Position numbers and translations under genes: made by a program. Positions 1 to 64,000 of a DNA stretch of 64,000 nucleotides are shown one piece after another. Each line of letters starts with the position of its first letter. Within the stretch, counting starts at the first letter, position 1. Source of the DNA: an uncultured Thermoleophilia bacterium (lineage in GTDB: Bacteria; Actinomycetota; Thermoleophilia; UBA2241); NCBI GenBank assembly GCA_963741075.1, contig CAVUGS010000003.1, forward strand, positions 101,054 through 165,053, in the 5' to 3' direction. The notes below the pieces were generated by a model, which saw only the letters and a program-made list of their open reading frames with translations, had not been told where the DNA came from and did no database searches.

Positions 1-406
1 CTGCGCCTGCGCGCCGCGCAGCGCGACGACCTCGCGCTGGTCTACCCCGCGCGCCGGCGCGGCTGGGTCGCCCTCTGGGGCGTCCGCGCCGGCGGCATCG
101 TCGTCGAGCGCGAGGTGGGCCGCGAGGCGTTCGGCGAGCAGGCCGCCGCCGGCGTGCTCGCCGAGCTGGCCGCCGCCGAGCCCCCGCGCCCGCCGCTGCC
201 GGCCGCCGCGATCGACGAGATGCTGCTGGTGCACTCCTGGGTGGAGGCGCATCGCGCCGCGCCCGGCGTCGTCGACCTGCGCGCCTTCGTCTCCGGCGCC
301 GAGGACCTCGCCGTCCGCCACCGCCCGGCTGCTGCGCGCGGTCGGGCTCGCCGCCGGCGGCGATGCGCAGCCGGCCGCCCAGGCGGCGAGACCCGCGGCC
401 GTCTGA
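1..406 (+). CDS. hypothetical protein, 3' fragment (gene starts upstream of window)
   Basis: The frame-1 translation from base 1 (...IDEMLLVHSWVEAHRAAPGVVDLRAFVSGAEDLAV) is stop-free and GC3-rich. After about 315 the sensible tail (ATARLLRAVGLAAGGDAQPAAQAARPAAV*) is one frame over and ends at TGA 404-406. I do not recognise the family. Confidence 0.3.
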   Translation, partial: CACAPRSATTSRWSTPRAGAAGSPSGASAPAASSSSARWAARRSASRPPPACSPSWPPPSPRARRCRPPRSTRCCWCTPGWRRIAPRPASSTCAPSSPAPRTSPSATARLLRAVGLAAGGDAQPAAQAARPAAV

Positions 407-495
407 CACTCCCCCGCACGGACGAAGGAGGGGGCGGGCGCCTCCGGCGCCCGCCCCCTCCCCATCGCCCGCCTGGGTCGCTCAGGCCGTCGCGG

Positions 496-2398
496 TCAGA
501 CCTCCTCGACCCGCGACCTGCGGCGCATGAGCAGCCACGCCACGATGATGATGACGACCACGACGGCGATGCCGATGCCCACGTACAGCCCGGTGTTGCC
601 GCTGCTGCTGGTCTCCGTCGTCGAGGCGGTCTTCGGCCCGATGCTCAGGAAGTTCGCGTAGCCACCGTTGCCGAACGGCGGGACGAGCGTGTTGCCGTTC
701 GGGCTCGGGGATCGCGATGTAGCCCTCCCACTTGGCCGTGTTGTAGGCCTCGAAGTCGGGCCGGTAGTCGGTGACGATGTACGGCGACTGCTCGTAGAGG
801 ATCTGCTGCATCCGGTCGATGTACGCCTTGCGCTTGTTCGGGTCCAGCTCCTGGCTCTGCTGCTTGTAGAGCTTCTCGTACTCCGGGTCGGTCCAGTAGG
901 AGTCGCTCCAGTTCCCGATCTGGGCCTTGGTGAAGTAGCTCAGCATCGAGCCCGGGTCGTAGTCGAGGTACCAGCCCCACAGGAACATGTCGTAGTCGGG
1001 CGTGAGCACGTCCCCCTCGTAGTTGAGGATGGTGTCGCTCAGCGTCGACGAGTCCATCACCGACAGCTTGACCTTGATGCCGACGTCCTTGAACCAGCCG
1101 GCGATGAGCTTGGCCTCCTGCTGCTCTTCCGACGACTCCGAGCGCGCCATCAGGCGCAGCTCGATGGGCTCGCCCTTGTACTCGCGCACGCCGTCGCCGT
1201 TCGCTGTCCGTGTAGCCGGCCGCGTCGAGCAGCTGCTCGGCCTTCGCGGGGTCGTAGGTGTACTTGACGTCGGCCGGCGGCTCCCAGTGCCAGTCGGGGT
1301 TGTGGTAGTAGTTCGGCGGGATGATCGTCGTGCCGGGAGTGGTGGAGCCCATCATGATGAGGTCGACGACCTTCTGCAGGTCCACGGCGTAGTTCAGCGC
1401 CTGCCTGAACTTGACGTCGCTTGCAGCACCGGGTGGCCCTTGCTGGGCCCCATGTAGCAGTTGAAGGCCAGCTCGTCGAACGCGTCGGTGGCGATGGCGC
1501 GGGCGGTGATGCCGGGTTCGGTCTGGAGCTGCTTGACCTGCTGCGGGACCAGGCTTTCAGCACCGTCGATGGTGCCGGCCTTGATGTCCTGCAGCATGGT
1601 GTCGCCGTTGGTGTAGTACGTGAAGTAGAGCTCGTCGATCTTGGGCTTCGGGCCCCACCAGGTGGGGTTGGCGACGAGCTTGACGTAGCTGTTCTTCTTC
1701 CACTCCACGCACTTGAAGGGGCCGGAGCCCACGTAGGGCGGGGTGTTCTGGTACTTCTTCCCTACGTCGTTCACGGGGATCTTGGACCAGATGTGCTCCG
1801 GCAGGATGGGCACCCAGTGACGGGTCATGTCCGGCTTCGGCTGCGGAGCACACGAACTGCACCGTGTAGTCGTCGAGCGCGGTGGCTTCCTTGATCAGGT
1901 TGGTGTACGCGGTGAGGTTCGACGTCTGGTCCGGGTTCTTGACGATGAAGTTGTAGGTGAAGGCGACGTCCTTGGCGGTGAGCGGCACGCCGTCGTCCCA
2001 CTTCGCGTTCTTGCGGATGGTGAACGTCCAGGTGAGACCGTCGTCGCTCACGGTCCAGTCGGTGGCGAGGCCCGTCGAGTTCTCGCCCTTCATCGGCGAG
2101 AGCGTCTTGGGGTCGTAGCCGACGAGCGAGTCGTAGGTCAGGTACCACATCTCGAACGCCGGCGACTCGAAGCCGATGAACGGGTTCAGGTTGTCGGGCT
2201 GCCTGGTCCAGCCGACCTTGTAGACGACCTTGCCCGCGGCGGCCGAGCTGCCGGGCGCCGGCGACGCGCTGCCGGCGGACACCGGCGCCGGACTCTCACT
2301 CGCGCCGGCGGCCTCCATGGCCCACGCGAGTCCCAGCACGGCCACGGCCGCGACAAGGACGAGGACGAGGACAGGACGTAGACGTCGTTCTGGTTCAC
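496..2398 (-). CDS. extracellular solute-binding protein, ABC family 5 (peptide/nickel type), with signal peptide and C-terminal TM anchor; frame broken about 7 times
   Basis: Four minus-strand track ORFs (1557-2345, 1394-1828, 645-1385, 482-1189) carry consecutive pieces of one SBP: KVVYKVGWTRQPDNLNPF, WVPILPEHIW..GSGPFK, DVKFRQALNYAVD, GEPIELRLMARSE..WGWYLDYDPGS. The start is GTG 2398, preceded by GGGGGA, and is followed by the signal peptide RLRPVLVLVLVAAVAVLGLAWA. I read the tail by hand as ...GLYVGIGIAVVVVIIIVAWLLMRRRSRVEEV*, stopping at 496-498. Confidence 0.8.
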
Positions 2399-2542
2399 GA
2401 TCCCCCCTTTGATCGCCAGGTGCGGTGCGCCGAGCCCCAATTCCCCTCCGCGGCTGCGGCGACGCGTGTCTCTCATCGTCTCACACGACGGCGGGGAGCG
2501 TCTATCATGAGGTCTGGACCGCGCGGCGGAAGAGAAGGACGC

Positions 2543-3328
2543 ATGGACTCCATCAAGGCGAGCATCGAGAAGAGCCAGGTACGACGCCGTCATCTTCGAC
2601 CTGGACGGCGTCGTCACCCAGACGGCCGCCGTGCACGCGGCGGCCTGGAAGCGGCTCTTCGACGCGTACCTCGAGGAGCGCGCCGCCCGCACGGGCACCA
2701 GCCCGGGCGGCGCGCCCGACGACCCCCTGCGGCCCTTCGACCGCGGCGGCCGACTACCGGCTCTACGTGGACGGCAAGCCGCGCTACGACGGCGTCCGCG
2801 ACTTCCTGGCCTCGCGCGGCATCGAGCTGCCGCCGGGCGACCCGTCCGACCCGCCCGAGCGCGAGACGGTCTGCGGGCTCGGCAACCGCAAGAACGACTT
2901 CTTCAACGCCGAGGTGCGACGAGCACGGCGTCAAGACCTTCCCCTCCACGGTCGCGCTCATCCACCAGCTGCGCGACGCCGGGATCAAGGTCGGCCTCAT
3001 GTCGTCGAGCAAGAACACCGCCATGGTGCTGGACGTGACCGGCACGACCGACCTGTTCGAGGTGCGCGTGGACGGCGTCGTGGCGGCCGAGGTCGGGCTG
3101 CCCGGCAAGCCGGACCCGGCCATGTACCTCGAGACGGCGCGCCGGCTGGGCGTGGACGCGGCGCGCTCCGTCGTGGTCGAGGACGCGCTCTCCGGCGTCG
3201 AGGCGGGCCGGCGCGGCGGCTTCGGCCTCGTGATCGGCGTCGACAGGCTCGGCCAGGCGGCGGAGCTGGCGCAGGCCGGCGCCGACGTGGTCGTGGACGA
3301 CCTCGCCGAGGTGGACGTCACCGCCTGA
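2543..3328 (+). CDS. HAD-superfamily hydrolase, beta-phosphoglucomutase-like (HAD-IA); three +1 frame breaks
   Basis: The gene starts at ATG 2543 ([12 protein letters not shown]). After shifts near 2578, 2750 and 2915 it continues as [27 protein letters not shown], then [42 protein letters not shown], then [62 protein letters not shown]. It has the DxDG motif I and a typical HAD-IA cap and core. Confidence 0.75.
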
Positions 3329-3411
3329 GGCCCTGCCGGCGCGTCATCGCCGGCCCTATCGGGGCGGCGCGTCATTGACCCTCTCCGGGCGGCCCGGAAC
3401 CTCTCGCCGGG

Positions 3412-3876
3412 TCATTCGCCGTCCCAGTACCCGGCGCGAGCGTCCCTCCTGAGCAGGAGGTCGTCTCGCTTGTCCCCCGGCCAGATGGCCACTTTGTCGC
3501 TGTCCGGATACACGGCGACCGAGGGCTTGTTGCGCGTGGAGATCATCAGCACGTGAGCCGTGGTCTTACCGGGATTGCTCACTTTGTGCGCCCCCTGCGG
3601 CCCCTGGCGAAAGCAGACCGCGTCTCCGGCCCGCAGCTGCTCTTCGCCGTCGTCCGTTCTCACGACCGGGGTCCCGTCGAGCACCACGAGCCACTCCTCG
3701 TTGCCATAGTGGTAGTGGTAGGGGCAGACCGACTCGCCGTGCGGCAGTTCGTACACGGTGGCTCCGATCATCCTGGCGCCGACCTTGTGGCCGAAACGCG
3801 CGACGCCGGCACGGTAGCCCTCGGGATCTCGAGCGAGGTACTCGAAGTCGAGATCGAAGATGTTGAACGTTCGCAT
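3412..3876 (-). CDS. cupin domain protein
   Basis: Intact ORF. I chose the internal ATG 3876 (MRTFNIFDLDFEY) as the start. The cupin core is CPYHYHYGNEEWLVVLDG ... GDAVCF..GAHKVSN. The upstream part of track ORF 3412-4035 looks non-coding. Confidence 0.8.
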   Translation of the reverse strand: MRTFNIFDLDFEYLARDPEGYRAGVARFGHKVGARMIGATVYELPHGESVCPYHYHYGNEEWLVVLDGTPVVRTDDGEEQLRAGDAVCFRQGPQGAHKVSNPGKTTAHVLMISTRNKPSVAVYPDSDKVAIWPGDKRDDLLLRRDARAGYWDGE

Positions 3877-3982
3877 GGCCTCTCCAGGGTCGAAGGAATG
3901 TCTCTCCCTGCCACTACCCGGCCTCGTCGCGCCGGCACGTGCGGGCGTCGACGCTGGTGTGCTGCCGGCTTTCCGTCCGACG

Positions 3983-4011
3983 TTTACACGAACATATGTT
4001 CGTGTTACGCT
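3983..4011 (+). promoter_or_regulatory. putative promoter (TTTACA-17-TACGCT) with an embedded LexA/SOS box CACGAACATATGTTCGTG (3987-4004)
   Basis: An 18-bp perfect palindrome has a core CGAAC-ATAT-GTTCG that matches the Gram-positive/actinobacterial LexA consensus (GAAC-N4-GTTC). It fills the spacer of a -35/-10-like pair located 45-70 nt upstream of ATG 4056. Confidence 0.6.
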
Positions 4012-4055
4012 CATTGTCCCCGCAGCATCGTCCACCTTCGCGTCAGGAGTCCCAC

Positions 4056-4424
4056 ATGCCGAGCGGCGGAGCCACCTCCGGCGACAGACCCGAGCCTCCC
4101 CCAGCGGCGGCGGCCGGCGGCCAGACGGAACGCCGCAACGGCGCCGCCCGGGCCCGCGCCGGCCGCCCGGGCCCCAACGGCGAGGCCGTGCCGGTCGCCG
4201 TCAGCTGGGACGAGCGGGCGCGGCGCCCGGTCGCCTTCGTCTGGCGCCGCCGCACGTACCGCGTCGAGCGCGTCCTCGAGACGTGGGTCCTCGAGACGGG
4301 CTGGTGGCGGGACGACGGCCACGTCAGCCGCTCGTACTGGCGGGTGCGCGCCGGCGGCCGCGTCGTCGACCTGCGCTACGACCGCCTCAGCAAGTCCTGG
4401 GCGCTCGAGCGGGAGATCGGATGA
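4056..4424 (+). CDS. small conserved-looking hypothetical protein (W/R-rich), first gene of the SOS-box unit
   Basis: ATG 4056 is preceded by AGGAG (4046-4050). The product is 122 aa and the stop at 4422-4424 lies 19 nt before the polymerase ATG. The C-terminal half reads VSWDERARRPVAFVWRRRTYRVERVLETWVLETGWWRDDGHVSRSYWRVRAGGRVVDLRYDRLSKSWALE. From memory it resembles a small DUF (DUF6504-like) found near imuB/dnaE2; I cannot verify that here. Confidence 0.6.
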   Translation: MPSGGATSGDRPEPPPAAAAGGQTERRNGAARARAGRPGPNGEAVPVAVSWDERARRPVAFVWRRRTYRVERVLETWVLETGWWRDDGHVSRSYWRVRAGGRVVDLRYDRLSKSWALEREIG

Positions 4425-4443
4425 CCGCGCCCGGAGGACCGAG

Positions 4444-7400
4444 ATGAGCTTCGTCCACCTGCACACGCACACCACGTTCTCGTTCGGCGACGGCGCCTGC
4501 CGCATCCCCGAGCTGGTCACGCGCGCCGCCGAGCTCGGCATGCCGGCCCTGGCGGTCACCGACCACGAGGGGCTGTACGGCGCCGTGCGCTTCTACCAGG
4601 CGTGCAAGGCGGCCGGCATCAAGCCCATCGTCGGCGTGGAGCTCACGGTCGAGCCGGCGGTCGGCCCCGGCGGCCGGGCCTGGGAGCCGGGCGCGGACGG
4701 CGGCGCGGACGCGGCGGATGCAGCCGGCGAGCGGCTCGCCCATCGTCGTCGACCCGGCGGCCGCGGCGGCGCTCGGCGAGCCCTCCGCCGCCGTCCGCCG
4801 CGCTCGCCCCCGACGGCCGCATCGCCCACCTCAAGGCGGCGGCCACGGTGCCGCCCTCCGCCGCCCGCGCCTCCGGCGCCGGCGGCTACCACCTGGTGCT
4901 CCTCGCCAGGGACTACGCCGGCTGGAGCAACCTCTGCCGCATCATCAGCGCCGCCCACCTCGAGCACCCGGGCGAGCCTCCGCGTGGCCCGGCTCGCCAC
5001 CCTCGCCGAGCACGGCGGCCACCTCGTCGCGCTCAGCGGCTGCCGCCGCGGCGAGGTCTGGTCGCGGCTGCTCGCCGGCGACAAGGCCGGCGCCCGCGCC
5101 GCGGCCTCCGTCTTCCGCGCGCATCTTCGGCCGCGAGTACTTCATCGAGCTGCAGCACGAGCTGCTGCCGGACTCGGACGCCTCGCTGCGCGCCCTCGAC
5201 CTCCTCGCCCACGAGCTGCGCATCCCCACCGTCGCCACCGGCGACGTCCACTACACGGTCAAGGGCGACGCCGGCCTGCACGACGTGCTCGCCGCCGAGG
5301 CCGCCAACCAGCCGCTGCCCAACCCGCTGGGACGCAAGAACGCCGAGCTCTACCTCAAGGGCCCCGGCCAGATGCGCCGCCTGTTCCAGCGCTACCCCGA
5401 GGCCTACGCCAACGCCGGGCGCATCGCCGCGCGCTGCAACCTCGACCTGGGCCTCGGCAAGCTCCTCTTCCCCGCCTACCCGCTGCCGCCGGGCGAGACC
5501 GCCTTCTCGCTGCTCTGGAAGCGCTGCTTCGAGGGCGCCGCCGAGCGCTACCGGCCGCTCACCGCCGAGGTCACGGCGCGGCTCGAGCGCGAGCTCCGGG
5601 TCGTCGAGGAGCTCGGCTTCGCCGAGTACTTCCTCGCCGTGCGCGACATCGTCGAGTTCGCGCTGGGCCGCGGCATCTACTACTCGGGCCGCGGCTCCGC
5701 CGGCAACAGCATCGTCAGCTACGTGCTGCGCATCACCGACGCCGACCCCATCGCCCACGAGCTGCTCTTCGAGCGCTTCCTCAACCCGGCGCGCCGCGAG
5801 ATGCCGGACGTGGACATCGACTTCTGCTCGGCGCGCCGCGACGAGGTCATCCAGTACATCTACGAGCGCTTCGGCCACGACAAGGTCGCCATGGTGGCCA
5901 CCGTCAACACCGTGCGCGCGCCGTCGGCGGTGCGCATCGTCAGCCGCGCCTTCGGGTTCACGCCGGACGAGATCAACGGCCTCTCCAAGCGCGTGCCGTG
6001 GGGCAGCGCGTCCAAGCTCGGGGAGATGCTCGCCGAGCGCCCCGAGCTCGCCGACCACGAGTTCCAGCACCCGCACTACCGCCGGCTGGTCGACGTCGCC
6101 GAGCGGCTCTCGGGCTTCCCCGCCCACCTCGGCACGCACCTGGGCGGGTTCATCCTCTCGCGCGACCCGCTCACCGACCGCGTGCCGCTGCAGTGGGCGG
6201 CCAAGGGCGTCGTGGTGGCCCAGTTCGACAAGGACGACGTCGAGACGCTGGGCCTCGTCAAGATGGACATCCTCGCGCTCAAGATGCACTCGGCCATCGC
6301 CGAGGCGGTGCGCCGCATCGAGGCGCGCACCGGCGAGCACGTCAGCGCCTGGGAGCTCCCGCGCGACGACCCCAAGGTCTACGAGCTCATCCGCTCGGCG
6401 CGCACCGTCGGGCTGTTCCAGCTCGAGAGCTCGGGGCAGCGCAACCTCGCCACGCGGCTGCAGGAGCGCGACTTCGAGGACGTCATCGCGGCCATCTCGC
6501 TCTTCCGCCCGGGGCCGCTGCAGGCCGAGATGATCGCGCCGTTCATCCGGCGGCGGCACGGGCGCGAGCCGGTCGTCGTGCCGCACCCCGCCATGGAGCG
6601 CGTCCTGCGCCGCACCTACGGGGTCATCGTCTACCAGGAGCAGGTCATCGAGGTGGCGGCGGCGGTCGCCGGCTTCAGCCTCGCCGAGGCCGACCTGCTG
6701 CGCCGCGCCATGACCCACGAGCGCTCCATGGAGGAGATGGACGCCATCGGCCGCAACTTCGTCGAGAAGGCGATGGCGCTCGGCGCCTCGCGCGAGGTCG
6801 CCGACGAGGTCTTCCGCCAGCTCCGCGGGTTCGCCGCCTACGGCTTCAACAAGGCGCACGCCGCCTGCTTCGCCATCGTCTGCAACGCCTCGGCCTGGCT
6901 CAAGGCGCACTACCCGGCCGAGTTCTACGCCGGCATCCTCAACAACCAGCCCATGGGCTTCTACTCGCCGCGCGTGGTGCTCAACGACGCGCGGCGCTTC
7001 GGGCTCGAGGTGCTCCCGCTCGACGTCAACCTGAGCGGCGAGTGGTTCGAGGTGGAGCAGGACGGCACGGCGCTGCGCGTCGGCCTGGCCTACGTCAAGG
7101 AGATGAGCGCGGTGGCGCGGCGCGCGATCGTCGCGGCGCGCGCGCGAGCGGCCGTACACGTCGCTGTCGCGACTTCGTGGCGCGCACGCGCGTCAGCCGC
7201 GAGATCGCCGAGAACCTGGCGCGGCTCGGCGCCTTCGACGCACTCGGCGTGCGCCGCGAGGAGCTGGTCGCGCAGATGCCGCTGCTGTACGCCGGCGCGC
7301 GGACGGCGCCCGCCTCGCTCGTCGCCTCGGCCGCCGGCGATTCCGGCCTCGACCAGCCGCGCCTCGCCCTCGACGAGCAGCTCGGGCCGCTCACCTTCCT

Positions 7401-7935
7401 CCCCGACTGGTCGCGGCAGCGGCGCGTCAGCATCGAGCTCGAGCTGCTCGGCCTCAACGTCAGCGCCCACCCGCTGCGCTTCGTGCGCGACGAGGTCGAG
7501 GCGCTCCGCGTCACCCCCATGGGACGGCTGCCCGAGGTGCGTCACGGCAGCCGCGTGCGCGTCGCCGGGGTGCTCGAGCGCGCCCAGATGCCCTGGATCC
7601 GCAGCGGCCACCGCACCATGTTCCTCACGCTCGAGGACGAGACCGAGCTGGGCCAGGTGGTCGTCTTCAACGACGTCTACCTCAAGTACGGGCGGGTGCT
7701 CAAGGACGCCGTGTACCTGCTGGTCGACGGCGAGCTGCAGAACGACGAGGAGCACGGCCTCGCGGTGGTGGCGCACCGCATCACCGACCTCCTGCACGCC
7801 ATCGGCCGCGACGCTGCGGGCGGCCGCGGGCGGGCGGCCAGACCCGCCGTGCCCGGCGGCCTCACCTACCAGCGGCCGGACGCCTGGGAGCTCCCGGCCG
7901 TCGAGCCGCGCACGCGGCCGGGCCGGACGGGCTGA
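4444..7935 (+). CDS. dnaE2: DNA polymerase III alpha-family protein, DnaE2/ImuC-like (error-prone); about six +1 frame breaks
   Basis: The gene starts at ATG 4444, and its pieces lie in all three frames. They are MSFVHLHTHTTFSFGDGACRIPELV..AVTDHEGLYGAVRFYQACKAAGIKPIVGVEL (PHP), GGYHLVLLARDYAGWSNLCRI, FGREYFIELQHELLPDSD..GRGSAGNSIVSYVLRITDADP..PDVDIDF (palm), GLFQLESSGQ..YGFNKAHAACFA (fingers) and an OB fold, VRVAGVLERAQ..LTLEDETELGQVVVF, near the C-terminus. Stop at 7933-7935. Frame breaks are near 4740, 4800, 4975, 5125, 7150 and 7175. The FSF-x-DGA N-terminus, the absence of a tau-binding tail and the upstream LexA box favour DnaE2 over replicative DnaE1. Confidence 0.8.
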   Translation: MSFVHLHTHTTFSFGDGACRIPELVTRAAELGMPALAVTDHEGLYGAVRFYQACKAAGIKPIVGVELTVEPAVGPGGRAWEPGADGGADAADAAGERLAHRRRPGGRGGARRALRRRPPRSPPTAASPTSRRRPRCRPPPPAPPAPAATTWCSSPGTTPAGATSAASSAPPTSSTRASLRVARLATLAEHGGHLVALSGCRRGEVWSRLLAGDKAGARAAASVFRAHLRPRVLHRAAARAAAGLGRLAARPRPPRPRAAHPHRRHRRRPLHGQGRRRPARRARRRGRQPAAAQPAGTQERRALPQGPRPDAPPVPALPRGLRQRRAHRRALQPRPGPRQAPLPRLPAAAGRDRLLAALEALLRGRRRALPAAHRRGHGAARARAPGRRGARLRRVLPRRARHRRVRAGPRHLLLGPRLRRQQHRQLRAAHHRRRPHRPRAALRALPQPGAPRDAGRGHRLLLGAPRRGHPVHLRALRPRQGRHGGHRQHRARAVGGAHRQPRLRVHAGRDQRPLQARAVGQRVQARGDARRAPRARRPRVPAPALPPAGRRRRAALGLPRPPRHAPGRVHPLARPAHRPRAAAVGGQGRRGGPVRQGRRRDAGPRQDGHPRAQDALGHRRGGAPHRGAHRRARQRLGAPARRPQGLRAHPLGAHRRAVPARELGAAQPRHAAAGARLRGRHRGHLALPPGAAAGRDDRAVHPAAARARAGRRAAPRHGARPAPHLRGHRLPGAGHRGGGGGRRLQPRRGRPAAPRHDPRALHGGDGRHRPQLRREGDGARRLARGRRRGLPPAPRVRRLRLQQGARRLLRHRLQRLGLAQGALPGRVLRRHPQQPAHGLLLAARGAQRRAALRARGAPARRQPERRVVRGGAGRHGAARRPGLRQGDERGGAARDRRGARASGRTRRCRDFVARTRVSREIAENLARLGAFDALGVRREELVAQMPLLYAGARTAPASLVASAAGDSGLDQPRLALDEQLGPLTFLPDWSRQRRVSIELELLGLNVSAHPLRFVRDEVEALRVTPMGRLPEVRHGSRVRVAGVLERAQMPWIRSGHRTMFLTLEDETELGQVVVFNDVYLKYGRVLKDAVYLLVDGELQNDEEHGLAVVAHRITDLLHAIGRDAAGGRGRAARPAVPGGLTYQRPDAWELPAVEPRTRPGRTG

Positions 7936-7948
7936 CCCGCGCCCGCGG

Positions 7949-9812
7949 TCAGAACACGGCGACCTGGATCACGACCTCGTCGCCGACCCTGCCCTTGACG
8001 TTCGCGACCGGGTCCTGCCCGACCACGTCGCCGGGGATCTCACCCCACCCGGCGACGTAGTCGGTGCTGACCACGAAGCCGGCGTCCTCGAGCATCGCCG
8101 AGGCGTCGCCCTGCGAGAGGCCGACGACGTCGGGCACGTAGACCTTGGGCGGCCCGCTGCTCACCCAGAACGTGACCGTGTCGCCGCGCTTCACCGTCGC
8201 CCCGGCGGCCGGCTGCTGCTTGAAGATCTGGCCCTTGGGCGTGGTCTCCGAGGCTGCCCGCCGGCTCTTGCTGTTGAGCGCCTCGGCCTGCAGCCGCCCG
8301 CGGGCCACGCCCGCCGCCAGTCCGCTGAGGTCGGGTGACGGGATGTGCAGCGGGCCACGGCTCACCCACAGGTCGACCTTGACCCCGTCGTCGACCTTGG
8401 CGCCGCCGCGCGGCGACTGGCGCGCCACCTCGCCGCTCGCGTACTTGTCCGCCCACACGTAGTGCAGCACCGGCTTGAGGCCCTCGTCGCGCAGGGCCCT
8501 CGTGGCGTCGGCGCGCCGCTCGCCGACCACGGCGGGGACGGTCGCGCCCGGGGCGAGCAGGTAGACGTACGCCGCCCACGCCGCGGCCGCCACCAGCGCG
8601 AGCAGGACGAGGGCGAGCACCACGCGGCGCGCCTGCGGCGGCGCCGCGGCCGCACGGCTCGTGGCCGGCTCGCCGCCTGAGCGGTAGCGGGTGGGCGCCT
8701 CCGCGGCGACCGCGGTCGCCGGGGCGGGCGCCGTGGCCCGCGGCGGCGACGGGACGGCCGGCGGGCGAGCAGCGGGGCGCGGCGGCTGGACCACGGGCGT
8801 GGCGGCCGCGCCGCCGGGCGCCGCCGGCGTCGTCATGGGAGCTGCGCCGGCCGCGGCCACACCCGCCGCGGCCCGGACGCCCGCCCCCGCCGCCGCGGCG
8901 GCCACAGCGGCGCCTGCCGTCGCCGGCGCGCCGGCCGCGCTCACGCCGTCGCCCGGGGCGCGCCCCGGGCGCCGCGCCTTGCGCAGCGCGGCGGCGAACT
9001 CCTCGGCCGTCTGGTACCTGTCGTCCGGGTTCTTGCTGAGCGCCCGCATCGCCACGCCGGCGAGCGCCTCGCTGACGCCCGGCGCCAGCGTGCGCGGGTT
9101 CGGCGGCGGCCGTGGAGACGTGCTGCATGGCCACGGCCACGTCCGTCTCGCCGCGGAACGGCACACGCCCGGTGAGCATCTCGTAGAGCACCACGCCGAG
9201 GCTGTAGAGGTCCGAGCGCTCGTCCGCCTGCCGCCCCTGCGCCTGCTCGGGCGAGAGATACGAGGACGTCCCCATCATCGCACCCGTGCGCGTCAGCGCC
9301 GAGTCGCCCATGCGCGCGATGCCGAAGTCGGTGACCACCACGCGCCCGCCCTGGTCGAGCATGACGTTGTACGAGGTGACGTCGCGGTGGACGATCGCCC
9401 GCGCGTGCGCGGCGCTCAGCGCCGACAGCACCGCGAGCGCGATGGACACCGCCTCGTCCGGCGGCAGCGCGCCGTCGCGGCGCAGCCGCTGCTTGAGCGT
9501 CTCGCCGCGCACGTACTCCATGGCGATGTACGTCGTGCCCTCGGCGGTGCCGCGGTCGTAGACCGCCACGATGCTGGGGTGGTTGAGGCTGGCCGCCGCC
9601 TGCGCCTCGATGCGGAAGCGCTCGACGAACTCGTCGTCGGCCGCCAGCCGCGCCTTGAGCACCTTGACCGCCACCTGCCGCCCGAGGCGTTCGTCCTCCG
9701 CGAGGTAGACGTCGGCCATCCCTCCGCTCCCGAGCGGAGAGACGATGCGGTACCGGTCCGCAAGCAGCGGCGGGACCTGGGCGGTTTCTGGGTCGCGATC
9801 GTGATCGTTCAT
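7949..9812 (-). CDS. Ser/Thr protein kinase with TM segment and three PASTA domains (PknB-like); one frame break near 9110
   Basis: The N-terminal Hanks kinase shows GSGGMADVY, VAVKVL, HRD loop, TDFGIA and YLSPEQ. An Ala/Pro-rich linker follows, then a TM helix (VVLALVLLALVAAAAWAAYVYLL), then three PASTA-like repeats (VPAVVG..VDLWVSRGP, IPSPDLSG..VTFWVSSGPP, VPDVVGLSQGDA..). Confidence 0.85.
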
Positions 9813-10029
9813 CAGGTCATGCGGCGGTGACGGGCGGAGACGCGCCGGGGCGACCGGCGCGAGACCGACGTGGGAGACGCACCAGCCCGCCGTTCGGTGC
9901 GATGCTCCAGTCTAGAGGACGGCGTCGCGGCTGTCGCCCACGGCGGGCCGAACACACCCCGACGGGCGCTTCATATTGCTTAACACTACGGGAGTGGTTT
10001 CAACTGTGGGGGCGGTGGTAATATACCGT

Positions 10030-10145
10030 CTGCGTGGTGGAGTCCCCCTCCACACACCCCTCCTCCACGCGAGGTACCTCCAGGTACCACCCCATGGCTC
10101 CTTTCACAGGCCCCCCTCCCCGGGGGGCTGCCCGGAAACGGGTGC
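10030..10145 (+). ncRNA. candidate small RNA with C-rich hairpin loops (6C-like)
   Basis: A TAATAT -10-like hexamer (10019-10024) lies in an AT-rich island. It is followed by four hairpins: GTGGAG-UCCCC-CTCCAC (10037-10053), GGTACC-TCCA-GGTACC (10073-10088), CCCCCC-UCCCC-GGGGGG (10111-10127) and CCCG-GAAA-CGGG (10131-10142). There is no convincing ORF. The ends are guesses. Confidence 0.25.
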
Positions 10146-10221
10146 ACGAGGCGACGCTCCCCAGCGCCGCCTTTGTGCGTACGGAGCCGGTTCGCCGTGC
10201 GTCAGGCGCCGGACCCGCGCG

Positions 10222-10928
10222 TCAGTCGGGCAGCAGTCCGGCGTTGACGACGAAGTTCTCGGTGATGCGGCGGCAGAACGCCGGGTACGCCGGCAGCCGC
10301 TCGTCGGTCTCGCGTGCGCAGCTTCTCGGCGAACGCCTCGCCCAGGTGCTTCTGCTCCTTGACCGCGTCGCGCACCCAGTGCGGAGCCATCTCCGCGTCG
10401 ACCTCGGGGTGGAACTGCGTGCCCCACGCGCGCCCGCCGGCGCGGAACACCTGCACGCCGTCGCCGCAGGTGGCGACCAGGTGCGACGTCGGCGAGATCT
10501 TGCACGAGTACTCGTGCCAGTTGAAGGCGACGAACGGCGAGGAGATGCCGTGGAGCAGCGGATCGTCGGCGACCTTCTCGATGGACGTCCAGCCCACCTC
10601 GGCGTGCTTGCGCCGGTAGGCGTCGCCGCCGGCCGCGATGGCCAGCAACTGCGCGCCGAGGCAGATGCCCCACACCGGAGCGCCTTCGTGCACCATGCGG
10701 CGCATGAGCTTGATCTCCTCGGCGAGGAACGGGATACTCCCTGGTCTGCGTGGCGTGCATCGCGCCGCCGAGGCTGATGAGCCCGGAGGTCCCGTCCGGC
10801 CAGGCAGGCAGCGCCTCGCCCCGGTCCACGCGGCGCACCTCGAACGGCACGCCGAGCTCGGTCAGGGCGACGGCGATACTGCCGGGTGGGTCGTCGGGCT
10901 CGTGCTGGACGATCGTCAGGGGCTTCAT
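10222..10928 (-). CDS. class I glutamine amidotransferase (GuaA-like GATase1 domain protein); two frame breaks
   Basis: MKPLTIVQHEPDDPPGSIAVALTELGVPFEVRRVD..GLISLGGAMH, then APVWGICLGAQLLAIAAGG (nucleophile Cys), then GTQFHPE (His/Glu), then the tail RITENFVVNAGLLPD*. Frame breaks are near 10730 and 10310. Confidence 0.8.
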
Positions 10929-11044
10929 CTGGGGCTCCTCTCCGCGACGTACGGGAGTATACCCAAGACGGCCGCCCGGCCCTGAGCCGGCAGCCTCGGG
11001 GAGGCGCCTTGCCCGCGTGGTGCGGCGTCTGCGAGACTGGGGCC

Positions 11045-11934
11045 ATGAGCGGCAGCATCCCCACGCACGGCCCCGTCGACCCGCACACCGGCGCGCCGAT
11101 CGTCGAGGTCCTCTCCGCCGGCAACGAAGTGCTCATCGGCGACGTGCTCGACACCAACACCAACTGGCTCTGCACGCGCGTGACCTCACTGGGCGGGCTG
11201 GTGCGCCGCACCGTCATGCTCCGCGACGACGTCGAGGCCATCGGCGCCGAGCTGCGCGGGTGCCTCGCCCGGCGCCCCGCCCTGCTCTTCACCGTCGGCG
11301 GTCTTGGACCCACCAGCGACGACCGCACGCTCGAGGGCGTCGCCCTCGGCCTCGGCGTCCCGCTGGAGCTCCACGCCGCGGCCGAGCGGATGGTGGCCGC
11401 GAGATACGAGGAGTTCTTCGCCGCCGGCTACGTGCCGTTCCCGGAGCTCAACGAGAACCGCCGCAAGATGGCGCGGCTGCCGGCCGGCGCGGAGCCGCTG
11501 GTCAACCCGATCGGAGGCGCGCCGGGCGTGCTCTGCCGCAGTGGCGAGACCCGCATCGTCTCGCTCCCGGGCGTGCCCGGCGAGCTCGTGGCCATCGTGG
11601 ACGAGTCGCTTGGGCACGCTGGTCGCCGAGGTCTTCGGCGACGCGCACTACGAGGAGCGCTCGCTCGAGGTGGAGACTGCAGGACGAGTCGGCCATCGCC
11701 GACATCCTGCGCGCCGCCGAGGAGCAGCACCCGGCGGTGTACGTGAAGTCGCGCGCGAAGGTGCTCGGCAGCACGCGCGTCATCCGCATCACGCTCAGCG
11801 GGCGCGGCGAGAACGCAGCCGCCGTCGCCGCGCTGCTCGCGCCGGCGGCGGATCAGCTGCTGGCACAGATCGCCGCCGCCGGCTTCGCCGTCCGGCCCGC
11901 GCCGGATGAAGGCGCGGACGGCGCCGGCGCATGA
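11045..11934 (+). CDS. CinA-like molybdopterin-binding (MoCF_biosynth) domain protein; two frame breaks
   Basis: The gene starts at ATG 11045. VEVLSAGNEVLIGDVLDTNTNWLCTRV..LLFTVGGLGPTSDDRTLEGVA is the classic CinA N-domain signature. After breaks near 11610 and 11680 it continues as LGTLVAEVFGDAHYEERSLEV and then DESAIADILRAAEEQHPAVYVKSRAKV..., ending at 11934. Confidence 0.7.
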
Positions 11935-12158
11935 ACCCTGCGCCCGGGGCGCCGCGGTGAGGGCGACGCCCCCGGCCCGCGCCCTCGCCGGGCTCGTCGA
12001 GCTTCCTCGACCGCTTCTGGGGCCTCATCGCCCTCGCCGTCATGATCCTGCTGGAGGTCCTCGTGTTCGCACCGCGGGGCATGACGACGGCGATGCTCGT
12101 CGGCGGCATCGTTGCTGCCGCGCTCGTCGCGGTGTGGGTGCGCGACGGCTGGCTCTGA
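11906..12158 (+). CDS. possible small two-TM membrane protein (needs one frame repair near 12001)
   Basis: Read by hand, FLDRFWGLIALAVMILLEVLVFAPRGMTTAMLVGGIVAAALVAVWVRDGWL* (stop 12156-12158) forms two clean hydrophobic helices. It joins ATG 11906 (MKARTAPAHE..ALAGLVE) only if one extra base near 12001 is removed. The RBS is weak. Confidence 0.3.
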
Positions 12159-12184
12159 GCCGCCCCGGGACGACCCGGTCGGCG

Positions 12185-13525
<1,341 letters not shown>

Positions 13526-13880
13526 GGGCGCTCCTTGGCTTCTTTGCCCGAGCGAGTATAGCCGACGCCGTGCGCCACCGGCCGACGCCGGGCCTGACAA
13601 CGCTTTGACCGGCGCCCTGCTCAAGGCGCGGGCGCGGGCGCCGATAGGAGGCTTGAGACCGGGTAAAGGACTACTCACCGGGCTTCGGCCCGGCATCTCA
13701 TCCTCTCTCAGCCGGGCCGGTCTCCTTCGAACACTGGCGGACTGCCCGCATCCGCTGAAGGCCCCCGCCGGCCCGGCACTTTTCTCCCCGCGATTCATCC
13801 ACCTCGTCGAGCTTCGGACCACATCTCGCCGGCCCGGCGATGCGCTAGACTGTCTGCGCACGACCCGGCGGGAGGTCACG

Positions 13881-15923
<2,043 letters not shown>

Positions 15924-16219
15924 CGCACCCCGCGCGCTCCGCGGAGCGCGTCACTCCTACAGTCCACCGCCGTCGATCCGCCGGCGTTGCCCGTCCCGGC
16001 GACGCGCACGCGGCCCGTCTAGACGCGTGTTCTATGCGCCCCTGAGCCGCGGCGCCCGATGTCATGGCCAGGAGGCCGGAAGACTCTGAGAGAGGAACTT
16101 CCAAGTCGACCTTGACCTTGGCCGGCGGCGCAAAGCGGGGGCTTGCACCGCCGGCCTTCACGTACGCCGGGCGCCGCGAGCCGACGATCGCCGCCGGCCG
16201 CCCCACAGGCCGCCGGGGA

Positions 16220-17523
16220 TCAGTTCGGCCGGTTGTCGATGACGCGCCGGGCCTTGCCCTCGCTGCGCTCGAGCTTGCCCGGCTCGACGAGCTTGACCTT
16301 GGGGCGGACGAGGAGCGCCGAGCGAAGTTCCTCGGTGACTCGGCGCTCGAACGCGCGCAGGTCGTCCATCCAGCCGTCGAAGAGGGTGTCCGTGACCTCG
16401 ACGTGCACCTCGAACGTGTCCAGCCCGTTCTGACGCCCCAGCACGATCTGGTAGAACGGCTCGACGCCCTCGATCTGGAACAGCACGCTCTCGATCGCCG
16501 ACGGGAAGATGTTGACGCCGCTGATGATGAACATGTCGTCGGTGCGGCCGACCACCTTGCCCATGCGGGCCGTCGTGCGCCCGCACGCGCAGCGCTCGCG
16601 GGTGAGCGAGGTGAGGTCGCGGGTGCGGTAGCGCAGCACCGGAGAGCACTCACGCGTGAAGGCGGTGACCACGAGCTCGCCGACCTCGCCGTCGGCGACC
16701 GGCTTGCCGGTCGCCGGGTCCAGGCACTCGGCGAGGAAGTGGTCCTCGGAGATGTGCATGCCGCTGCGGCACTCGCACTCGCCGGCCACGCCGGGGCCCG
16801 TGAGCTCCGTGAGCCCGTAGTTGTCCGTGGCCCTGATCGGCAGCCGGCTCTCGATCTGCGCGCGCATCTCCTCGCTGCAGTGCTCGGCGCCGAACATGCC
16901 CAGGCGCAGGCGCAGCTGCTCGAGCGGCACCTCCCGCCTCTGCGAGCACCTCGCCGATGTAGAGCGCGTAGGACGGCGTGGCGATGAGGATGGTCGTGCC
17001 GAAGTCCTTCATGTACTGGATCTGGCGGGCGGTGTTGCCGGCGCTGATGGGCAGCACCGCCACGCCGGCGCGCTGCAGCCCGTAGTGCAGGCCGAAGCCG
17101 CCGGTGAACATGCCGTAGCCGAAGGCGATCTGGGCGACGTCGCCGTCGTGGGCGCCGGCGGCGACGGCGAGCCGGCACACGAGCTCGGTCCACGTGTCCA
17201 GGTCGGCCCTGGTGTAGCCGCCGACCACCGCCTTGCCGGTGGTGCCGGAGGAGGAGTGGATCTCGACGACCTCGCTCATGGGCACGGCGAACAGGCCGTA
17301 GGGGTAGTTGTCGCGGAAGTCCGTCTTCTCGGTGAACGGCAGGGCCGGCGACGTCGTCCAGGCTGGTGAGGTCGCCGGGCTCGAACCCGGCCGCGCCCAG
17401 CTTGTCGCGGTAGAACGGCACGCGCTCGTACACGCGGGCGAGCATGTCGCGCAGGCGCGGGAGCTGCAGCTCCTCGAGCTGCTCGCGGTCGATGGTCTCG
17501 TGCTGCGCGTCCCAGATCGCCAT
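16220..17523 (-). CDS. paaK: phenylacetate-CoA ligase family (PaaK-like adenylate-forming enzyme); two frame breaks
   Basis: [42 protein letters not shown], then [34 protein letters not shown], then [39 protein letters not shown]. Frame breaks are near 17345 and 16935. Confidence 0.8.
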
Positions 17524-17590
17524 GGTCTCTCGCTTCCTCGCTGCCGTGCCGCAGGCAATCATATCGGGGCGGCGACCGGTGGCCCCCATG

Positions 17591-17606
17591 ATACCCCAGG
17601 GGGTAC
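17591..17606 (+). promoter_or_regulatory. CsoR-type operator-like pseudo-palindrome ATACCCCAGGGGGTAC upstream of copA
   Basis: The G/C-tract inverted repeat TACCCC-N-GGGGTA lies 75-90 nt upstream of the copA GTG. This is the shape of known CsoR operators (copZA/cso type). No csoR gene is visible nearby. Confidence 0.4.
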
Positions 17607-17680
17607 GCATCGTTTGAGCGTGGGAACACTTGTACGCGGCAACGCGGACGCGCCGCCTTGCACGCATCGTCCGGAGCACC

Positions 17681-20163
17681 GTGAGCGAGCACGACACCAC
17701 CATCGAGCTGCCCATCACCGGCATGACCTGCGCCAGCTGCGTGGCGCGTACGGAGAAGGCCATCGGCAAGGTCGCCGGCGTGGACAAGGCCGCCGTCAAC
17801 CTGGCGACCGAGAAGGCGACCGTGACGTTCGACCCCGGCGCAGTCTCGGCCGGGGACCTCGTGGCGGCCGTCGAGGGCGCGGGCTACGGCGTCGTCACCG
17901 CGCAGGAGACGCTGCCGATCATCGGCATGACCTGCGCGAGCTGCGTGAGCCGGGTGGAGAAGGCGCTGCGCATGCCGGCCGGCGTCCTGAAGGCCGACGT
18001 CAATCTGGCGACGGAGAAGGCGACGGTGTCGTACATCCCCGGCCAGGCGAGCTACCGCGACCTGGTGGAGGCCGTGCGCGGCGCCGGCTACGACGTCGTG
18101 GAGCCGGCGCCGGGCACCGGCGAAGAAGGCGCCTCAGGCGGCGGCGGACGCCGAAGAGGCGGCCCGCGCCGCCGCCTACCGCAAGCTCAAGCTGAAGGTC
18201 ACCGTCGGCTTCGTCCTCAGCGTCGTCATCTTCGCCGGCACCATGCAGATGGAGTGGTTCACCTTCCTGCCGGAGTGGATGCACAACGGCTACTTCCTCT
18301 GGGCCCTGGCGAGCGTGGTGCAGTTCTGGGTCGGCTGGCAGTTCTACACCACCGCCTGGTCGGCGCTGAAGCACGGCACGACCACCATGAACACGCTGGT
18401 GGCGCATGGGCTCGTCGGCGGCCTACATCTACAGCGTCCTCGGCGTGCTCTTCCCCGGCGTTCTTCGAGCACCAGGGGCTGGGCGAGCCGATGTACTTCG
18501 ACTCGGCCGCCTTCATCATCACGCTGATCCTGCTCGGGCGGCTGCTCGAGGCGCGCGCCAAGGGCCAGACCGGCGCCGCCATCAAGGCGCTCATCGGCCT
18601 GCAGCCCAAGACGGCGCGCGTCATCCGCGCCGGCGTCGGAGTCCGACGTGCCGGTCGCCCAGGTGCTGGTCGGCGACCTCGTCGTGGTCCGACCGGGCGA
18701 GAAGGTGCCGGTGGACGGCGTGCTCGAGGAGGGCTCCTCGCCGGTCGACGAGTCCATGCTCACCGGCGAGCCGATCCCCGTCGGCAAGCACCCCGGCGAC
18801 GAGGTGATCGGCGCCACCATGAACACCACCGGGTCGTTCACCTTCCGGGCCACCAAGGTCGGCTCCGAGACGGCGCTCGCGCAGATCGTGCGCCTCGTCG
18901 AGCAGGCGCAGGGCTCCAAGCCGCCCATCGCCCGCCTGGCCGACGTCATCGCCGCCTGGTTCGTGCCGGCCGTCATCGTCATCGCCACCGTCACGCTGGT
19001 CGTCTGGCTGGTCTTCGGCCCGTCGCCGGCGCTCAACTACGCGCTGCTCAACTTCGTCGCCGTGCTCGTCATCGCGTGCCCCTGCGCCCTGGGCCTGGCC
19101 ACGCCGACGGCGATCATGGTGGGCACCGGCAAGGGCGCCGAGAACGGCGTGCTCATCCGCGACGGCGCCGCGCTCGAGACGGCGCACAAGCTCAGCACCG
19201 TCGTGCTCGACAAGACGGGCACCATCACCGAGGGCAAGCCGCGGGTGACGGACGTGGTCCTGTTCGGGTCCGGCGACGGGACCGACGGAGACTCCGGCCC
19301 GCACCTGGACAACGCCGGCCTGCTGCGGCTGGTGGCCGGCGCCGAGCGCGGCAGCGAGCACCCGCTGGCCGTGGCGATCCTCGACGCCGCCGACGAACGC
19401 GGGATCGCGGTGCCGCCGGCCACCGGGTTCGAGGCCATCGCCGGCCACGGCATCCGCGCCCAGGTCGACGGCCACACGATCGTCGCCGGCAACGAGCGGC
19501 TCGCCGGCCACGCCGGCGAGCGCGCGGCGGCGCTGGCCGCCGAGGGCAAGACCGTCGTCACCGTCGTCGTGGACGACGAACCGGTCGGGGCGATCGCCAT
19601 CGCCGACACGGTCAAGCCGAGCTCCGCGGCGGCCGTGGCCCGCCTCAAGCAGCTCGGCCTCGACGTCGTCATGCTGACCGGCGACCAGGCGGCGACGGCG
19701 AGAGCCATCGCCGCTCAGGTCGGCATCGAGCGCGTGTTCGCCGAGGTGCTGCCGCGAGCAGAAGGCCTCGGAGATCTCGGCCCTGCAGCAGGACGGCCGC
19801 AGGGTCGCCATGGTCGGCGACGGCATCAACGACGCCCCGGCGCTGGCCCAGGCCGACGTCGGCATCGCCATCGGCACCGGCACGGACGTGGCCATGGAGG
19901 CGAGCGACGTCACGCTCATGTCGGGCGACGTCGGCGGCGTGGCGACGGCGATCGAGCTCTCCCGGGCGACCATCCGCACGGTCAAGCAGAACCTCTTCTG
20001 GGCGTTCGCCTACAACGTGGCCCTGATCCCGCTGGCCGCGGGCGTGTTCTACCCCGCCTTCGGCATCCTGCTGAACCCGATCTACGCGGCCGCGGCGATG
20101 GGCCTGAGCAGCGTCACCGTGGTGACCAACAGCCTGCGGCTGCGGCGGTTCACGGCGAGCTGA
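17681..20163 (+). CDS. copA: copper-translocating P1B-type ATPase with two N-terminal HMA domains; about five +1 frame breaks
   Basis: There are two GMTCASC metal-binding domains, the TM CPC motif ([12 protein letters not shown]), [15 protein letters not shown] and the C-terminal TM pair. The pieces are spread over track ORFs 17630, 18243, 18406, 18648 and 19810. Frame breaks are near 18130, 18400, 18460, 18640 and 19760. Confidence 0.85.
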
Positions 20164-20171
20164 CACGGCGA

Positions 20172-20204
20172 GAGGGGCGGTCCTGACTCATGGAACCGCC
20201 CCTC
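20172..20204. terminator. GC-rich hairpin after copA (GAGGGGCGGT-13 nt-ACCGCCCCTC)
   Basis: A 10-bp perfect stem lies 9 nt after the copA stop, between convergent genes. There is no clear U-tract. Confidence 0.4.
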
Positions 20205-20252
20205 CCGGGTGGCCAAGCAGCGCTGTCCGTCGCTACGTTCATCAGTCGCCGA

Positions 20253-20321
20253 TCACTTGCGGCGCTTGCCGTAGCGATCCTCCTGCTTCACCTTCGTCTT
20301 GTTGAAGTGCACAGGTCCCAT
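20253..20321 (-). CDS. candidate 22-aa basic peptide (MGPVHFNKTKVKQEDRYGKRRK)
   Basis: Not in the track (under 60 aa). The ATG at 20321 is preceded at ideal spacing by a strong GGAGGTGAG Shine-Dalgarno sequence. It lies in a lower-GC intergenic region. Confidence 0.3.
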   Translation of the reverse strand: MGPVHFNKTKVKQEDRYGKRRK

Positions 20322-20570
20322 GGTCTCACCTCCTTCGCGTGTCGGTGTGTGTCTAGGGTAGCCCGCTTGCAGCGGAAATAAACGATGGTTGTGAACTGGT
20401 TCACGTTTCTCTGTAGCTTCACCTGGCCTCGGCGGTGTCCAATTGGGACAAGCCAGACAGTGAAAATGCCCTCCTCCGTCCATTGTCGCCGTCGACGCGC
20501 CGATGCGAGGATGGAACGGGCCGGGGGCGACCATCGTTTCGCCACCCCACCTTCCATCCGAAGAGGTCTC

Positions 20571-21243
20571 ATGCTGCACGTTCTCGACCGGCACGCCATC
20601 GGGCAGATCCTCCGCACCAAGGAGGTGGACGCCTGGGGTGTCGCCGCCAACCACCCGCCGCTGCCGCTGGCGCCGCCGGAGTTCCCGACGGCGATCTCCA
20701 TGCTCATGCGACTCGACCCGCTGGTGGTGCGCGGCCTGCGGCACGGGCCCACGCCGGACTACCAGCAGGAGTACCTGCGCGTGAACGTGGCGCTGGACGA
20801 CGCCACAGGGACGCTGGTGGACGTGCTGCGCGTGCACGGCCACGCCGCCGAGCGCGTGCGGGCCACCATGGAAAAGACCAACGGCCACCAGCCGTTCCCG
20901 CACAAGACGGCGGCCACGTCGGCGGGCATGGGCTGGATCGGCAAGACCGCCCTCTTCGTCTCTCCGGTAGTTCGGCCCGGCCGTCCGCCTGGCCACGGTC
21001 TTCACCGACCTCGAGCTGCCGGCCGGCGAGCCGGTGCGCGAGAGCAGCTGCGGCGCGTGCCGCGAGTGCGTGGACGCCTGTCCGGCCGGCTGCGGCCGGG
21101 ACGTGCACTGGCGGCCGGGCATGGCGCGCGAGCTGCTCTTCGACGCCGGCGCCTGCCGCCACCACATGTCGCTCTTCACCAGCGTCGAGGCGCAGATCTG
21201 CGGCATCTGCATCGCCGCCTGCCCCTACGCTCTGCGGCACTGA
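20571..21243 (+). CDS. QueG-like / reductive-dehalogenase-superfamily 4Fe-4S protein; one frame break near 20965
   Basis: The gene starts at ATG 20571. FPHKTAATSAGMGWIGKTALFVSP...FGPAVRLATVFTDLELPAG..CGACRECVDACPAG...CGICIAACPY matches the epoxyqueuosine-reductase-type core (AGLGWIGK plus two Cys clusters). At about 224 aa it is shorter than canonical QueG. Confidence 0.6.
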
Positions 21244-21446
21244 CGCCGTCACGGGACACGCCCCGCCACCGCCGCGCTGCGGAGGTGGCGGCCGCACAGC
21301 CTCAGCGGCCGGCCTGCGCCACCCATGTCCTCTTCGGCGGTGTACAAGAACGCGTACGCGTCTTCAAGATTCGCGTACGCACTGTCGTACAGGGGCAGGT
21401 CGTATCACCGCGCCGCGCCCGCCTTGCCCACCCTCACGCCGCGTGC

Positions 21447-21478
21447 TAGTCTCACTTCCTTATTGAAAGCGGTTTTCA
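21447..21478 (+). promoter_or_regulatory. putative zur promoter -10 (TAGTCT, 21447-21452) and Zur-box-like palindrome TGAAAGCGGTTTTCA (21464-21478)
   Basis: The 7-1-7 palindrome matches the actinobacterial Zur box TGAAAATGATTTTCA at 12 of 15 positions. It lies 20 nt upstream of the Fur-family gene that heads a metal ABC operon. Confidence 0.5.
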
Positions 21479-21498
21479 GTTTCAGAAAGGAGGTCGCC

Positions 21499-21951
21499 GT
21501 GAGCTTCGACACCGCCCAGGTCTCGGCCGAGCTCTCCGCCCGCGGCCTTCGCCTCACGCGCCAGCGGCGCGCCGTGCTGGCGGCCATCGCCGCGGCGCCG
21601 TCCAGCCTGAGCGCCCTGCAGGTCTACGACGCCGCCCGAGCCGGATGTCCGGAGCTCGGGCTCACCACCGTCTACCGCACGCTCGACGTCCTCGCCGAGA
21701 TGGGCGCCCTGCGCCGCGTGCACGGGCCCGACCACTGCGAGAGCTTCGTGCCCGCGAGCGCGGCGCACGGCCACACGGTCGTCTGCAGCGCCTGCGGCCG
21801 CGTCACCGAGTTCACCGGCTGCGACATGCGCGGCATCGCCGACGCCGCGGCGCGCGAGACGGGCTACCGGATCACCGACCACTTCCTGCAGCTGAGCGGG
21901 CTGTGCGCCGGCTGCCGCGTGACGCGCGACGCGGCGGGAGGCGCCGCTTGA
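21499..21951 (+). CDS. zur: Fur-family metalloregulator, probably Zur
   Basis: Intact. The start is GTG 21499, preceded by GAAAGGAGG. It has a winged helix (LRLTRQRRAVLAAI..TVYRTLDVLAEMG), a metal site (HGH) and two CxxC pairs (CSAC, CAGC). Confidence 0.85.
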   Translation: MSFDTAQVSAELSARGLRLTRQRRAVLAAIAAAPSSLSALQVYDAARAGCPELGLTTVYRTLDVLAEMGALRRVHGPDHCESFVPASAAHGHTVVCSACGRVTEFTGCDMRGIADAAARETGYRITDHFLQLSGLCAGCRVTRDAAGGAA

Positions 21952-22876
21952 CGCGGCGCGGCCTTCTGACGCTCCTGACGGCCGCCCTGCTGCTGCTCGC
22001 GGCGATGGCGGCCACCGGCTGCGGGACTTCGGGCATCGCCTCCTCCGGCACGCTCGACGTCGTCGCCTCCACATCGTTCCTCGCCGACATCGCCCAGAAC
22101 GTCGCCGGCGACCGGTTCACGGTCGGCTCGCTGGTCCCGCGCGGCACCGACCCGCACGCGTTCGAGCCCACGCCCTCGGACCTCAAGGCGGTCGCCGGCG
22201 CCGACCTGGTCATCATCAACGGCGCCGGCCTCGAAGGCCCGCTGCTCACCACCCTCGAGAACGCCGTCGGCGACACGCCGATCGTCGACGCCTCGGCCGG
22301 ATTGCAGACGCGCACGCCAAAGCCCGGCGAGCCCGCGCTGGCCGCCGGCGAGACCGACCCGCACTTCTGGCTCGACCCCGAGCTCGTCAAGACCTACGTG
22401 CACAACATCGAGGCGGCGTTCAGCAAGGCCGACCCCGCCGGAGCCGCCACCTACGCGGCCAACGCCGAGGCCTACGACGCCAGGCTCGACGCCCTGGACG
22501 CCTGGATCAAGAAGCAGGTCGCGCAGGTGCCGCAGGCCGACCGCAAGCTGGTCATGGACCACGCCAGCCACGGCTACTTCGCCGACCGCTACGGCTTCAC
22601 CATCGTCGGCACGGTCATCCCGAGCGCCGCGACCAGCGAGTCGCCGACCGCGAGGCAGCTCAGCGACCTCACCAGGACCATCCGGGAGACGGGCGTCAAG
22701 GCCATCTTCGTGGAGGCGGGCGAGAACCCGCAGCTGGCCGAGCAGATCGGCGCCGAGACCGGCGTCAAGGTCGTCACCGACCTCCTGGACCACTCGCTGA
22801 CGGCGGCGGACGGGCCGGCGCCGACGTACATCGACATGATGAAGTACGACACGCGGCGGATCGTGGAGGCGCTGCG

Positions 22877-22880
<4 letters not shown>
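21948..22880 (+). CDS. znuA: metal (Zn/Mn) ABC transporter substrate-binding lipoprotein, TroA/ZnuA family
   Basis: Intact. The TTG 21948 start overlaps the zur stop. The lipobox is LLLAAMAATGC. DPHFWLDP, HASHGYFADRYG and VKAIFVE are typical cluster A-I SBP motifs. Confidence 0.85.
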
Positions 22881-23712
<832 letters not shown>

Positions 23713-23716
<4 letters not shown>

Positions 23717-24562
23717 TCGCCTGGCTCACCGACCCGTTCACGCTCCAGTTCATGCAGCGCGCCCTGCATCGCCTCGGTCATCGTCGGCGTGCTCTGCTCG
23801 GTGATGGGCACGTTCGTCGTGCTGCGCGCGATGGCCTTTCTGGGGGACGCCCTGGCGCACGCCATCCTCCCCGGCGTGGCCATCGCCTACCTGCTGGGCG
23901 CGAACCTGCTCCTCGGGGCGCTCGTCGCCGCCGTGCTCGTCGCCGTCGGCATCGGCGCGTTCTCGCGCCGCGGCGGGCTCAAGGAGGACACCGCCATCGG
24001 CATCCTCTTCGCCGCGGCGCTCGCCCTCGGCGTCCTGCTGATGAGCACCGTGCGCTCCTACGCGACCGACCTCACGCACATCCTCTTCGGCAACGTCCTC
24101 GGCGTCAGCGCCGGCGACCTGTGGCTCACCGGGACCCTCGCCGTCGTCGTCCTCGCGGCGCTCCTCCTCTTCTTCAAGGAGTTCCAGCTGGCCGCGTTCG
24201 ACCCGGTGCTCGCGCACATGCTGGGCAAGCGCCCGGAGACCCTGCGCTTCGCCATGCTGATCCTGCTGGCGCTCACCATCGTGGTGGGACTGCAGACCGT
24301 GGGCGTGGGGCTCGTCGCCGCCATGCTGGTCACGCCGGCGGCCACCGCCTACCTGCTCACGCGGCGGCTGGCGGCGATGATGGCCGTCTCCGCCGTCGTC
24401 GGCGCCGCCTCCAGCGTCGCCGGACTGTACGCGAGCTACTACCTGGACGTGGCGTCGGGGGCGGCGGTCGTGCTCATCGCCACCGCCGCCTTCCTCCTCG
24501 CCTACCTCTTCGCGCCGCGGCGCGGGCTGGTCGCCCGCCGCGCCGCGCGGCGCGCCGTCTGA
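23713..24562 (+). CDS. znuB: metal ABC transporter permease (ABC-3 family); one frame break near 23770
   Basis: ATG 23713 sits in an ATGA overlap with znu[19 protein letters not shown] is followed by a multi-TM body ([19 protein letters not shown]...). Confidence 0.8.
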
Positions 24563-24666
24563 CCGGCCCCGGCGCGCGCCGGCCGCGCCGCCTCCCCGAC
24601 TTTCGTTTGGCGTACACGCCCGCTGTGCAATAGTCCCAGCAGGAAACCACTCCAGGAGGGCCCACC

Positions 24667-25135
24667 ATGCCGACCACGCTCGTCCTTGGCTACGACGGAT
24701 CAGACTGCGCCAAGAAGGCGCTCGCGCACACCGCCGAGTTGGCGAAGCACCTGGACGACGGCGAAGTGTTCGTCGTCAGCGCTTTCGAGTTCACGATCGG
24801 GTACGTCCCGACGGGCATGACCGACTCGCCGCTCATGATCAGCGCCGAGTACGACCAGCACGTGGAACTGGTGCGTTCGCTACGGACAGCAGCAGATCGC
24901 CGAGGCCGTGCAGCAGCTCGAGGCGGCGGGCGTGCGCGCCAGCGGCGAGGTCATCGAGGGCAAGGCCGTCGACGTGCTCCTGGAGCAGGCGCGCGAGAAG
25001 AAGGCCGCGGCCATCGTCGTCGGCAGCCACGGCGAGGGCGCCATGTCGGCCGCGTTCCTGGGCTCGACCGCCCTGAAGCTGCTGCACCACAGCGAGATCC
25101 CCGTGCTCGTGGTGCCGCGGCACGACAAGAAGTGA
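24667..25135 (+). CDS. universal stress protein (UspA family); one frame break near 24880
   Basis: ATG 24667 is preceded by AGGAGGG. The N-terminus is MPTTLVLGYDGSDCAKKAL. The C-terminus AAAIVVGSHGEGAMSAAFLGSTALKLLHHSEIPVLVVP is the Usp ATP-binding signature. Confidence 0.75.
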
Positions 25136-25154
25136 GTCCCCAAGGGGAGGTGCC

Positions 25155-25532
25155 ATGAGTCCCTGGGACAAGCCGAACGAGAAGCTGGTGAAGCTCCTCG
25201 ACGAGACGGTGGCGGACCTCGAGTTCGACAAGCCCGTCGACTACCGGCCCATGTTCGGCTGCCCGGCGTACTTCACCGGGGGCAACCTGTTCGCCGGGGT
25301 GTGGCAGGAGACGATGATGCTGCGCCTCTCGGAGGACGACCGGGCGGAGGTCGCGGCCGCCGGCGGCGTGCCCTTCGAGCCCATGCCCGGCCGGACCATG
25401 AAGGAGTACGTGGCCCTGCCGCCGGCCATGATGGCCGAACCGGGCGTGGCCGCGATCTGGGTAGGCAAGGCGGCGGCGTACGCCGCGTCCCTGCCGCCCA
25501 AAGAGAAGAAGCCGCGCAAGAAGAAGGCCTAG
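25155..25532 (+). CDS. TfoX N-terminal domain-like protein
   Basis: Intact, with RBS AAGGGGAGG. The YRPMFGCPAYFTGGNLFAGVWQETMMLRL pattern is TfoX_N-like, and the tail is Lys-rich. Confidence 0.55.
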   Translation: MSPWDKPNEKLVKLLDETVADLEFDKPVDYRPMFGCPAYFTGGNLFAGVWQETMMLRLSEDDRAEVAAAGGVPFEPMPGRTMKEYVALPPAMMAEPGVAAIWVGKAAAYAASLPPKEKKPRKKKA

Positions 25533-25572
25533 ACGCGGCCGGCTGGCCGCGCCCAGGCCTTGCGACCGCGGC

Positions 25573-26499
25573 TCAGCGCCGCTGCTGCTGCGGCTGCCCC
25601 GGCGTCGGGTTGGGCTGCGCCGGCTTCACCGGCACCGGCGCGATGCCGGCCAGGTCGCCGATCACGTTGACCAGGTTGCCGTCCGACGGGACCACGATCT
25701 TGGCGTTCTGCCAGAACGCCTTCTCCACGGTCTCGAGCTTGCGCAGCACCTGGGCGTTGCCGACGAAGTACTTCTCGGCCGCCTCGTTGACCAGCTGGAT
25801 GGCCTGCGCCTCGCCCTCGGCGGCGAGGATCTTGGCCTGCTTGATGCCCTCGGCCTTCTTGATCTCGGCGCGCCGCTGGCCGTCGGCCTGCGTCTCGGTG
25901 GCGGTGGCGTAGTCGACGGCGGCGATCTTCTCGTTCTCGGCCTTGACGACCTTGTTCATGGTCTCCTGCACGTCCGCCGGCGGGTCGATCTCCTTGAGCT
26001 CGGTGCGCAGGATCTCGAGGCCCCAGTTGGCGGTCTCGGTGCGCAGCGTCGTGCGCAGCTCCTCGTTGATGCGGCCGCGCTCGCTGTTGGCCGACTTGAG
26101 GCTCAGGGTGCCGATGATGTTGCGCAGCGTCGTGCGCGCCAGCTGGACGATCTGGATCTGGTAGTTGGTGACGTTGTACTGCGACGCCTTGACGCTCTCC
26201 TCGTCGGGCTTGACCTTGAGGTAGACCTGCGCGTCGACGCGGGCGTTGAGGTTGTCGTTGGTGATGATGGTCTGCGGCGTGGCATCGACGAGGGTCTCGC
26301 GGATGTCCACCTGGTACATGCGCTCGATGCCGAACGGGATGGTGAGGTGGATGCCCGGGCCCGCGAAGCGGTTGTACTTGCCCAGCCGCTCGATGAGCGC
26401 GCGGTGCGTGGGACGCACGATGCGGATGCCGGAGAGGATCCCCACGATGATGACGACCAGGACGACGCCGAGAACGATGAGCGCTACCCAACCACCCAT
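25573..26499 (-). CDS. SPFH/band-7 (stomatin-prohibitin) family membrane protein
   Basis: Intact. I chose the internal ATG 26499 (RBS GAAAGGGG). An N-terminal TM helix (WVALIVLGVVLVVIIVGIL) is followed by IVRPTHRALIERLGKY..., a coiled-coil Ala/Glu region and a Pro/Gln tail. Confidence 0.85.
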   Translation of the reverse strand: MGGWVALIVLGVVLVVIIVGILSGIRIVRPTHRALIERLGKYNRFAGPGIHLTIPFGIERMYQVDIRETLVDATPQTIITNDNLNARVDAQVYLKVKPDEESVKASQYNVTNYQIQIVQLARTTLRNIIGTLSLKSANSERGRINEELRTTLRTETANWGLEILRTELKEIDPPADVQETMNKVVKAENEKIAAVDYATATETQADGQRRAEIKKAEGIKQAKILAAEGEAQAIQLVNEAAEKYFVGNAQVLRKLETVEKAFWQNAKIVVPSDGNLVNVIGDLAGIAPVPVKPAQPNPTPGQPQQQRR

Positions 26500-26725
26500 G
26501 CTGACCCCTTTCCGTGCGCTGCGGGGGGCGGCCGGCGGCCGCGTCCGCGTCACGATGAAGTTCACAGGCTTGATGATAGGACCTGGGGGCGGAAAGACAA
26601 GGAGGCGACGCCCTCATCGCCGCTCGCAGATGGTGACATTCCACGTGATCCCAGACGCCTCCTCAGGCGGAGTGTTCCCTCGCGGGGCGTGGGACACGCG
26701 CCCAGTCGGCGTTCGGTGGCCTGCG

Positions 26726-27510
26726 TCAGAGCCCGAGCAGCTCCGGCAGGTCGAGGATGGAGCCGACCACGTGGTCGGGGGCGCCCGAGGCACGGGCCAG
26801 CTGGTCCTCGCGGAACTTGCCCGTGCGCACGAGCACGCCGGTGATGCCGAGGGCCTGGGCGGCGAGGACGTCGTTCTCCACGTCGTCGCCGACCATGGCC
26901 ACGCGCTCGGCCGGCAGGCCGAGCGCGTCGAGGCCGGCGCGGAAGGCGGAGGCCGCCGGCTTGCCGAGGACGACGGCCTCGAGCCCCGTGGCGGCCTCGA
27001 GGCCGAGCAGGTAGGCCCCGGCGTCCAGCTTCTCGCCGCGCCGGGTCATCCAGAACAGGTTGCGGTGCATGGCCACGAGCTCGGCGCCGCCGCGCAGCGC
27101 CGCCAGCACGCGGTTGAACGTCTCGAAGCAGAACGACTCGTCGGCGCCGGAGACCAGCACCACCTCCGGCGCCTCGTCCAGCCCGACCAGCTCGACGCCC
27201 GCGAGGTCCTCGGCCTGGGCGTCGCCGAGCAGGAAGACCCGGGCGCCCGGGCGCTGCTCGCGCAGCCAGCGCGCCGGCCAGCACCGACGCCGTCAGGATG
27301 TCCTCGTCGGCGAACGGGAACCCGGCCTCACGGAGCACCTCGCCGAACCGCGGCTGCGGCAGCGCCGTGGTGTTGGTGAGCACGCGCAGGGGCACGCCGG
27401 CGGCGTGCAGGCGCGTCGACCGCCGCCGCCGCTCCGTCCAGCGGCGTCCACGAGACGCCGAGCACGCCGTCCATGTCGAGCAGCAGGCCGTCGATGTGGT
27501 CCAGGGGCAT
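26726..27510 (-). CDS. HAD-IIA family hydrolase (NagD-like); two frame breaks
   Basis: MPLDHIDGLLLDMDGVL (DxDG), then LHAAGVPLRVLTNTT, then GKPAASAFRAGLDALGLPAERVAMVGDDVENDVLAAQALGITGVLVRTGKF. Frame breaks are near 27420 and 27170. Confidence 0.7.
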
Positions 27511-27759
27511 GGAGCGAGCCTAGCACGGCGAGGCGGCGGGGGTGTCCCGCGCTCCCACCGCCTCCGCGACGTCCCCAAGCCGGTCCGTCGTGACCGGCCA
27601 CGTGCTCAGCTCACGGGGCCGCGGCGACGAACCCGGTCTGCACGGGCTCCATCTCGCCCTTCGGCGTCTTGACCGGCTTGCGCTGCCACAAGCCGATGGC
27701 GGCTGTGCACGGGGTTGTCGGAGACGCCAGGACTCAGGGCGTCAGGAAGATGAGCAGAG

Positions 27760-27849
27760 TGGTGCCGGAGCCGGGAGTCGAACCCGGACGCCGCAAGCAG
27801 CGACAGGCGATTTTAAGTCCCCGGCGTCTACCAGTTCCGCCACTCCGGC
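27760..27849 (-). tRNA. tRNA-Leu (anticodon UAA), CCA encoded
   Basis: I folded it by hand. Acceptor stem GCCGGAG/CTCCGGC, D arm GCG-GAACTGGTAGA-CGC, anticodon loop CTTAAAA, long variable arm, T arm CCGGG-TTCGACT-CCCGG, discriminator A plus CCA. There is one G-G mismatch in the anticodon stem. A TATACT -10 lies 8 nt upstream (27858-27863). Confidence 0.9.
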
Positions 27850-28022
27850 ACGCGTGCAGTATATGCCGGGGCGAGGCGGTTCAGGCGCGCGAAGCGGGCG
27901 CGACGCGGAGGCGAAGCGGAGGCGCGTGCACGCGAGGGCGCAGGCCGTCGCGGCGAGCGCGCGACCGGTGGCGGAGATGCCGCGGGCGGCAGCGCCGCGG
28001 GAGGTCAGCGCCGGGCGGTGGG

Positions 28023-28124
28023 TCAGGCGGCCGGACCGAACGCGCCGGTGATGAAGAGCCAGGCGGCGATGGTGAAGAGCGGGACCGTGATGGCGTAGCG
28101 GAGCGCCAGGCGGCGAAGCAGCAC
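28023..28124 (-). CDS. possible 33-aa hydrophobic peptide
   Basis: GTG 28124 lies 6 nt after GGGAGG. The product VLLRRLALRYAITVPLFTIAAWLFITGAFGPAA is a single TM-like helix. It has no other support. Confidence 0.2.
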   Translation of the reverse strand: MLLRRLALRYAITVPLFTIAAWLFITGAFGPAA

Positions 28125-28266
28125 GTGGGACCTCCCATGGCAGACGACGTGCTCTCGCAGCAAGCTACAGGTCGGGGATAGGGCCGGTCAACCCGACGAA
28201 ATTCGGGGCGCCATGGGGCCAGACGGCACGGCTTGGCGGCCGAGCCGGAAGGTCGAGTCGGCCCGG

Positions 28267-29248
28267 TCAGCGCGGCGCGAGCGAGCCGTCGGCGAGCGCG
28301 AGCGCCGCGCCCTCGAGCAGGTCGGCCTCGCTGACGCGCACGGCGTCGAGGCCGAACGCGCGCGCAGGCCTCGCGCGCGATCAGGGCGCCGGCGAGGATG
28401 ACGTCCTCGCGGCCGGGCTGGATGCCCGGCAGCCGGCCGCGCTCGGCGCTGGTGAGCGCGGCGAAGCGGGCGACGGCCGCGTCGATCTCGGCGAGCGTGA
28501 GCACGTGGCCCTGGACGAGCCGGCCGTCGTACTCGGTCATGCCGAGCTTGTTGGCGACGAGCGTGGTGTACGTGCCGGCGACGCCCACCGCGCCGCGCAC
28601 CGCGGCGCGGAGCTCCGCCGGCACGGCCGCCCGGATGGCGGCGGCCACGTGGCCCGCGAGGGCCGCGACCTCCGCCGCCGGCGGCGGGTCGGCGTGGAAG
28701 AACCGCTCGGTGAGCCGGACCACGCCGACGTCGAGGCTGCGCACGAACGCCGGCGGCTCGCCGGCGGACCCCACGGCGAACTCGGTGCTGCCGCCGCCGA
28801 TGTCGACGAGCAGCAGCGGGCCGGGCGGCGCCGTCCGCGCCGCGCCGGCCGCCGGCGGCCGGCCCCGTCGCTCCGCGGCCAGCCACGAGGTCCCGCCGCG
28901 AAACGCGAGCGACCCCTCCTCCTCCCCGCTGAGGATCCGCCACGGCAGGCCGAACTCGTACCGCATCGCCTTGAGGAACTGCTTGCCGTCCCTGGCGTCG
29001 CGCAGCACGCTGGTGGCGATCAGCAGGCTTCGCTCGGGGCCGTAGTCCGCGACGCGCGGCGCGTAGCCCTCGAGGCAGGCGTGGGTCCTCGCCACGGCGT
29101 CCTCGTGCAGCCGGCCGGTCTTGTCCACGCCCTGGCCCAGCCGCACGACCGTGGTCACGCGCGCGTCCTGCGCCACGCGGCCGGCGGTCACGTCGGCCAG
29201 GAACAGCCGGCAGGTGTTGGTGCCGAGGTCGACGATCGCGACCTTCAC
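28267..29248 (-). CDS. ppx: exopolyphosphatase / guanosine pentaphosphate phosphohydrolase (Ppx/GppA family); one frame break near 28370
   Basis: The start is GTG 29248. VKVAIVDLGTNTCRL, LLVDIGGGSTEF and GVAGTYTTL are ASKHA-fold phosphate motifs. The tail FGLDAVRVSEADLLEGAALALADGSLAPR* was read by hand. Confidence 0.8.
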
Positions 29249-29786
29249 GCCGGGGCTCTCCCCGGCGTCCGGCGAGCAGGCGCGGCGCAGCGGCGGTCGT
29301 CGCACCAGGGGTCCGTGACCTGCGCGAGGATCGCCTCGCCGAGCGCGTAGCCCGGGTCGCGCGAGCGCGTGCGCGACGTGCGCGTGCAGGCACTTGACGG
29401 CGAGCAGGTCGCTCACGCCGCCGACGCCGGTGGCGAGCGACGCGCCGCCGTCGACCATGGTGAGCTCGTGGTCGCGCACCAGGTCGGTGCGGCGCACGGC
29501 GGAGTCGGCGGCGGCGTCCGCCGCCGAGCGCGCCAGCTCAGGCTCGGCGGCCACCCGCCGCGTCCACGCGCGCCACGCCGCCGTCGCTCTCCAGGCGGGA
29601 GACGGCGGCGACCAGCGTCGGGCAGGTGCAGTAGTACAGCGTCGGGAACGGCCGGCCGGCCTCGTCGTAGGGCAGGTCCTCGACGACGGCCGGGAAGCCG
29701 AAGGGACAGCGCGCGGCGACGGCGCTCATCGCGTGGGGCGCGCGGCCGAGCTGGCCGGCGACCACGGCGGCGTCCGCGCCGGCCAC
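29245..29786 (-). CDS. DUF501 domain protein; two frame breaks
   Basis: QLGRAPHAMSAVAARCPFGFPAVVEDLP..PFPTLYYCTCPTL, then GVGGVSDLLAVKCLHAHVAHALA, then the tail ..ILAQVTDPWCDD. The stop is in a GTGA overlap with the ppx start. The position between ftsB and ppx matches the conserved actinobacterial order. Confidence 0.7.
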
Positions 29787-29840
29787 CAGAGGAGGCTCTC
29801 GCTCACGGCGCCTCGCCGCGACGGCGCGGTCACGGCCGCC

Positions 29841-30227
29841 TCAGTGGAGCAGCGTGCGCCACAGGTCCTCGACGCGGTCGAGGACCGAGATGGAGGCCTC
29901 GACCGGCGGCGTGTCCGTGCTGAAGCTGTTCTCCTGCTCCTTGCCCGGCAGCCCCTTGATCACGAAGACCTGGGTGTCCGGCGGCACGAGCATCGAGTCG
30001 GAGCGGGCGCGCTGGGCGATGTACGCCTTGGTGGTGAGCAGGTCGACCTCGCGCTCGAGGGCGGCGTTGTCCTGGCGCGCCGCCTGGAGCTCGGCCGCGG
30101 CCTTCTCGTAGCGGTCCTGCTGCGCGAAGAAGTCACGCAGCGGCGAGACGTAGAAGGAGGCGCCGATCAGGAGCAGCACGAGGATCGCCAGGCGCCCGAG
30201 GTGCGGGCGCGGCGCGTGGCGGCTCAC
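29841..30227 (-). CDS. ftsB: septum formation initiator (FtsB/DivIC family)
   Basis: Intact. It has an N-terminal TM helix (LAILVLLLIGASFYV) followed by a coiled coil (QQDRYEKAAAELQAARQDNAALEREVDLL). Confidence 0.8.
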   Translation of the reverse strand: MSRHAPRPHLGRLAILVLLLIGASFYVSPLRDFFAQQDRYEKAAAELQAARQDNAALEREVDLLTTKAYIAQRARSDSMLVPPDTQVFVIKGLPGKEQENSFSTDTPPVEASISVLDRVEDLWRTLLH

Positions 30228-30365
30228 GCCCGAGGGCGCGCGCCGTCACTGCCCCGTCCCGGAGGCTCGTAGTCGCTGAGGTCGCCTGGGCCAAGCTGTG
30301 CCGCTCCCGGCTCGCCATGTGCCGCCCAGACTGCGCAGGGCGGCCCCTTCTCGCCTTAACGGTTC

Positions 30366-30400
30366 GCGGCCGCCGGCAGGTGTCCCTGCCCGGCGGCCGC
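30366..30400 (-). terminator. GC-rich hairpin downstream of the zinc-ribbon/TPR gene
   Basis: GCGGCCGCCGGCAGG-TGTCC-CTGCCCGGCGGCCGC forms a 15-bp stem with one bulge, 25 nt past the stop at 30425. There is no U-tract. Confidence 0.4.
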
Positions 30401-30424
30401 TGAACCCGCGAGAAGCCGGCGCTG

Positions 30425-33110
<2,686 letters not shown>

Positions 33111-33131
33111 TCAGGCGAAAGGGGGACGGTC

Positions 33132-33275
33132 ATGGATACCCCGTACTACAGCTGCGAGGACTGCGGCGCGAAGTTCGCGAAGACGGAACTCCTGCCCGAC
33201 GTGGAGGACGACCTGGTCTCGTGCCCCGAGTGTGGCGGACTCGACATCCAGCTCGTGGAGGAGCCGGCGGCCTGA
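33132..33275 (+). CDS. small zinc-ribbon protein, FmdB-like (47 aa)
   Basis: Not in the track. ATG 33132 is preceded by AAAGGGGGA. The product is MDTPYYSCEDCGAKFAKTELLPDVEDDLVSCPECGGLDIQLVEEPAA. Its CxxC-N19-CxxC layout follows the FmdB/CxxC_CxxC_SSSS pattern (xYxCxxCGxxF...CPxCGG). Confidence 0.5.
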   Translation: MDTPYYSCEDCGAKFAKTELLPDVEDDLVSCPECGGLDIQLVEEPAA

Positions 33276-33287
33276 GCCGCCGGCGGG

Positions 33288-34583
33288 TCAGGCGCCGGCG
33301 TCCGCGGGCGGCTCGCCGCCCGGACCCGGCGCCGCCTCCCCGGCTGCCTCGCCGGACACCCTCGCCTGCCTCGTCCGACGGCGCTTCACCGGCCTTGGCG
33401 CGCTGGTAGTACGCCTCCTGCGCGGCCAGGTCGAGCGCCGACCAGTCGGCGCCCTCGGCGGCGGCCAGCTCCGCCGCCCCCGTCACGCGGCGCTCGAAGC
33501 GGTTGCCGGCCGCGCGCAGCGCCAGCTCGGGGTCCACGTGCAGCAGACGCGCCACGTTCACGGTGGCGAAGAGCAGGTCGCCGACCTCGTGCGCCACGCG
33601 CGGGTCGGCGCGATGCGGGTCGGCGCGGTGCGGGTCGGCGCAGCTCGAGCCGGCGACGGCCTCGGCCGCCGCGGCCGCCTCGGCCACCGCCGCCTCGGCG
33701 AACAGCTCCGCCAGCTCGGCGTGCTCCTCGGCGATCTTGGGGAACGCCTCGGCGGCGGAGTCCCAGTCGAAGCCGACGCTGGCGGCGCGCTGCTGCAGCT
33801 TCTTGGCGTACAGCAGCGCCGGGAACCCGGCCGGCACGTCGTGGAAGATGCCCTGCCGGCCCTCCTGCTCCACCTTGATGCGCTCCCAGCGGCTCTTGAC
33901 CTCGGCCGGCGTGTCGGCGACGGCGTCGGCGAAGATGTGCGGGTGCCGGCGGATGAGCTTGACCTCGATGTCGCGGGCCACGCTGGCGAGGTCGCCGGCC
34001 CCCTGCTCGTCCAGCATGAGGGCGAGCAGCACGACCTGCAGCAGCAGGTCGCCGAGCTCGCCGTGCTCGGCGTGCAGGTCGCCGGCGGCGATGGCGTCGG
34101 CCAGCTCGTGGACCTCCTCGACGGTGTAGCCGACGATGTCCTGCGGCGTCTGCTCGCGGTCCCAGGGGCACTCCACGCGCAGCACGTCGACGATGCGCTT
34201 GAGCGAGACGAGCTCCTGGCCGAGCAGGGCGTCCTCGAACGCCTGGCCGGCCGGGACGGTGTGCGAGGTCGACGAGCGCGTGACCGGCGGCGGCACGCCG
34301 CCGCAGCTCGCGCGCCAGCTGCGGCCCGCCGGGGCCGGCGAGCGCGACGAGGACGTCTGCCGGCGGCGGCGCGGCCGACGAGATCGTCGAGCCCCTCGCC
34401 GTCGGCCGGGTCGAGCTCCAGCAGCCGGCCGAAGCCGGGGTCGGCGGCCTCGGCGACGAGCTCGCTGAGCTCGCCCTCGAGGCCCGACGGCACGAAAACG
34501 GCGCCGCCGCCGGAGAGGGCCCGCAGCGAGGCTGCGGGCGCCAGTCCGGCGGCGGCGCCGATGTAGACGAGCGTGAGGCTCAT
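33288..34583 (-). CDS. mazG: nucleoside triphosphate pyrophosphohydrolase MazG with N-terminal extension; about three frame breaks
   Basis: The gene starts at ATG 34583 (MSLTLVYIGAAAG..). The MazG core is LKRIVDVLRVECPWDREQTPQDIVGYTVEEVHELADAI..EHGELGDLLLQVV and the second half is EVGDLLFATVNVARLLHVDPELALR. Frame breaks are near 34350, 34290 and 33350. I place the stop at 33288-33290 (tail ..GEAAPGPGGEPPADAGA*) and reject the Arg-rich read-through to 33130. Confidence 0.75.
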
Positions 34584-35678
34584 CGCCGCGGCGGGCCGCC
34601 CTTGATGCCGGTCCTTACGGAGCCGGTGAGGCCGGAGCCGAGGCGGCGCCGAGGCGGCGCCCGAGGCGGCGGGGCTCGGCGACGCGGTGAGCAGCGCCGG
34701 ATTGAAGCCCGGCGGCGTACAGCGACGCCGGCGGCCTTCATGGCCTGCTTGAGCCAGTCCTCCCAGGCGGTGGCCTGCTTCTGGTACTTGAGCTGCTGCT
34801 CGATCGTCGGCCTTGGCCTGCTCGAAGGTCTGCTTGTTGCCCGGGGTCTTCTTGGTGACCTCGATGACGTGGTAGCCGAACTGCGTCTTGACCGGCTGCG
34901 AGATCTCGTCGACCTTGAGCGCGAAGGCCACGTCCTCGAAGGGCTTGACCATGCGGCCCTTGGGGAAGTTGCCGAGGCTGCCGCCGTTGTCCTTGGAGCC
35001 CGGGTCGGTGGAGTACTGCGCCGCGACCTTCTTCCAGTTGGCGTCGGTGTTGTCGGCCTCGAGCAGGGCGCGGACCTTCTCGGCCTCGGCCTTGGTCTTG
35101 ACGAGGACGTGCCGCGCGTCGACGCTCTCGGGCACGTCGAACTGCGACTTGTTGGCCGGGTTCTCGAAGTACTTCTTGAGGTCGGCCTCGCTGACCTTGA
35201 TGTCCGCGTAGACCTTCTGCTGCACGGCGTCCTGCAGCATCTGGGACTTGAGCTGTTCCTCGAGCTGCGCCTGCGTGACCGACTGCTGCTTGAGCAGCTT
35301 GTCGAGCTTCTTCTGGCCGCCCACCTGCTGGACGATCTGCTTCATGCGCGCCTGGAACTGCTTGTCGGTCACCGTGACCTTCATCTCGGCGGCCTTGTCC
35401 TTGATGATCTGGTTCTGGACCAGGTAGTTGACGATGCTGGCCCTGAGCTGGTTGTACGGCGCCGTGCCCTTCGCCGGGAACGGCGGAGCGCTGTCCTGCG
35501 ACTTGTACTGTGCCTCAGCCTGCGCCCAGATCTGGTCGAACTGCTCCTGCGTGACCGACCCCACTGCCAACGGCGGCGATTGCGCCGGCGGGGACCTTCT
35601 TCTCGTCCGCTCCACAGGCGGTCAGCAGCAGCACCGGCACCACGAGGGCGAGAAGGGCCACACCAACGATGATCTTCT

Positions 35679-35682
<4 letters not shown>
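34580..35682 (-). CDS. PpiC-type peptidyl-prolyl isomerase lipoprotein (PrsA/SurA-like); about five frame breaks, 3' end uncertain
   Basis: ATG 35682 is in an ATGA overlap with the mfd stop. The lipobox is VLLLTAC. A SurA-N-like region follows, then the parvulin domain (ARHVLVKTKAEAEKV..DNGGSLGNFPKGRMVKPFEDVAFAL..QFGYHVIEV). Frame breaks are near 35560, 34800, 34710, 34700 and 34650. The stop is either 34580 (ATGA overlap with mazG) or 34615. Confidence 0.7.
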
Positions 35683-39067
<3,385 letters not shown>

Positions 39068-39239
39068 GCCTGACCTCCTCGGGGGCGGCGCCTCAGGCTC
39101 CGCCGCAGCGCGTCCCGGCCGGAGGCCGGGCACGCCGAACGCCCCGCGCGCCTACGGCGGCGGGGCCTCGTCACATTGTATCCGACCGCGCCCGCGGCAG
39201 AACCGGCACCGTCGGCGGGCCCTTCCGGGCCGGGCGCAG

Positions 39240-40955
39240 CTAGCGCCGGTGCCTCTGCCCCGTGTACGACGCGACCGCCGCCGGCGCGACGCCGCGCACG
39301 ACCACCGCGGCGCGGGTCGCCGTCGCCTGGCGCCGGCCGGCCACGTCGTAGGCGCGGCCGCGCACGCTGTACCGGCCCTGCGGCCAGTTCGCGGTGAGGC
39401 TCCACACCCCGCGCTCACCGACGGCGACCGCGGGGATGCGCCGGCGAGCCACGACCCTGCCGGCGGCGTCGCGCACGCTGAGCTCGAGGATCGCGCTGCC
39501 GCTGGAGAAGGCCGGGTCGTCGAGGCGCCAGCGGATCGTCGCCTTGGCCCCGCGGCGCACGACGCCGCCGCGGAGTCCCACGTGCGGCGGCCGGGTGTCG
39601 CCGGCGCCGGCCGCGTTCACGAACGCCTTGAGGCAGACGTTCGCGCGCGAGTGACCGGGAAGAGTCCCCAGAGCGGTGAGATCGGTCCACGTCGAGCCGT
39701 CGCGCGCTCACGTACGACTGCCCCGCGCGCGCCCGCGGCGCGATGAGGTCGGACGGAGCCTCCACGGGCACCGGGTCCGTCCACCCCGGAGTGGCGACGC
39801 GCACGGCGACCACGAACGTATCGCCGGCGGTCACGGCGACCGGCTCCCGCAGCCGGACGGTGTGGTACCCGCCGACGGCGATGGCGCCGGTCGCGGCGGC
39901 GGGCGCGGCGGCGATGCCCTGCAGCGTCCGCGCCACCCGCACCTCGTACGACGTGCCCGGCACGGGCGTGTAGAACGAGGCGGCGGCCACCTTACCCGAG
40001 CCGGCGCAGGTGAAGCGGTTGGCGTACCACGCCTGCCCGCTGCCGTCCGCGCTGACCCACGCGCTGCGGCCGAGCGCGTCGTACTGGTAGATGGCGTCGT
40101 AGTCGCCCGCGGACGCGACCCCGTCGAACACCGCGAGCGCCCTGCCGAAGTTCGCGTCGTAGTAGGAGACCCAGCAGTAGCCCTTCATCTTGCCGCCCCG
40201 CCGCCCCAGTCCTCGCCCCAGCTGTTCTTGATGAGGAACGCCCCGTCGCCCGGCGGCTGCCTGCCCGGCAGGAAGTTGGCGGCCTTGTACGCATCGTCCC
40301 AGCCCACGCAGAGGACGTGGTGGTTCAGCTCGCCGGTCGTGGCGCTGTAGTAGGCGCTCGTCGCGGCGTTCCAGGTGCCGTCGTCCGGCCGCACGTGGAA
40401 GTAGGCGGCTGCGTCGACGCCCCCGTAGGTCATGACCGCCCACTTGACGGCGGCGTTGTCCAGCGGACCCTGCCGCTGCGGCAGGAAGAGCACCTCCTGC
40501 ACGTGCCGGACGGCGCGCAGGTACGGCGGCGACTGGTCGGGCCGCGGGTAGGGGTCCGAGGTCTCCCAGACGGGCCCCTCCCAACGGGCGTAGTAGGCGG
40601 CCGCGAGCTCGCTCGGCGCCATGCCCTCGTAGTCGAGGCGCGAGGCCATGTGGTTCGCCAGGTTGTTCTCGGAGAAGTCGATGCCGGCCGGCGCCCGGCC
40701 CTCGGCGGTGACGGCGGCCGACTCGAGCGAGCCGGTCGCGGCCATGATCCAGCAGGTGCTGTAGCTGTCCTGCGAGCGGACGGGAGTGACGCGACCCAGC
40801 GCGCTCAGGTCGAACGCGGACGGGAACGGGCCGGCGGTCTCCCACGGCGGCGTGGCTGCCGCGGTCGCCGCGCCGGCCGGCAGGCCGCCGGACAGCGCCG
40901 CCAGCGACGCCAGCGCGACCGCGAGGAGCACGCAGGCGCCGGCGCGGCGCCTCAC
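39240..40955 (-). CDS. secreted papain-like (C1 family) cysteine peptidase with C-terminal beta-rich domains; about two to three frame breaks
   Basis: GTG 40955 (RBS AAGAGGG) opens a signal peptide (ACVLLAVALASLAALSG). The catalytic residues are Cys in SQDSYSTCWIMAATG, His in LNHHVLCVGWD and Asn/Trp in LIKNSWGEDWG. A middle beta domain follows, then an Ig-like tail (ATIRWRLDDP..ILELSVRDAAGRVV..GRYSVRGRAYD). Frame breaks are near 40190 and 39685. Confidence 0.75.
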
Positions 40956-41065
40956 GCGGCCCTCTTGTGCGGTGCGGGAGTCATCTCCCTCTTATCCCCC
41001 GCCGCCACCGGGCAAGTCAAGCCGGGTTCCACGCCGCGGCGGCGCATCGTAGTATGTGACCCACG

Positions 41066-42514
41066 ATGGGAGGGACGAGCACCGCAGATGCGCTCCCGGC
41101 GCGGGCCGGCGTCCGGAGCACGCGTCACCGGCTCGCGCGCGTCACCCTCGCGCTCGTCCTGCTCGTCGTCGCGCTCGTCTGCGGCGGGGCCCTGCGCCCC
41201 GCGCCCGCCGCGGCCGGCGTCGACGCCTCCATCGCCGCCGCGCTGCGGTCCGCCGGCCTCGCCGGGTCGGGCACGGGCGTCTACGTCTGGGATCTCGACG
41301 CCGCGCAGCCTGTCTACGAGCTCAACCCGTCCAGCGAGCTCGCGCCGGCCTCCAACCTCAAGCTCGTGACCAGCGCGGCCGCGCTCATGGACTGGGGCGC
41401 GGACCACCGCTTCTCCACCGAGCTGTACGCGCCGGACGTCCCGGTGGCCGCGGACGGCATCATGGACGGCGACCTCTACCTCCGCGGCCTCGGCGATCCC
41501 AGTCTCTCCACGCGCGCCTACCAGCGCGACGTGTTCGACATGACGACGGCGTCCTTCGAGACCTTCGCCCGGGCGCTCAAGCGCGACGGCGTCAGGAAGA
41601 TCAAGGGCAAGGTCGTCGGCGACTGGTCGTGGTTCGACAAGCTCAAGACCGTGCCCTACTGGAAGGACGGCCTGCAGCTCGAGTCCGGTCCGCTGTCGGC
41701 GCTCTCGGGAAACCAGGGGCTCGAGAACGGCAACCGCGTCCGCGCGCCGGCCACCTTCGCGGCGAAGCTGATGACCAAGGCCTTGGTCAACGCCGGGATC
41801 AGGGTCAAGGGCAAGCCGGGGACGGGACTGGTGCCCGGTACCGCACGGGCCGTGGACCAGCAGTACTCCGCCGCGCTGCGCGCCGTCCTCAGGCACATGA
41901 ACAAGGAGAGCGACAACTTCTTCGCCGAGATGCTGCTCAAGGGGCTCGGCAAGGACTTCTACGGCGAGGGCAGCACGGCGGCCGGCACCAGGGCGAGCAA
42001 GGACGCCCTGCACGCGCTGGGCGTCAGGACCGGCACCTACGTCATCGAGGACGGCTCCGGGCTCAGCTACGGCGACCGGCTCACCGCCGAGGGCGTGGTC
42101 AAGGTGCTCGGCGCGATGCGCCAGCGCGAGGACTTCGACGACTACTACGACTCGCTGGCGATCGCCGGCAAGGACGGGACGCTGGACGACCGCATGCGCG
42201 GCACGGCGGCCGCCGGCAACGCGCACGCCAAGACGGGCACGCTCAACATCGCCGTGTGCCTCTCCGGCTACGTCACCAGCGCCAACGACCACCTGGTCGC
42301 GTTCTCGATCCTCATGAACGGGGGGAGCATGGGGACGTCCGGCTGGGGCCGGGCGACCACGGCCCAGGACAGGATCGTCGCGGCCCTGGCCAGGGCGTCG
42401 CTGCCGGGCGAACCGGTGCTGGCGGCGACGCCGGTGCTCCGCCAGCACTCCGTCTCAGCGGTCGAGACGGTTCACGGCGTTGGCGGCCTCCTCCAGCCCG
42501 GCGTCCAGCCATAG
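41066..42514 (+). CDS. dacB: D-alanyl-D-alanine carboxypeptidase/endopeptidase (PBP4, peptidase S13)
   Basis: Intact. It has SxxK (PASNLKL), SxN (KESDNFF) and KTG (HAKTGTL). A TAGTAT -10 ends about 12 nt before the ATG, so the leader may be very short. The 3' end overlaps convergent pth by 60 nt. Confidence 0.85.
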   Translation: MGGTSTADALPARAGVRSTRHRLARVTLALVLLVVALVCGGALRPAPAAAGVDASIAAALRSAGLAGSGTGVYVWDLDAAQPVYELNPSSELAPASNLKLVTSAAALMDWGADHRFSTELYAPDVPVAADGIMDGDLYLRGLGDPSLSTRAYQRDVFDMTTASFETFARALKRDGVRKIKGKVVGDWSWFDKLKTVPYWKDGLQLESGPLSALSGNQGLENGNRVRAPATFAAKLMTKALVNAGIRVKGKPGTGLVPGTARAVDQQYSAALRAVLRHMNKESDNFFAEMLLKGLGKDFYGEGSTAAGTRASKDALHALGVRTGTYVIEDGSGLSYGDRLTAEGVVKVLGAMRQREDFDDYYDSLAIAGKDGTLDDRMRGTAAAGNAHAKTGTLNIAVCLSGYVTSANDHLVAFSILMNGGSMGTSGWGRATTAQDRIVAALARASLPGEPVLAATPVLRQHSVSAVETVHGVGGLLQPGVQP

Positions 42515-43054
42515 CTCGACTGCGTCGGCGGCGGCCGCCGTCAGCGCTTCGACTTCGGCGCGGCTCTCCCGGAACGGGCTGAGCACGTACTCCGCCACCA
42601 CGTCCGGGTCGGTGCTGGGCGGCCGGTCCACGCCGACGCGCAGGCGCGCGTAGCCGGCGCCGATGAGCCCCGTGATGCTCTTGAGCCCGTTGTGCCCGCC
42701 GCTGCCGCCGCCCTCCACGAGGCGCAGGCGGCCGAACGGCAGGTCGATGTGGTCGTGCACGACCAGGACGTCCTCGAGCCGCAGCTTGACCGCGCGCAGC
42801 GCGGCGGCCACGCTGCGGCCCGAGTCGTTCATGAACGTGGTCGGCTGCAGCAGGAGCACGGTGCGGCCGCGGACCATGCCTTCGGCCACGCGGCCGTCGA
42901 ACCCACGCTGGGCGCGCGGTACGCCGTGGCGGCGCGCCAGCTCCTCGATCACGCGGTAGCCGATGTTGTGCGGCGTGCCCTCGTACGCCGACCCGGGGTT
43001 GCCCAAGCCGACGACGAGGCGCTCGACGCTCGATGAGGGGCGGAACGGCGCCAC
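42455..43054 (-). CDS. pth: peptidyl-tRNA hydrolase
   Basis: Intact. The signatures are LVVGLGNPGSAYEGTPHNIGY, FMNDSGRSV and GGHNGLKS. Confidence 0.9.
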   Translation of the reverse strand: MAPFRPSSSVERLVVGLGNPGSAYEGTPHNIGYRVIEELARRHGVPRAQRGFDGRVAEGMVRGRTVLLLQPTTFMNDSGRSVAAALRAVKLRLEDVLVVHDHIDLPFGRLRLVEGGGSGGHNGLKSITGLIGAGYARLRVGVDRPPSTDPDVVAEYVLSPFRESRAEVEALTAAAADAVELWLDAGLEEAANAVNRLDR

Positions 43055-43089
43055 GATGTCTCGCGGTCAGGCGGCCCGCCGGAGGGCGA

Positions 43090-43752
43090 TCAGCCCTCGC
43101 CCTCTTCTTCCTTCTTGCCCACGATCTCGGGCTCCGCGCCGGCCGCGGCCTCCGCGGCCTCCTCGCCCTCGACGCCCTCTTCGACCTCGACCTTGCGCGG
43201 CGGCAGCACCGAGCAGAGGACCTCGTCGGCGTCGGCCATGATCTCGATGCCCTCGGGCACCACCAGGTCGGCGACCTGGAGCGTCTCGTTCACGTCGAGC
43301 TCGCTGACGTCCACCACGAGGTGCTCGGGGATGGCCGTGACGAGGCCCTTGACGGTGACCTCGCGGGTCGACTCGTCGAGCATGCCGCCGGCCTTGACGC
43401 CCTTGGCTTCGCCCTCGAAGTGGATGGCGACCGTGGTCTCGATGGTCTCGTCCAGGCGGATCTCCTGGAAGTCGACGTGGATCACGTTGCTCTTGACCCG
43501 GTCGAGCGTGAGTTCCTTGACGATGGCCTTGTGGCCGCGCTTCTGGCCCTCGAACGTGACGTCGAGGACGGCGTGCGTGCCGGCGCTCGTGGTGAGCGCC
43601 TCGCGCAGCGCATGCGGCTCGACGGCGATGAGTACGGCGTCCTTGCCGTGCCCGTAGATGACGCCGGGGATGAGGCCGGACTTGCGCAGACGCTTCGACG
43701 CGCGAGTCCCGGTGTCGCCGCGCTTGTGCACGACGATGCTGACGTTGTCCAT
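43090..43752 (-). CDS. rplY: 50S ribosomal protein L25 / general stress protein Ctc
   Basis: Intact. It has RKSGLIPGVIYGHGKD, HVDFQEI and an acidic C-terminal tail. Confidence 0.9.
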   Translation of the reverse strand: MDNVSIVVHKRGDTGTRASKRLRKSGLIPGVIYGHGKDAVLIAVEPHALREALTTSAGTHAVLDVTFEGQKRGHKAIVKELTLDRVKSNVIHVDFQEIRLDETIETTVAIHFEGEAKGVKAGGMLDESTREVTVKGLVTAIPEHLVVDVSELDVNETLQVADLVVPEGIEIMADADEVLCSVLPPRKVEVEEGVEGEEAAEAAAGAEPEIVGKKEEEGEG

Positions 43753-43762
43753 GCGTAGTCTC

Positions 43763-44759
43763 CTAGAACAGCTGATTGTCGCCGGCGAAGATCTCGCTCA
43801 CCGACTCGTCTTCGAACACGTTCCTGATGGTGCGGGCGAGGATGTCGGCCACCGACAGCACCTTGATCTTGGCGTCGTCGGGGCCCAGCGTTGATATTGA
43901 CGGTGTCCGTCACCACGACTTCCTTGACCGGCGAACTGTTGATGCGCTCGCAGGCCGGCCCGCTGAAGATGCCGTGGGTGGCGGTGACGTAGACCTCTTT
44001 GGCGCCCTTCTCGTAGAGCGTCTCGATGGCGCTGGTGACCGAGCCGGCCGTGTCGATGATGTCGTCCACGATGATGGCGATCTTGTCGTGGACGTCGCCG
44101 ATGAAGTGCATCGTCTCGGCGACGTTGTGGTCGGGGCGCATCTTGGTGAGCACCGCCAGGTCGCAGCCCGGGACGCGGTTGATGAACCGCTTGGCGAGCT
44201 TGACCCCGCCCGCGTCCGCCGACACGGCCACGAGCGGCGTGTCGCCGAAGTCCTTGTAGCGGAAGTAGTCGGCCAGCATGGGGACCGCGGTCATGTGGTC
44301 CACCGGGATCTCGAAGAACCCCTGGATCTGCCCCTGATGGAGGTCCATCGACAGCACCCGGTCGACGCGCGCGGCCTCGAGCAGCGTGGCCACCAGACGG
44401 GCGGTGATGGGCTCGCGGGCGGCGCTCTTCTTGTCCTGCCGCGAGTAGGGGTAGTAGGGCATGACGGCGGTGATGCGCTTGGCCGAGGCCAGCTGCGCCG
44501 CCTGGATCATGATGAGCAGCTCCATGAGCTCGCCGTTGATGTCGCCCTTGGGCGACTGGACGATGAACATGTCGGAGCCGCGCACGTTCTCCTCGTACCG
44601 GGCGTAGCTCTCGCCGTTGGAGAACGTCTTGAGCTGGACGCTGCCGAGGTGCACGTCCAGCTTGTCGGCGATCCTCGCCGCGAGGGCGGGGTTGCTGCGC
44701 CCCGAGAAGATCATGAGCCGCTTGCGCGGCGAGGTCACGCAGCAGGTGCTGTCCGCCAC
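43763..44759 (-). CDS. prs: ribose-phosphate pyrophosphokinase; one frame break near 43895
   Basis: LMIFSGRSNPALAARIADKL, RITAVMPYYPYSRQD and IAIIVDDIIDTAGS are Prs motifs. The tail ..LGPDDAKIKVLSVADILARTIRNVFEDESVSEIFAGDNQLF* was read by hand. Confidence 0.85.
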
Positions 44760-44898
44760 CGTTCGCCTCTCTTCCGTGTTGGCCGCCGACCGGTCAACGA
44801 TTGTACCAAAGCCGCGGCGGGCGCGGCCGTGAGGGCCTTTGCGCCGGTCACTGAGCGGTGCAGCTGCGCGGCCCCGCTCGTTGATCCGGCTACGTCGA

Positions 44899-46320
44899 TC
44901 ACTCCCCGCGCTCGCGCAGGCGCCGGGCGGCGCGCCGCTCCGCGTAGCCCGGGACGTTCTTCTGCTGCTCGCGCGCGACGCCGAGGGCCCCCTCGGGCAC
45001 GTCGCGCGTGATCACCGAGCCGGCGGCCGTGAACGCGTCGTCGCCGATGCTCACGGGGGCCACGATGGTGGTGTCGCTGCCGGTACGCACGCGGTCGCCG
45101 ATGTGCGTCGCGTGCTTGTCGTACCCGTCGTAGTTGGCGGTGATGTTGCCGGCGGCGATGTTGCTGTCCACGCCGACGATGGCGTCGCCCACGTAGCTGA
45201 GGTGCGGCACCTTGCTGCGCTCGCCGATACGGCTGTTCTTGATCTCGACGAAGGTGCCGGCCTTGGCGCCCTCGGCGAGCACGGTGTTGGGGCGGATGTA
45301 GGCGAAGGGGCCGACGTTGCAGCCGGAGCTGATGACGCACTCGTAGAGATGCGAACTGACGACGCGCGCGCGGTCGCCGACGAAGGCGTCGCGCAGGAAG
45401 CTGCCGGGGCCGACCTCGCTGGCCGCGCCGACGGTGGTGCGCCCCAGCAGGTGCGTGTTGGCGCGGATGAGCGTGTCGCGGCCCACCTCCACGCCCCAGT
45501 CCACGTAGGTGGTCTCCGGGTCCTCGACGGTGACGCCGGCGAGCATGAGCCGCTCGAGCAGGCGCCGGCGCATGGCGGCGTTGACGATGGCGAGCTCCAC
45601 GCGGGAGTTCACCCCCATGCAGATCTCCTCGTCGTCACTTGCGAAGCTGGTGACGGTGTGCCCGGCGCCGATGAGCAGGTGGACGGCGTCGGTGAGGTAC
45701 AGCTCGCCCTGGTCGTTGTCGCTCTCGAGGCGGCCGAGCGCCGGACGCAGGGCGTCGCTGCGGAACACGTACAGCCCGACGTTGATCTCGTCGATCTCGC
45801 GCTCCTCCGGGGTCGCGTCGCGGTACTCGACGATGCGCGCGACGCCGCCGGCGGCGTCGCGCACGATGCGGCCGTAGTGCTCGGGGTCGTCGAGGTCGAC
45901 GGTGGTGAGCGTGGCGGCGGCGTCGGCGTCGAGGTGCCGCTGGTGGAGGGCGGCGACGAAGTCGCCGTCGACCAGCGGGACGTCGCCGTAGAGCACCATG
46001 ACGTCGCCGTCGAAGCCGTGCAGAGGCTCGAGGCCGGCGCGGACGGCGTCGCCGGTCCCGCGCCGCTCCTGCTGCACGGCGCGCTCGCAGCCGACCGGCA
46101 GGATCTCTTCGATGGCCCCCTGGTCGGGGCCGGTGACGACCACGATGCGCTCGGGCGAGACGCTGAGCGCGGCGTCGATGACGTACGAGAGCATGGGCCT
46201 GCCGCACACCTGGTGCAGGACCTTGGGGACGTCCGACTTCATGCGCGTGCCGAGGCCGGCCGCCAGGATGACGACGGCGAGCGGCGGACGCTTGGTGTCT
46301 GCTGTGCTCATCTGGCTCAC
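44899..46320 (-). CDS. glmU: bifunctional UDP-N-acetylglucosamine pyrophosphorylase / glucosamine-1-phosphate N-acetyltransferase
   Basis: Intact. It has LAAGLGTRMKS and left-handed beta-helix hexapeptide repeats in the C-terminal half. An alternative ATG at 46311 has the better RBS (AAGGTGAG). Confidence 0.9.
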   Translation of the reverse strand: MSQMSTADTKRPPLAVVILAAGLGTRMKSDVPKVLHQVCGRPMLSYVIDAALSVSPERIVVVTGPDQGAIEEILPVGCERAVQQERRGTGDAVRAGLEPLHGFDGDVMVLYGDVPLVDGDFVAALHQRHLDADAAATLTTVDLDDPEHYGRIVRDAAGGVARIVEYRDATPEEREIDEINVGLYVFRSDALRPALGRLESDNDQGELYLTDAVHLLIGAGHTVTSFASDDEEICMGVNSRVELAIVNAAMRRRLLERLMLAGVTVEDPETTYVDWGVEVGRDTLIRANTHLLGRTTVGAASEVGPGSFLRDAFVGDRARVVSSHLYECVISSGCNVGPFAYIRPNTVLAEGAKAGTFVEIKNSRIGERSKVPHLSYVGDAIVGVDSNIAAGNITANYDGYDKHATHIGDRVRTGSDTTIVAPVSIGDDAFTAAGSVITRDVPEGALGVAREQQKNVPGYAERRAARRLRERGE

Positions 46321-46372
46321 CTTGAGGATGACGCCGGGGGCGGTACCCGCCGGCTCTCGCGTGGCGTGACAC

Positions 46373-46447
46373 TGGCTGGGGCGGGAGGATTCGAACCTCC
46401 GGATGCCGGGACCAAAACCCGGTGCCTTACCACTTGGCTACGCCCCA
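46373..46447 (-). tRNA. tRNA-Gln (anticodon UUG), CCA encoded
   Basis: I folded it by hand. Acceptor stem TGGGGCG/CGCCCCA, anticodon arm CCGGG-TTTTGGT-CCCGG, T arm GGAGG-TTCGAAT-CCTCC, discriminator G plus CCA. Confidence 0.9.
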
Positions 46448-46511
46448 GCGCCTGACGACCGGGGCGCCGCGAGGCGGCCCGCCGCCCGCCGCGAAGCGGC
46501 AGAGTAGTCTA

Positions 46512-47435
46512 TCACGCAGGGGGTTTGCCGGCGGACCGGGCTCGCCTTGGGGCCTCGGGCTGCAGGTCGGTGACGTACCAGGAGCGGGCGGGGGCGACGG
46601 CCTCCCGCGCCTTCAGCGCCCTCGCCTCGGTGGCGAAGATGCCGAACACCGCGGCGCCGCTGCCCGTCATCGCCGCGGCGAGCGCCCCGGCCGAGCGCAG
46701 TCGCTCGATCAGCTCTCCGACCGCCTCGCGGCGTTTGACGACGCTCGGCTCGAGGTCGTTGGTGACGAGCGCCGCCACGTCGCCGGCGGTCCTGGCGGCC
46801 TGGAGCCTGCTCGAGAGCAGCCTCGCCCTGGGCGCGAACTCCTTGACCCCGACTTCGGCGTCCTCGTCGCGCCAGCCGTAGACCGCCGCCGTGCTGAGGC
46901 CGGCGTCCGGCATGGCGATCACGAGGCGGAGTGCGGGAAGGTGGACCTGCTTGAGCACCTGGCCGCGGCCCATGGCCAGCTGCGCTCCGGGCCACAGGAA
47001 GAAGGGGACGTCGCTGCCCACGGCCGCGGCGGCCTCGTAGCGCAGCCGCGGCGAGAGCTCGAGGCCGAACAGGCGCTCGAGCGCGAGCAGGGTCGCGGCG
47101 GCGTCGGAGCTGCCGCCGCCCAGGCCGCCGCCGTGCGGCACGCGCTTCTCGATGGTCACGCGGACCTCGAACGAGCGGTCGAGCCGCTGTTCCAGCTCGC
47201 GCACGAGCCTGGCGGCGAGGTTGTCGGCGCCGGGCGCGACGCCGCACGCGACGTCCAGCCCGGCGCCCGGCGTCTTCTCCACGATCACGCGGTCGGCCAG
47301 CGAGACGGGCACCATGAGCGAGGCGATCTCGTGAAAGCCGTCCGGCCTGACCGGGCCCACGAGCAGCGCCAGGTTCAGCTTGCCCGGGGCGACGACCTCC
47401 ACCCGGTCCTCGTGCTGCGCTGCGTCCGCGTTCAC
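46512..47435 (-). CDS. ispE: 4-diphosphocytidyl-2-C-methyl-D-erythritol kinase
   Basis: Intact. GTG 47435 is preceded by GAGGAGG. APGKLNLALLVG and the GHMP motif PHGGGLGGGSSDAAA are present. Confidence 0.85.
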   Translation of the reverse strand: MNADAAQHEDRVEVVAPGKLNLALLVGPVRPDGFHEIASLMVPVSLADRVIVEKTPGAGLDVACGVAPGADNLAARLVRELEQRLDRSFEVRVTIEKRVPHGGGLGGGSSDAAATLLALERLFGLELSPRLRYEAAAAVGSDVPFFLWPGAQLAMGRGQVLKQVHLPALRLVIAMPDAGLSTAAVYGWRDEDAEVGVKEFAPRARLLSSRLQAARTAGDVAALVTNDLEPSVVKRREAVGELIERLRSAGALAAAMTGSGAAVFGIFATEARALKAREAVAPARSWYVTDLQPEAPRRARSAGKPPA

Positions 47436-47445
47436 ACGGTCCTCC

Positions 47446-48325
47446 TCACGCCGCCGGCCCCGCGGCCGCCCGGCGGCCGAGCTCGGCGGCGAACGTCCTC
47501 CACTGCGGCGGCGGGAGCTCCTCCGGCCTCGCCGCCTCGCCCAGCGTGAGCGCCAGGAGCGCCGTGCGCACGTCGTCGCGGCTGAGCATGGCGCCGGCGT
47601 GGGCGGCGCCGCTGAGCGAGTTGACGAGCGTCTTGCGGCGCTGCCCGAACGCCAGGCGCACGAGGTGCGAGACGGCCGCGTATTCCTCCGGCCCCGGCGC
47701 GGCGTCCGCGTCGCGGCGCACGAAGGTGACGAAGCTCGACTCCACGCGCGGGCGCGGGCGGAACGCCGAGGCCGGCACCGGGCGCACCTTCTCGAGCCGG
47801 CACGCCAGCTGCGTCAGCACCGAGACCGCGGCGTAGGCCTTGGTCGAGGGCACGGCGAAGAGCCGCTCGCCGAGCTCGCGCTGCACCATGACGGCCCACC
47901 GGCGCACGGACGGCAGTTCGGCGATGGTCGTCATGATCAGCGGGATGGCGATGTTGTAGGCGAGGTTGGCGATCACCGCCGTCGGCGGCGGGTCGAGCGT
48001 GCCGAGGTCGGCCTTGAGCGCGTCGCCGGCGTGCAGGACGAGGTGCGGGTCGGCGGCGGCGAGCTCCTGGAGCCGCGGCAGCCAGCGGCGGTCGATCTCG
48101 TAGGCGTGCACGAGCCGTGCCTGCTCCAGCATGGGACGCGTGAGCAGTCCCCCGGCCGCCCCGACCTCGAGCACGACGTCGTCGGGGCCCGCCTGGGCCT
48201 GGTCGATGATCGCGTGCAGGATGTTCTTGTCGACCAGGTGGTTCTGGCCGTACCGGTGCAGGGAGTGCGGCCGCGGGGGGCGACTGCGGTCGCCCGCGGC
48301 CGGCTGCGCCTCCGCCGGCGGCCAT
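47446..48325 (-). CDS. rsmA: 16S rRNA (adenine1518/1519-N6)-dimethyltransferase; one frame break in a G6/C6 run near 48275
   Basis: RYGQNHLVDKNILHAIIDQA, VLEVGAAGGLLT (SAM motif) and IANLAYNIAIP are present. Confidence 0.85.
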
Positions 48326-48401
48326 CAGTCCGTCCCTCGCTGAGCCCTGTCGGCCCGAGGGCCGCTCAATAGCACTACGGCTGCTTCGTCGCCTACGGGC
48401 A

Positions 48402-49167
48402 TTAGTCCGCCTCCGCCAGCGCGAAGACGCGGCGGGCGTTGGCCGTGGTGAGCGCGGCGAGCTCGGCCTCGGGCACGCCGCGCACCTCCGCCACCAGCGC
48501 CGCCGTGTGCGCGACCCACGCGGGCACGTTGCTGTTGCCGCGATTGGGGACCGGCGCGAGGAACGGCGCGTCGGTCTCCACCAGGAGCCGGTCGTCGCGG
48601 ACCTTCGCGGCCGCCGCGCGCAGCCCCGCCGCGTTCTTGTAGGTGACGTTGCCGGCGAAGCTCGCGTAGTAGCCGCGCTCGTTGCACTCGTCCACGTACT
48701 CGCGGCAGCGAGTAGCAGTGCATGACGACCGCGAGGTCGCTCGCCTCGGCCGCCAGCTGCGCCATCGCCTCGTCGCCGGCCTCGCGGACGTGGACCACGA
48801 GCGGCAGCCGCGCGCGCCGCGCGAGCTCGATCTGCGCGCCGAACGCGGCGCGCTGCGCCTCGCGCGGCGAGAGGTCACGGTAGAAGTCGAGGCCGACCTC
48901 GCCGACGGCGACGACGCGCGGCCGCGCCGCGAGGGCCTCCATCTCCGCCAGGTACGCGTCGTCCAGCAGATGTGCCTCGTGCGGGTGCAGGCCCACGGTC
49001 GCGTACACGCCGGGCTCGCGCGCGGCCAGCTCGATCGCCTGCCGCGAGCTCGCGAGGTCGATGCCGATGGTGATCATCTGCGTCACGCCGGCGGCGCGCG
49101 CCTCGGCGACGGCGGTCGCCGTGTCGGCGATCATCTCGAGGTGGCAGTGGGAGTCGACGAGGCTCAT
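48402..49167 (-). CDS. tatD: TatD-family metal-dependent hydrolase; one frame break near 48715
   Basis: LVDSHCHL, VGLHPHEA, AVGEVGLDFY, LVVHVREA, VMHCY and LLVETDAPFL are present. Confidence 0.85.
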
Positions 49168-49213
49168 CGCGGGTGTGCGGCGCCGGGGCGGACCGTGCGG
49201 TCGCGCCGGCGCC

Positions 49214-50738
49214 TCAGCTCTCGAGCCGCGGGAACAGCGACGGCCCGACGACCACCGTGGCCGGCGTGAGCGCCGCCCAGGTCGCCTTCTCCAGGAGCAG
49301 GTCGGCGTCGCCGTGCGCCTGCCCGATGCGGCGCAGCACCTCGACGGCCGTGACGGGGATCACCGGATACACGGCCAGCGCGACCAGGCGCAGCCCCGCC
49401 GCCAGCCCGTTGAGCACGGCGTCCAGGCGGCCCGCCTGCGCCTCGTCCTTGGCGAGCTTCCACGGCGCCTCTTCTTCCACCAGCCGGTTGAGGCGCCGCA
49501 CGTACTCCCACACGGAGTCGAGCGCAGCCGTCACGCCGAGGTCGGCGTACTGCTCCGCCGGCCTTCGCGACCATCGCCTCGCCCTCGGCGGCCACCGCCG
49601 CCAAAGCCTCACCCTCAGGTCCAGCTTGAGGGATGGCGCCGTCGCGGTACTTGCCGATCATGCTGACCGTGCGGCTGACGAGGTTGCCCAGCTCGTTGGC
49701 GAGCTCGTTGTTGTAGCGCGCCCGCAGGCCCTCGAGGCTCACGTCGCCGTCCTGCCCCAGCGTGACCTCACGCATGAGGTAGTAGCGCAGCGGCTCGGCG
49801 CCGACGTCCTGGATGACCGCGAAGGGGTCGAGGACGTTGCCGCGCGTCTTGCTCATCTTCTCGCCGCCCACGAGCAGGTAGCCGTGGATGAGCTCGCCGG
49901 TGGGCAGGTCGTAGCCGGCGCTCATGAGCAGGGCCGGCCAGATCACGGCGTGGAACTTCAGGATGTCCTTGGCGAGGAAGTGGAACGCCGGCCAGTAGCG
50001 CGCCGTGAGGTCCTCCCCGGGGCGCGCGTACGTGAGCGCCGAGAGGTAGTTGATGAGCGCGTCGACCCAGACGTAGATGACCTGCTCGTCGTCCCAGGGT
50101 ACCGAGACGCCCCAGGTGATGCTGGAGCGGCTGATGCTGATGTCCTCGAGCCCCTGCTCGATGAACGACAGGGCCTCGTTGTAGCGCGACTTCGGCTTCA
50201 CGAACGCGGGGTTCGCGCGGAAGAACTCGGCCAGCCTGTCCTGGTACCTGCTGAGCAGGAAGTAGTAGTTCTCCTCCTCCAGCCAGACCGGCTTGATGCC
50301 GTGGTCCGGGCACAGGCCGTCGGCGGTGAGGTCGCGCTCGTACCAGAAGGCCTCGCAGGCGGTGCAGTAGAGGCCGCCGTAGCTGCGCTTCTCGATGTCG
50401 CCGGCGGCCTTGAGCTTCTCCACGAAGCCCTGCACGAACGCCTCGTGCTCCGGGTCGGTGGTGCGGATGAAGAAGTCGTTGGAGGCGCCGAGCGCCGCCG
50501 CGAGCTCGCGGTAGCGCGGCGCCAGCTGGTCCACGTGCTGCTGCGGGGTGAGCCCGCGCTCCTCCGCCGCCTGGGCGACCTTGGTGCCGTGCTCGTCGGT
50601 GCCGGTGAGGAAGAAGACGTCCTCGCCCCTCTGGCGGTGGTGGCGCGCCAGCACGTCGGCGGCCACGGTCGTGTAGGCGTGGCCGTGGTGCGGCTCGCCG
50701 TTCACGTAGTAGATGGGAGTGGTGATGTAGAAGCTCAT
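49214..50738 (-). CDS. metG: methionyl-tRNA synthetase (short form); one frame break near 49560
   Basis: It has the HIGH-type motif (PHHGHAYTTV), KMSKTRGN (KMSKS) and an anticodon-binding helical domain in the second frame. Confidence 0.9.
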
Positions 50739-50748
50739 CGAGGCTAGT

Positions 50749-51321
50749 CTAGCGTCTTCCCGAGGCCTTCGCGGCCGCCCCGTAGCTGCCGATGCGCTCG
50801 CCCAGCGACCAGTACTCCCCTTCGACGTAGGCGATGGGCGTCAGCTTGCTGGTCTGCACGCGCCCCTGGGCGTCGAGCACGTCCTCGTCGTACTGCACCG
50901 CCACGATCTCGGCGATGTAGAGGTCGTGCGCGCCGAGCGACAGCTGGTGCCGCACGACGCACTCGATGTTGACGGGGCACTCCTCGATGATCGGCGCGGC
51001 CACGCGGCTGGCCGGCGTGGCGGTGAGGCCGAGCTCCTGGAACTTGTCGTGCTCGGCCCCCGACCACACGCCGGCCAGGTCGACCTGCTCGAGCTGATCG
51101 GCGCGCGGCACGTTGACGACGAACTCGCGCGCCGCATCGACGAGCCGGTGCGAATGCCGCGTCGGCCGGATGGCGACGCTCAGCATGGGCGGCGTCGAGC
51201 ACACGGTGCCGGCCCACGCCAGGGTGATGATGTTGGGCTTCTCCTTGCCGTGGCCGGCGACGCTCAGCAGCACCACCGGCGTGGGCAGCAGCGCGGTCGA
51301 CGGTTTGCGCTCGATCTTCAT
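50749..51321 (-). CDS. flavin reductase-like FMN-binding protein
   Basis: Intact from ATG 51321 (RBS AAGGGAGG). The pattern PVVLLSVAGHGKEKPNIITLAWAGTVCSTPPMLSVAIRP is the split-barrel flavin reductase pattern. Confidence 0.75.
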   Translation of the reverse strand: MKIERKPSTALLPTPVVLLSVAGHGKEKPNIITLAWAGTVCSTPPMLSVAIRPTRHSHRLVDAAREFVVNVPRADQLEQVDLAGVWSGAEHDKFQELGLTATPASRVAAPIIEECPVNIECVVRHQLSLGAHDLYIAEIVAVQYDEDVLDAQGRVQTSKLTPIAYVEGEYWSLGERIGSYGAAAKASGRR

Positions 51322-51480
51322 CGCGGGCCTCCCTTGGGTCTGGTCGCTATCGTACCCCACGCATGGAATCGCAGCGTCTCTGGCGTGGATTCCACGACAT
51401 TCGTAGAATGGAGGGGCCGAATGAACACCGAAGCGACTCATCGAGCGGGGCGCCGGAGGTGCACCGCTCAAAGGAGCCCC

Positions 51481-51954
51481 ATGCGCAGACAGGCACTGGA
51501 CAAGACCGACATCGCCATCATCGGCCACCTGCAGGTGGACGGCCGGCGCGCGTTCACGGCCATCGCCAAGGACCTCGGCATCTCCGAGGCCAGCGTGCGC
51601 CAGCGAGTGGCGCGGCTGCTGCGCACCAACGTCATCCAGATCGTCGCCGTGAGCAGCCCGCTGGACCTGGGCCTGATGTGGGCGCAGATCCACCTGCGCG
51701 TGAAGGGCGACCGCATCGAGGCCGTCGCCCAGGCGGTCGCCGAACTGCCGCAGGTGGACTACGTCAGCATCTGCGCCGGCGACTTCGACATCATCGTCGG
51801 CGTCGTCGCGCACGACCGCGAGGAACTGCTCGACGTCCTCGTCAACCACATCCGCACCATCCCCGGTATCGACCAGGCCGACTTCGTCCTCAACCTCAAG
51901 ATCCTCAAGGACAACTACGAGTGGTCGCCGGGAGAGCCCCCGGCGACGGTGTAG
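51481..51954 (+). CDS. Lrp/AsnC family transcriptional regulator
   Basis: Intact. ATG 51481 is preceded by AAAGGAG, and an in-frame alternative ATG lies at 51421. It has an HTH (LDKTDIAIIGHLQVDGRRAFTAIAKDLGISEASVRQRVARL) and a RAM/ACT-like C-domain. A TAGAAT -10 lies at 51405-51410. Confidence 0.85.
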   Translation: MRRQALDKTDIAIIGHLQVDGRRAFTAIAKDLGISEASVRQRVARLLRTNVIQIVAVSSPLDLGLMWAQIHLRVKGDRIEAVAQAVAELPQVDYVSICAGDFDIIVGVVAHDREELLDVLVNHIRTIPGIDQADFVLNLKILKDNYEWSPGEPPATV

Positions 51955-51967
51955 GGAGGCGAGAGCC

Positions 51968-53353
51968 ATGGGCGACCAGACGCGCCCGCACGTGCACACC
52001 CCACCCCCGGGGCCCAGGAGCCAGGCGCTCATGAAGCGCGGCGAAGACATCATGCTGGGGGTCTCCCTCATCGGCGACTGGCCGCCGAGCCACTTCGTCT
52101 CCCGCTACCGCGACGGCTGGTTCCTCGAGGACGTCGACGGCAACCGCTACATCGACTGGCTGGCCGGCTGGGCCTCCTCGCCGCTCGGCGGCAACAACCC
52201 CGAGCTCGTCGAGGCCGCGCACACGGCGCTCAAGGAGTACGGCACCGAGTGCCTCTCGTCGCTCACCACCTGGCACCAGTACGAGCTCGCCGAGAAGCTG
52301 GTGGAGATCGCGCCCAGGCCGCTCACCAAGGTCGTCTACGACACCACCGGGAGCGAGGTGGTGGAGAACGCGGTGCGCATCATGCGCGAGGCCGCCGGCC
52401 CGAGCCGCCCCTTCGTCATCACCTTCCTGGGCAGCTTCCACGGCGGCAACTACGGCACCGGCGCCATGGGCCCGCACAACGCCCACTACAACCACGGCAT
52501 CGAGCCGTTCATGAGCGGCTGGATCAACGTCCCCTTCCCGACCTGCTACCGCTGCCCGTACCACCTCGACTACCCGGCCTGCGACATCGCCTGCCTCGGC
52601 TACATCGAGGAGATGATCCTGCGCTACAAGGCGACGCCCGACAGCATCGCCGGCGTCAACGTCGAGTTCATCCAGGGCGAGAACGGCATCCAGATCCCGC
52701 CGCCGGAGTGGCCGAAGCGGCTGTCCGACCTCTGCAAGAAGTACGGCTGGATCCTCTACAACGACGAGGTCCAGGAGGGCATGGGCCGCTGCGGCGAGTG
52801 GTTCCTCGTGGACGCGTACCCGGACGTGGAGGTCGAGCTGCTCTCGCTCGGCAAGGGCACGTCCGGCGGCCTCATCCCCATCTGCTACACGCTGGGGTCG
52901 GACCGCATGAGCGAGCCGGCCGGCGAACTGTACACCGGAGGCACCTTCGCCGGCTCCCCCGTCGGCTGCGCCGTGGGCATCAAGCTCATCGAGCTCATCA
53001 AGCGCGACAACGTGCTGGACAACGTCAAGGAGATCGAGAAGGTCGCCAAGGCCAGGTTCGGCGCGATGAAGGACAAGTACGAGATCGTCGGCGACGTGCG
53101 CGTCAAGGGCTGCTACCAGTGCGTCGAGTTCGTGGAGGACAAGGACTCCAAGACGCCGGCGCACGACCTCACGCGCGAGGTCGTCTACGCCATGGAGCGG
53201 CGCGGCGTCATCCCGATCTACGAGCCGGCGTTCAACTGGTTCCGCCCCACGCCGGCGCTCAACATGCCGCCCGAGCTGTTCGCGCTCGGCTGCGACATCG
53301 TGGAAGAATGCGTGGCCGAGGTGAGCAAAGCGCACGCCAAGGGCATCAAGTAG
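51968..53353 (+). CDS. class III (omega) pyridoxal-phosphate aminotransferase
   Basis: Intact, 461 aa. It has TTGSEVVENAVRI, DEVQEGMGRCG and the PLP lysine in LSLGKGTSGG. Confidence 0.85.
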   Translation: MGDQTRPHVHTPPPGPRSQALMKRGEDIMLGVSLIGDWPPSHFVSRYRDGWFLEDVDGNRYIDWLAGWASSPLGGNNPELVEAAHTALKEYGTECLSSLTTWHQYELAEKLVEIAPRPLTKVVYDTTGSEVVENAVRIMREAAGPSRPFVITFLGSFHGGNYGTGAMGPHNAHYNHGIEPFMSGWINVPFPTCYRCPYHLDYPACDIACLGYIEEMILRYKATPDSIAGVNVEFIQGENGIQIPPPEWPKRLSDLCKKYGWILYNDEVQEGMGRCGEWFLVDAYPDVEVELLSLGKGTSGGLIPICYTLGSDRMSEPAGELYTGGTFAGSPVGCAVGIKLIELIKRDNVLDNVKEIEKVAKARFGAMKDKYEIVGDVRVKGCYQCVEFVEDKDSKTPAHDLTREVVYAMERRGVIPIYEPAFNWFRPTPALNMPPELFALGCDIVEECVAEVSKAHAKGIK

Positions 53354-53396
53354 CGCAGCCGCCATCGGGCACCGACCGAGCCAGGGAGACCAGCCG

Positions 53397-54353
53397 ATGA
53401 CTTACGACTCACTGCCGTTCAGCGGCATCGCGACCTTCTTCAAGGCGCCGCTCGTGGCGGCGCCGACGACGGCGGACGCCGACGTCGCCGTCGTCGGCAT
53501 CGGCTGGGACGAAGGCACGACCAGCCGTTCCGGCGCGCGGATGGGGCCTCGCGCCCTGCGCGAGGCCTCCACCATGTACGCCTTCCAGCGCGACGCCGAG
53601 CCCTTCTGGGACGGCGAGGCCGGCGTCGAACTGCTCGGCGGCGTCCGCTGGGCGGACTGCGGCGACGTCGCGCTCGGCCCCATGTGGTCGCCCGAGCGCT
53701 ACCACAACGCGATCGTCGGCAGGCTGCAGCCGATCATGCAGGCCGGCCTCTTCCCCGTCACGCTCGGCGGCGACCACTCCATCGGCTACCCGGTGCTGAA
53801 GGCGCTCTACCAGGCCCGCGGCGGCAAGCCGTTCCACCTGGTGCAGTTCGACACGCACATGGACTACTGGGACGAGGAGGGCGGCTCGCGCTTCTCGCAC
53901 GCCAGCCCCATCATCCGCAGCCACGAGGCGGGCTTCCTCGCGAGCCTCACGCAGTACGGCATCCGCAGCCTGCACACGCCCGGCGACAACATCGCGCTGG
54001 CGAAGAGCCGCGGGGCGCACATCTTCTGGTGCCAGCAGGCGAAGGACATGCTGGTCGAAGACCTCGTCGAGCACCTGCCCAAGGGCGGCGACGTGTACAT
54101 CACGTTCGACATCGACGCCCTCGACCCGGCGATCGCGCCGGGCACCGGCACGCCGGAGCCCGGCGGCTTCACCTACTACGAGGCCAAGGACATCCTGCTC
54201 GGCGTCTGCGCCCGCTGCAACGTGGTCGGCATGGACCTCGTCGAGGTGGCGCCGCAGTACGACGGCCCCGGCCAGGTCACGGCGCTGCACGGCGCCCGGC
54301 TGATCCTCGACACGGTGGGCGCCGCCTTCCGCAGGCGTGCCGCCCTGCAGTGA
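53397..54353 (+). CDS. arginase-family ureohydrolase (agmatinase / guanidino-acid hydrolase)
   Basis: Intact. The Mn-binding motifs GGDHSIGYP, DTHMDYWD and FDIDALDP are present. Confidence 0.85.
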   Translation: MTYDSLPFSGIATFFKAPLVAAPTTADADVAVVGIGWDEGTTSRSGARMGPRALREASTMYAFQRDAEPFWDGEAGVELLGGVRWADCGDVALGPMWSPERYHNAIVGRLQPIMQAGLFPVTLGGDHSIGYPVLKALYQARGGKPFHLVQFDTHMDYWDEEGGSRFSHASPIIRSHEAGFLASLTQYGIRSLHTPGDNIALAKSRGAHIFWCQQAKDMLVEDLVEHLPKGGDVYITFDIDALDPAIAPGTGTPEPGGFTYYEAKDILLGVCARCNVVGMDLVEVAPQYDGPGQVTALHGARLILDTVGAAFRRRAALQ

Positions 54354-54365
54354 GCGGCGCCTGGT

Positions 54366-54740
54366 CTACGCCGCGGCCTTGACCGCCACGGCGGCGTTGA
54401 TGGCCTCCGCCACCGCCGCCGGATCGGCGACCTCGATCACGAGGCGCTCGAAGGGCTCCGCCTCGAGGTCGATCGAGATCGCGTGCTTCGGGTCGTGCAC
54501 GTCCCAGAACTCGTGGCGGCCGTGCACCAGCATCGGTCCGGCCGCGACGGCGTAGTCGAGCAAGGCGTCGGTGCGTCCGGCGCCGAGCCACGGCCCACGC
54601 GAGGAGACGTGCGGGTCGAGGCGCGCGCCCTTCACGTGCTCCAGGGGCACGACGATGCGCTTGCGGAACGTCCAGAGCACGTCCAGGCCCGAGATCGTCA
54701 CGCGGAGGTGCGTGGCGGTGATGTCGACGTGAGCGTTCAT
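54366..54740 (-). CDS. hypothetical protein (124 aa)
   Basis: I chose the internal ATG 54740. The product MNAHVDITATHLRVTISGLDVLWTFRKRIVVPLEHVKG.. looks like a beta-rich, bacterial-PH-like protein. I do not recognise the family. Confidence 0.45.
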   Translation of the reverse strand: MNAHVDITATHLRVTISGLDVLWTFRKRIVVPLEHVKGARLDPHVSSRGPWLGAGRTDALLDYAVAAGPMLVHGRHEFWDVHDPKHAISIDLEAEPFERLVIEVADPAAVAEAINAAVAVKAAA

Positions 54741-55001
54741 GCCGACAGTATTCCCCGCCGCGGCCGGCTGCTGCGGCAATCGTGCGAAGGAGCACCGCCG
54801 CTGCGTTGTGCCGCGTTGACGCAGGTTGCGGAACCGCCGACTTCGGAACGCGGCGGTATCATCAGGGTACGCGCAGGCCAAACGCCGCCTCGCCGCGCGC
54901 GACTGGCCGACCATGCAGCACTACGCCGAGGCCAAGACCGAGGTCGTCGAGGCGATCATCGCGCGGGCCGTCGCCGCACGAGAAGAGGACGAAGACCGGG
55001 C

Positions 55002-55114
55002 GTGACGCCGGAGAGGGCGGGCGGTGGGACTGACCGTGGGGGGACTCCGCCCGCCCCGTCCGGCGTCACGCCGGGGTGACGCGGCCGGCCGGACGGGGGA
55101 GTCCGGCCGGCCGC
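55002..55114. terminator. two tandem long GC hairpins at the 3' end of the hydrogenase/kinase operon
   Basis: Hairpin 1 (55002-55069) has arms GTGACGCCGGA..GGGCGGGCGG and CCGCCCGCCC..TCCGGCGTCAC. Hairpin 2 (55081-55114) is GCGGCCGGCCGGAC-GGGGGA-GTCCGGCCGGCCGC, a perfect 14-bp stem. Hairpin 2 ends 5 nt beyond the kinase stop at 55119. Confidence 0.45.
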
Positions 55115-55118
55115 AGGC

Positions 55119-56575
55119 TCATGCCGGCAGCAGCACGGTGAACACCGAACCCTCGCCCTCGACGCTGGTCGCCTCGAGCCGGCCGCCGGCGCGCTCCACG
55201 AGGCGCTTCACGATCGACAGCCCGAGGCCGTTGCCCTCGAGCTCGCGCGTCTCGGCGCGCTTCTCGCGGAAGAACTCGTCCCAGAGCCGCGCCAGGTTCT
55301 CCTCCCTGATGCCGATGCCGGTGTCGGCCACGTCGAGGCGCAGCCAGCCGTCCTCCACGACGCCGCGCACCGTCACCGTGCCGCGCTCGCGGTTGTACTT
55401 GACCGCGTTGCCGACGAGGTTGCTGAGGACGAGCCGCAGGTCGTCGGGGCGGATGAGCGCCGGCGGCAGGCCGGCGGCGAGGTCGGTCGTCACGGTGACG
55501 CCGCGCTGCACGCCGCGCTCGCGGGCGAGCTCCACGATCTCGTCCAGGACGGGGGCGACCGGGACGAGCTCGGGCTCCTCGCCCTCCGGCGCCTGCTCGC
55601 TGCGCGCCAGCGTCAGCAGGTCGCGGATCAGCTCGACGAGGTTGTCGATGCGGTGGTCGGCGCGGCGCGATCATCGGCAGGTAGGGGTCGAGCTCGTCGC
55701 CGAGGCTCTTGTCGGTGACCACCTCGAGCAGTCCCTTGATGGAGCCCAGCGGGCTCTTGAGCTCGTGCACCATCATGCGGATGAACTTCTGCTTCTCCAT
55801 CGCGAGGCGCCGCACCTCGCTGATGTCGCTGAGCGTGAGGATGCGGCCCCGAGCCTCGCCCGCCGTCGTCGCGGAACGTGACGATGCTCGCCATCCAGGC
55901 CTGCTCGCCGATCTCGAGCTGGCGGACGGTGCGGTCCTTGGCCGGCGCGGCCAGCTGCTCGCAGAGCGGCGCCAGGGCGCCGCCGCCGAGCAGCTCCTGC
56001 GCCGGCCGCATGAGCACGTCGTCCTCGCCGAGCTCGAGCAGCTCGAGCATCGGGGGGTTGGCGAGCACGACGTCGCCGTCCCGGTTGACCACGAGCACGG
56101 CGTCGCGCAGGGAGCTGACGAGCGAGTGGGTCTGGGTCTTCTCCTCGGCGAGGGCGAGCAGGCTCGCCTCGTGCTCGGCGCGCAGGCGCTCGGCCTCCGT
56201 CCGCGCCTGCTTGTGCCGCAGGAGCGTCTCGATCACGCCCTCGAGGTCGTCGGGGCTGAACGGCTTGGGCAGGAAGAAGTCCACGCCCTGCCGCGTCGCC
56301 GCGATGGCCGTGTCGATGTTGGCGTAGGCCGTGATCATGCACACCATGGCGTCGCAGCCCCGCTTCTTCATCGTCTGCAGCAGGCTGAGGCCGTCGGTGT
56401 CGGGCAGGCGGTAGTCGAGCAGGGCGACGTCGTAGTCGCGCTCGTCCAGGGCACGCAGCGCGCCGGCGCCGTCGCCGGCCTCGCCCACGTCGTAGCCCTC
56501 CATCTCGAGGATCGTGCGGATGCCGCTGCGCACGCCGTACTCGTCGTCGACGATGAGGATGCTGCCCTTGCCCAT
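55119..56575 (-). CDS. hybrid REC - PAS - HisKA - HATPase_c sensor kinase; two frame breaks
   Basis: ATG 56575 (RBS GGAGAGGAG). The REC domain has ILIVDDE, VALLDYRLPD, MITAY and LPKPF. A coiled coil follows, then PAS (LRDAVLVVNRDGDVVLANP), then the H-box (MMVHELKSPLGSI), N-box (LVGNAVKYN), G1 (DTGIGI) and G2 (GNGLGLSIV). Frame breaks are near 55850 and 55660. Confidence 0.8.
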
Positions 56576-56600
56576 GGTGGTCTCCTCTCCCGGCCTCGCG

Positions 56601-57029
56601 TCAGACCGCGGCGGGCTCGCCGGCCGGAGCCGCGGCTCCGGCGAGCTCCTCGATCACGGCGAGCACCTGCTTGCCGGTCACCGGCTTGTCCAGGAACCGG
56701 GCGAGCCGGGACCACTCGCGCAGCCCGCCGGCCTCGCCGTCGAAGCGCGTGCCGGTCTCGGCGGCCACGCCGCTGAGCATGACGAGCGGGATGTGGCTCA
56801 GCCGCTCGTCCTTCCCGATGCGGTAGCCGAGCCGGAAGCCGTCGTCCACGTGCTCCATCATCAGGTCGAGGAAGACGATCGCCGGCGTCTCGGTCTCGAG
56901 CAGCGCCAGCGCCGCGTCGGGGGACTCGGCGGTGAGCACGCGGTAGCCGCGGGCCTCCAGGTACAGCTGCTTGCTCTCCAGGAAGTCCCGGTCGTCGTCG
57001 ACGAACAGGACGGTGGTCTGGGTGGTCAT
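56601..57029 (-). CDS. stand-alone receiver (REC-only response regulator), paralogue of 63383-63805
   Basis: Intact. ATG 57029 is in an ATGA overlap with the upstream kinase stop. It has VLFVDDDRD, IVFLDLMM, PLVMLSG and FLDKPV. There is no output domain. Confidence 0.8.
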   Translation of the reverse strand: MTTQTTVLFVDDDRDFLESKQLYLEARGYRVLTAESPDAALALLETETPAIVFLDLMMEHVDDGFRLGYRIGKDERLSHIPLVMLSGVAAETGTRFDGEAGGLREWSRLARFLDKPVTGKQVLAVIEELAGAAAPAGEPAAV

Positions 57030-59080
57030 GGCGTCGCTCCCTTGTCGTCGATCAGCGCGGCCTGCCCGCCCGCGTGGGTGCTGGGGAGCTCCACGTGGAA
57101 GGTCGTGCCGCGATCCGTCTCCGTCTCGAACCAGATCGTGCCGTTGTGCATCTTGACGATGCCGTAGCTGATGGGCAGGCCGAGGCCGGTGCCCTTGCCG
57201 ATGCTCTTGGTCGTGAAGAAGGGCTGGAAGACCTTGTCGCGGGCGCTCTGCGGGATGCCGGCGCCCTCGTCGCTCACGGCCAGGTGGACGCGGCCGCCGC
57301 CCTCGACCTCGTACGCGCTCACGCGCACCGTGCCGTCCCGGCCCTCCATGGCCTCGACCCCGTTCTTGACCAGGTTCACCAGGACCTGGGTCATCTGGTC
57401 GCGGTCGAGGTCGGCGCGCAGGCCGGGCGCCACGTCGACCACGAGGTCGACGACGTGGCCGTTGGGCTCCACCGTCGCCGCCGCGGAGTCGACCGCCCCC
57501 TGCACGACGTCGCGCACGTCCACGCTCTCGACGTGCACGCGGCTCTGCCGCGCGAAGTCGAGCAGGTTGCCGACGATCTTCTTGCAGCGCTCGCTCTCCT
57601 CGGCGACGAGCTTGAGGTCGTGGTCCAGGTCGTCGCGGTCCTTGAGCTTCTTCCCGAGGATGTGCGTGTACAGCAGGATCGTGCTGAGCGGGTTGTTGAG
57701 CTCGTGCGCGACGCCGGCGGCCATCTGGCCCATGCTGGCCAGCTTCTCGGTGTTGATGATGTGGCGGTGGACGTCGCGCATCTCGCTCCACGGCACGTTG
57801 AGCTCGGCGCACACGCGCTCTGCCTGGTCGATCATGAACGGCAGGCACATGGCGTCCTCGGCCATGCCGCAGTGCACGGCGACGGCCTTGGCGCGGCAGG
57901 TCGGGTAGCCGCAGGCGCCGCAGTTCAGCTCGTCCTCGGGGAAGAACTTGTTGGTCCGCGCCAGGATCTCGCGGATCTCGTCCTCGGTCGGCTCCGGCAG
58001 GCGCTGGTCGTCGGGGGTGTAGACGCGGCCGAGCACGAGGCCGGGGAAGCTCGCGGCGAGCGGGTCGGCCGGCTCGGTGCCGGCCTCGCCGGCGAGCGCC
58101 TCGCGGCGCCGGCACTCGGCGACGTACTCGCCGACGCGGCGCTTGCGCAGCAGGCCGGGCTCGGAGGAGCTGATGCCCGGCCCGCAGTAGCAGCCGCGGC
58201 ACATGAGGGCCTCCACGAGCAGGGTCTGGCCCGTGTCGGCCTCACTCAGGCTGTCCAGCACCTCGACGGTCTCGTCGTGGCCGCTGACCACCAGGACGTC
58301 GGGGTCGAGCATGCCGCGGTCCATGCCGGCGGCATCGAGCAGGCCGCCGGGCAGCGGGAACACCCGCGCCCGCCCGGCGGCCGGCTCGTCCCACGCGGCG
58401 TCCGCGGCCTTCGCCGCGTCGACGCCCCTCGCCGCCAGCAGGCGGTGAGCCTCCTGCAGCGTGAGCACCTCGTCGATCACCGGCGGCAGCAGCGGGTCGC
58501 GCGCCTCCGCCTTCTTGGCCACGCACGGGCCGACGAAGACGCAGCGCACGTCGTCGCCGTAGAGCTCCTTCACCGCCAGCGCGGTCGCGATCATCGGGGA
58601 CACGATCGGCACGAGGCGGTCCACCATCTCCGGGTGGTACTTGCGCACGTACTCGGACACCGCCGGGCACGCGGTCGCGATGTGCACGCCGGTCGGGTTC
58701 GCCTCCAGGTGTTCCGCGTAGGCACGGCTCACCAGGTCGGCGCCCTGCGCGACCTCCACGACGTAGTCGAACCCGGCCGCCTTGAAGGCGCCGACGAGCT
58801 GCGCGGCCGGCACGTCGAAGCCCGCCGGGAACGACGGCGCCAGCAGGGCGGCCACCGGGGCGTCCTCCTCGAGCAGCCAGGACGCCCGCTCCAGGCCGCT
58901 CAGGTACGCCTTGGCGTTCTGGGAGCAGACCAGGGTGCAGTTGCCGCAGGCGATGCAGCGCCCGTCGACCACGAACGCCTGGCCGTCCTCGATGCGGATC
59001 GCCTCCGCCGGGCAGTCGCGCACGCAGGTGTAGCACCGGCGGCAGTTCTGCTTGATGGTCGTGATGATCGTGCCGCTCAT
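57026..59080 (-). CDS. ferredoxin (2x4Fe-4S) - [FeFe]-hydrogenase H-domain-like - Cys-rich FeS domain - HisKA/HATPase_c histidine kinase
   Basis: Intact, 684 aa. ATG 59080 lies 6 nt after GGAG. Motifs in order: CRRCYTCVRDCP and CIACGNCTLVCS; H-domain-like IATACPAV, VGPCVAKKAE and EALMCRGCYCGPG; CGACGYPTCRAKAVAVHC; H-box AGVAHELNNPL; N-box LVNLVKNGVEAM; G1 DEGAGIP; F/G2 FQPFFTTK..GTGLGL. Confidence 0.85.
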   Translation of the reverse strand: MSGTIITTIKQNCRRCYTCVRDCPAEAIRIEDGQAFVVDGRCIACGNCTLVCSQNAKAYLSGLERASWLLEEDAPVAALLAPSFPAGFDVPAAQLVGAFKAAGFDYVVEVAQGADLVSRAYAEHLEANPTGVHIATACPAVSEYVRKYHPEMVDRLVPIVSPMIATALAVKELYGDDVRCVFVGPCVAKKAEARDPLLPPVIDEVLTLQEAHRLLAARGVDAAKAADAAWDEPAAGRARVFPLPGGLLDAAGMDRGMLDPDVLVVSGHDETVEVLDSLSEADTGQTLLVEALMCRGCYCGPGISSSEPGLLRKRRVGEYVAECRRREALAGEAGTEPADPLAASFPGLVLGRVYTPDDQRLPEPTEDEIREILARTNKFFPEDELNCGACGYPTCRAKAVAVHCGMAEDAMCLPFMIDQAERVCAELNVPWSEMRDVHRHIINTEKLASMGQMAAGVAHELNNPLSTILLYTHILGKKLKDRDDLDHDLKLVAEESERCKKIVGNLLDFARQSRVHVESVDVRDVVQGAVDSAAATVEPNGHVVDLVVDVAPGLRADLDRDQMTQVLVNLVKNGVEAMEGRDGTVRVSAYEVEGGGRVHLAVSDEGAGIPQSARDKVFQPFFTTKSIGKGTGLGLPISYGIVKMHNGTIWFETETDRGTTFHVELPSTHAGGQAALIDDKGATP

Positions 59081-59091
59081 GCCGGCTCCAG

Positions 59092-60814
59092 TCAGACCCC
59101 GCGACCTTGTCGGGGCTGCGGTCGGTGTAGGTGCGGTGCAGCAGGCGGTGGGAGACCTCGCCCAGCGGACGGCCGAGGAGCTCCTCGTACAGCGCCTGCA
59201 CGTCCGCGTTCTCGTGCGAGCGCCGGGTGCGGGAGCGCCTGTCCACCTCGTAGAGGCGCTCCAGCCGCTCCCTGACCGCCTGCGCGTCGGTGTCGTAGGG
59301 CTGCCCGCCGCCGCCGACGCAGCCGCCCGGGCAGCTCATGACCTCGACGAAGTGCAGGCCGGCCTCGGGAGCCAGCAGGCCGTCCACGGCCTCCTTCACC
59401 CGCCCGAGGCCGTTGACGACGGCCAGGTTCAGCTGCGTCGTCGCCCGCCGTGACCGTGAAGCGGCGCACGCCCTCGGCGCCGCGGGCCTCGGCCACCTTG
59501 GGGCCGCCCTCGAGCTCCTCGCCGGCGACCAGCATGTACGCCGTGCGCACGGCCGCCTCCATGACGCCGCCGCTGCCGGCGAAGAGCCGGCCGGCGCCGG
59601 TCGCCTCGGCGAACGGCGCGTCCAGCGGCGCCTGCTCGGTGAAGCGCGCGAACTCGACGCCGAAGCGGCCCCAGAGGTGCTCGAGCTCGCGCGTGGTGAG
59701 CACGTAGTCCACGTCGCTGAGGTCCTGCGCCTCGAACTTCTTGGCGGTGCACGGCATCAGCGAGACCACCACGAGGCGCTTGCCGGCGAGATCCGCGTGC
59801 TTCGGGTAGATCTCGCGGATCAGCGCGCCGGCCATCTGCTGCGGGCTCTTGCAGGTGGAGAGGTGCGGGATCAGGTCGGGGCGGTGCGTCTCGACGAAGT
59901 TCACCCAGGCGGGAGAGCAGCTGGTGAACATGGGCAGCACGCCGCCGTTCTGGATGCGGTCGAGCAGCTCGGAGCCCTCTTCCATGATCGTGAGGTCGGC
60001 GGCGAAGCTCGTGTCGAACACGGCGTCGAAGCCGACGCGCTTGAGCGCCGCCGCCAGCCGCTCGAGCATGACGCGCACGCCCTCGCTCTTGCTGTGGCCC
60101 TCGAGCAGCGTCGCCGGCACCGCCGGGGCGACCTGCGCGACCACCACGGCGTCGGGATCGGCCAGGGCCGCGACGACGTCGTCCACCTGGTCGCGCTCCA
60201 CGATCGCGCCCGTGGGGCACACACGGGCGCACTGGCCGCAGTACACGCACTCGCTCACGTTGAGGCCGACGGCGAAGCCGGGCGCGACCCGGGTCTTGAA
60301 GCCGCGCCCGGTGAAGTCGATCGCGCCCACCCCCTGCACGTCGTGGCACACGGTGACGCAGCGGCCGCAGAGGACGCACTTGTTGGGGTCGCGCCAGAGC
60401 GCCGGGGAGCTGATGTCCACCGGGTGCTGCTTGACGGCGCCGACGTAGCGGCGCTGGCGCGCGCCGACGTCAGCGGCCAGCGTCGCCAGCTCGCAGTCGC
60501 CGCCGCGCACGCAGGAGAGGCAGTCCTGCGGGTGGCTGGCGATGAGCAGCTCCATGATCGCGCGCCGCGCCTTGAGCACCCGCGGCGTGTGCGTGTGCAC
60601 GGCCATTCCTTCGGCCGCCTCGAGGGTGCAGCTGGTGAGCAGCCGCGGGTTCCCTTCGACCTCCACCACGCAGAGGCGGCAGGACGCCGCCGGGCTCGGC
60701 GCCCAGTCCAGGGAGCAGAGGTGCGGGATGTCGACGCCGGCGCGCCTGGCGGCCCTGAGCACGGTCTCGCCCGCGTGCCGCCTCGATCTCTTTGCCGTTG
60801 ATGGTGAGCTTCAT
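59092..60814 (-). CDS. hydA: [FeFe]-hydrogenase catalytic subunit, HydA/HndD type (M3 plus C-terminal SSU-like domain); about three frame breaks
   Basis: The gene starts at ATG 60814 (MKLTINGKEIEAA). It has a 2Fe-2S domain, a His-ligated cluster (HPQDCLSCVRGGDCE), two ferredoxin clusters (CVLCGRCVTVC, CVYCGQCARVCP) and the H-domain motifs FTSCSPAW, MPCTAKKFEA and VEVMSCPGGCVGGGGQP. The tail is ..LLHRTYTDR. Frame breaks are near 60770 and 59440, and the 3' end is ambiguous near 59100. Confidence 0.85.
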
Positions 60815-60825
60815 GGTCGTTCCTC

Positions 60826-62822
60826 TCAGGCCACGGCCAGGACGGCCTGCTTGGGGCAGGAGTCGGCGCAGGCGCCGCAGCCGGTGCAGCGGTCGACGAT
60901 GATGGAGTGGGCGAACTTGCGCTTGCCGAGGATCGCGCCGCTCGGGCAGTTCTTGGCGCACAGGGCGCAGCCGGTGCAGAGCTCGGGGTCGATGTCGAAC
61001 ACGCGCAGCCCCGTGCAGGCGCCGGCCGGGCAGGCGCTCTCCATGACGTGCGCCTCGTACTCGTCGCGGAAGAAGCGCAGGGTGCTGAGCACCGGGTTCG
61101 CCGCGGACTGGCCGAGGCCGCACAGTGAGGTCTCCTTGACGGTCTCGGCGAGCTCCTCCAGGTGGAGGATGCCGCGGAACCGCTCCAGCCGGCGCAGGTC
61201 GTCGCCGACCGGCCGCTCGGTGAGCTCGCTCAGGATCTCGTGCATGCGCGTCGTGCCCTCGCGGCACGGCGTGCACTTGCCGCAGCTCTCGTCGCGGATG
61301 AACTCCATGAAGAACTTGGCGACGTCGACCATGCAGGAGCGCTCGTCCATGACGACCATGCCGCCGCTGCCCATCATCGCGCCGAGCTCCTGGAGCGTGC
61401 CGTAGTCGGTGGCCACGTCGAGGTACGCGTCGGGGATGCAGCCGCCGCTGGGGCCGCCGATCTGGACGGCCTTGATGTGGTGGCCGGCCGGGGCGCCGCC
61501 GCCGATGTCGTAGACGACCTCGCGCAGCGGGATGCCCACCGGGACCTCGACGAGGCCGGTGTTCTGCACGCGGCCGGAGAGCGCGAAGACCTTGGTGCCG
61601 GCCGCGTCCCCGTACCCGAGGTCACGGAACCACTCGGCGCCCCTGTCCGAGGACCGCCGGCACGTTGGCCAGCGTCTCGACGTTGTTCAGCACGGTCGGG
61701 CAGCCGTGGAGGCCGGAGACCGCGGGATAGGGCGGGCGGGGACGGGGCATGCCGCGCCCGCCCTCGATGCTCGCCAGGATCGCCGTCTCCTCGCCGCACA
61801 CGAAGGCGCCGGCGCCCATCTTGATGGTGATGTCGAAGTCGACGAGGCTGCCGAGGATGTCCCTGCCCAGCAGCCCCGCCGCGCGGCACTGGCGGATGGC
61901 CTCGCCGAGGCGCTCGATCGCCAGCGGGTACTCGGCGCGGCAGTACACGTAGCCCTTGGTCGCGCCGATCGCGTAGGCGGCGATCAGCATGCCCTCGACG
62001 ATGCGGAAGGGGTCGCTCTCGAGCACGGCGCGGTCCATGAACGCGCCGGGGTCGCCCTCGTCGGCGTTGCAGATGAGGTACTTCTGGCTGCGCGGCTGGT
62101 CGTGGGCGACCTTCCACTTCTGCCCGGTCGGGAAGCCGGCCCCGCCGCGGCCGCGCAGGCCGGAGGCGATGACCTCGTCGCAGACCTCGGCCGGGCGTCA
62201 TGGTCGCCAGCGCCCGGGCGGCGGCGCGGAACCCGCCGGCGGCCAGCGCCGCGTCCAGGCTGGCCGGGTCGACGACGCCGCAGTTGGCGAGCACGACCTT
62301 GGTCTGCCGCGCGAAGAACGGCGTCTCGGCGAGCGGCCGCACGCCGCGGTACAGGTCGTCGGGGTCGTCGTAGCGGCCGAGCAGGAAGCGGTTGTGCAGC
62401 TCCCCCTCGCCGAACACGGTCTGCAGGAACTCGTCGATGGTCTCGGGCCCGAGGTCGCAGTAGCTGAGCCGCACGCCGTCGGCGGTCACCAGGTCGACGA
62501 AGACCTCGCGCTGGCAGTAGCCGACGCAGCCGGTCTCGACGATCGGCACGCGCAGGCCGCGCCGCTGGAAGTAGGCGTCGATCTTCTCGATGACGGCGAG
62601 CGCGCCGTTGGCGCGCCCGCAGGTGCCGGCGCCGACGTACAGGAGCATCCCGTCGCCGCCGCGGCGGGCGCGCGCCAGGCGCGCCGCGCGCAGGTCGCGG
62701 CAGGCGTCGTCGTCATGGCAGATCGGGCCGTGGTCGGCGCACGCGATGACGTCCATGCACGGAGTCGCCGCGGTGTGCAGGCAGCGTGTGCAGCACGGGG
62801 TCATGAGCTCGCTGTGGTTCAT
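60826..62822 (-). CDS. hydB: hydrogenase NAD(P)H-binding flavoprotein subunit, HydB/NuoF-like with Cys-rich N-terminal extension; two frame breaks
   Basis: The gene starts at ATG 62822. It has a Cys-rich N-terminus ([30 protein letters not shown]) and a thioredoxin-like 2Fe-2S region ([16 protein letters not shown]). The NuoF core has [36 protein letters not shown] and [12 protein letters not shown]. The C-terminus has 2x4Fe-4S ([24 protein letters not shown]). Frame breaks are near 62195 and 61640. Confidence 0.85.
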
Positions 62823-62894
62823 GCTCGTCTCGATTCTCTGTGATCCATGGCTCTGGTCACGCAGCTTGCTCTCCGGCGCCCCTCCAGGCAGCCG

Positions 62895-63386
62895 TCAGGC
62901 CGCGGCTTCGTCGTCTTCGGCCTCGGCGTCGACCGCGTCCAGCAGAGCGTCCAGCTTCTCCGTGGTGAGGTGGCCGTAGAACTCGCCGTCCAGCTTGATC
63001 ACCGGGGCGATCGAACAGGCGCCCAGGCACGCGACGCTGACGACGGTGTAGCGGCCGTCGGCCGAGTTGCCGTCGTCCCGCAGCTTCAGCCGCCGCTTCA
63101 GGTGCTGGGCGAGCGCGAGGCTCTGCTTGACGTGGCACGCCGTGCCGCGGCAGACCTCGACCACGTGCTCGCCCAGCGGAGCGAAGCGGAACTGGTTGTA
63201 GAACGTGGCGACGCCGTAGATGCGGCTGACCGGCGTCTCCAGGGCCTCGGCCACCAGGACCATCGCCTCGGTCGAGATGAAGCCCTCCTCGGCCTGGATC
63301 TCCTGCAGCAGCGGGATCATCTGCTCGCGCGTGAGCTGTTCCCTGCGCCCGGCGACGATGGCTTCGGCGGTGGTCACGGCGGTCAC
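62895..63386 (-). CDS. hydC: hydrogenase 2Fe-2S subunit, HydC/NuoE-like
   Basis: GTG 63386 is in a GTGA overlap with the upstream receiver stop. It has IPLLQEIQAEEGFIS, VEVCRGTACHV and VACLGACSIAPV (the NuoE CxxxxC..CxxxC pattern). Confidence 0.8.
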   Translation of the reverse strand: MTAVTTAEAIVAGRREQLTREQMIPLLQEIQAEEGFISTEAMVLVAEALETPVSRIYGVATFYNQFRFAPLGEHVVEVCRGTACHVKQSLALAQHLKRRLKLRDDGNSADGRYTVVSVACLGACSIAPVIKLDGEFYGHLTTEKLDALLDAVDAEAEDDEAAA

Positions 63387-63805
63387 GCGCCCTTCGCGAC
63401 GGCGGCCTCGTCCGCGGCCAGCAGCTCGGCGATCGCCGCGGCGAGGTCGGCCAGCTTGACCGGCTTCTCGAAGAACTTGGCGGCCGGCCATTCGCGGTAC
63501 ATCATCGGCTCGAAGATGTGCGTCTTGGTCTCGAGCTCCTTGGTGAAGCCGCTCATGATGATGACCGGGATGCGCTCGGTCTCCGGCTCGTCGCGCAGCT
63601 TGTAGGCCACGTTGAAGCCGTCGGTGTCGTAATCCATCATGATGTCGAGCACCACGAGGTCGGGGCGCCGCTCGGCGAGCCGCTCGCGCGCCTCGATGCC
63701 GCTGTGGGCGGTGTCCACGTCGTAGCCGCGGGCCTCCAGGAACGCCTTGACGCTGGCGACCAGGTCGCGGTCGTCGTCCACCACCAGGATGCGCTTGGCC
63801 TTCAT
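63383..63805 (-). CDS. stand-alone receiver (REC-only response regulator), first gene of the hydrogenase operon
   Basis: Intact. ATG 63805 is preceded by GAGGAGGAG. It has ILVVDDDRD, LVVLDIMM, PVIIMSG and FFEKPV. There is no output domain. Confidence 0.8.
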   Translation of the reverse strand: MKAKRILVVDDDRDLVASVKAFLEARGYDVDTAHSGIEARERLAERRPDLVVLDIMMDYDTDGFNVAYKLRDEPETERIPVIIMSGFTKELETKTHIFEPMMYREWPAAKFFEKPVKLADLAAAIAELLAADEAAVAKGA

Positions 63806-63874
63806 GACTCTCCTCCTCTGTTCCGCCGCGTACTCGGCATCCGCCGGTACGAGCTGTTTAGTTACCGTCTTCAC

Positions 63875-63890
63875 AGTGAAATCGTTCACA
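63875..63890 (-). promoter_or_regulatory. Crp/Fnr-family-like site TGTGA-ACGATT-TCACT in the AT-rich operon upstream region
   Basis: The site matches TGTGA-N6-TCACA at 9 of 10 positions and is centred about 77 nt upstream of ATG 63805. It overlaps a direct repeat of TTCACAGT (plus strand, 63870 and 63886). Confidence 0.35.
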
Positions 63891-63939
63891 GTAGTCGCGA
63901 AAAAAACACAGCTTCGACTCGTCTGCCGATACCCTGGTC

Positions 63940-64000
63940 TCACGCCGTCATCCCCTCCGCCGGCTCGCCCGGCTCGCTCGACGATGCCTGCGCCTCGGCC
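63940..64000 (-). CDS. 3' end of an unidentified upstream gene (runs off the window)
   Basis: The minus-strand reading ..AEAQASSSEPGEPAEGMTA* has its stop at 63940-63942. It is too short to classify. Confidence 0.2.
   Translation of the reverse strand, partial: AEAQASSSEPGEPAEGMTA

Follow-up and report, generated by a model that had tools for sequence, protein, structure and literature searches.

A conserved probable operon joining a HydABC-type [FeFe]-hydrogenase to Rex, a putative H2-sensing histidine kinase and stand-alone receivers in an uncultured Thermoleophilia-type actinobacterium

The locus described here appears to be one copy of a conserved and laterally spread eight-gene operon, rex-REC1-hydCBA-HK1-REC2-HK2, whose host is an uncultured Thermoleophilia-type actinobacterium. 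It lies at the edge of a 64-kb stretch of DNA, all of which was analysed and which is referred to below as the window. In the reading that we consider probable, the operon encodes an NADH-linked HydABC enzyme under the control of Rex, together with a kinase network built on HK1 as H2 sensor, in which the receiver REC2 works on or with HydABC. Signal transfer by putative sensory [FeFe]-hydrogenases is still called unresolved (PMC10084766, PMC13104023). In the present locus the candidate sensor carries a standard kinase transmitter and has genes for candidate receivers as its neighbours, and H2-dependent autophosphorylation and phosphotransfer should therefore be measurable by routine assays. 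The cassette offers a clean test bed for bacterial H2 sensing.

The genes follow each other on the minus strand in the order REC1, hydC, hydB, hydA, HK1, REC2 and HK2, and all domain calls are backed by Pfam (Table 1). Gene content, order, strand and junctions are all as described in the original prediction, and the two long hairpins that it placed after the HK2 stop were also found. The REC1 stop overlaps the GTG start of hydC (GTGA), and the HK1 stop overlaps the ATG of REC2 (ATGA). The remaining gaps measure 72 nt (hydC-hydB), 11 nt (both hydB-hydA and hydA-HK1) and 25 nt (REC2-HK2), and gene spacing is equally tight in the related locus L002. A scan of positions 54300-64000 for promoters and terminators returned no sigma-70 match and no internal terminator, but is uninformative at 72% G+C; its sole terminator-like match, whose weak stem of 5 bp spans 63929-63914, lies upstream of the Rex operator. 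The hairpins after HK2, which a simple terminator scan misses because they have no T run, are the probable transcript end. From this layout we infer that the eight genes are co-transcribed as one operon.

Table 1. Features of the operon and its flanks, with positions in the window
Feature	Position	Strand	Evidence or remark
rex, 3' end only	63940..64000	-	C-terminus ...AEAQASSSEPGEPAEGMTA*; remainder beyond window
Rex operator-like palindrome CTGTGAACGATTTCACTG	63874..63891	-	68 nt upstream of REC1 ATG
REC1, stand-alone receiver, 140 aa	63383..63805	-	Pfam Response_reg E = 2.8e-19
hydC, NuoE-like [2Fe-2S] subunit	62895..63386	-	Pfam 2Fe-2S_thioredx E = 1.2e-44
hydB, NuoF-like FMN/NADH subunit	60826..62822	-	Pfam Complex1_51K + NADH_4Fe-4S + Fer4
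hydA, HydABC-type H-cluster subunit	59092..60814	-	Pfam Fe_hyd_lg_C E = 5e-78, Fe_hyd_SSU
HK1, intact 684-aa ORF, HydS-type module + HisKA-HATPase_c	57026..59080	-	Pfam, conserved residues
REC2, stand-alone receiver, 142 aa	56601..57029	-	Pfam Response_reg E = 1.7e-13
HK2, REC-PAS-HisKA-HATPase_c kinase	55119..56575	-	Pfam: REC + PAS_4 + HisKA + HATPase_c
Two long GC-rich hairpins 3' of HK2 stop	54996..55115	-	Folding: -102 kcal/mol, z = -8.2; no U tract

Three genes, hydB, hydA and HK2, are not open as the sequence stands, and seven single-base corrections are needed: two extra bases in hydB (about 62191 and 61638), three indels in hydA (about 60769, 59439 and about 59100; the stop at 59094-59092 is in frame only once one indel is corrected) and two extra bases in HK2 (about 55861 and 55665). 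Seven indels within three of seven genes might indicate a decaying pseudogene cluster with genuine frameshifts, and related lineages did lose hydCBA, including one that is 93% identical (L001). This is highly improbable, and pseudogenisation was ruled out because about 45 single-base shifts of the same kind occur window-wide and strike essential genes (MetRS, Prs); TatD is also among the genes affected. Nearly all of these shifts consist of one extra base, and on either side of every shift GC3 stays near 1.0 and residue conservation is unbroken. Six of the seven operon indels could be aligned to relatives, with a difference of exactly one base at each. All seven frameshifts are errors of sequencing or assembly and have no biological basis.

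Conservation of gene order in related genomes, which had been named as a check on the original prediction, is strong. The full eight-gene array is present in 57 of 80 related loci, at least 3 further loci carry it together with a second hydCBA, and 12 are cut by contig ends, yet collinear. One locus (L050) is without REC1 and keeps all else. The MAGs with the array bear three phylum-level labels (Thermoleophilia, Deltaproteobacteria/Myxococcota and Acidobacteriota), and the cassette is not specifically actinobacterial. It is abundant in MAGs from anoxic soil, sediment and digesters, under the labels Thermoleophilia, Syntrophales/Syntrophobacterales, Myxococcota and Acidobacteriota. Lineages associated with syntrophy are among them, and the cassette may bear on the tuning of H2 release there. 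Database searches for cultured hosts, made with HK1 and a distant orthologue, gave only MAGs and metagenomes and no named isolate among the matches listed. NCBIfam has no dedicated family for HK1, REC1, REC2 or HK2.

The hydrogenase genes encode the three subunits expected of HydABC (group A3/A6), namely a NuoE-like HydC, a NuoF-like HydB with extra ferredoxin-type clusters (its C-terminus bears a 2x[4Fe-4S] domain and its N-terminus a Cys-rich extension), and a HydA combining an N-terminal Fe-S domain with an H-domain (Pfam Fer2_4, NADH-G_4Fe-4S_3, Fer4, Fe_hyd_lg_C and Fe_hyd_SSU). The predicted product is a cytoplasmic, NADH-linked [FeFe]-hydrogenase of the HydABC type, whose subunit architecture is consistent with flavin-based electron bifurcation or confurcation involving NAD(H) and ferredoxin. 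The best solved relatives are the bifurcating HydA structures 8a6t_A, which is the best PDB match of HydA, and 7p5h_A. Motifs L2 (MPCTAKKFE; MPCxxKxxE) and L3 (EVMSCPGGCVGGGGQP; ExMxCxxGCxxGGGxP) are canonical, but L1 reads TSCSPAW in place of the canonical TSCCPxW. Alignment without gaps to 8a6t_A and 7qv7_D places Ser at the second Cys of L1, and 69 of 72 orthologues have it as well. Because of this Ser, HydA is best classed as a close relative of the HydABC type with a variant L1, not as a strict motif-defined member, and its catalytic competence is not assured. Frame-corrected HydA scores 696.6 bits against NCBIfam NF040763 (group A6), narrowly under the curated cut-off of 765. The enzyme would be closest to electron-bifurcating/confurcating enzymes, with an unusual Cys-to-Ser change in L1. 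The conserved TSCSPxW suggests that motif-filtered hydrogenase surveys have passed over this HydA clade.

A first tier of control is likely to be exerted by Rex. The part of rex in the window comprises the last 19 codons, whose translation matches the C-terminus of the L001 Rex, and a gene with PF06971 and PF02629, the winged-helix N-domain and Rossmann NADH domain of Rex, lies directly upstream of REC1 in L001, L002 and nearly all related loci. The operator-like palindrome matches 11 of the 14 specified bases of the Rex consensus TTGTGAANNNNTTCACAA quoted in PMC5317091, and the pattern has one other match in the window, with 0.02 expected by chance. The promoter block is ordered T7 tract, Rex operator, GGTAACTA, and these columns are invariant among Thermoleophilia loci. 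Operator-like sites, taken as those that share 11 or more of the 14 specified bases with the consensus, occur between rex and REC1 in 51 of 68 loci and upstream of rex in 52 of 68. For other bifurcating hydrogenase operons, control by Rex has been established or predicted (PMC5317091, PMC10084766). With a rex gene and a near-consensus promoter operator both in place, we infer that Rex binds here and that the operon is under its linked transcriptional control. Rex would bind TGTGAA-N4-TTCAC upstream of REC1, and in relatives also a second site upstream of rex, and a rising NADH/NAD+ ratio would make it release the operon, as the conserved gene and conserved operators suggest.

The presence of Rex modifies the original prediction that the system has no DNA-binding output. 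By Pfam, none of the three receivers carries an HTH or an enzymatic output, as claimed, but a rex gene stands at the window edge and its operator lies inside the predicted unit. A DNA-binding response regulator just beyond the window had been named as evidence that would count against the prediction. A conserved DNA-binding protein is indeed encoded there, but the description does not literally fit because Rex is no response regulator.

A second tier would consist of HK1, in which a sensory [FeFe]-hydrogenase of the group C type is joined directly to the transmitter of a histidine kinase. Pfam identifies Fer4, Fe_hyd_lg_C (E = 1.7e-39), FeS PF04060, HisKA and HATPase_c, and the sensory module consists of an N-terminal 2x[4Fe-4S] region, the H-domain and a C-terminal Cx2Cx4Cx16C cluster. 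Among 82-83 orthologues there is no variation in the cysteines C13/16/19/23, C42/45/48/52, C138, C186, C294, C297 and C387/390/395/412, in the phospho-His H459 or in the Lys that corresponds to CpI K358. In the same set, position 184 (CpI M353) is always Gly, and position 137 (CpI C299, proton relay) is A, T, S or P, never C, with Ala here. The E value and the invariant cysteines uphold the H-domain that had been assigned to this kinase. HK1 also displays the hallmarks of group C/HydS proteins, including the loss of C299 and the replacement of M353, beside Fe-S motifs and four H-cluster cysteines (PMC8163306). Pfam finds no PAS domain, a feature of M2f, in HK1, and HisKA comes straight after the Fe-S cluster; HK1 is therefore a kinase-fused variant and not an M2f HydS. 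By gene context it resembles the kinase-bearing 'C3' bfuT (PMC11406978). A sequence search of the PDB returned group A hydrogenases only and no HydS-type structure.

Judged by domain content and conserved ligands, H2 would set the redox state of the HK1 H-cluster, and the signal would reach the DHp/CA core by way of the C-terminal [4Fe-4S] cluster. HK1 might instead not sense H2 at all; its clusters, whether or not a [2Fe] subsite is present, might report on O2, on Fe-S status, or on the redox or ferredoxin state of the cell. The signalling mechanism of characterised HydS enzymes is still unresolved, some group C1 sequences are without recognisable H-cluster motifs (PMC11406978), and no maturase genes were seen near the locus, HydEFG being absent from the 64-kb window. 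We nevertheless think such a role unlikely, given the invariance of the four H-cluster cysteines and of the K358-equivalent Lys. In addition, the C299 and M353 substitutions are those of TmHydS, which binds the H-cluster and reacts with H2 (PMC8163306, PMC10055695).

The residues required for classical two-component signalling are also present. All three receivers have the acidic pocket, phospho-Asp, Ser/Thr and Lys that had been reported for them, conserved across about 70-80 orthologues; in REC1, D10, D11 and D54 are invariant in 69-70 orthologues, and S85 and K114 are conserved. The phospho-His of HK2, H270, is conserved across orthologues. No HPt domain was found in the seven proteins at Pfam E <= 0.01, and a two-kinase, three-receiver network is therefore a better description than the phosphorelay originally proposed; the system looks more like a kinase cascade or a branched two-component network. 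Family resemblance gives a weak hint as to pairing. The core of HK1 most resembles AtoS/ZraS, and AtoC, NtrX and NtrC account for three of the HK2 receiver's four best matches. For the core of HK2 the nearest relatives are PnpS/PhoR/WalK, and for REC1 and REC2 they are PleD/PhoB/DivK-like receivers. Phosphate would flow to receivers without DNA-binding output. The likeliest route would lead from HK1 to the N-terminal receiver of HK2, gating HK2, after which HK2 and/or HK1 would phosphorylate the stand-alone REC1 and REC2.

The true output may, however, lie in transcription. The signal would then end on a DNA-binding response regulator whose gene is not linked to the operon (e.g. an NtrC/AtoC-type activator), REC1 and REC2 would serve just as phosphate sinks, shuttles or modulators, and HydABC would not be touched post-translationally. 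Kinases of the NtrB/AtoS/ZraS class, which the HK1 core resembles, usually have sigma-54 activators as partners. In the known [NiFe] H2 sensors the signal finishes at a DNA-binding regulator (HydDB group 2b, PMC5037454), and Rex, REC1, HK1 and HK2 persist after deletion of the adjacent hydCBA. Against this, about 80 loci belonging to three phylum-level groups have no HTH response regulator within 10 kb, and none was found in the 64-kb window; the specific disappearance of REC2 with hydCBA would also be left unexplained. We regard such an output as possible, if on balance rather unlikely.

On the HK1 tree, hydCBA was lost independently at least five times. In the five clear hydCBA-less lineages Rex, REC1, HK1 and HK2 are all intact, whereas REC2 is gone or inactivated in four: it is absent in three, and in a fourth an internal deletion has removed the phospho-Asp region. 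One hydCBA-less locus, L040, keeps an intact REC2. The co-loss table (61/0 vs 2/4) gives a Fisher p = 2e-5, for four events and with kinship ignored. L053 was set aside as an extra deletion event because its first ORF looks chimeric at a contig end. No relaxed selection on HK1 was detected in hydCBA-less L001, where dN/dS is 0.14-0.20 as elsewhere, although pairwise values could mask recent relaxation.

Since REC2 was lost or inactivated with hydCBA while HK1 stayed intact, REC2 appears tied to the hydrogenase. It would work on or with HydABC, whether through protein-protein control or by serving as a phosphate sink specific to the hydrogenase, and the co-loss lends indirect support to the original suggestion that the hydrogenase itself is one signalling end-point. 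The repeated joint loss is a specific, falsifiable lead towards post-translational control of an electron-bifurcating-type enzyme. The rex-REC1-HK1-HK2 module must have a target beyond the neighbouring enzyme, because it persists without hydCBA, and its four proteins would also serve a role independent of the adjacent hydrogenase.

The stand-alone receivers, REC1 especially, might act on Rex, in which case Rex-dependent transcription would respond jointly to NADH/NAD+ and H2. Rex adjoins REC1 in nearly every locus, all five clear hydCBA-less lineages retain both, as they do HK1 and HK2, and operators lie upstream of rex and/or REC1. A Rosetta-stone search for REC1 fusions, however, connected REC1 with neither HydC nor Rex. 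It yielded only stand-alone orthologues of 140-160 aa and unrelated multi-receiver proteins, and no rex-REC fusion or other direct connection; L050 is without REC1 yet keeps everything else. Receiver control of Rex has no precedent known to us, and we judge it quite improbable. A more ambitious joint reading, in which we place little confidence, is that the H2-sensing network ends on proteins and not on DNA, with REC2~P gating the activity or direction of HydABC, REC1 linking H2 to Rex and the Ser-ligand HydA clade being distinct. If it were true, one operon would integrate H2 partial pressure and NADH/NAD+ at the enzyme and promoter level, and the Ser in place of a [4Fe-4S]H ligand would mark this HydA clade as a functionally distinct hydrogenase in need of such dedicated control.

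The novelty of the locus was overestimated at first, as its components are known. HydDB lists histidine-kinase-linked group C hydrogenases (class C1; PMC5037454), 'bfuT' genes of group C that include His-kinase domains and directly follow bifurcating hydrogenase genes were described in a survey of 2024 (PMC11406978), and Caldithrix abyssi has a Rex-hydCBA-plus-one operon with a Rex site (PMC5317091). New here are the receivers and the second kinase added to the known group C kinase/HydABC and Rex-hydCBA parts.

HK1 shares the 2x[4Fe-4S] region, the four H-domain cysteines and Cx2Cx4Cx16C with HydS (group C, M2f, Thermotoga maritima TmHydS; group D, TamHydS). As in TmHydS, Cys299 is replaced (Ala in HK1), Met353 is changed to Gly, and the gene adjoins a HydABC-type hydrogenase (PMC8163306). 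TmHydS ends in PAS and TamHydS is without a signalling domain, whereas HK1 carries a complete HisKA-HATPase_c, with likely receivers alongside. In 'bfuT' group C3 of Hydrogenedentota and Calditrichota, a gene for an H-domain plus kinase also lies directly downstream of the gene for a HydABC-type catalytic subunit, and bfuT-type sensors are proposed to regulate H2 production or consumption (PMC11406978). Unlike the present operon, the bfuT and HydDB C1 descriptions report no receivers, second kinase or Rex in the unit. In Caldithrix abyssi (Cabys_3675-3679), Rex lies directly upstream of hydCBA with the candidate site cTGTGAATCAATTCACAt, and a single NADH-responsive operon is predicted (PMC5317091); that operon has five genes versus eight, with no REC1 between rex and hydC, and no REC2 or REC-PAS kinase is described.

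More distant parallels are found among the [NiFe] systems HoxBC-HoxJ-HoxA and HupUV-HupT-HupR (HydDB group 2b), which follow the same logic: an H2 sensor resembling a hydrogenase acts through a histidine kinase to control hydrogenase output. They differ in their unrelated metal centre, in having separate sensor and kinase, and in their DNA-binding NtrC-type output. Myxococcus RedCDEF and Caulobacter DivJ/PleC-DivK are multi-kinase networks with stand-alone receivers that act through protein contacts or as phosphate sinks. Like the operon described here, they combine two kinases with several output-less receivers, a likeness by description that involves generic two-component domains, whereas their inputs and targets are unrelated.

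The minus strand of the window codes without a break from 63805 to 55119, as judged from the ORF listing and a GC3 frame plot. The seven encoded proteins (see the table) were obtained by reading all three frames at each change of phase and deleting or adding one base. Gene content and junctions are as originally predicted: REC1 and hydC overlap by GTGA, the next three gaps measure 72, 11 and 11 nt, HK1 and REC2 overlap by ATGA, and 25 nt separate REC2 from HK2. Pfam upheld every domain call. HK1, the HydS-like histidine kinase, consists of Fer4, Fe_hyd_lg_C (E = 1.7e-39), FeS (PF04060), HisKA and HATPase_c, and HK2 of Response_reg, PAS_4, HisKA and HATPase_c. No output domain was detected by Pfam in any of the three receivers, and no HPt domain in any of the seven proteins. 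Two long GC-rich hairpins lie 3' of the HK2 stop codon (z = -8.2). The N-terminus of HydB carries a Cys/His-rich stretch of ∼50 residues (CCxxCxH...C...C..H...C.H...C), which gave no Pfam match and is followed by a thioredoxin-like segment.

Positions in the window of the operon genes and of other features discussed in the text
Feature	Position	Strand	Basis
rex, last 19 codons	63999 down to stop codon 63942-63940		
REC1	63805-63383	minus	ORF and frame reading
HydC	63386-62895	minus	ORF and frame reading
HydB	62822-60826	minus	frame-corrected
HydB, Cys/His-rich N-terminus	62650-62822		
HydA	60814-59092	minus	frame-corrected
HydA, L1 motif (residues 297-303)	∼59906-59926	minus	
HK1	59080-57026	minus	ORF and frame reading
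REC2	57029-56601	minus	ORF and frame reading
HK2	56575-55119	minus	frame-corrected
MetRS frameshift	∼49550		
TatD frameshift	∼48700		
Prs frameshift	∼43885		
Second Rex-operator-like palindrome	20390-20405		
Receiver-MshEN-T2SSE ATPase gene	13900-15920	plus	
DnaE-like frameshifts	4418-7169		

Seven single-base corrections were required in the operon, two in hydB, three in hydA and two in HK2. Six of the seven indels were aligned to related loci, the window having one base more than the relative; near the hydA stop codon the direction is opposite and the window is one base short. No alignment to relatives was obtained for the hydA indel near 59439. Viterbi segmentation of codon-position G+C found ∼45 frame changes without stop codons over the entire 64 kb, nearly all in the direction of one extra base, and tblastn with proteins of relatives showed that the genes for methionyl-tRNA synthetase, ribose-phosphate pyrophosphokinase and TatD are also split between frames. 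Among the closest public relatives there are many metagenome-assembled genomes (MAGs) with long contigs. Decay of the operon is very unlikely, since similar shifts occur throughout the window, in essential genes as well, and the coding signal is intact on either side of every one. The shifts are due to error-prone assembly, or otherwise corrupted sequence, rather than to biology.

The remainder of the window is of housekeeping character. Downstream of the operon, on the opposite strand, are genes for an arginase, an aminotransferase and an AsnC regulator, and farther away those for MetRS, TatD, RsmA, IspE, GlmU and Prs. Pfam also identified a PknB-like kinase, a phenylacetate-CoA-ligase-like enzyme, Fur-ZnuA and an intact receiver-MshEN-T2SSE (PilB/GspE-like) ATPase, the last being predicted to be a secretion or pilus ATPase under response-regulator control. 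DnaE, AccC, a P-type ATPase, enolase, Mfd and others were recognized elsewhere in the window by reading translations by eye. Neither HydEFG genes nor a DNA-binding response regulator are present in the 64-kb window.

The original interpretation is supported in part; the operon had been described with seven genes, which overlooked an eighth member. In two HK1 relatives, a gene with PF06971 and PF02629, encoding the redox-sensing repressor Rex, is directly upstream of REC1, and both the end of rex and an operator are inside the window. The palindrome CTGTGAACGATTTCACTG, 68 nt upstream of the REC1 ATG, agrees at 11 of the 14 specified bases with the Rex consensus TTGTGAANNNNTTCACAA as quoted in PMC5317091. 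A one-mismatch operator search of the window returned only this site and one other (0.02 expected by chance). Operator-like sites (at least 11 of 14 bases) occur between rex and REC1 in 51 of 68 related loci, and upstream of rex in 52 of 68. In Thermoleophilia loci an invariant block surrounds the operator: a T7 tract, ACTGTGAA-N4-TTCACTGTGAA, and then GGTAAC(T)A. Given the upstream rex gene and the conserved operators, the predicted control of transcription by Rex in response to NADH/NAD+ is the best-supported regulatory step. The other site in the window, TGTGAACTGGTTCACG, is intergenic, follows the P-type ATPase gene and may mark another member of a Rex regulon.

Relatives of HK1 in the protein collection number in the thousands, the best matches being Thermoleophilia MAGs with 63-95% identity; no cultured isolate was among the matches listed in protein database searches with HK1 and a distant orthologue. 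Scanning GTDB species representatives gave 80 loci, all from MAGs, which were annotated by tblastn with the window proteins before gene order was tallied. Exactly the order Rex-REC1-HydC-HydB-HydA-HK1-REC2-HK2 was found in 57 of the 80; 12 were collinear but cut by contig ends, and at least three further loci had a second hydCBA after HK2. HK1 is 63-93% identical in loci labelled Actinomycetota (Thermoleophilia, Gaiellales), 52-63% in those with Deltaproteobacteria-type labels (Syntrophales, Syntrophobacterales, Myxococcota) and 54-57% in those labelled Acidobacteriota. Conserved under three groups of labels, the array is a laterally spread unit and not an actinobacterial peculiarity. Complete MAG chromosomes, OY764159.1 and OY761556.1 among them, also have the cassette. 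In four Myxococcota-labelled loci (L055, L056, L059 and L072) the second hydCBA, 40-47% identical, is directly downstream of HK2 (∼14000-18700 in locus coordinates), which places the signalling genes between two hydrogenases. In one Polyangiaceae-labelled locus (L050, 5311-5619) hydC follows rex with no REC1 in between, and the other seven genes are retained.

Five loci (L001, the same as L041, and L034, L035, L048 and L040) lack hydCBA and keep Rex, REC1, HK1 and HK2. In L001, where HK1 is 93% identical to that of the window and synteny continues downstream, exactly the segment corresponding to window 59131-63332 is missing. In a neighbour-joining tree of HK1, each of these loci either has full-array loci as its sisters or branches within a set of them. 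The losses are therefore independent, and hydCBA has been deleted at least five times. REC2 is cleanly absent from three of the five and has lost its phospho-Asp region through an in-frame internal deletion in L001, so that it is lost or inactivated in four. HK1, located between hydA and REC2, is intact in all five, and its dN/dS in comparisons with L001 (0.14-0.20) is in the same range as among other loci. REC2 was present in 61/61 hydCBA-positive loci that could be judged. Presence versus loss or inactivation of REC2 was thus 61/0 with hydCBA and 2/4 without it, the 2 including the ambiguous locus L053 (Fisher p = 2e-5, uncorrected for phylogeny). The simplest reading is that REC2 would be of use only when HydABC is present. 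It might act on the HydABC enzyme or be a hydrogenase-specific sink, and Rex, REC1, HK1 and HK2 would serve something else as well. In L053 a contig-start ORF (4-1227) combines an OmpR-type receiver with the C-terminal half of HydA, which starts shortly before TSCSPGW. This ORF is either a chimera created by assembly or a true fusion of receiver and H-domain.

The HK1 kinase core resembles AtoS/ZraS, and the HK2 receiver has AtoC, NtrX and NtrC among its four best matches; the HK2 core resembles PnpS/PhoR/WalK, and REC1 and REC2 resemble PleD/PhoB/DivK. These family resemblances hint weakly at a route from HK1 to the HK2 receiver and from HK2 to REC1 and REC2. Searching for proteins in which REC1 is fused to a partner gave no lead.

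In HydA the L1 motif reads TSCSPAW instead of TSCCPxW, and L2 and L3 are canonical. The second L1 cysteine is C300 in standard CpI numbering and coordinates the [4Fe-4S] part of the H-cluster. It is on this cysteine that the serine falls in gap-free alignment to 8a6t_A and 7qv7_D. The serine is kept in 69 of 72 HydA orthologues, and HydA scores just under the cut-off of the NCBIfam group A6 model. Because of both features the enzyme is better described as closely related to the HydABC bifurcating hydrogenases than as a motif-defined member. The only mention of the variant found in the literature concerns trimeric hydrogenases of Melainabacteria (PMC3787301), and surveys demanding strict L1-L3 motifs (PMC6085437) would exclude the TSCSPxW clade. 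Second HydA copies in at least three loci (L056, L059 and L072) also have TSCSPGW.

Alignment to solved group A enzymes placed HK1 residues A137, C138, G184, C186, K189, C294 and C297 at CpI positions C299, C300, M353, C355, K358, C499 and C503, respectively. HK1 also has a Cx2Cx4Cx16C motif (C387-x2-C390-x4-C395-x16-C412). Among 82-83 orthologues the sixteen Fe-S cysteines and H459 do not vary, position 137 is never Cys and position 184 is always Gly. TmHydS and TamHydS, two putative sensory enzymes, are reported to have the same traits (PMC8163306), but in HK1 a complete kinase transmitter replaces the PAS domain. A sequence search of the PDB found no structure of HydS type.

The literature consulted describes neither a constant array of eight genes, in which REC1 separates rex from hydC and in which REC2 and the REC-PAS kinase lie downstream, nor the joint loss of hydCBA and REC2. 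In HydDB, group C1 carries the label ‘histidine kinase-linked (putative)’ (PMC5037454). In a 2024 survey, ‘bfuT’ denotes a group C3 hydrogenase that carries a PAS or a His-kinase domain and adjoins BfuABC, sometimes directly downstream of bfuA, e.g. in Caldithrix (PMC11406978), and a Rex-hydCBA-plus-one operon with a Rex site has been predicted from the Caldithrix genome (PMC5317091). Rex and HydS have been proposed to regulate bifurcating hydrogenases jointly, by a mechanism ‘yet to be elucidated’ (PMC10084766). The cassette, a tractable model for H2 sensing, would join predicted sensory group C [FeFe]-hydrogenase signalling to a Rex-controlled operon of HydABC type.
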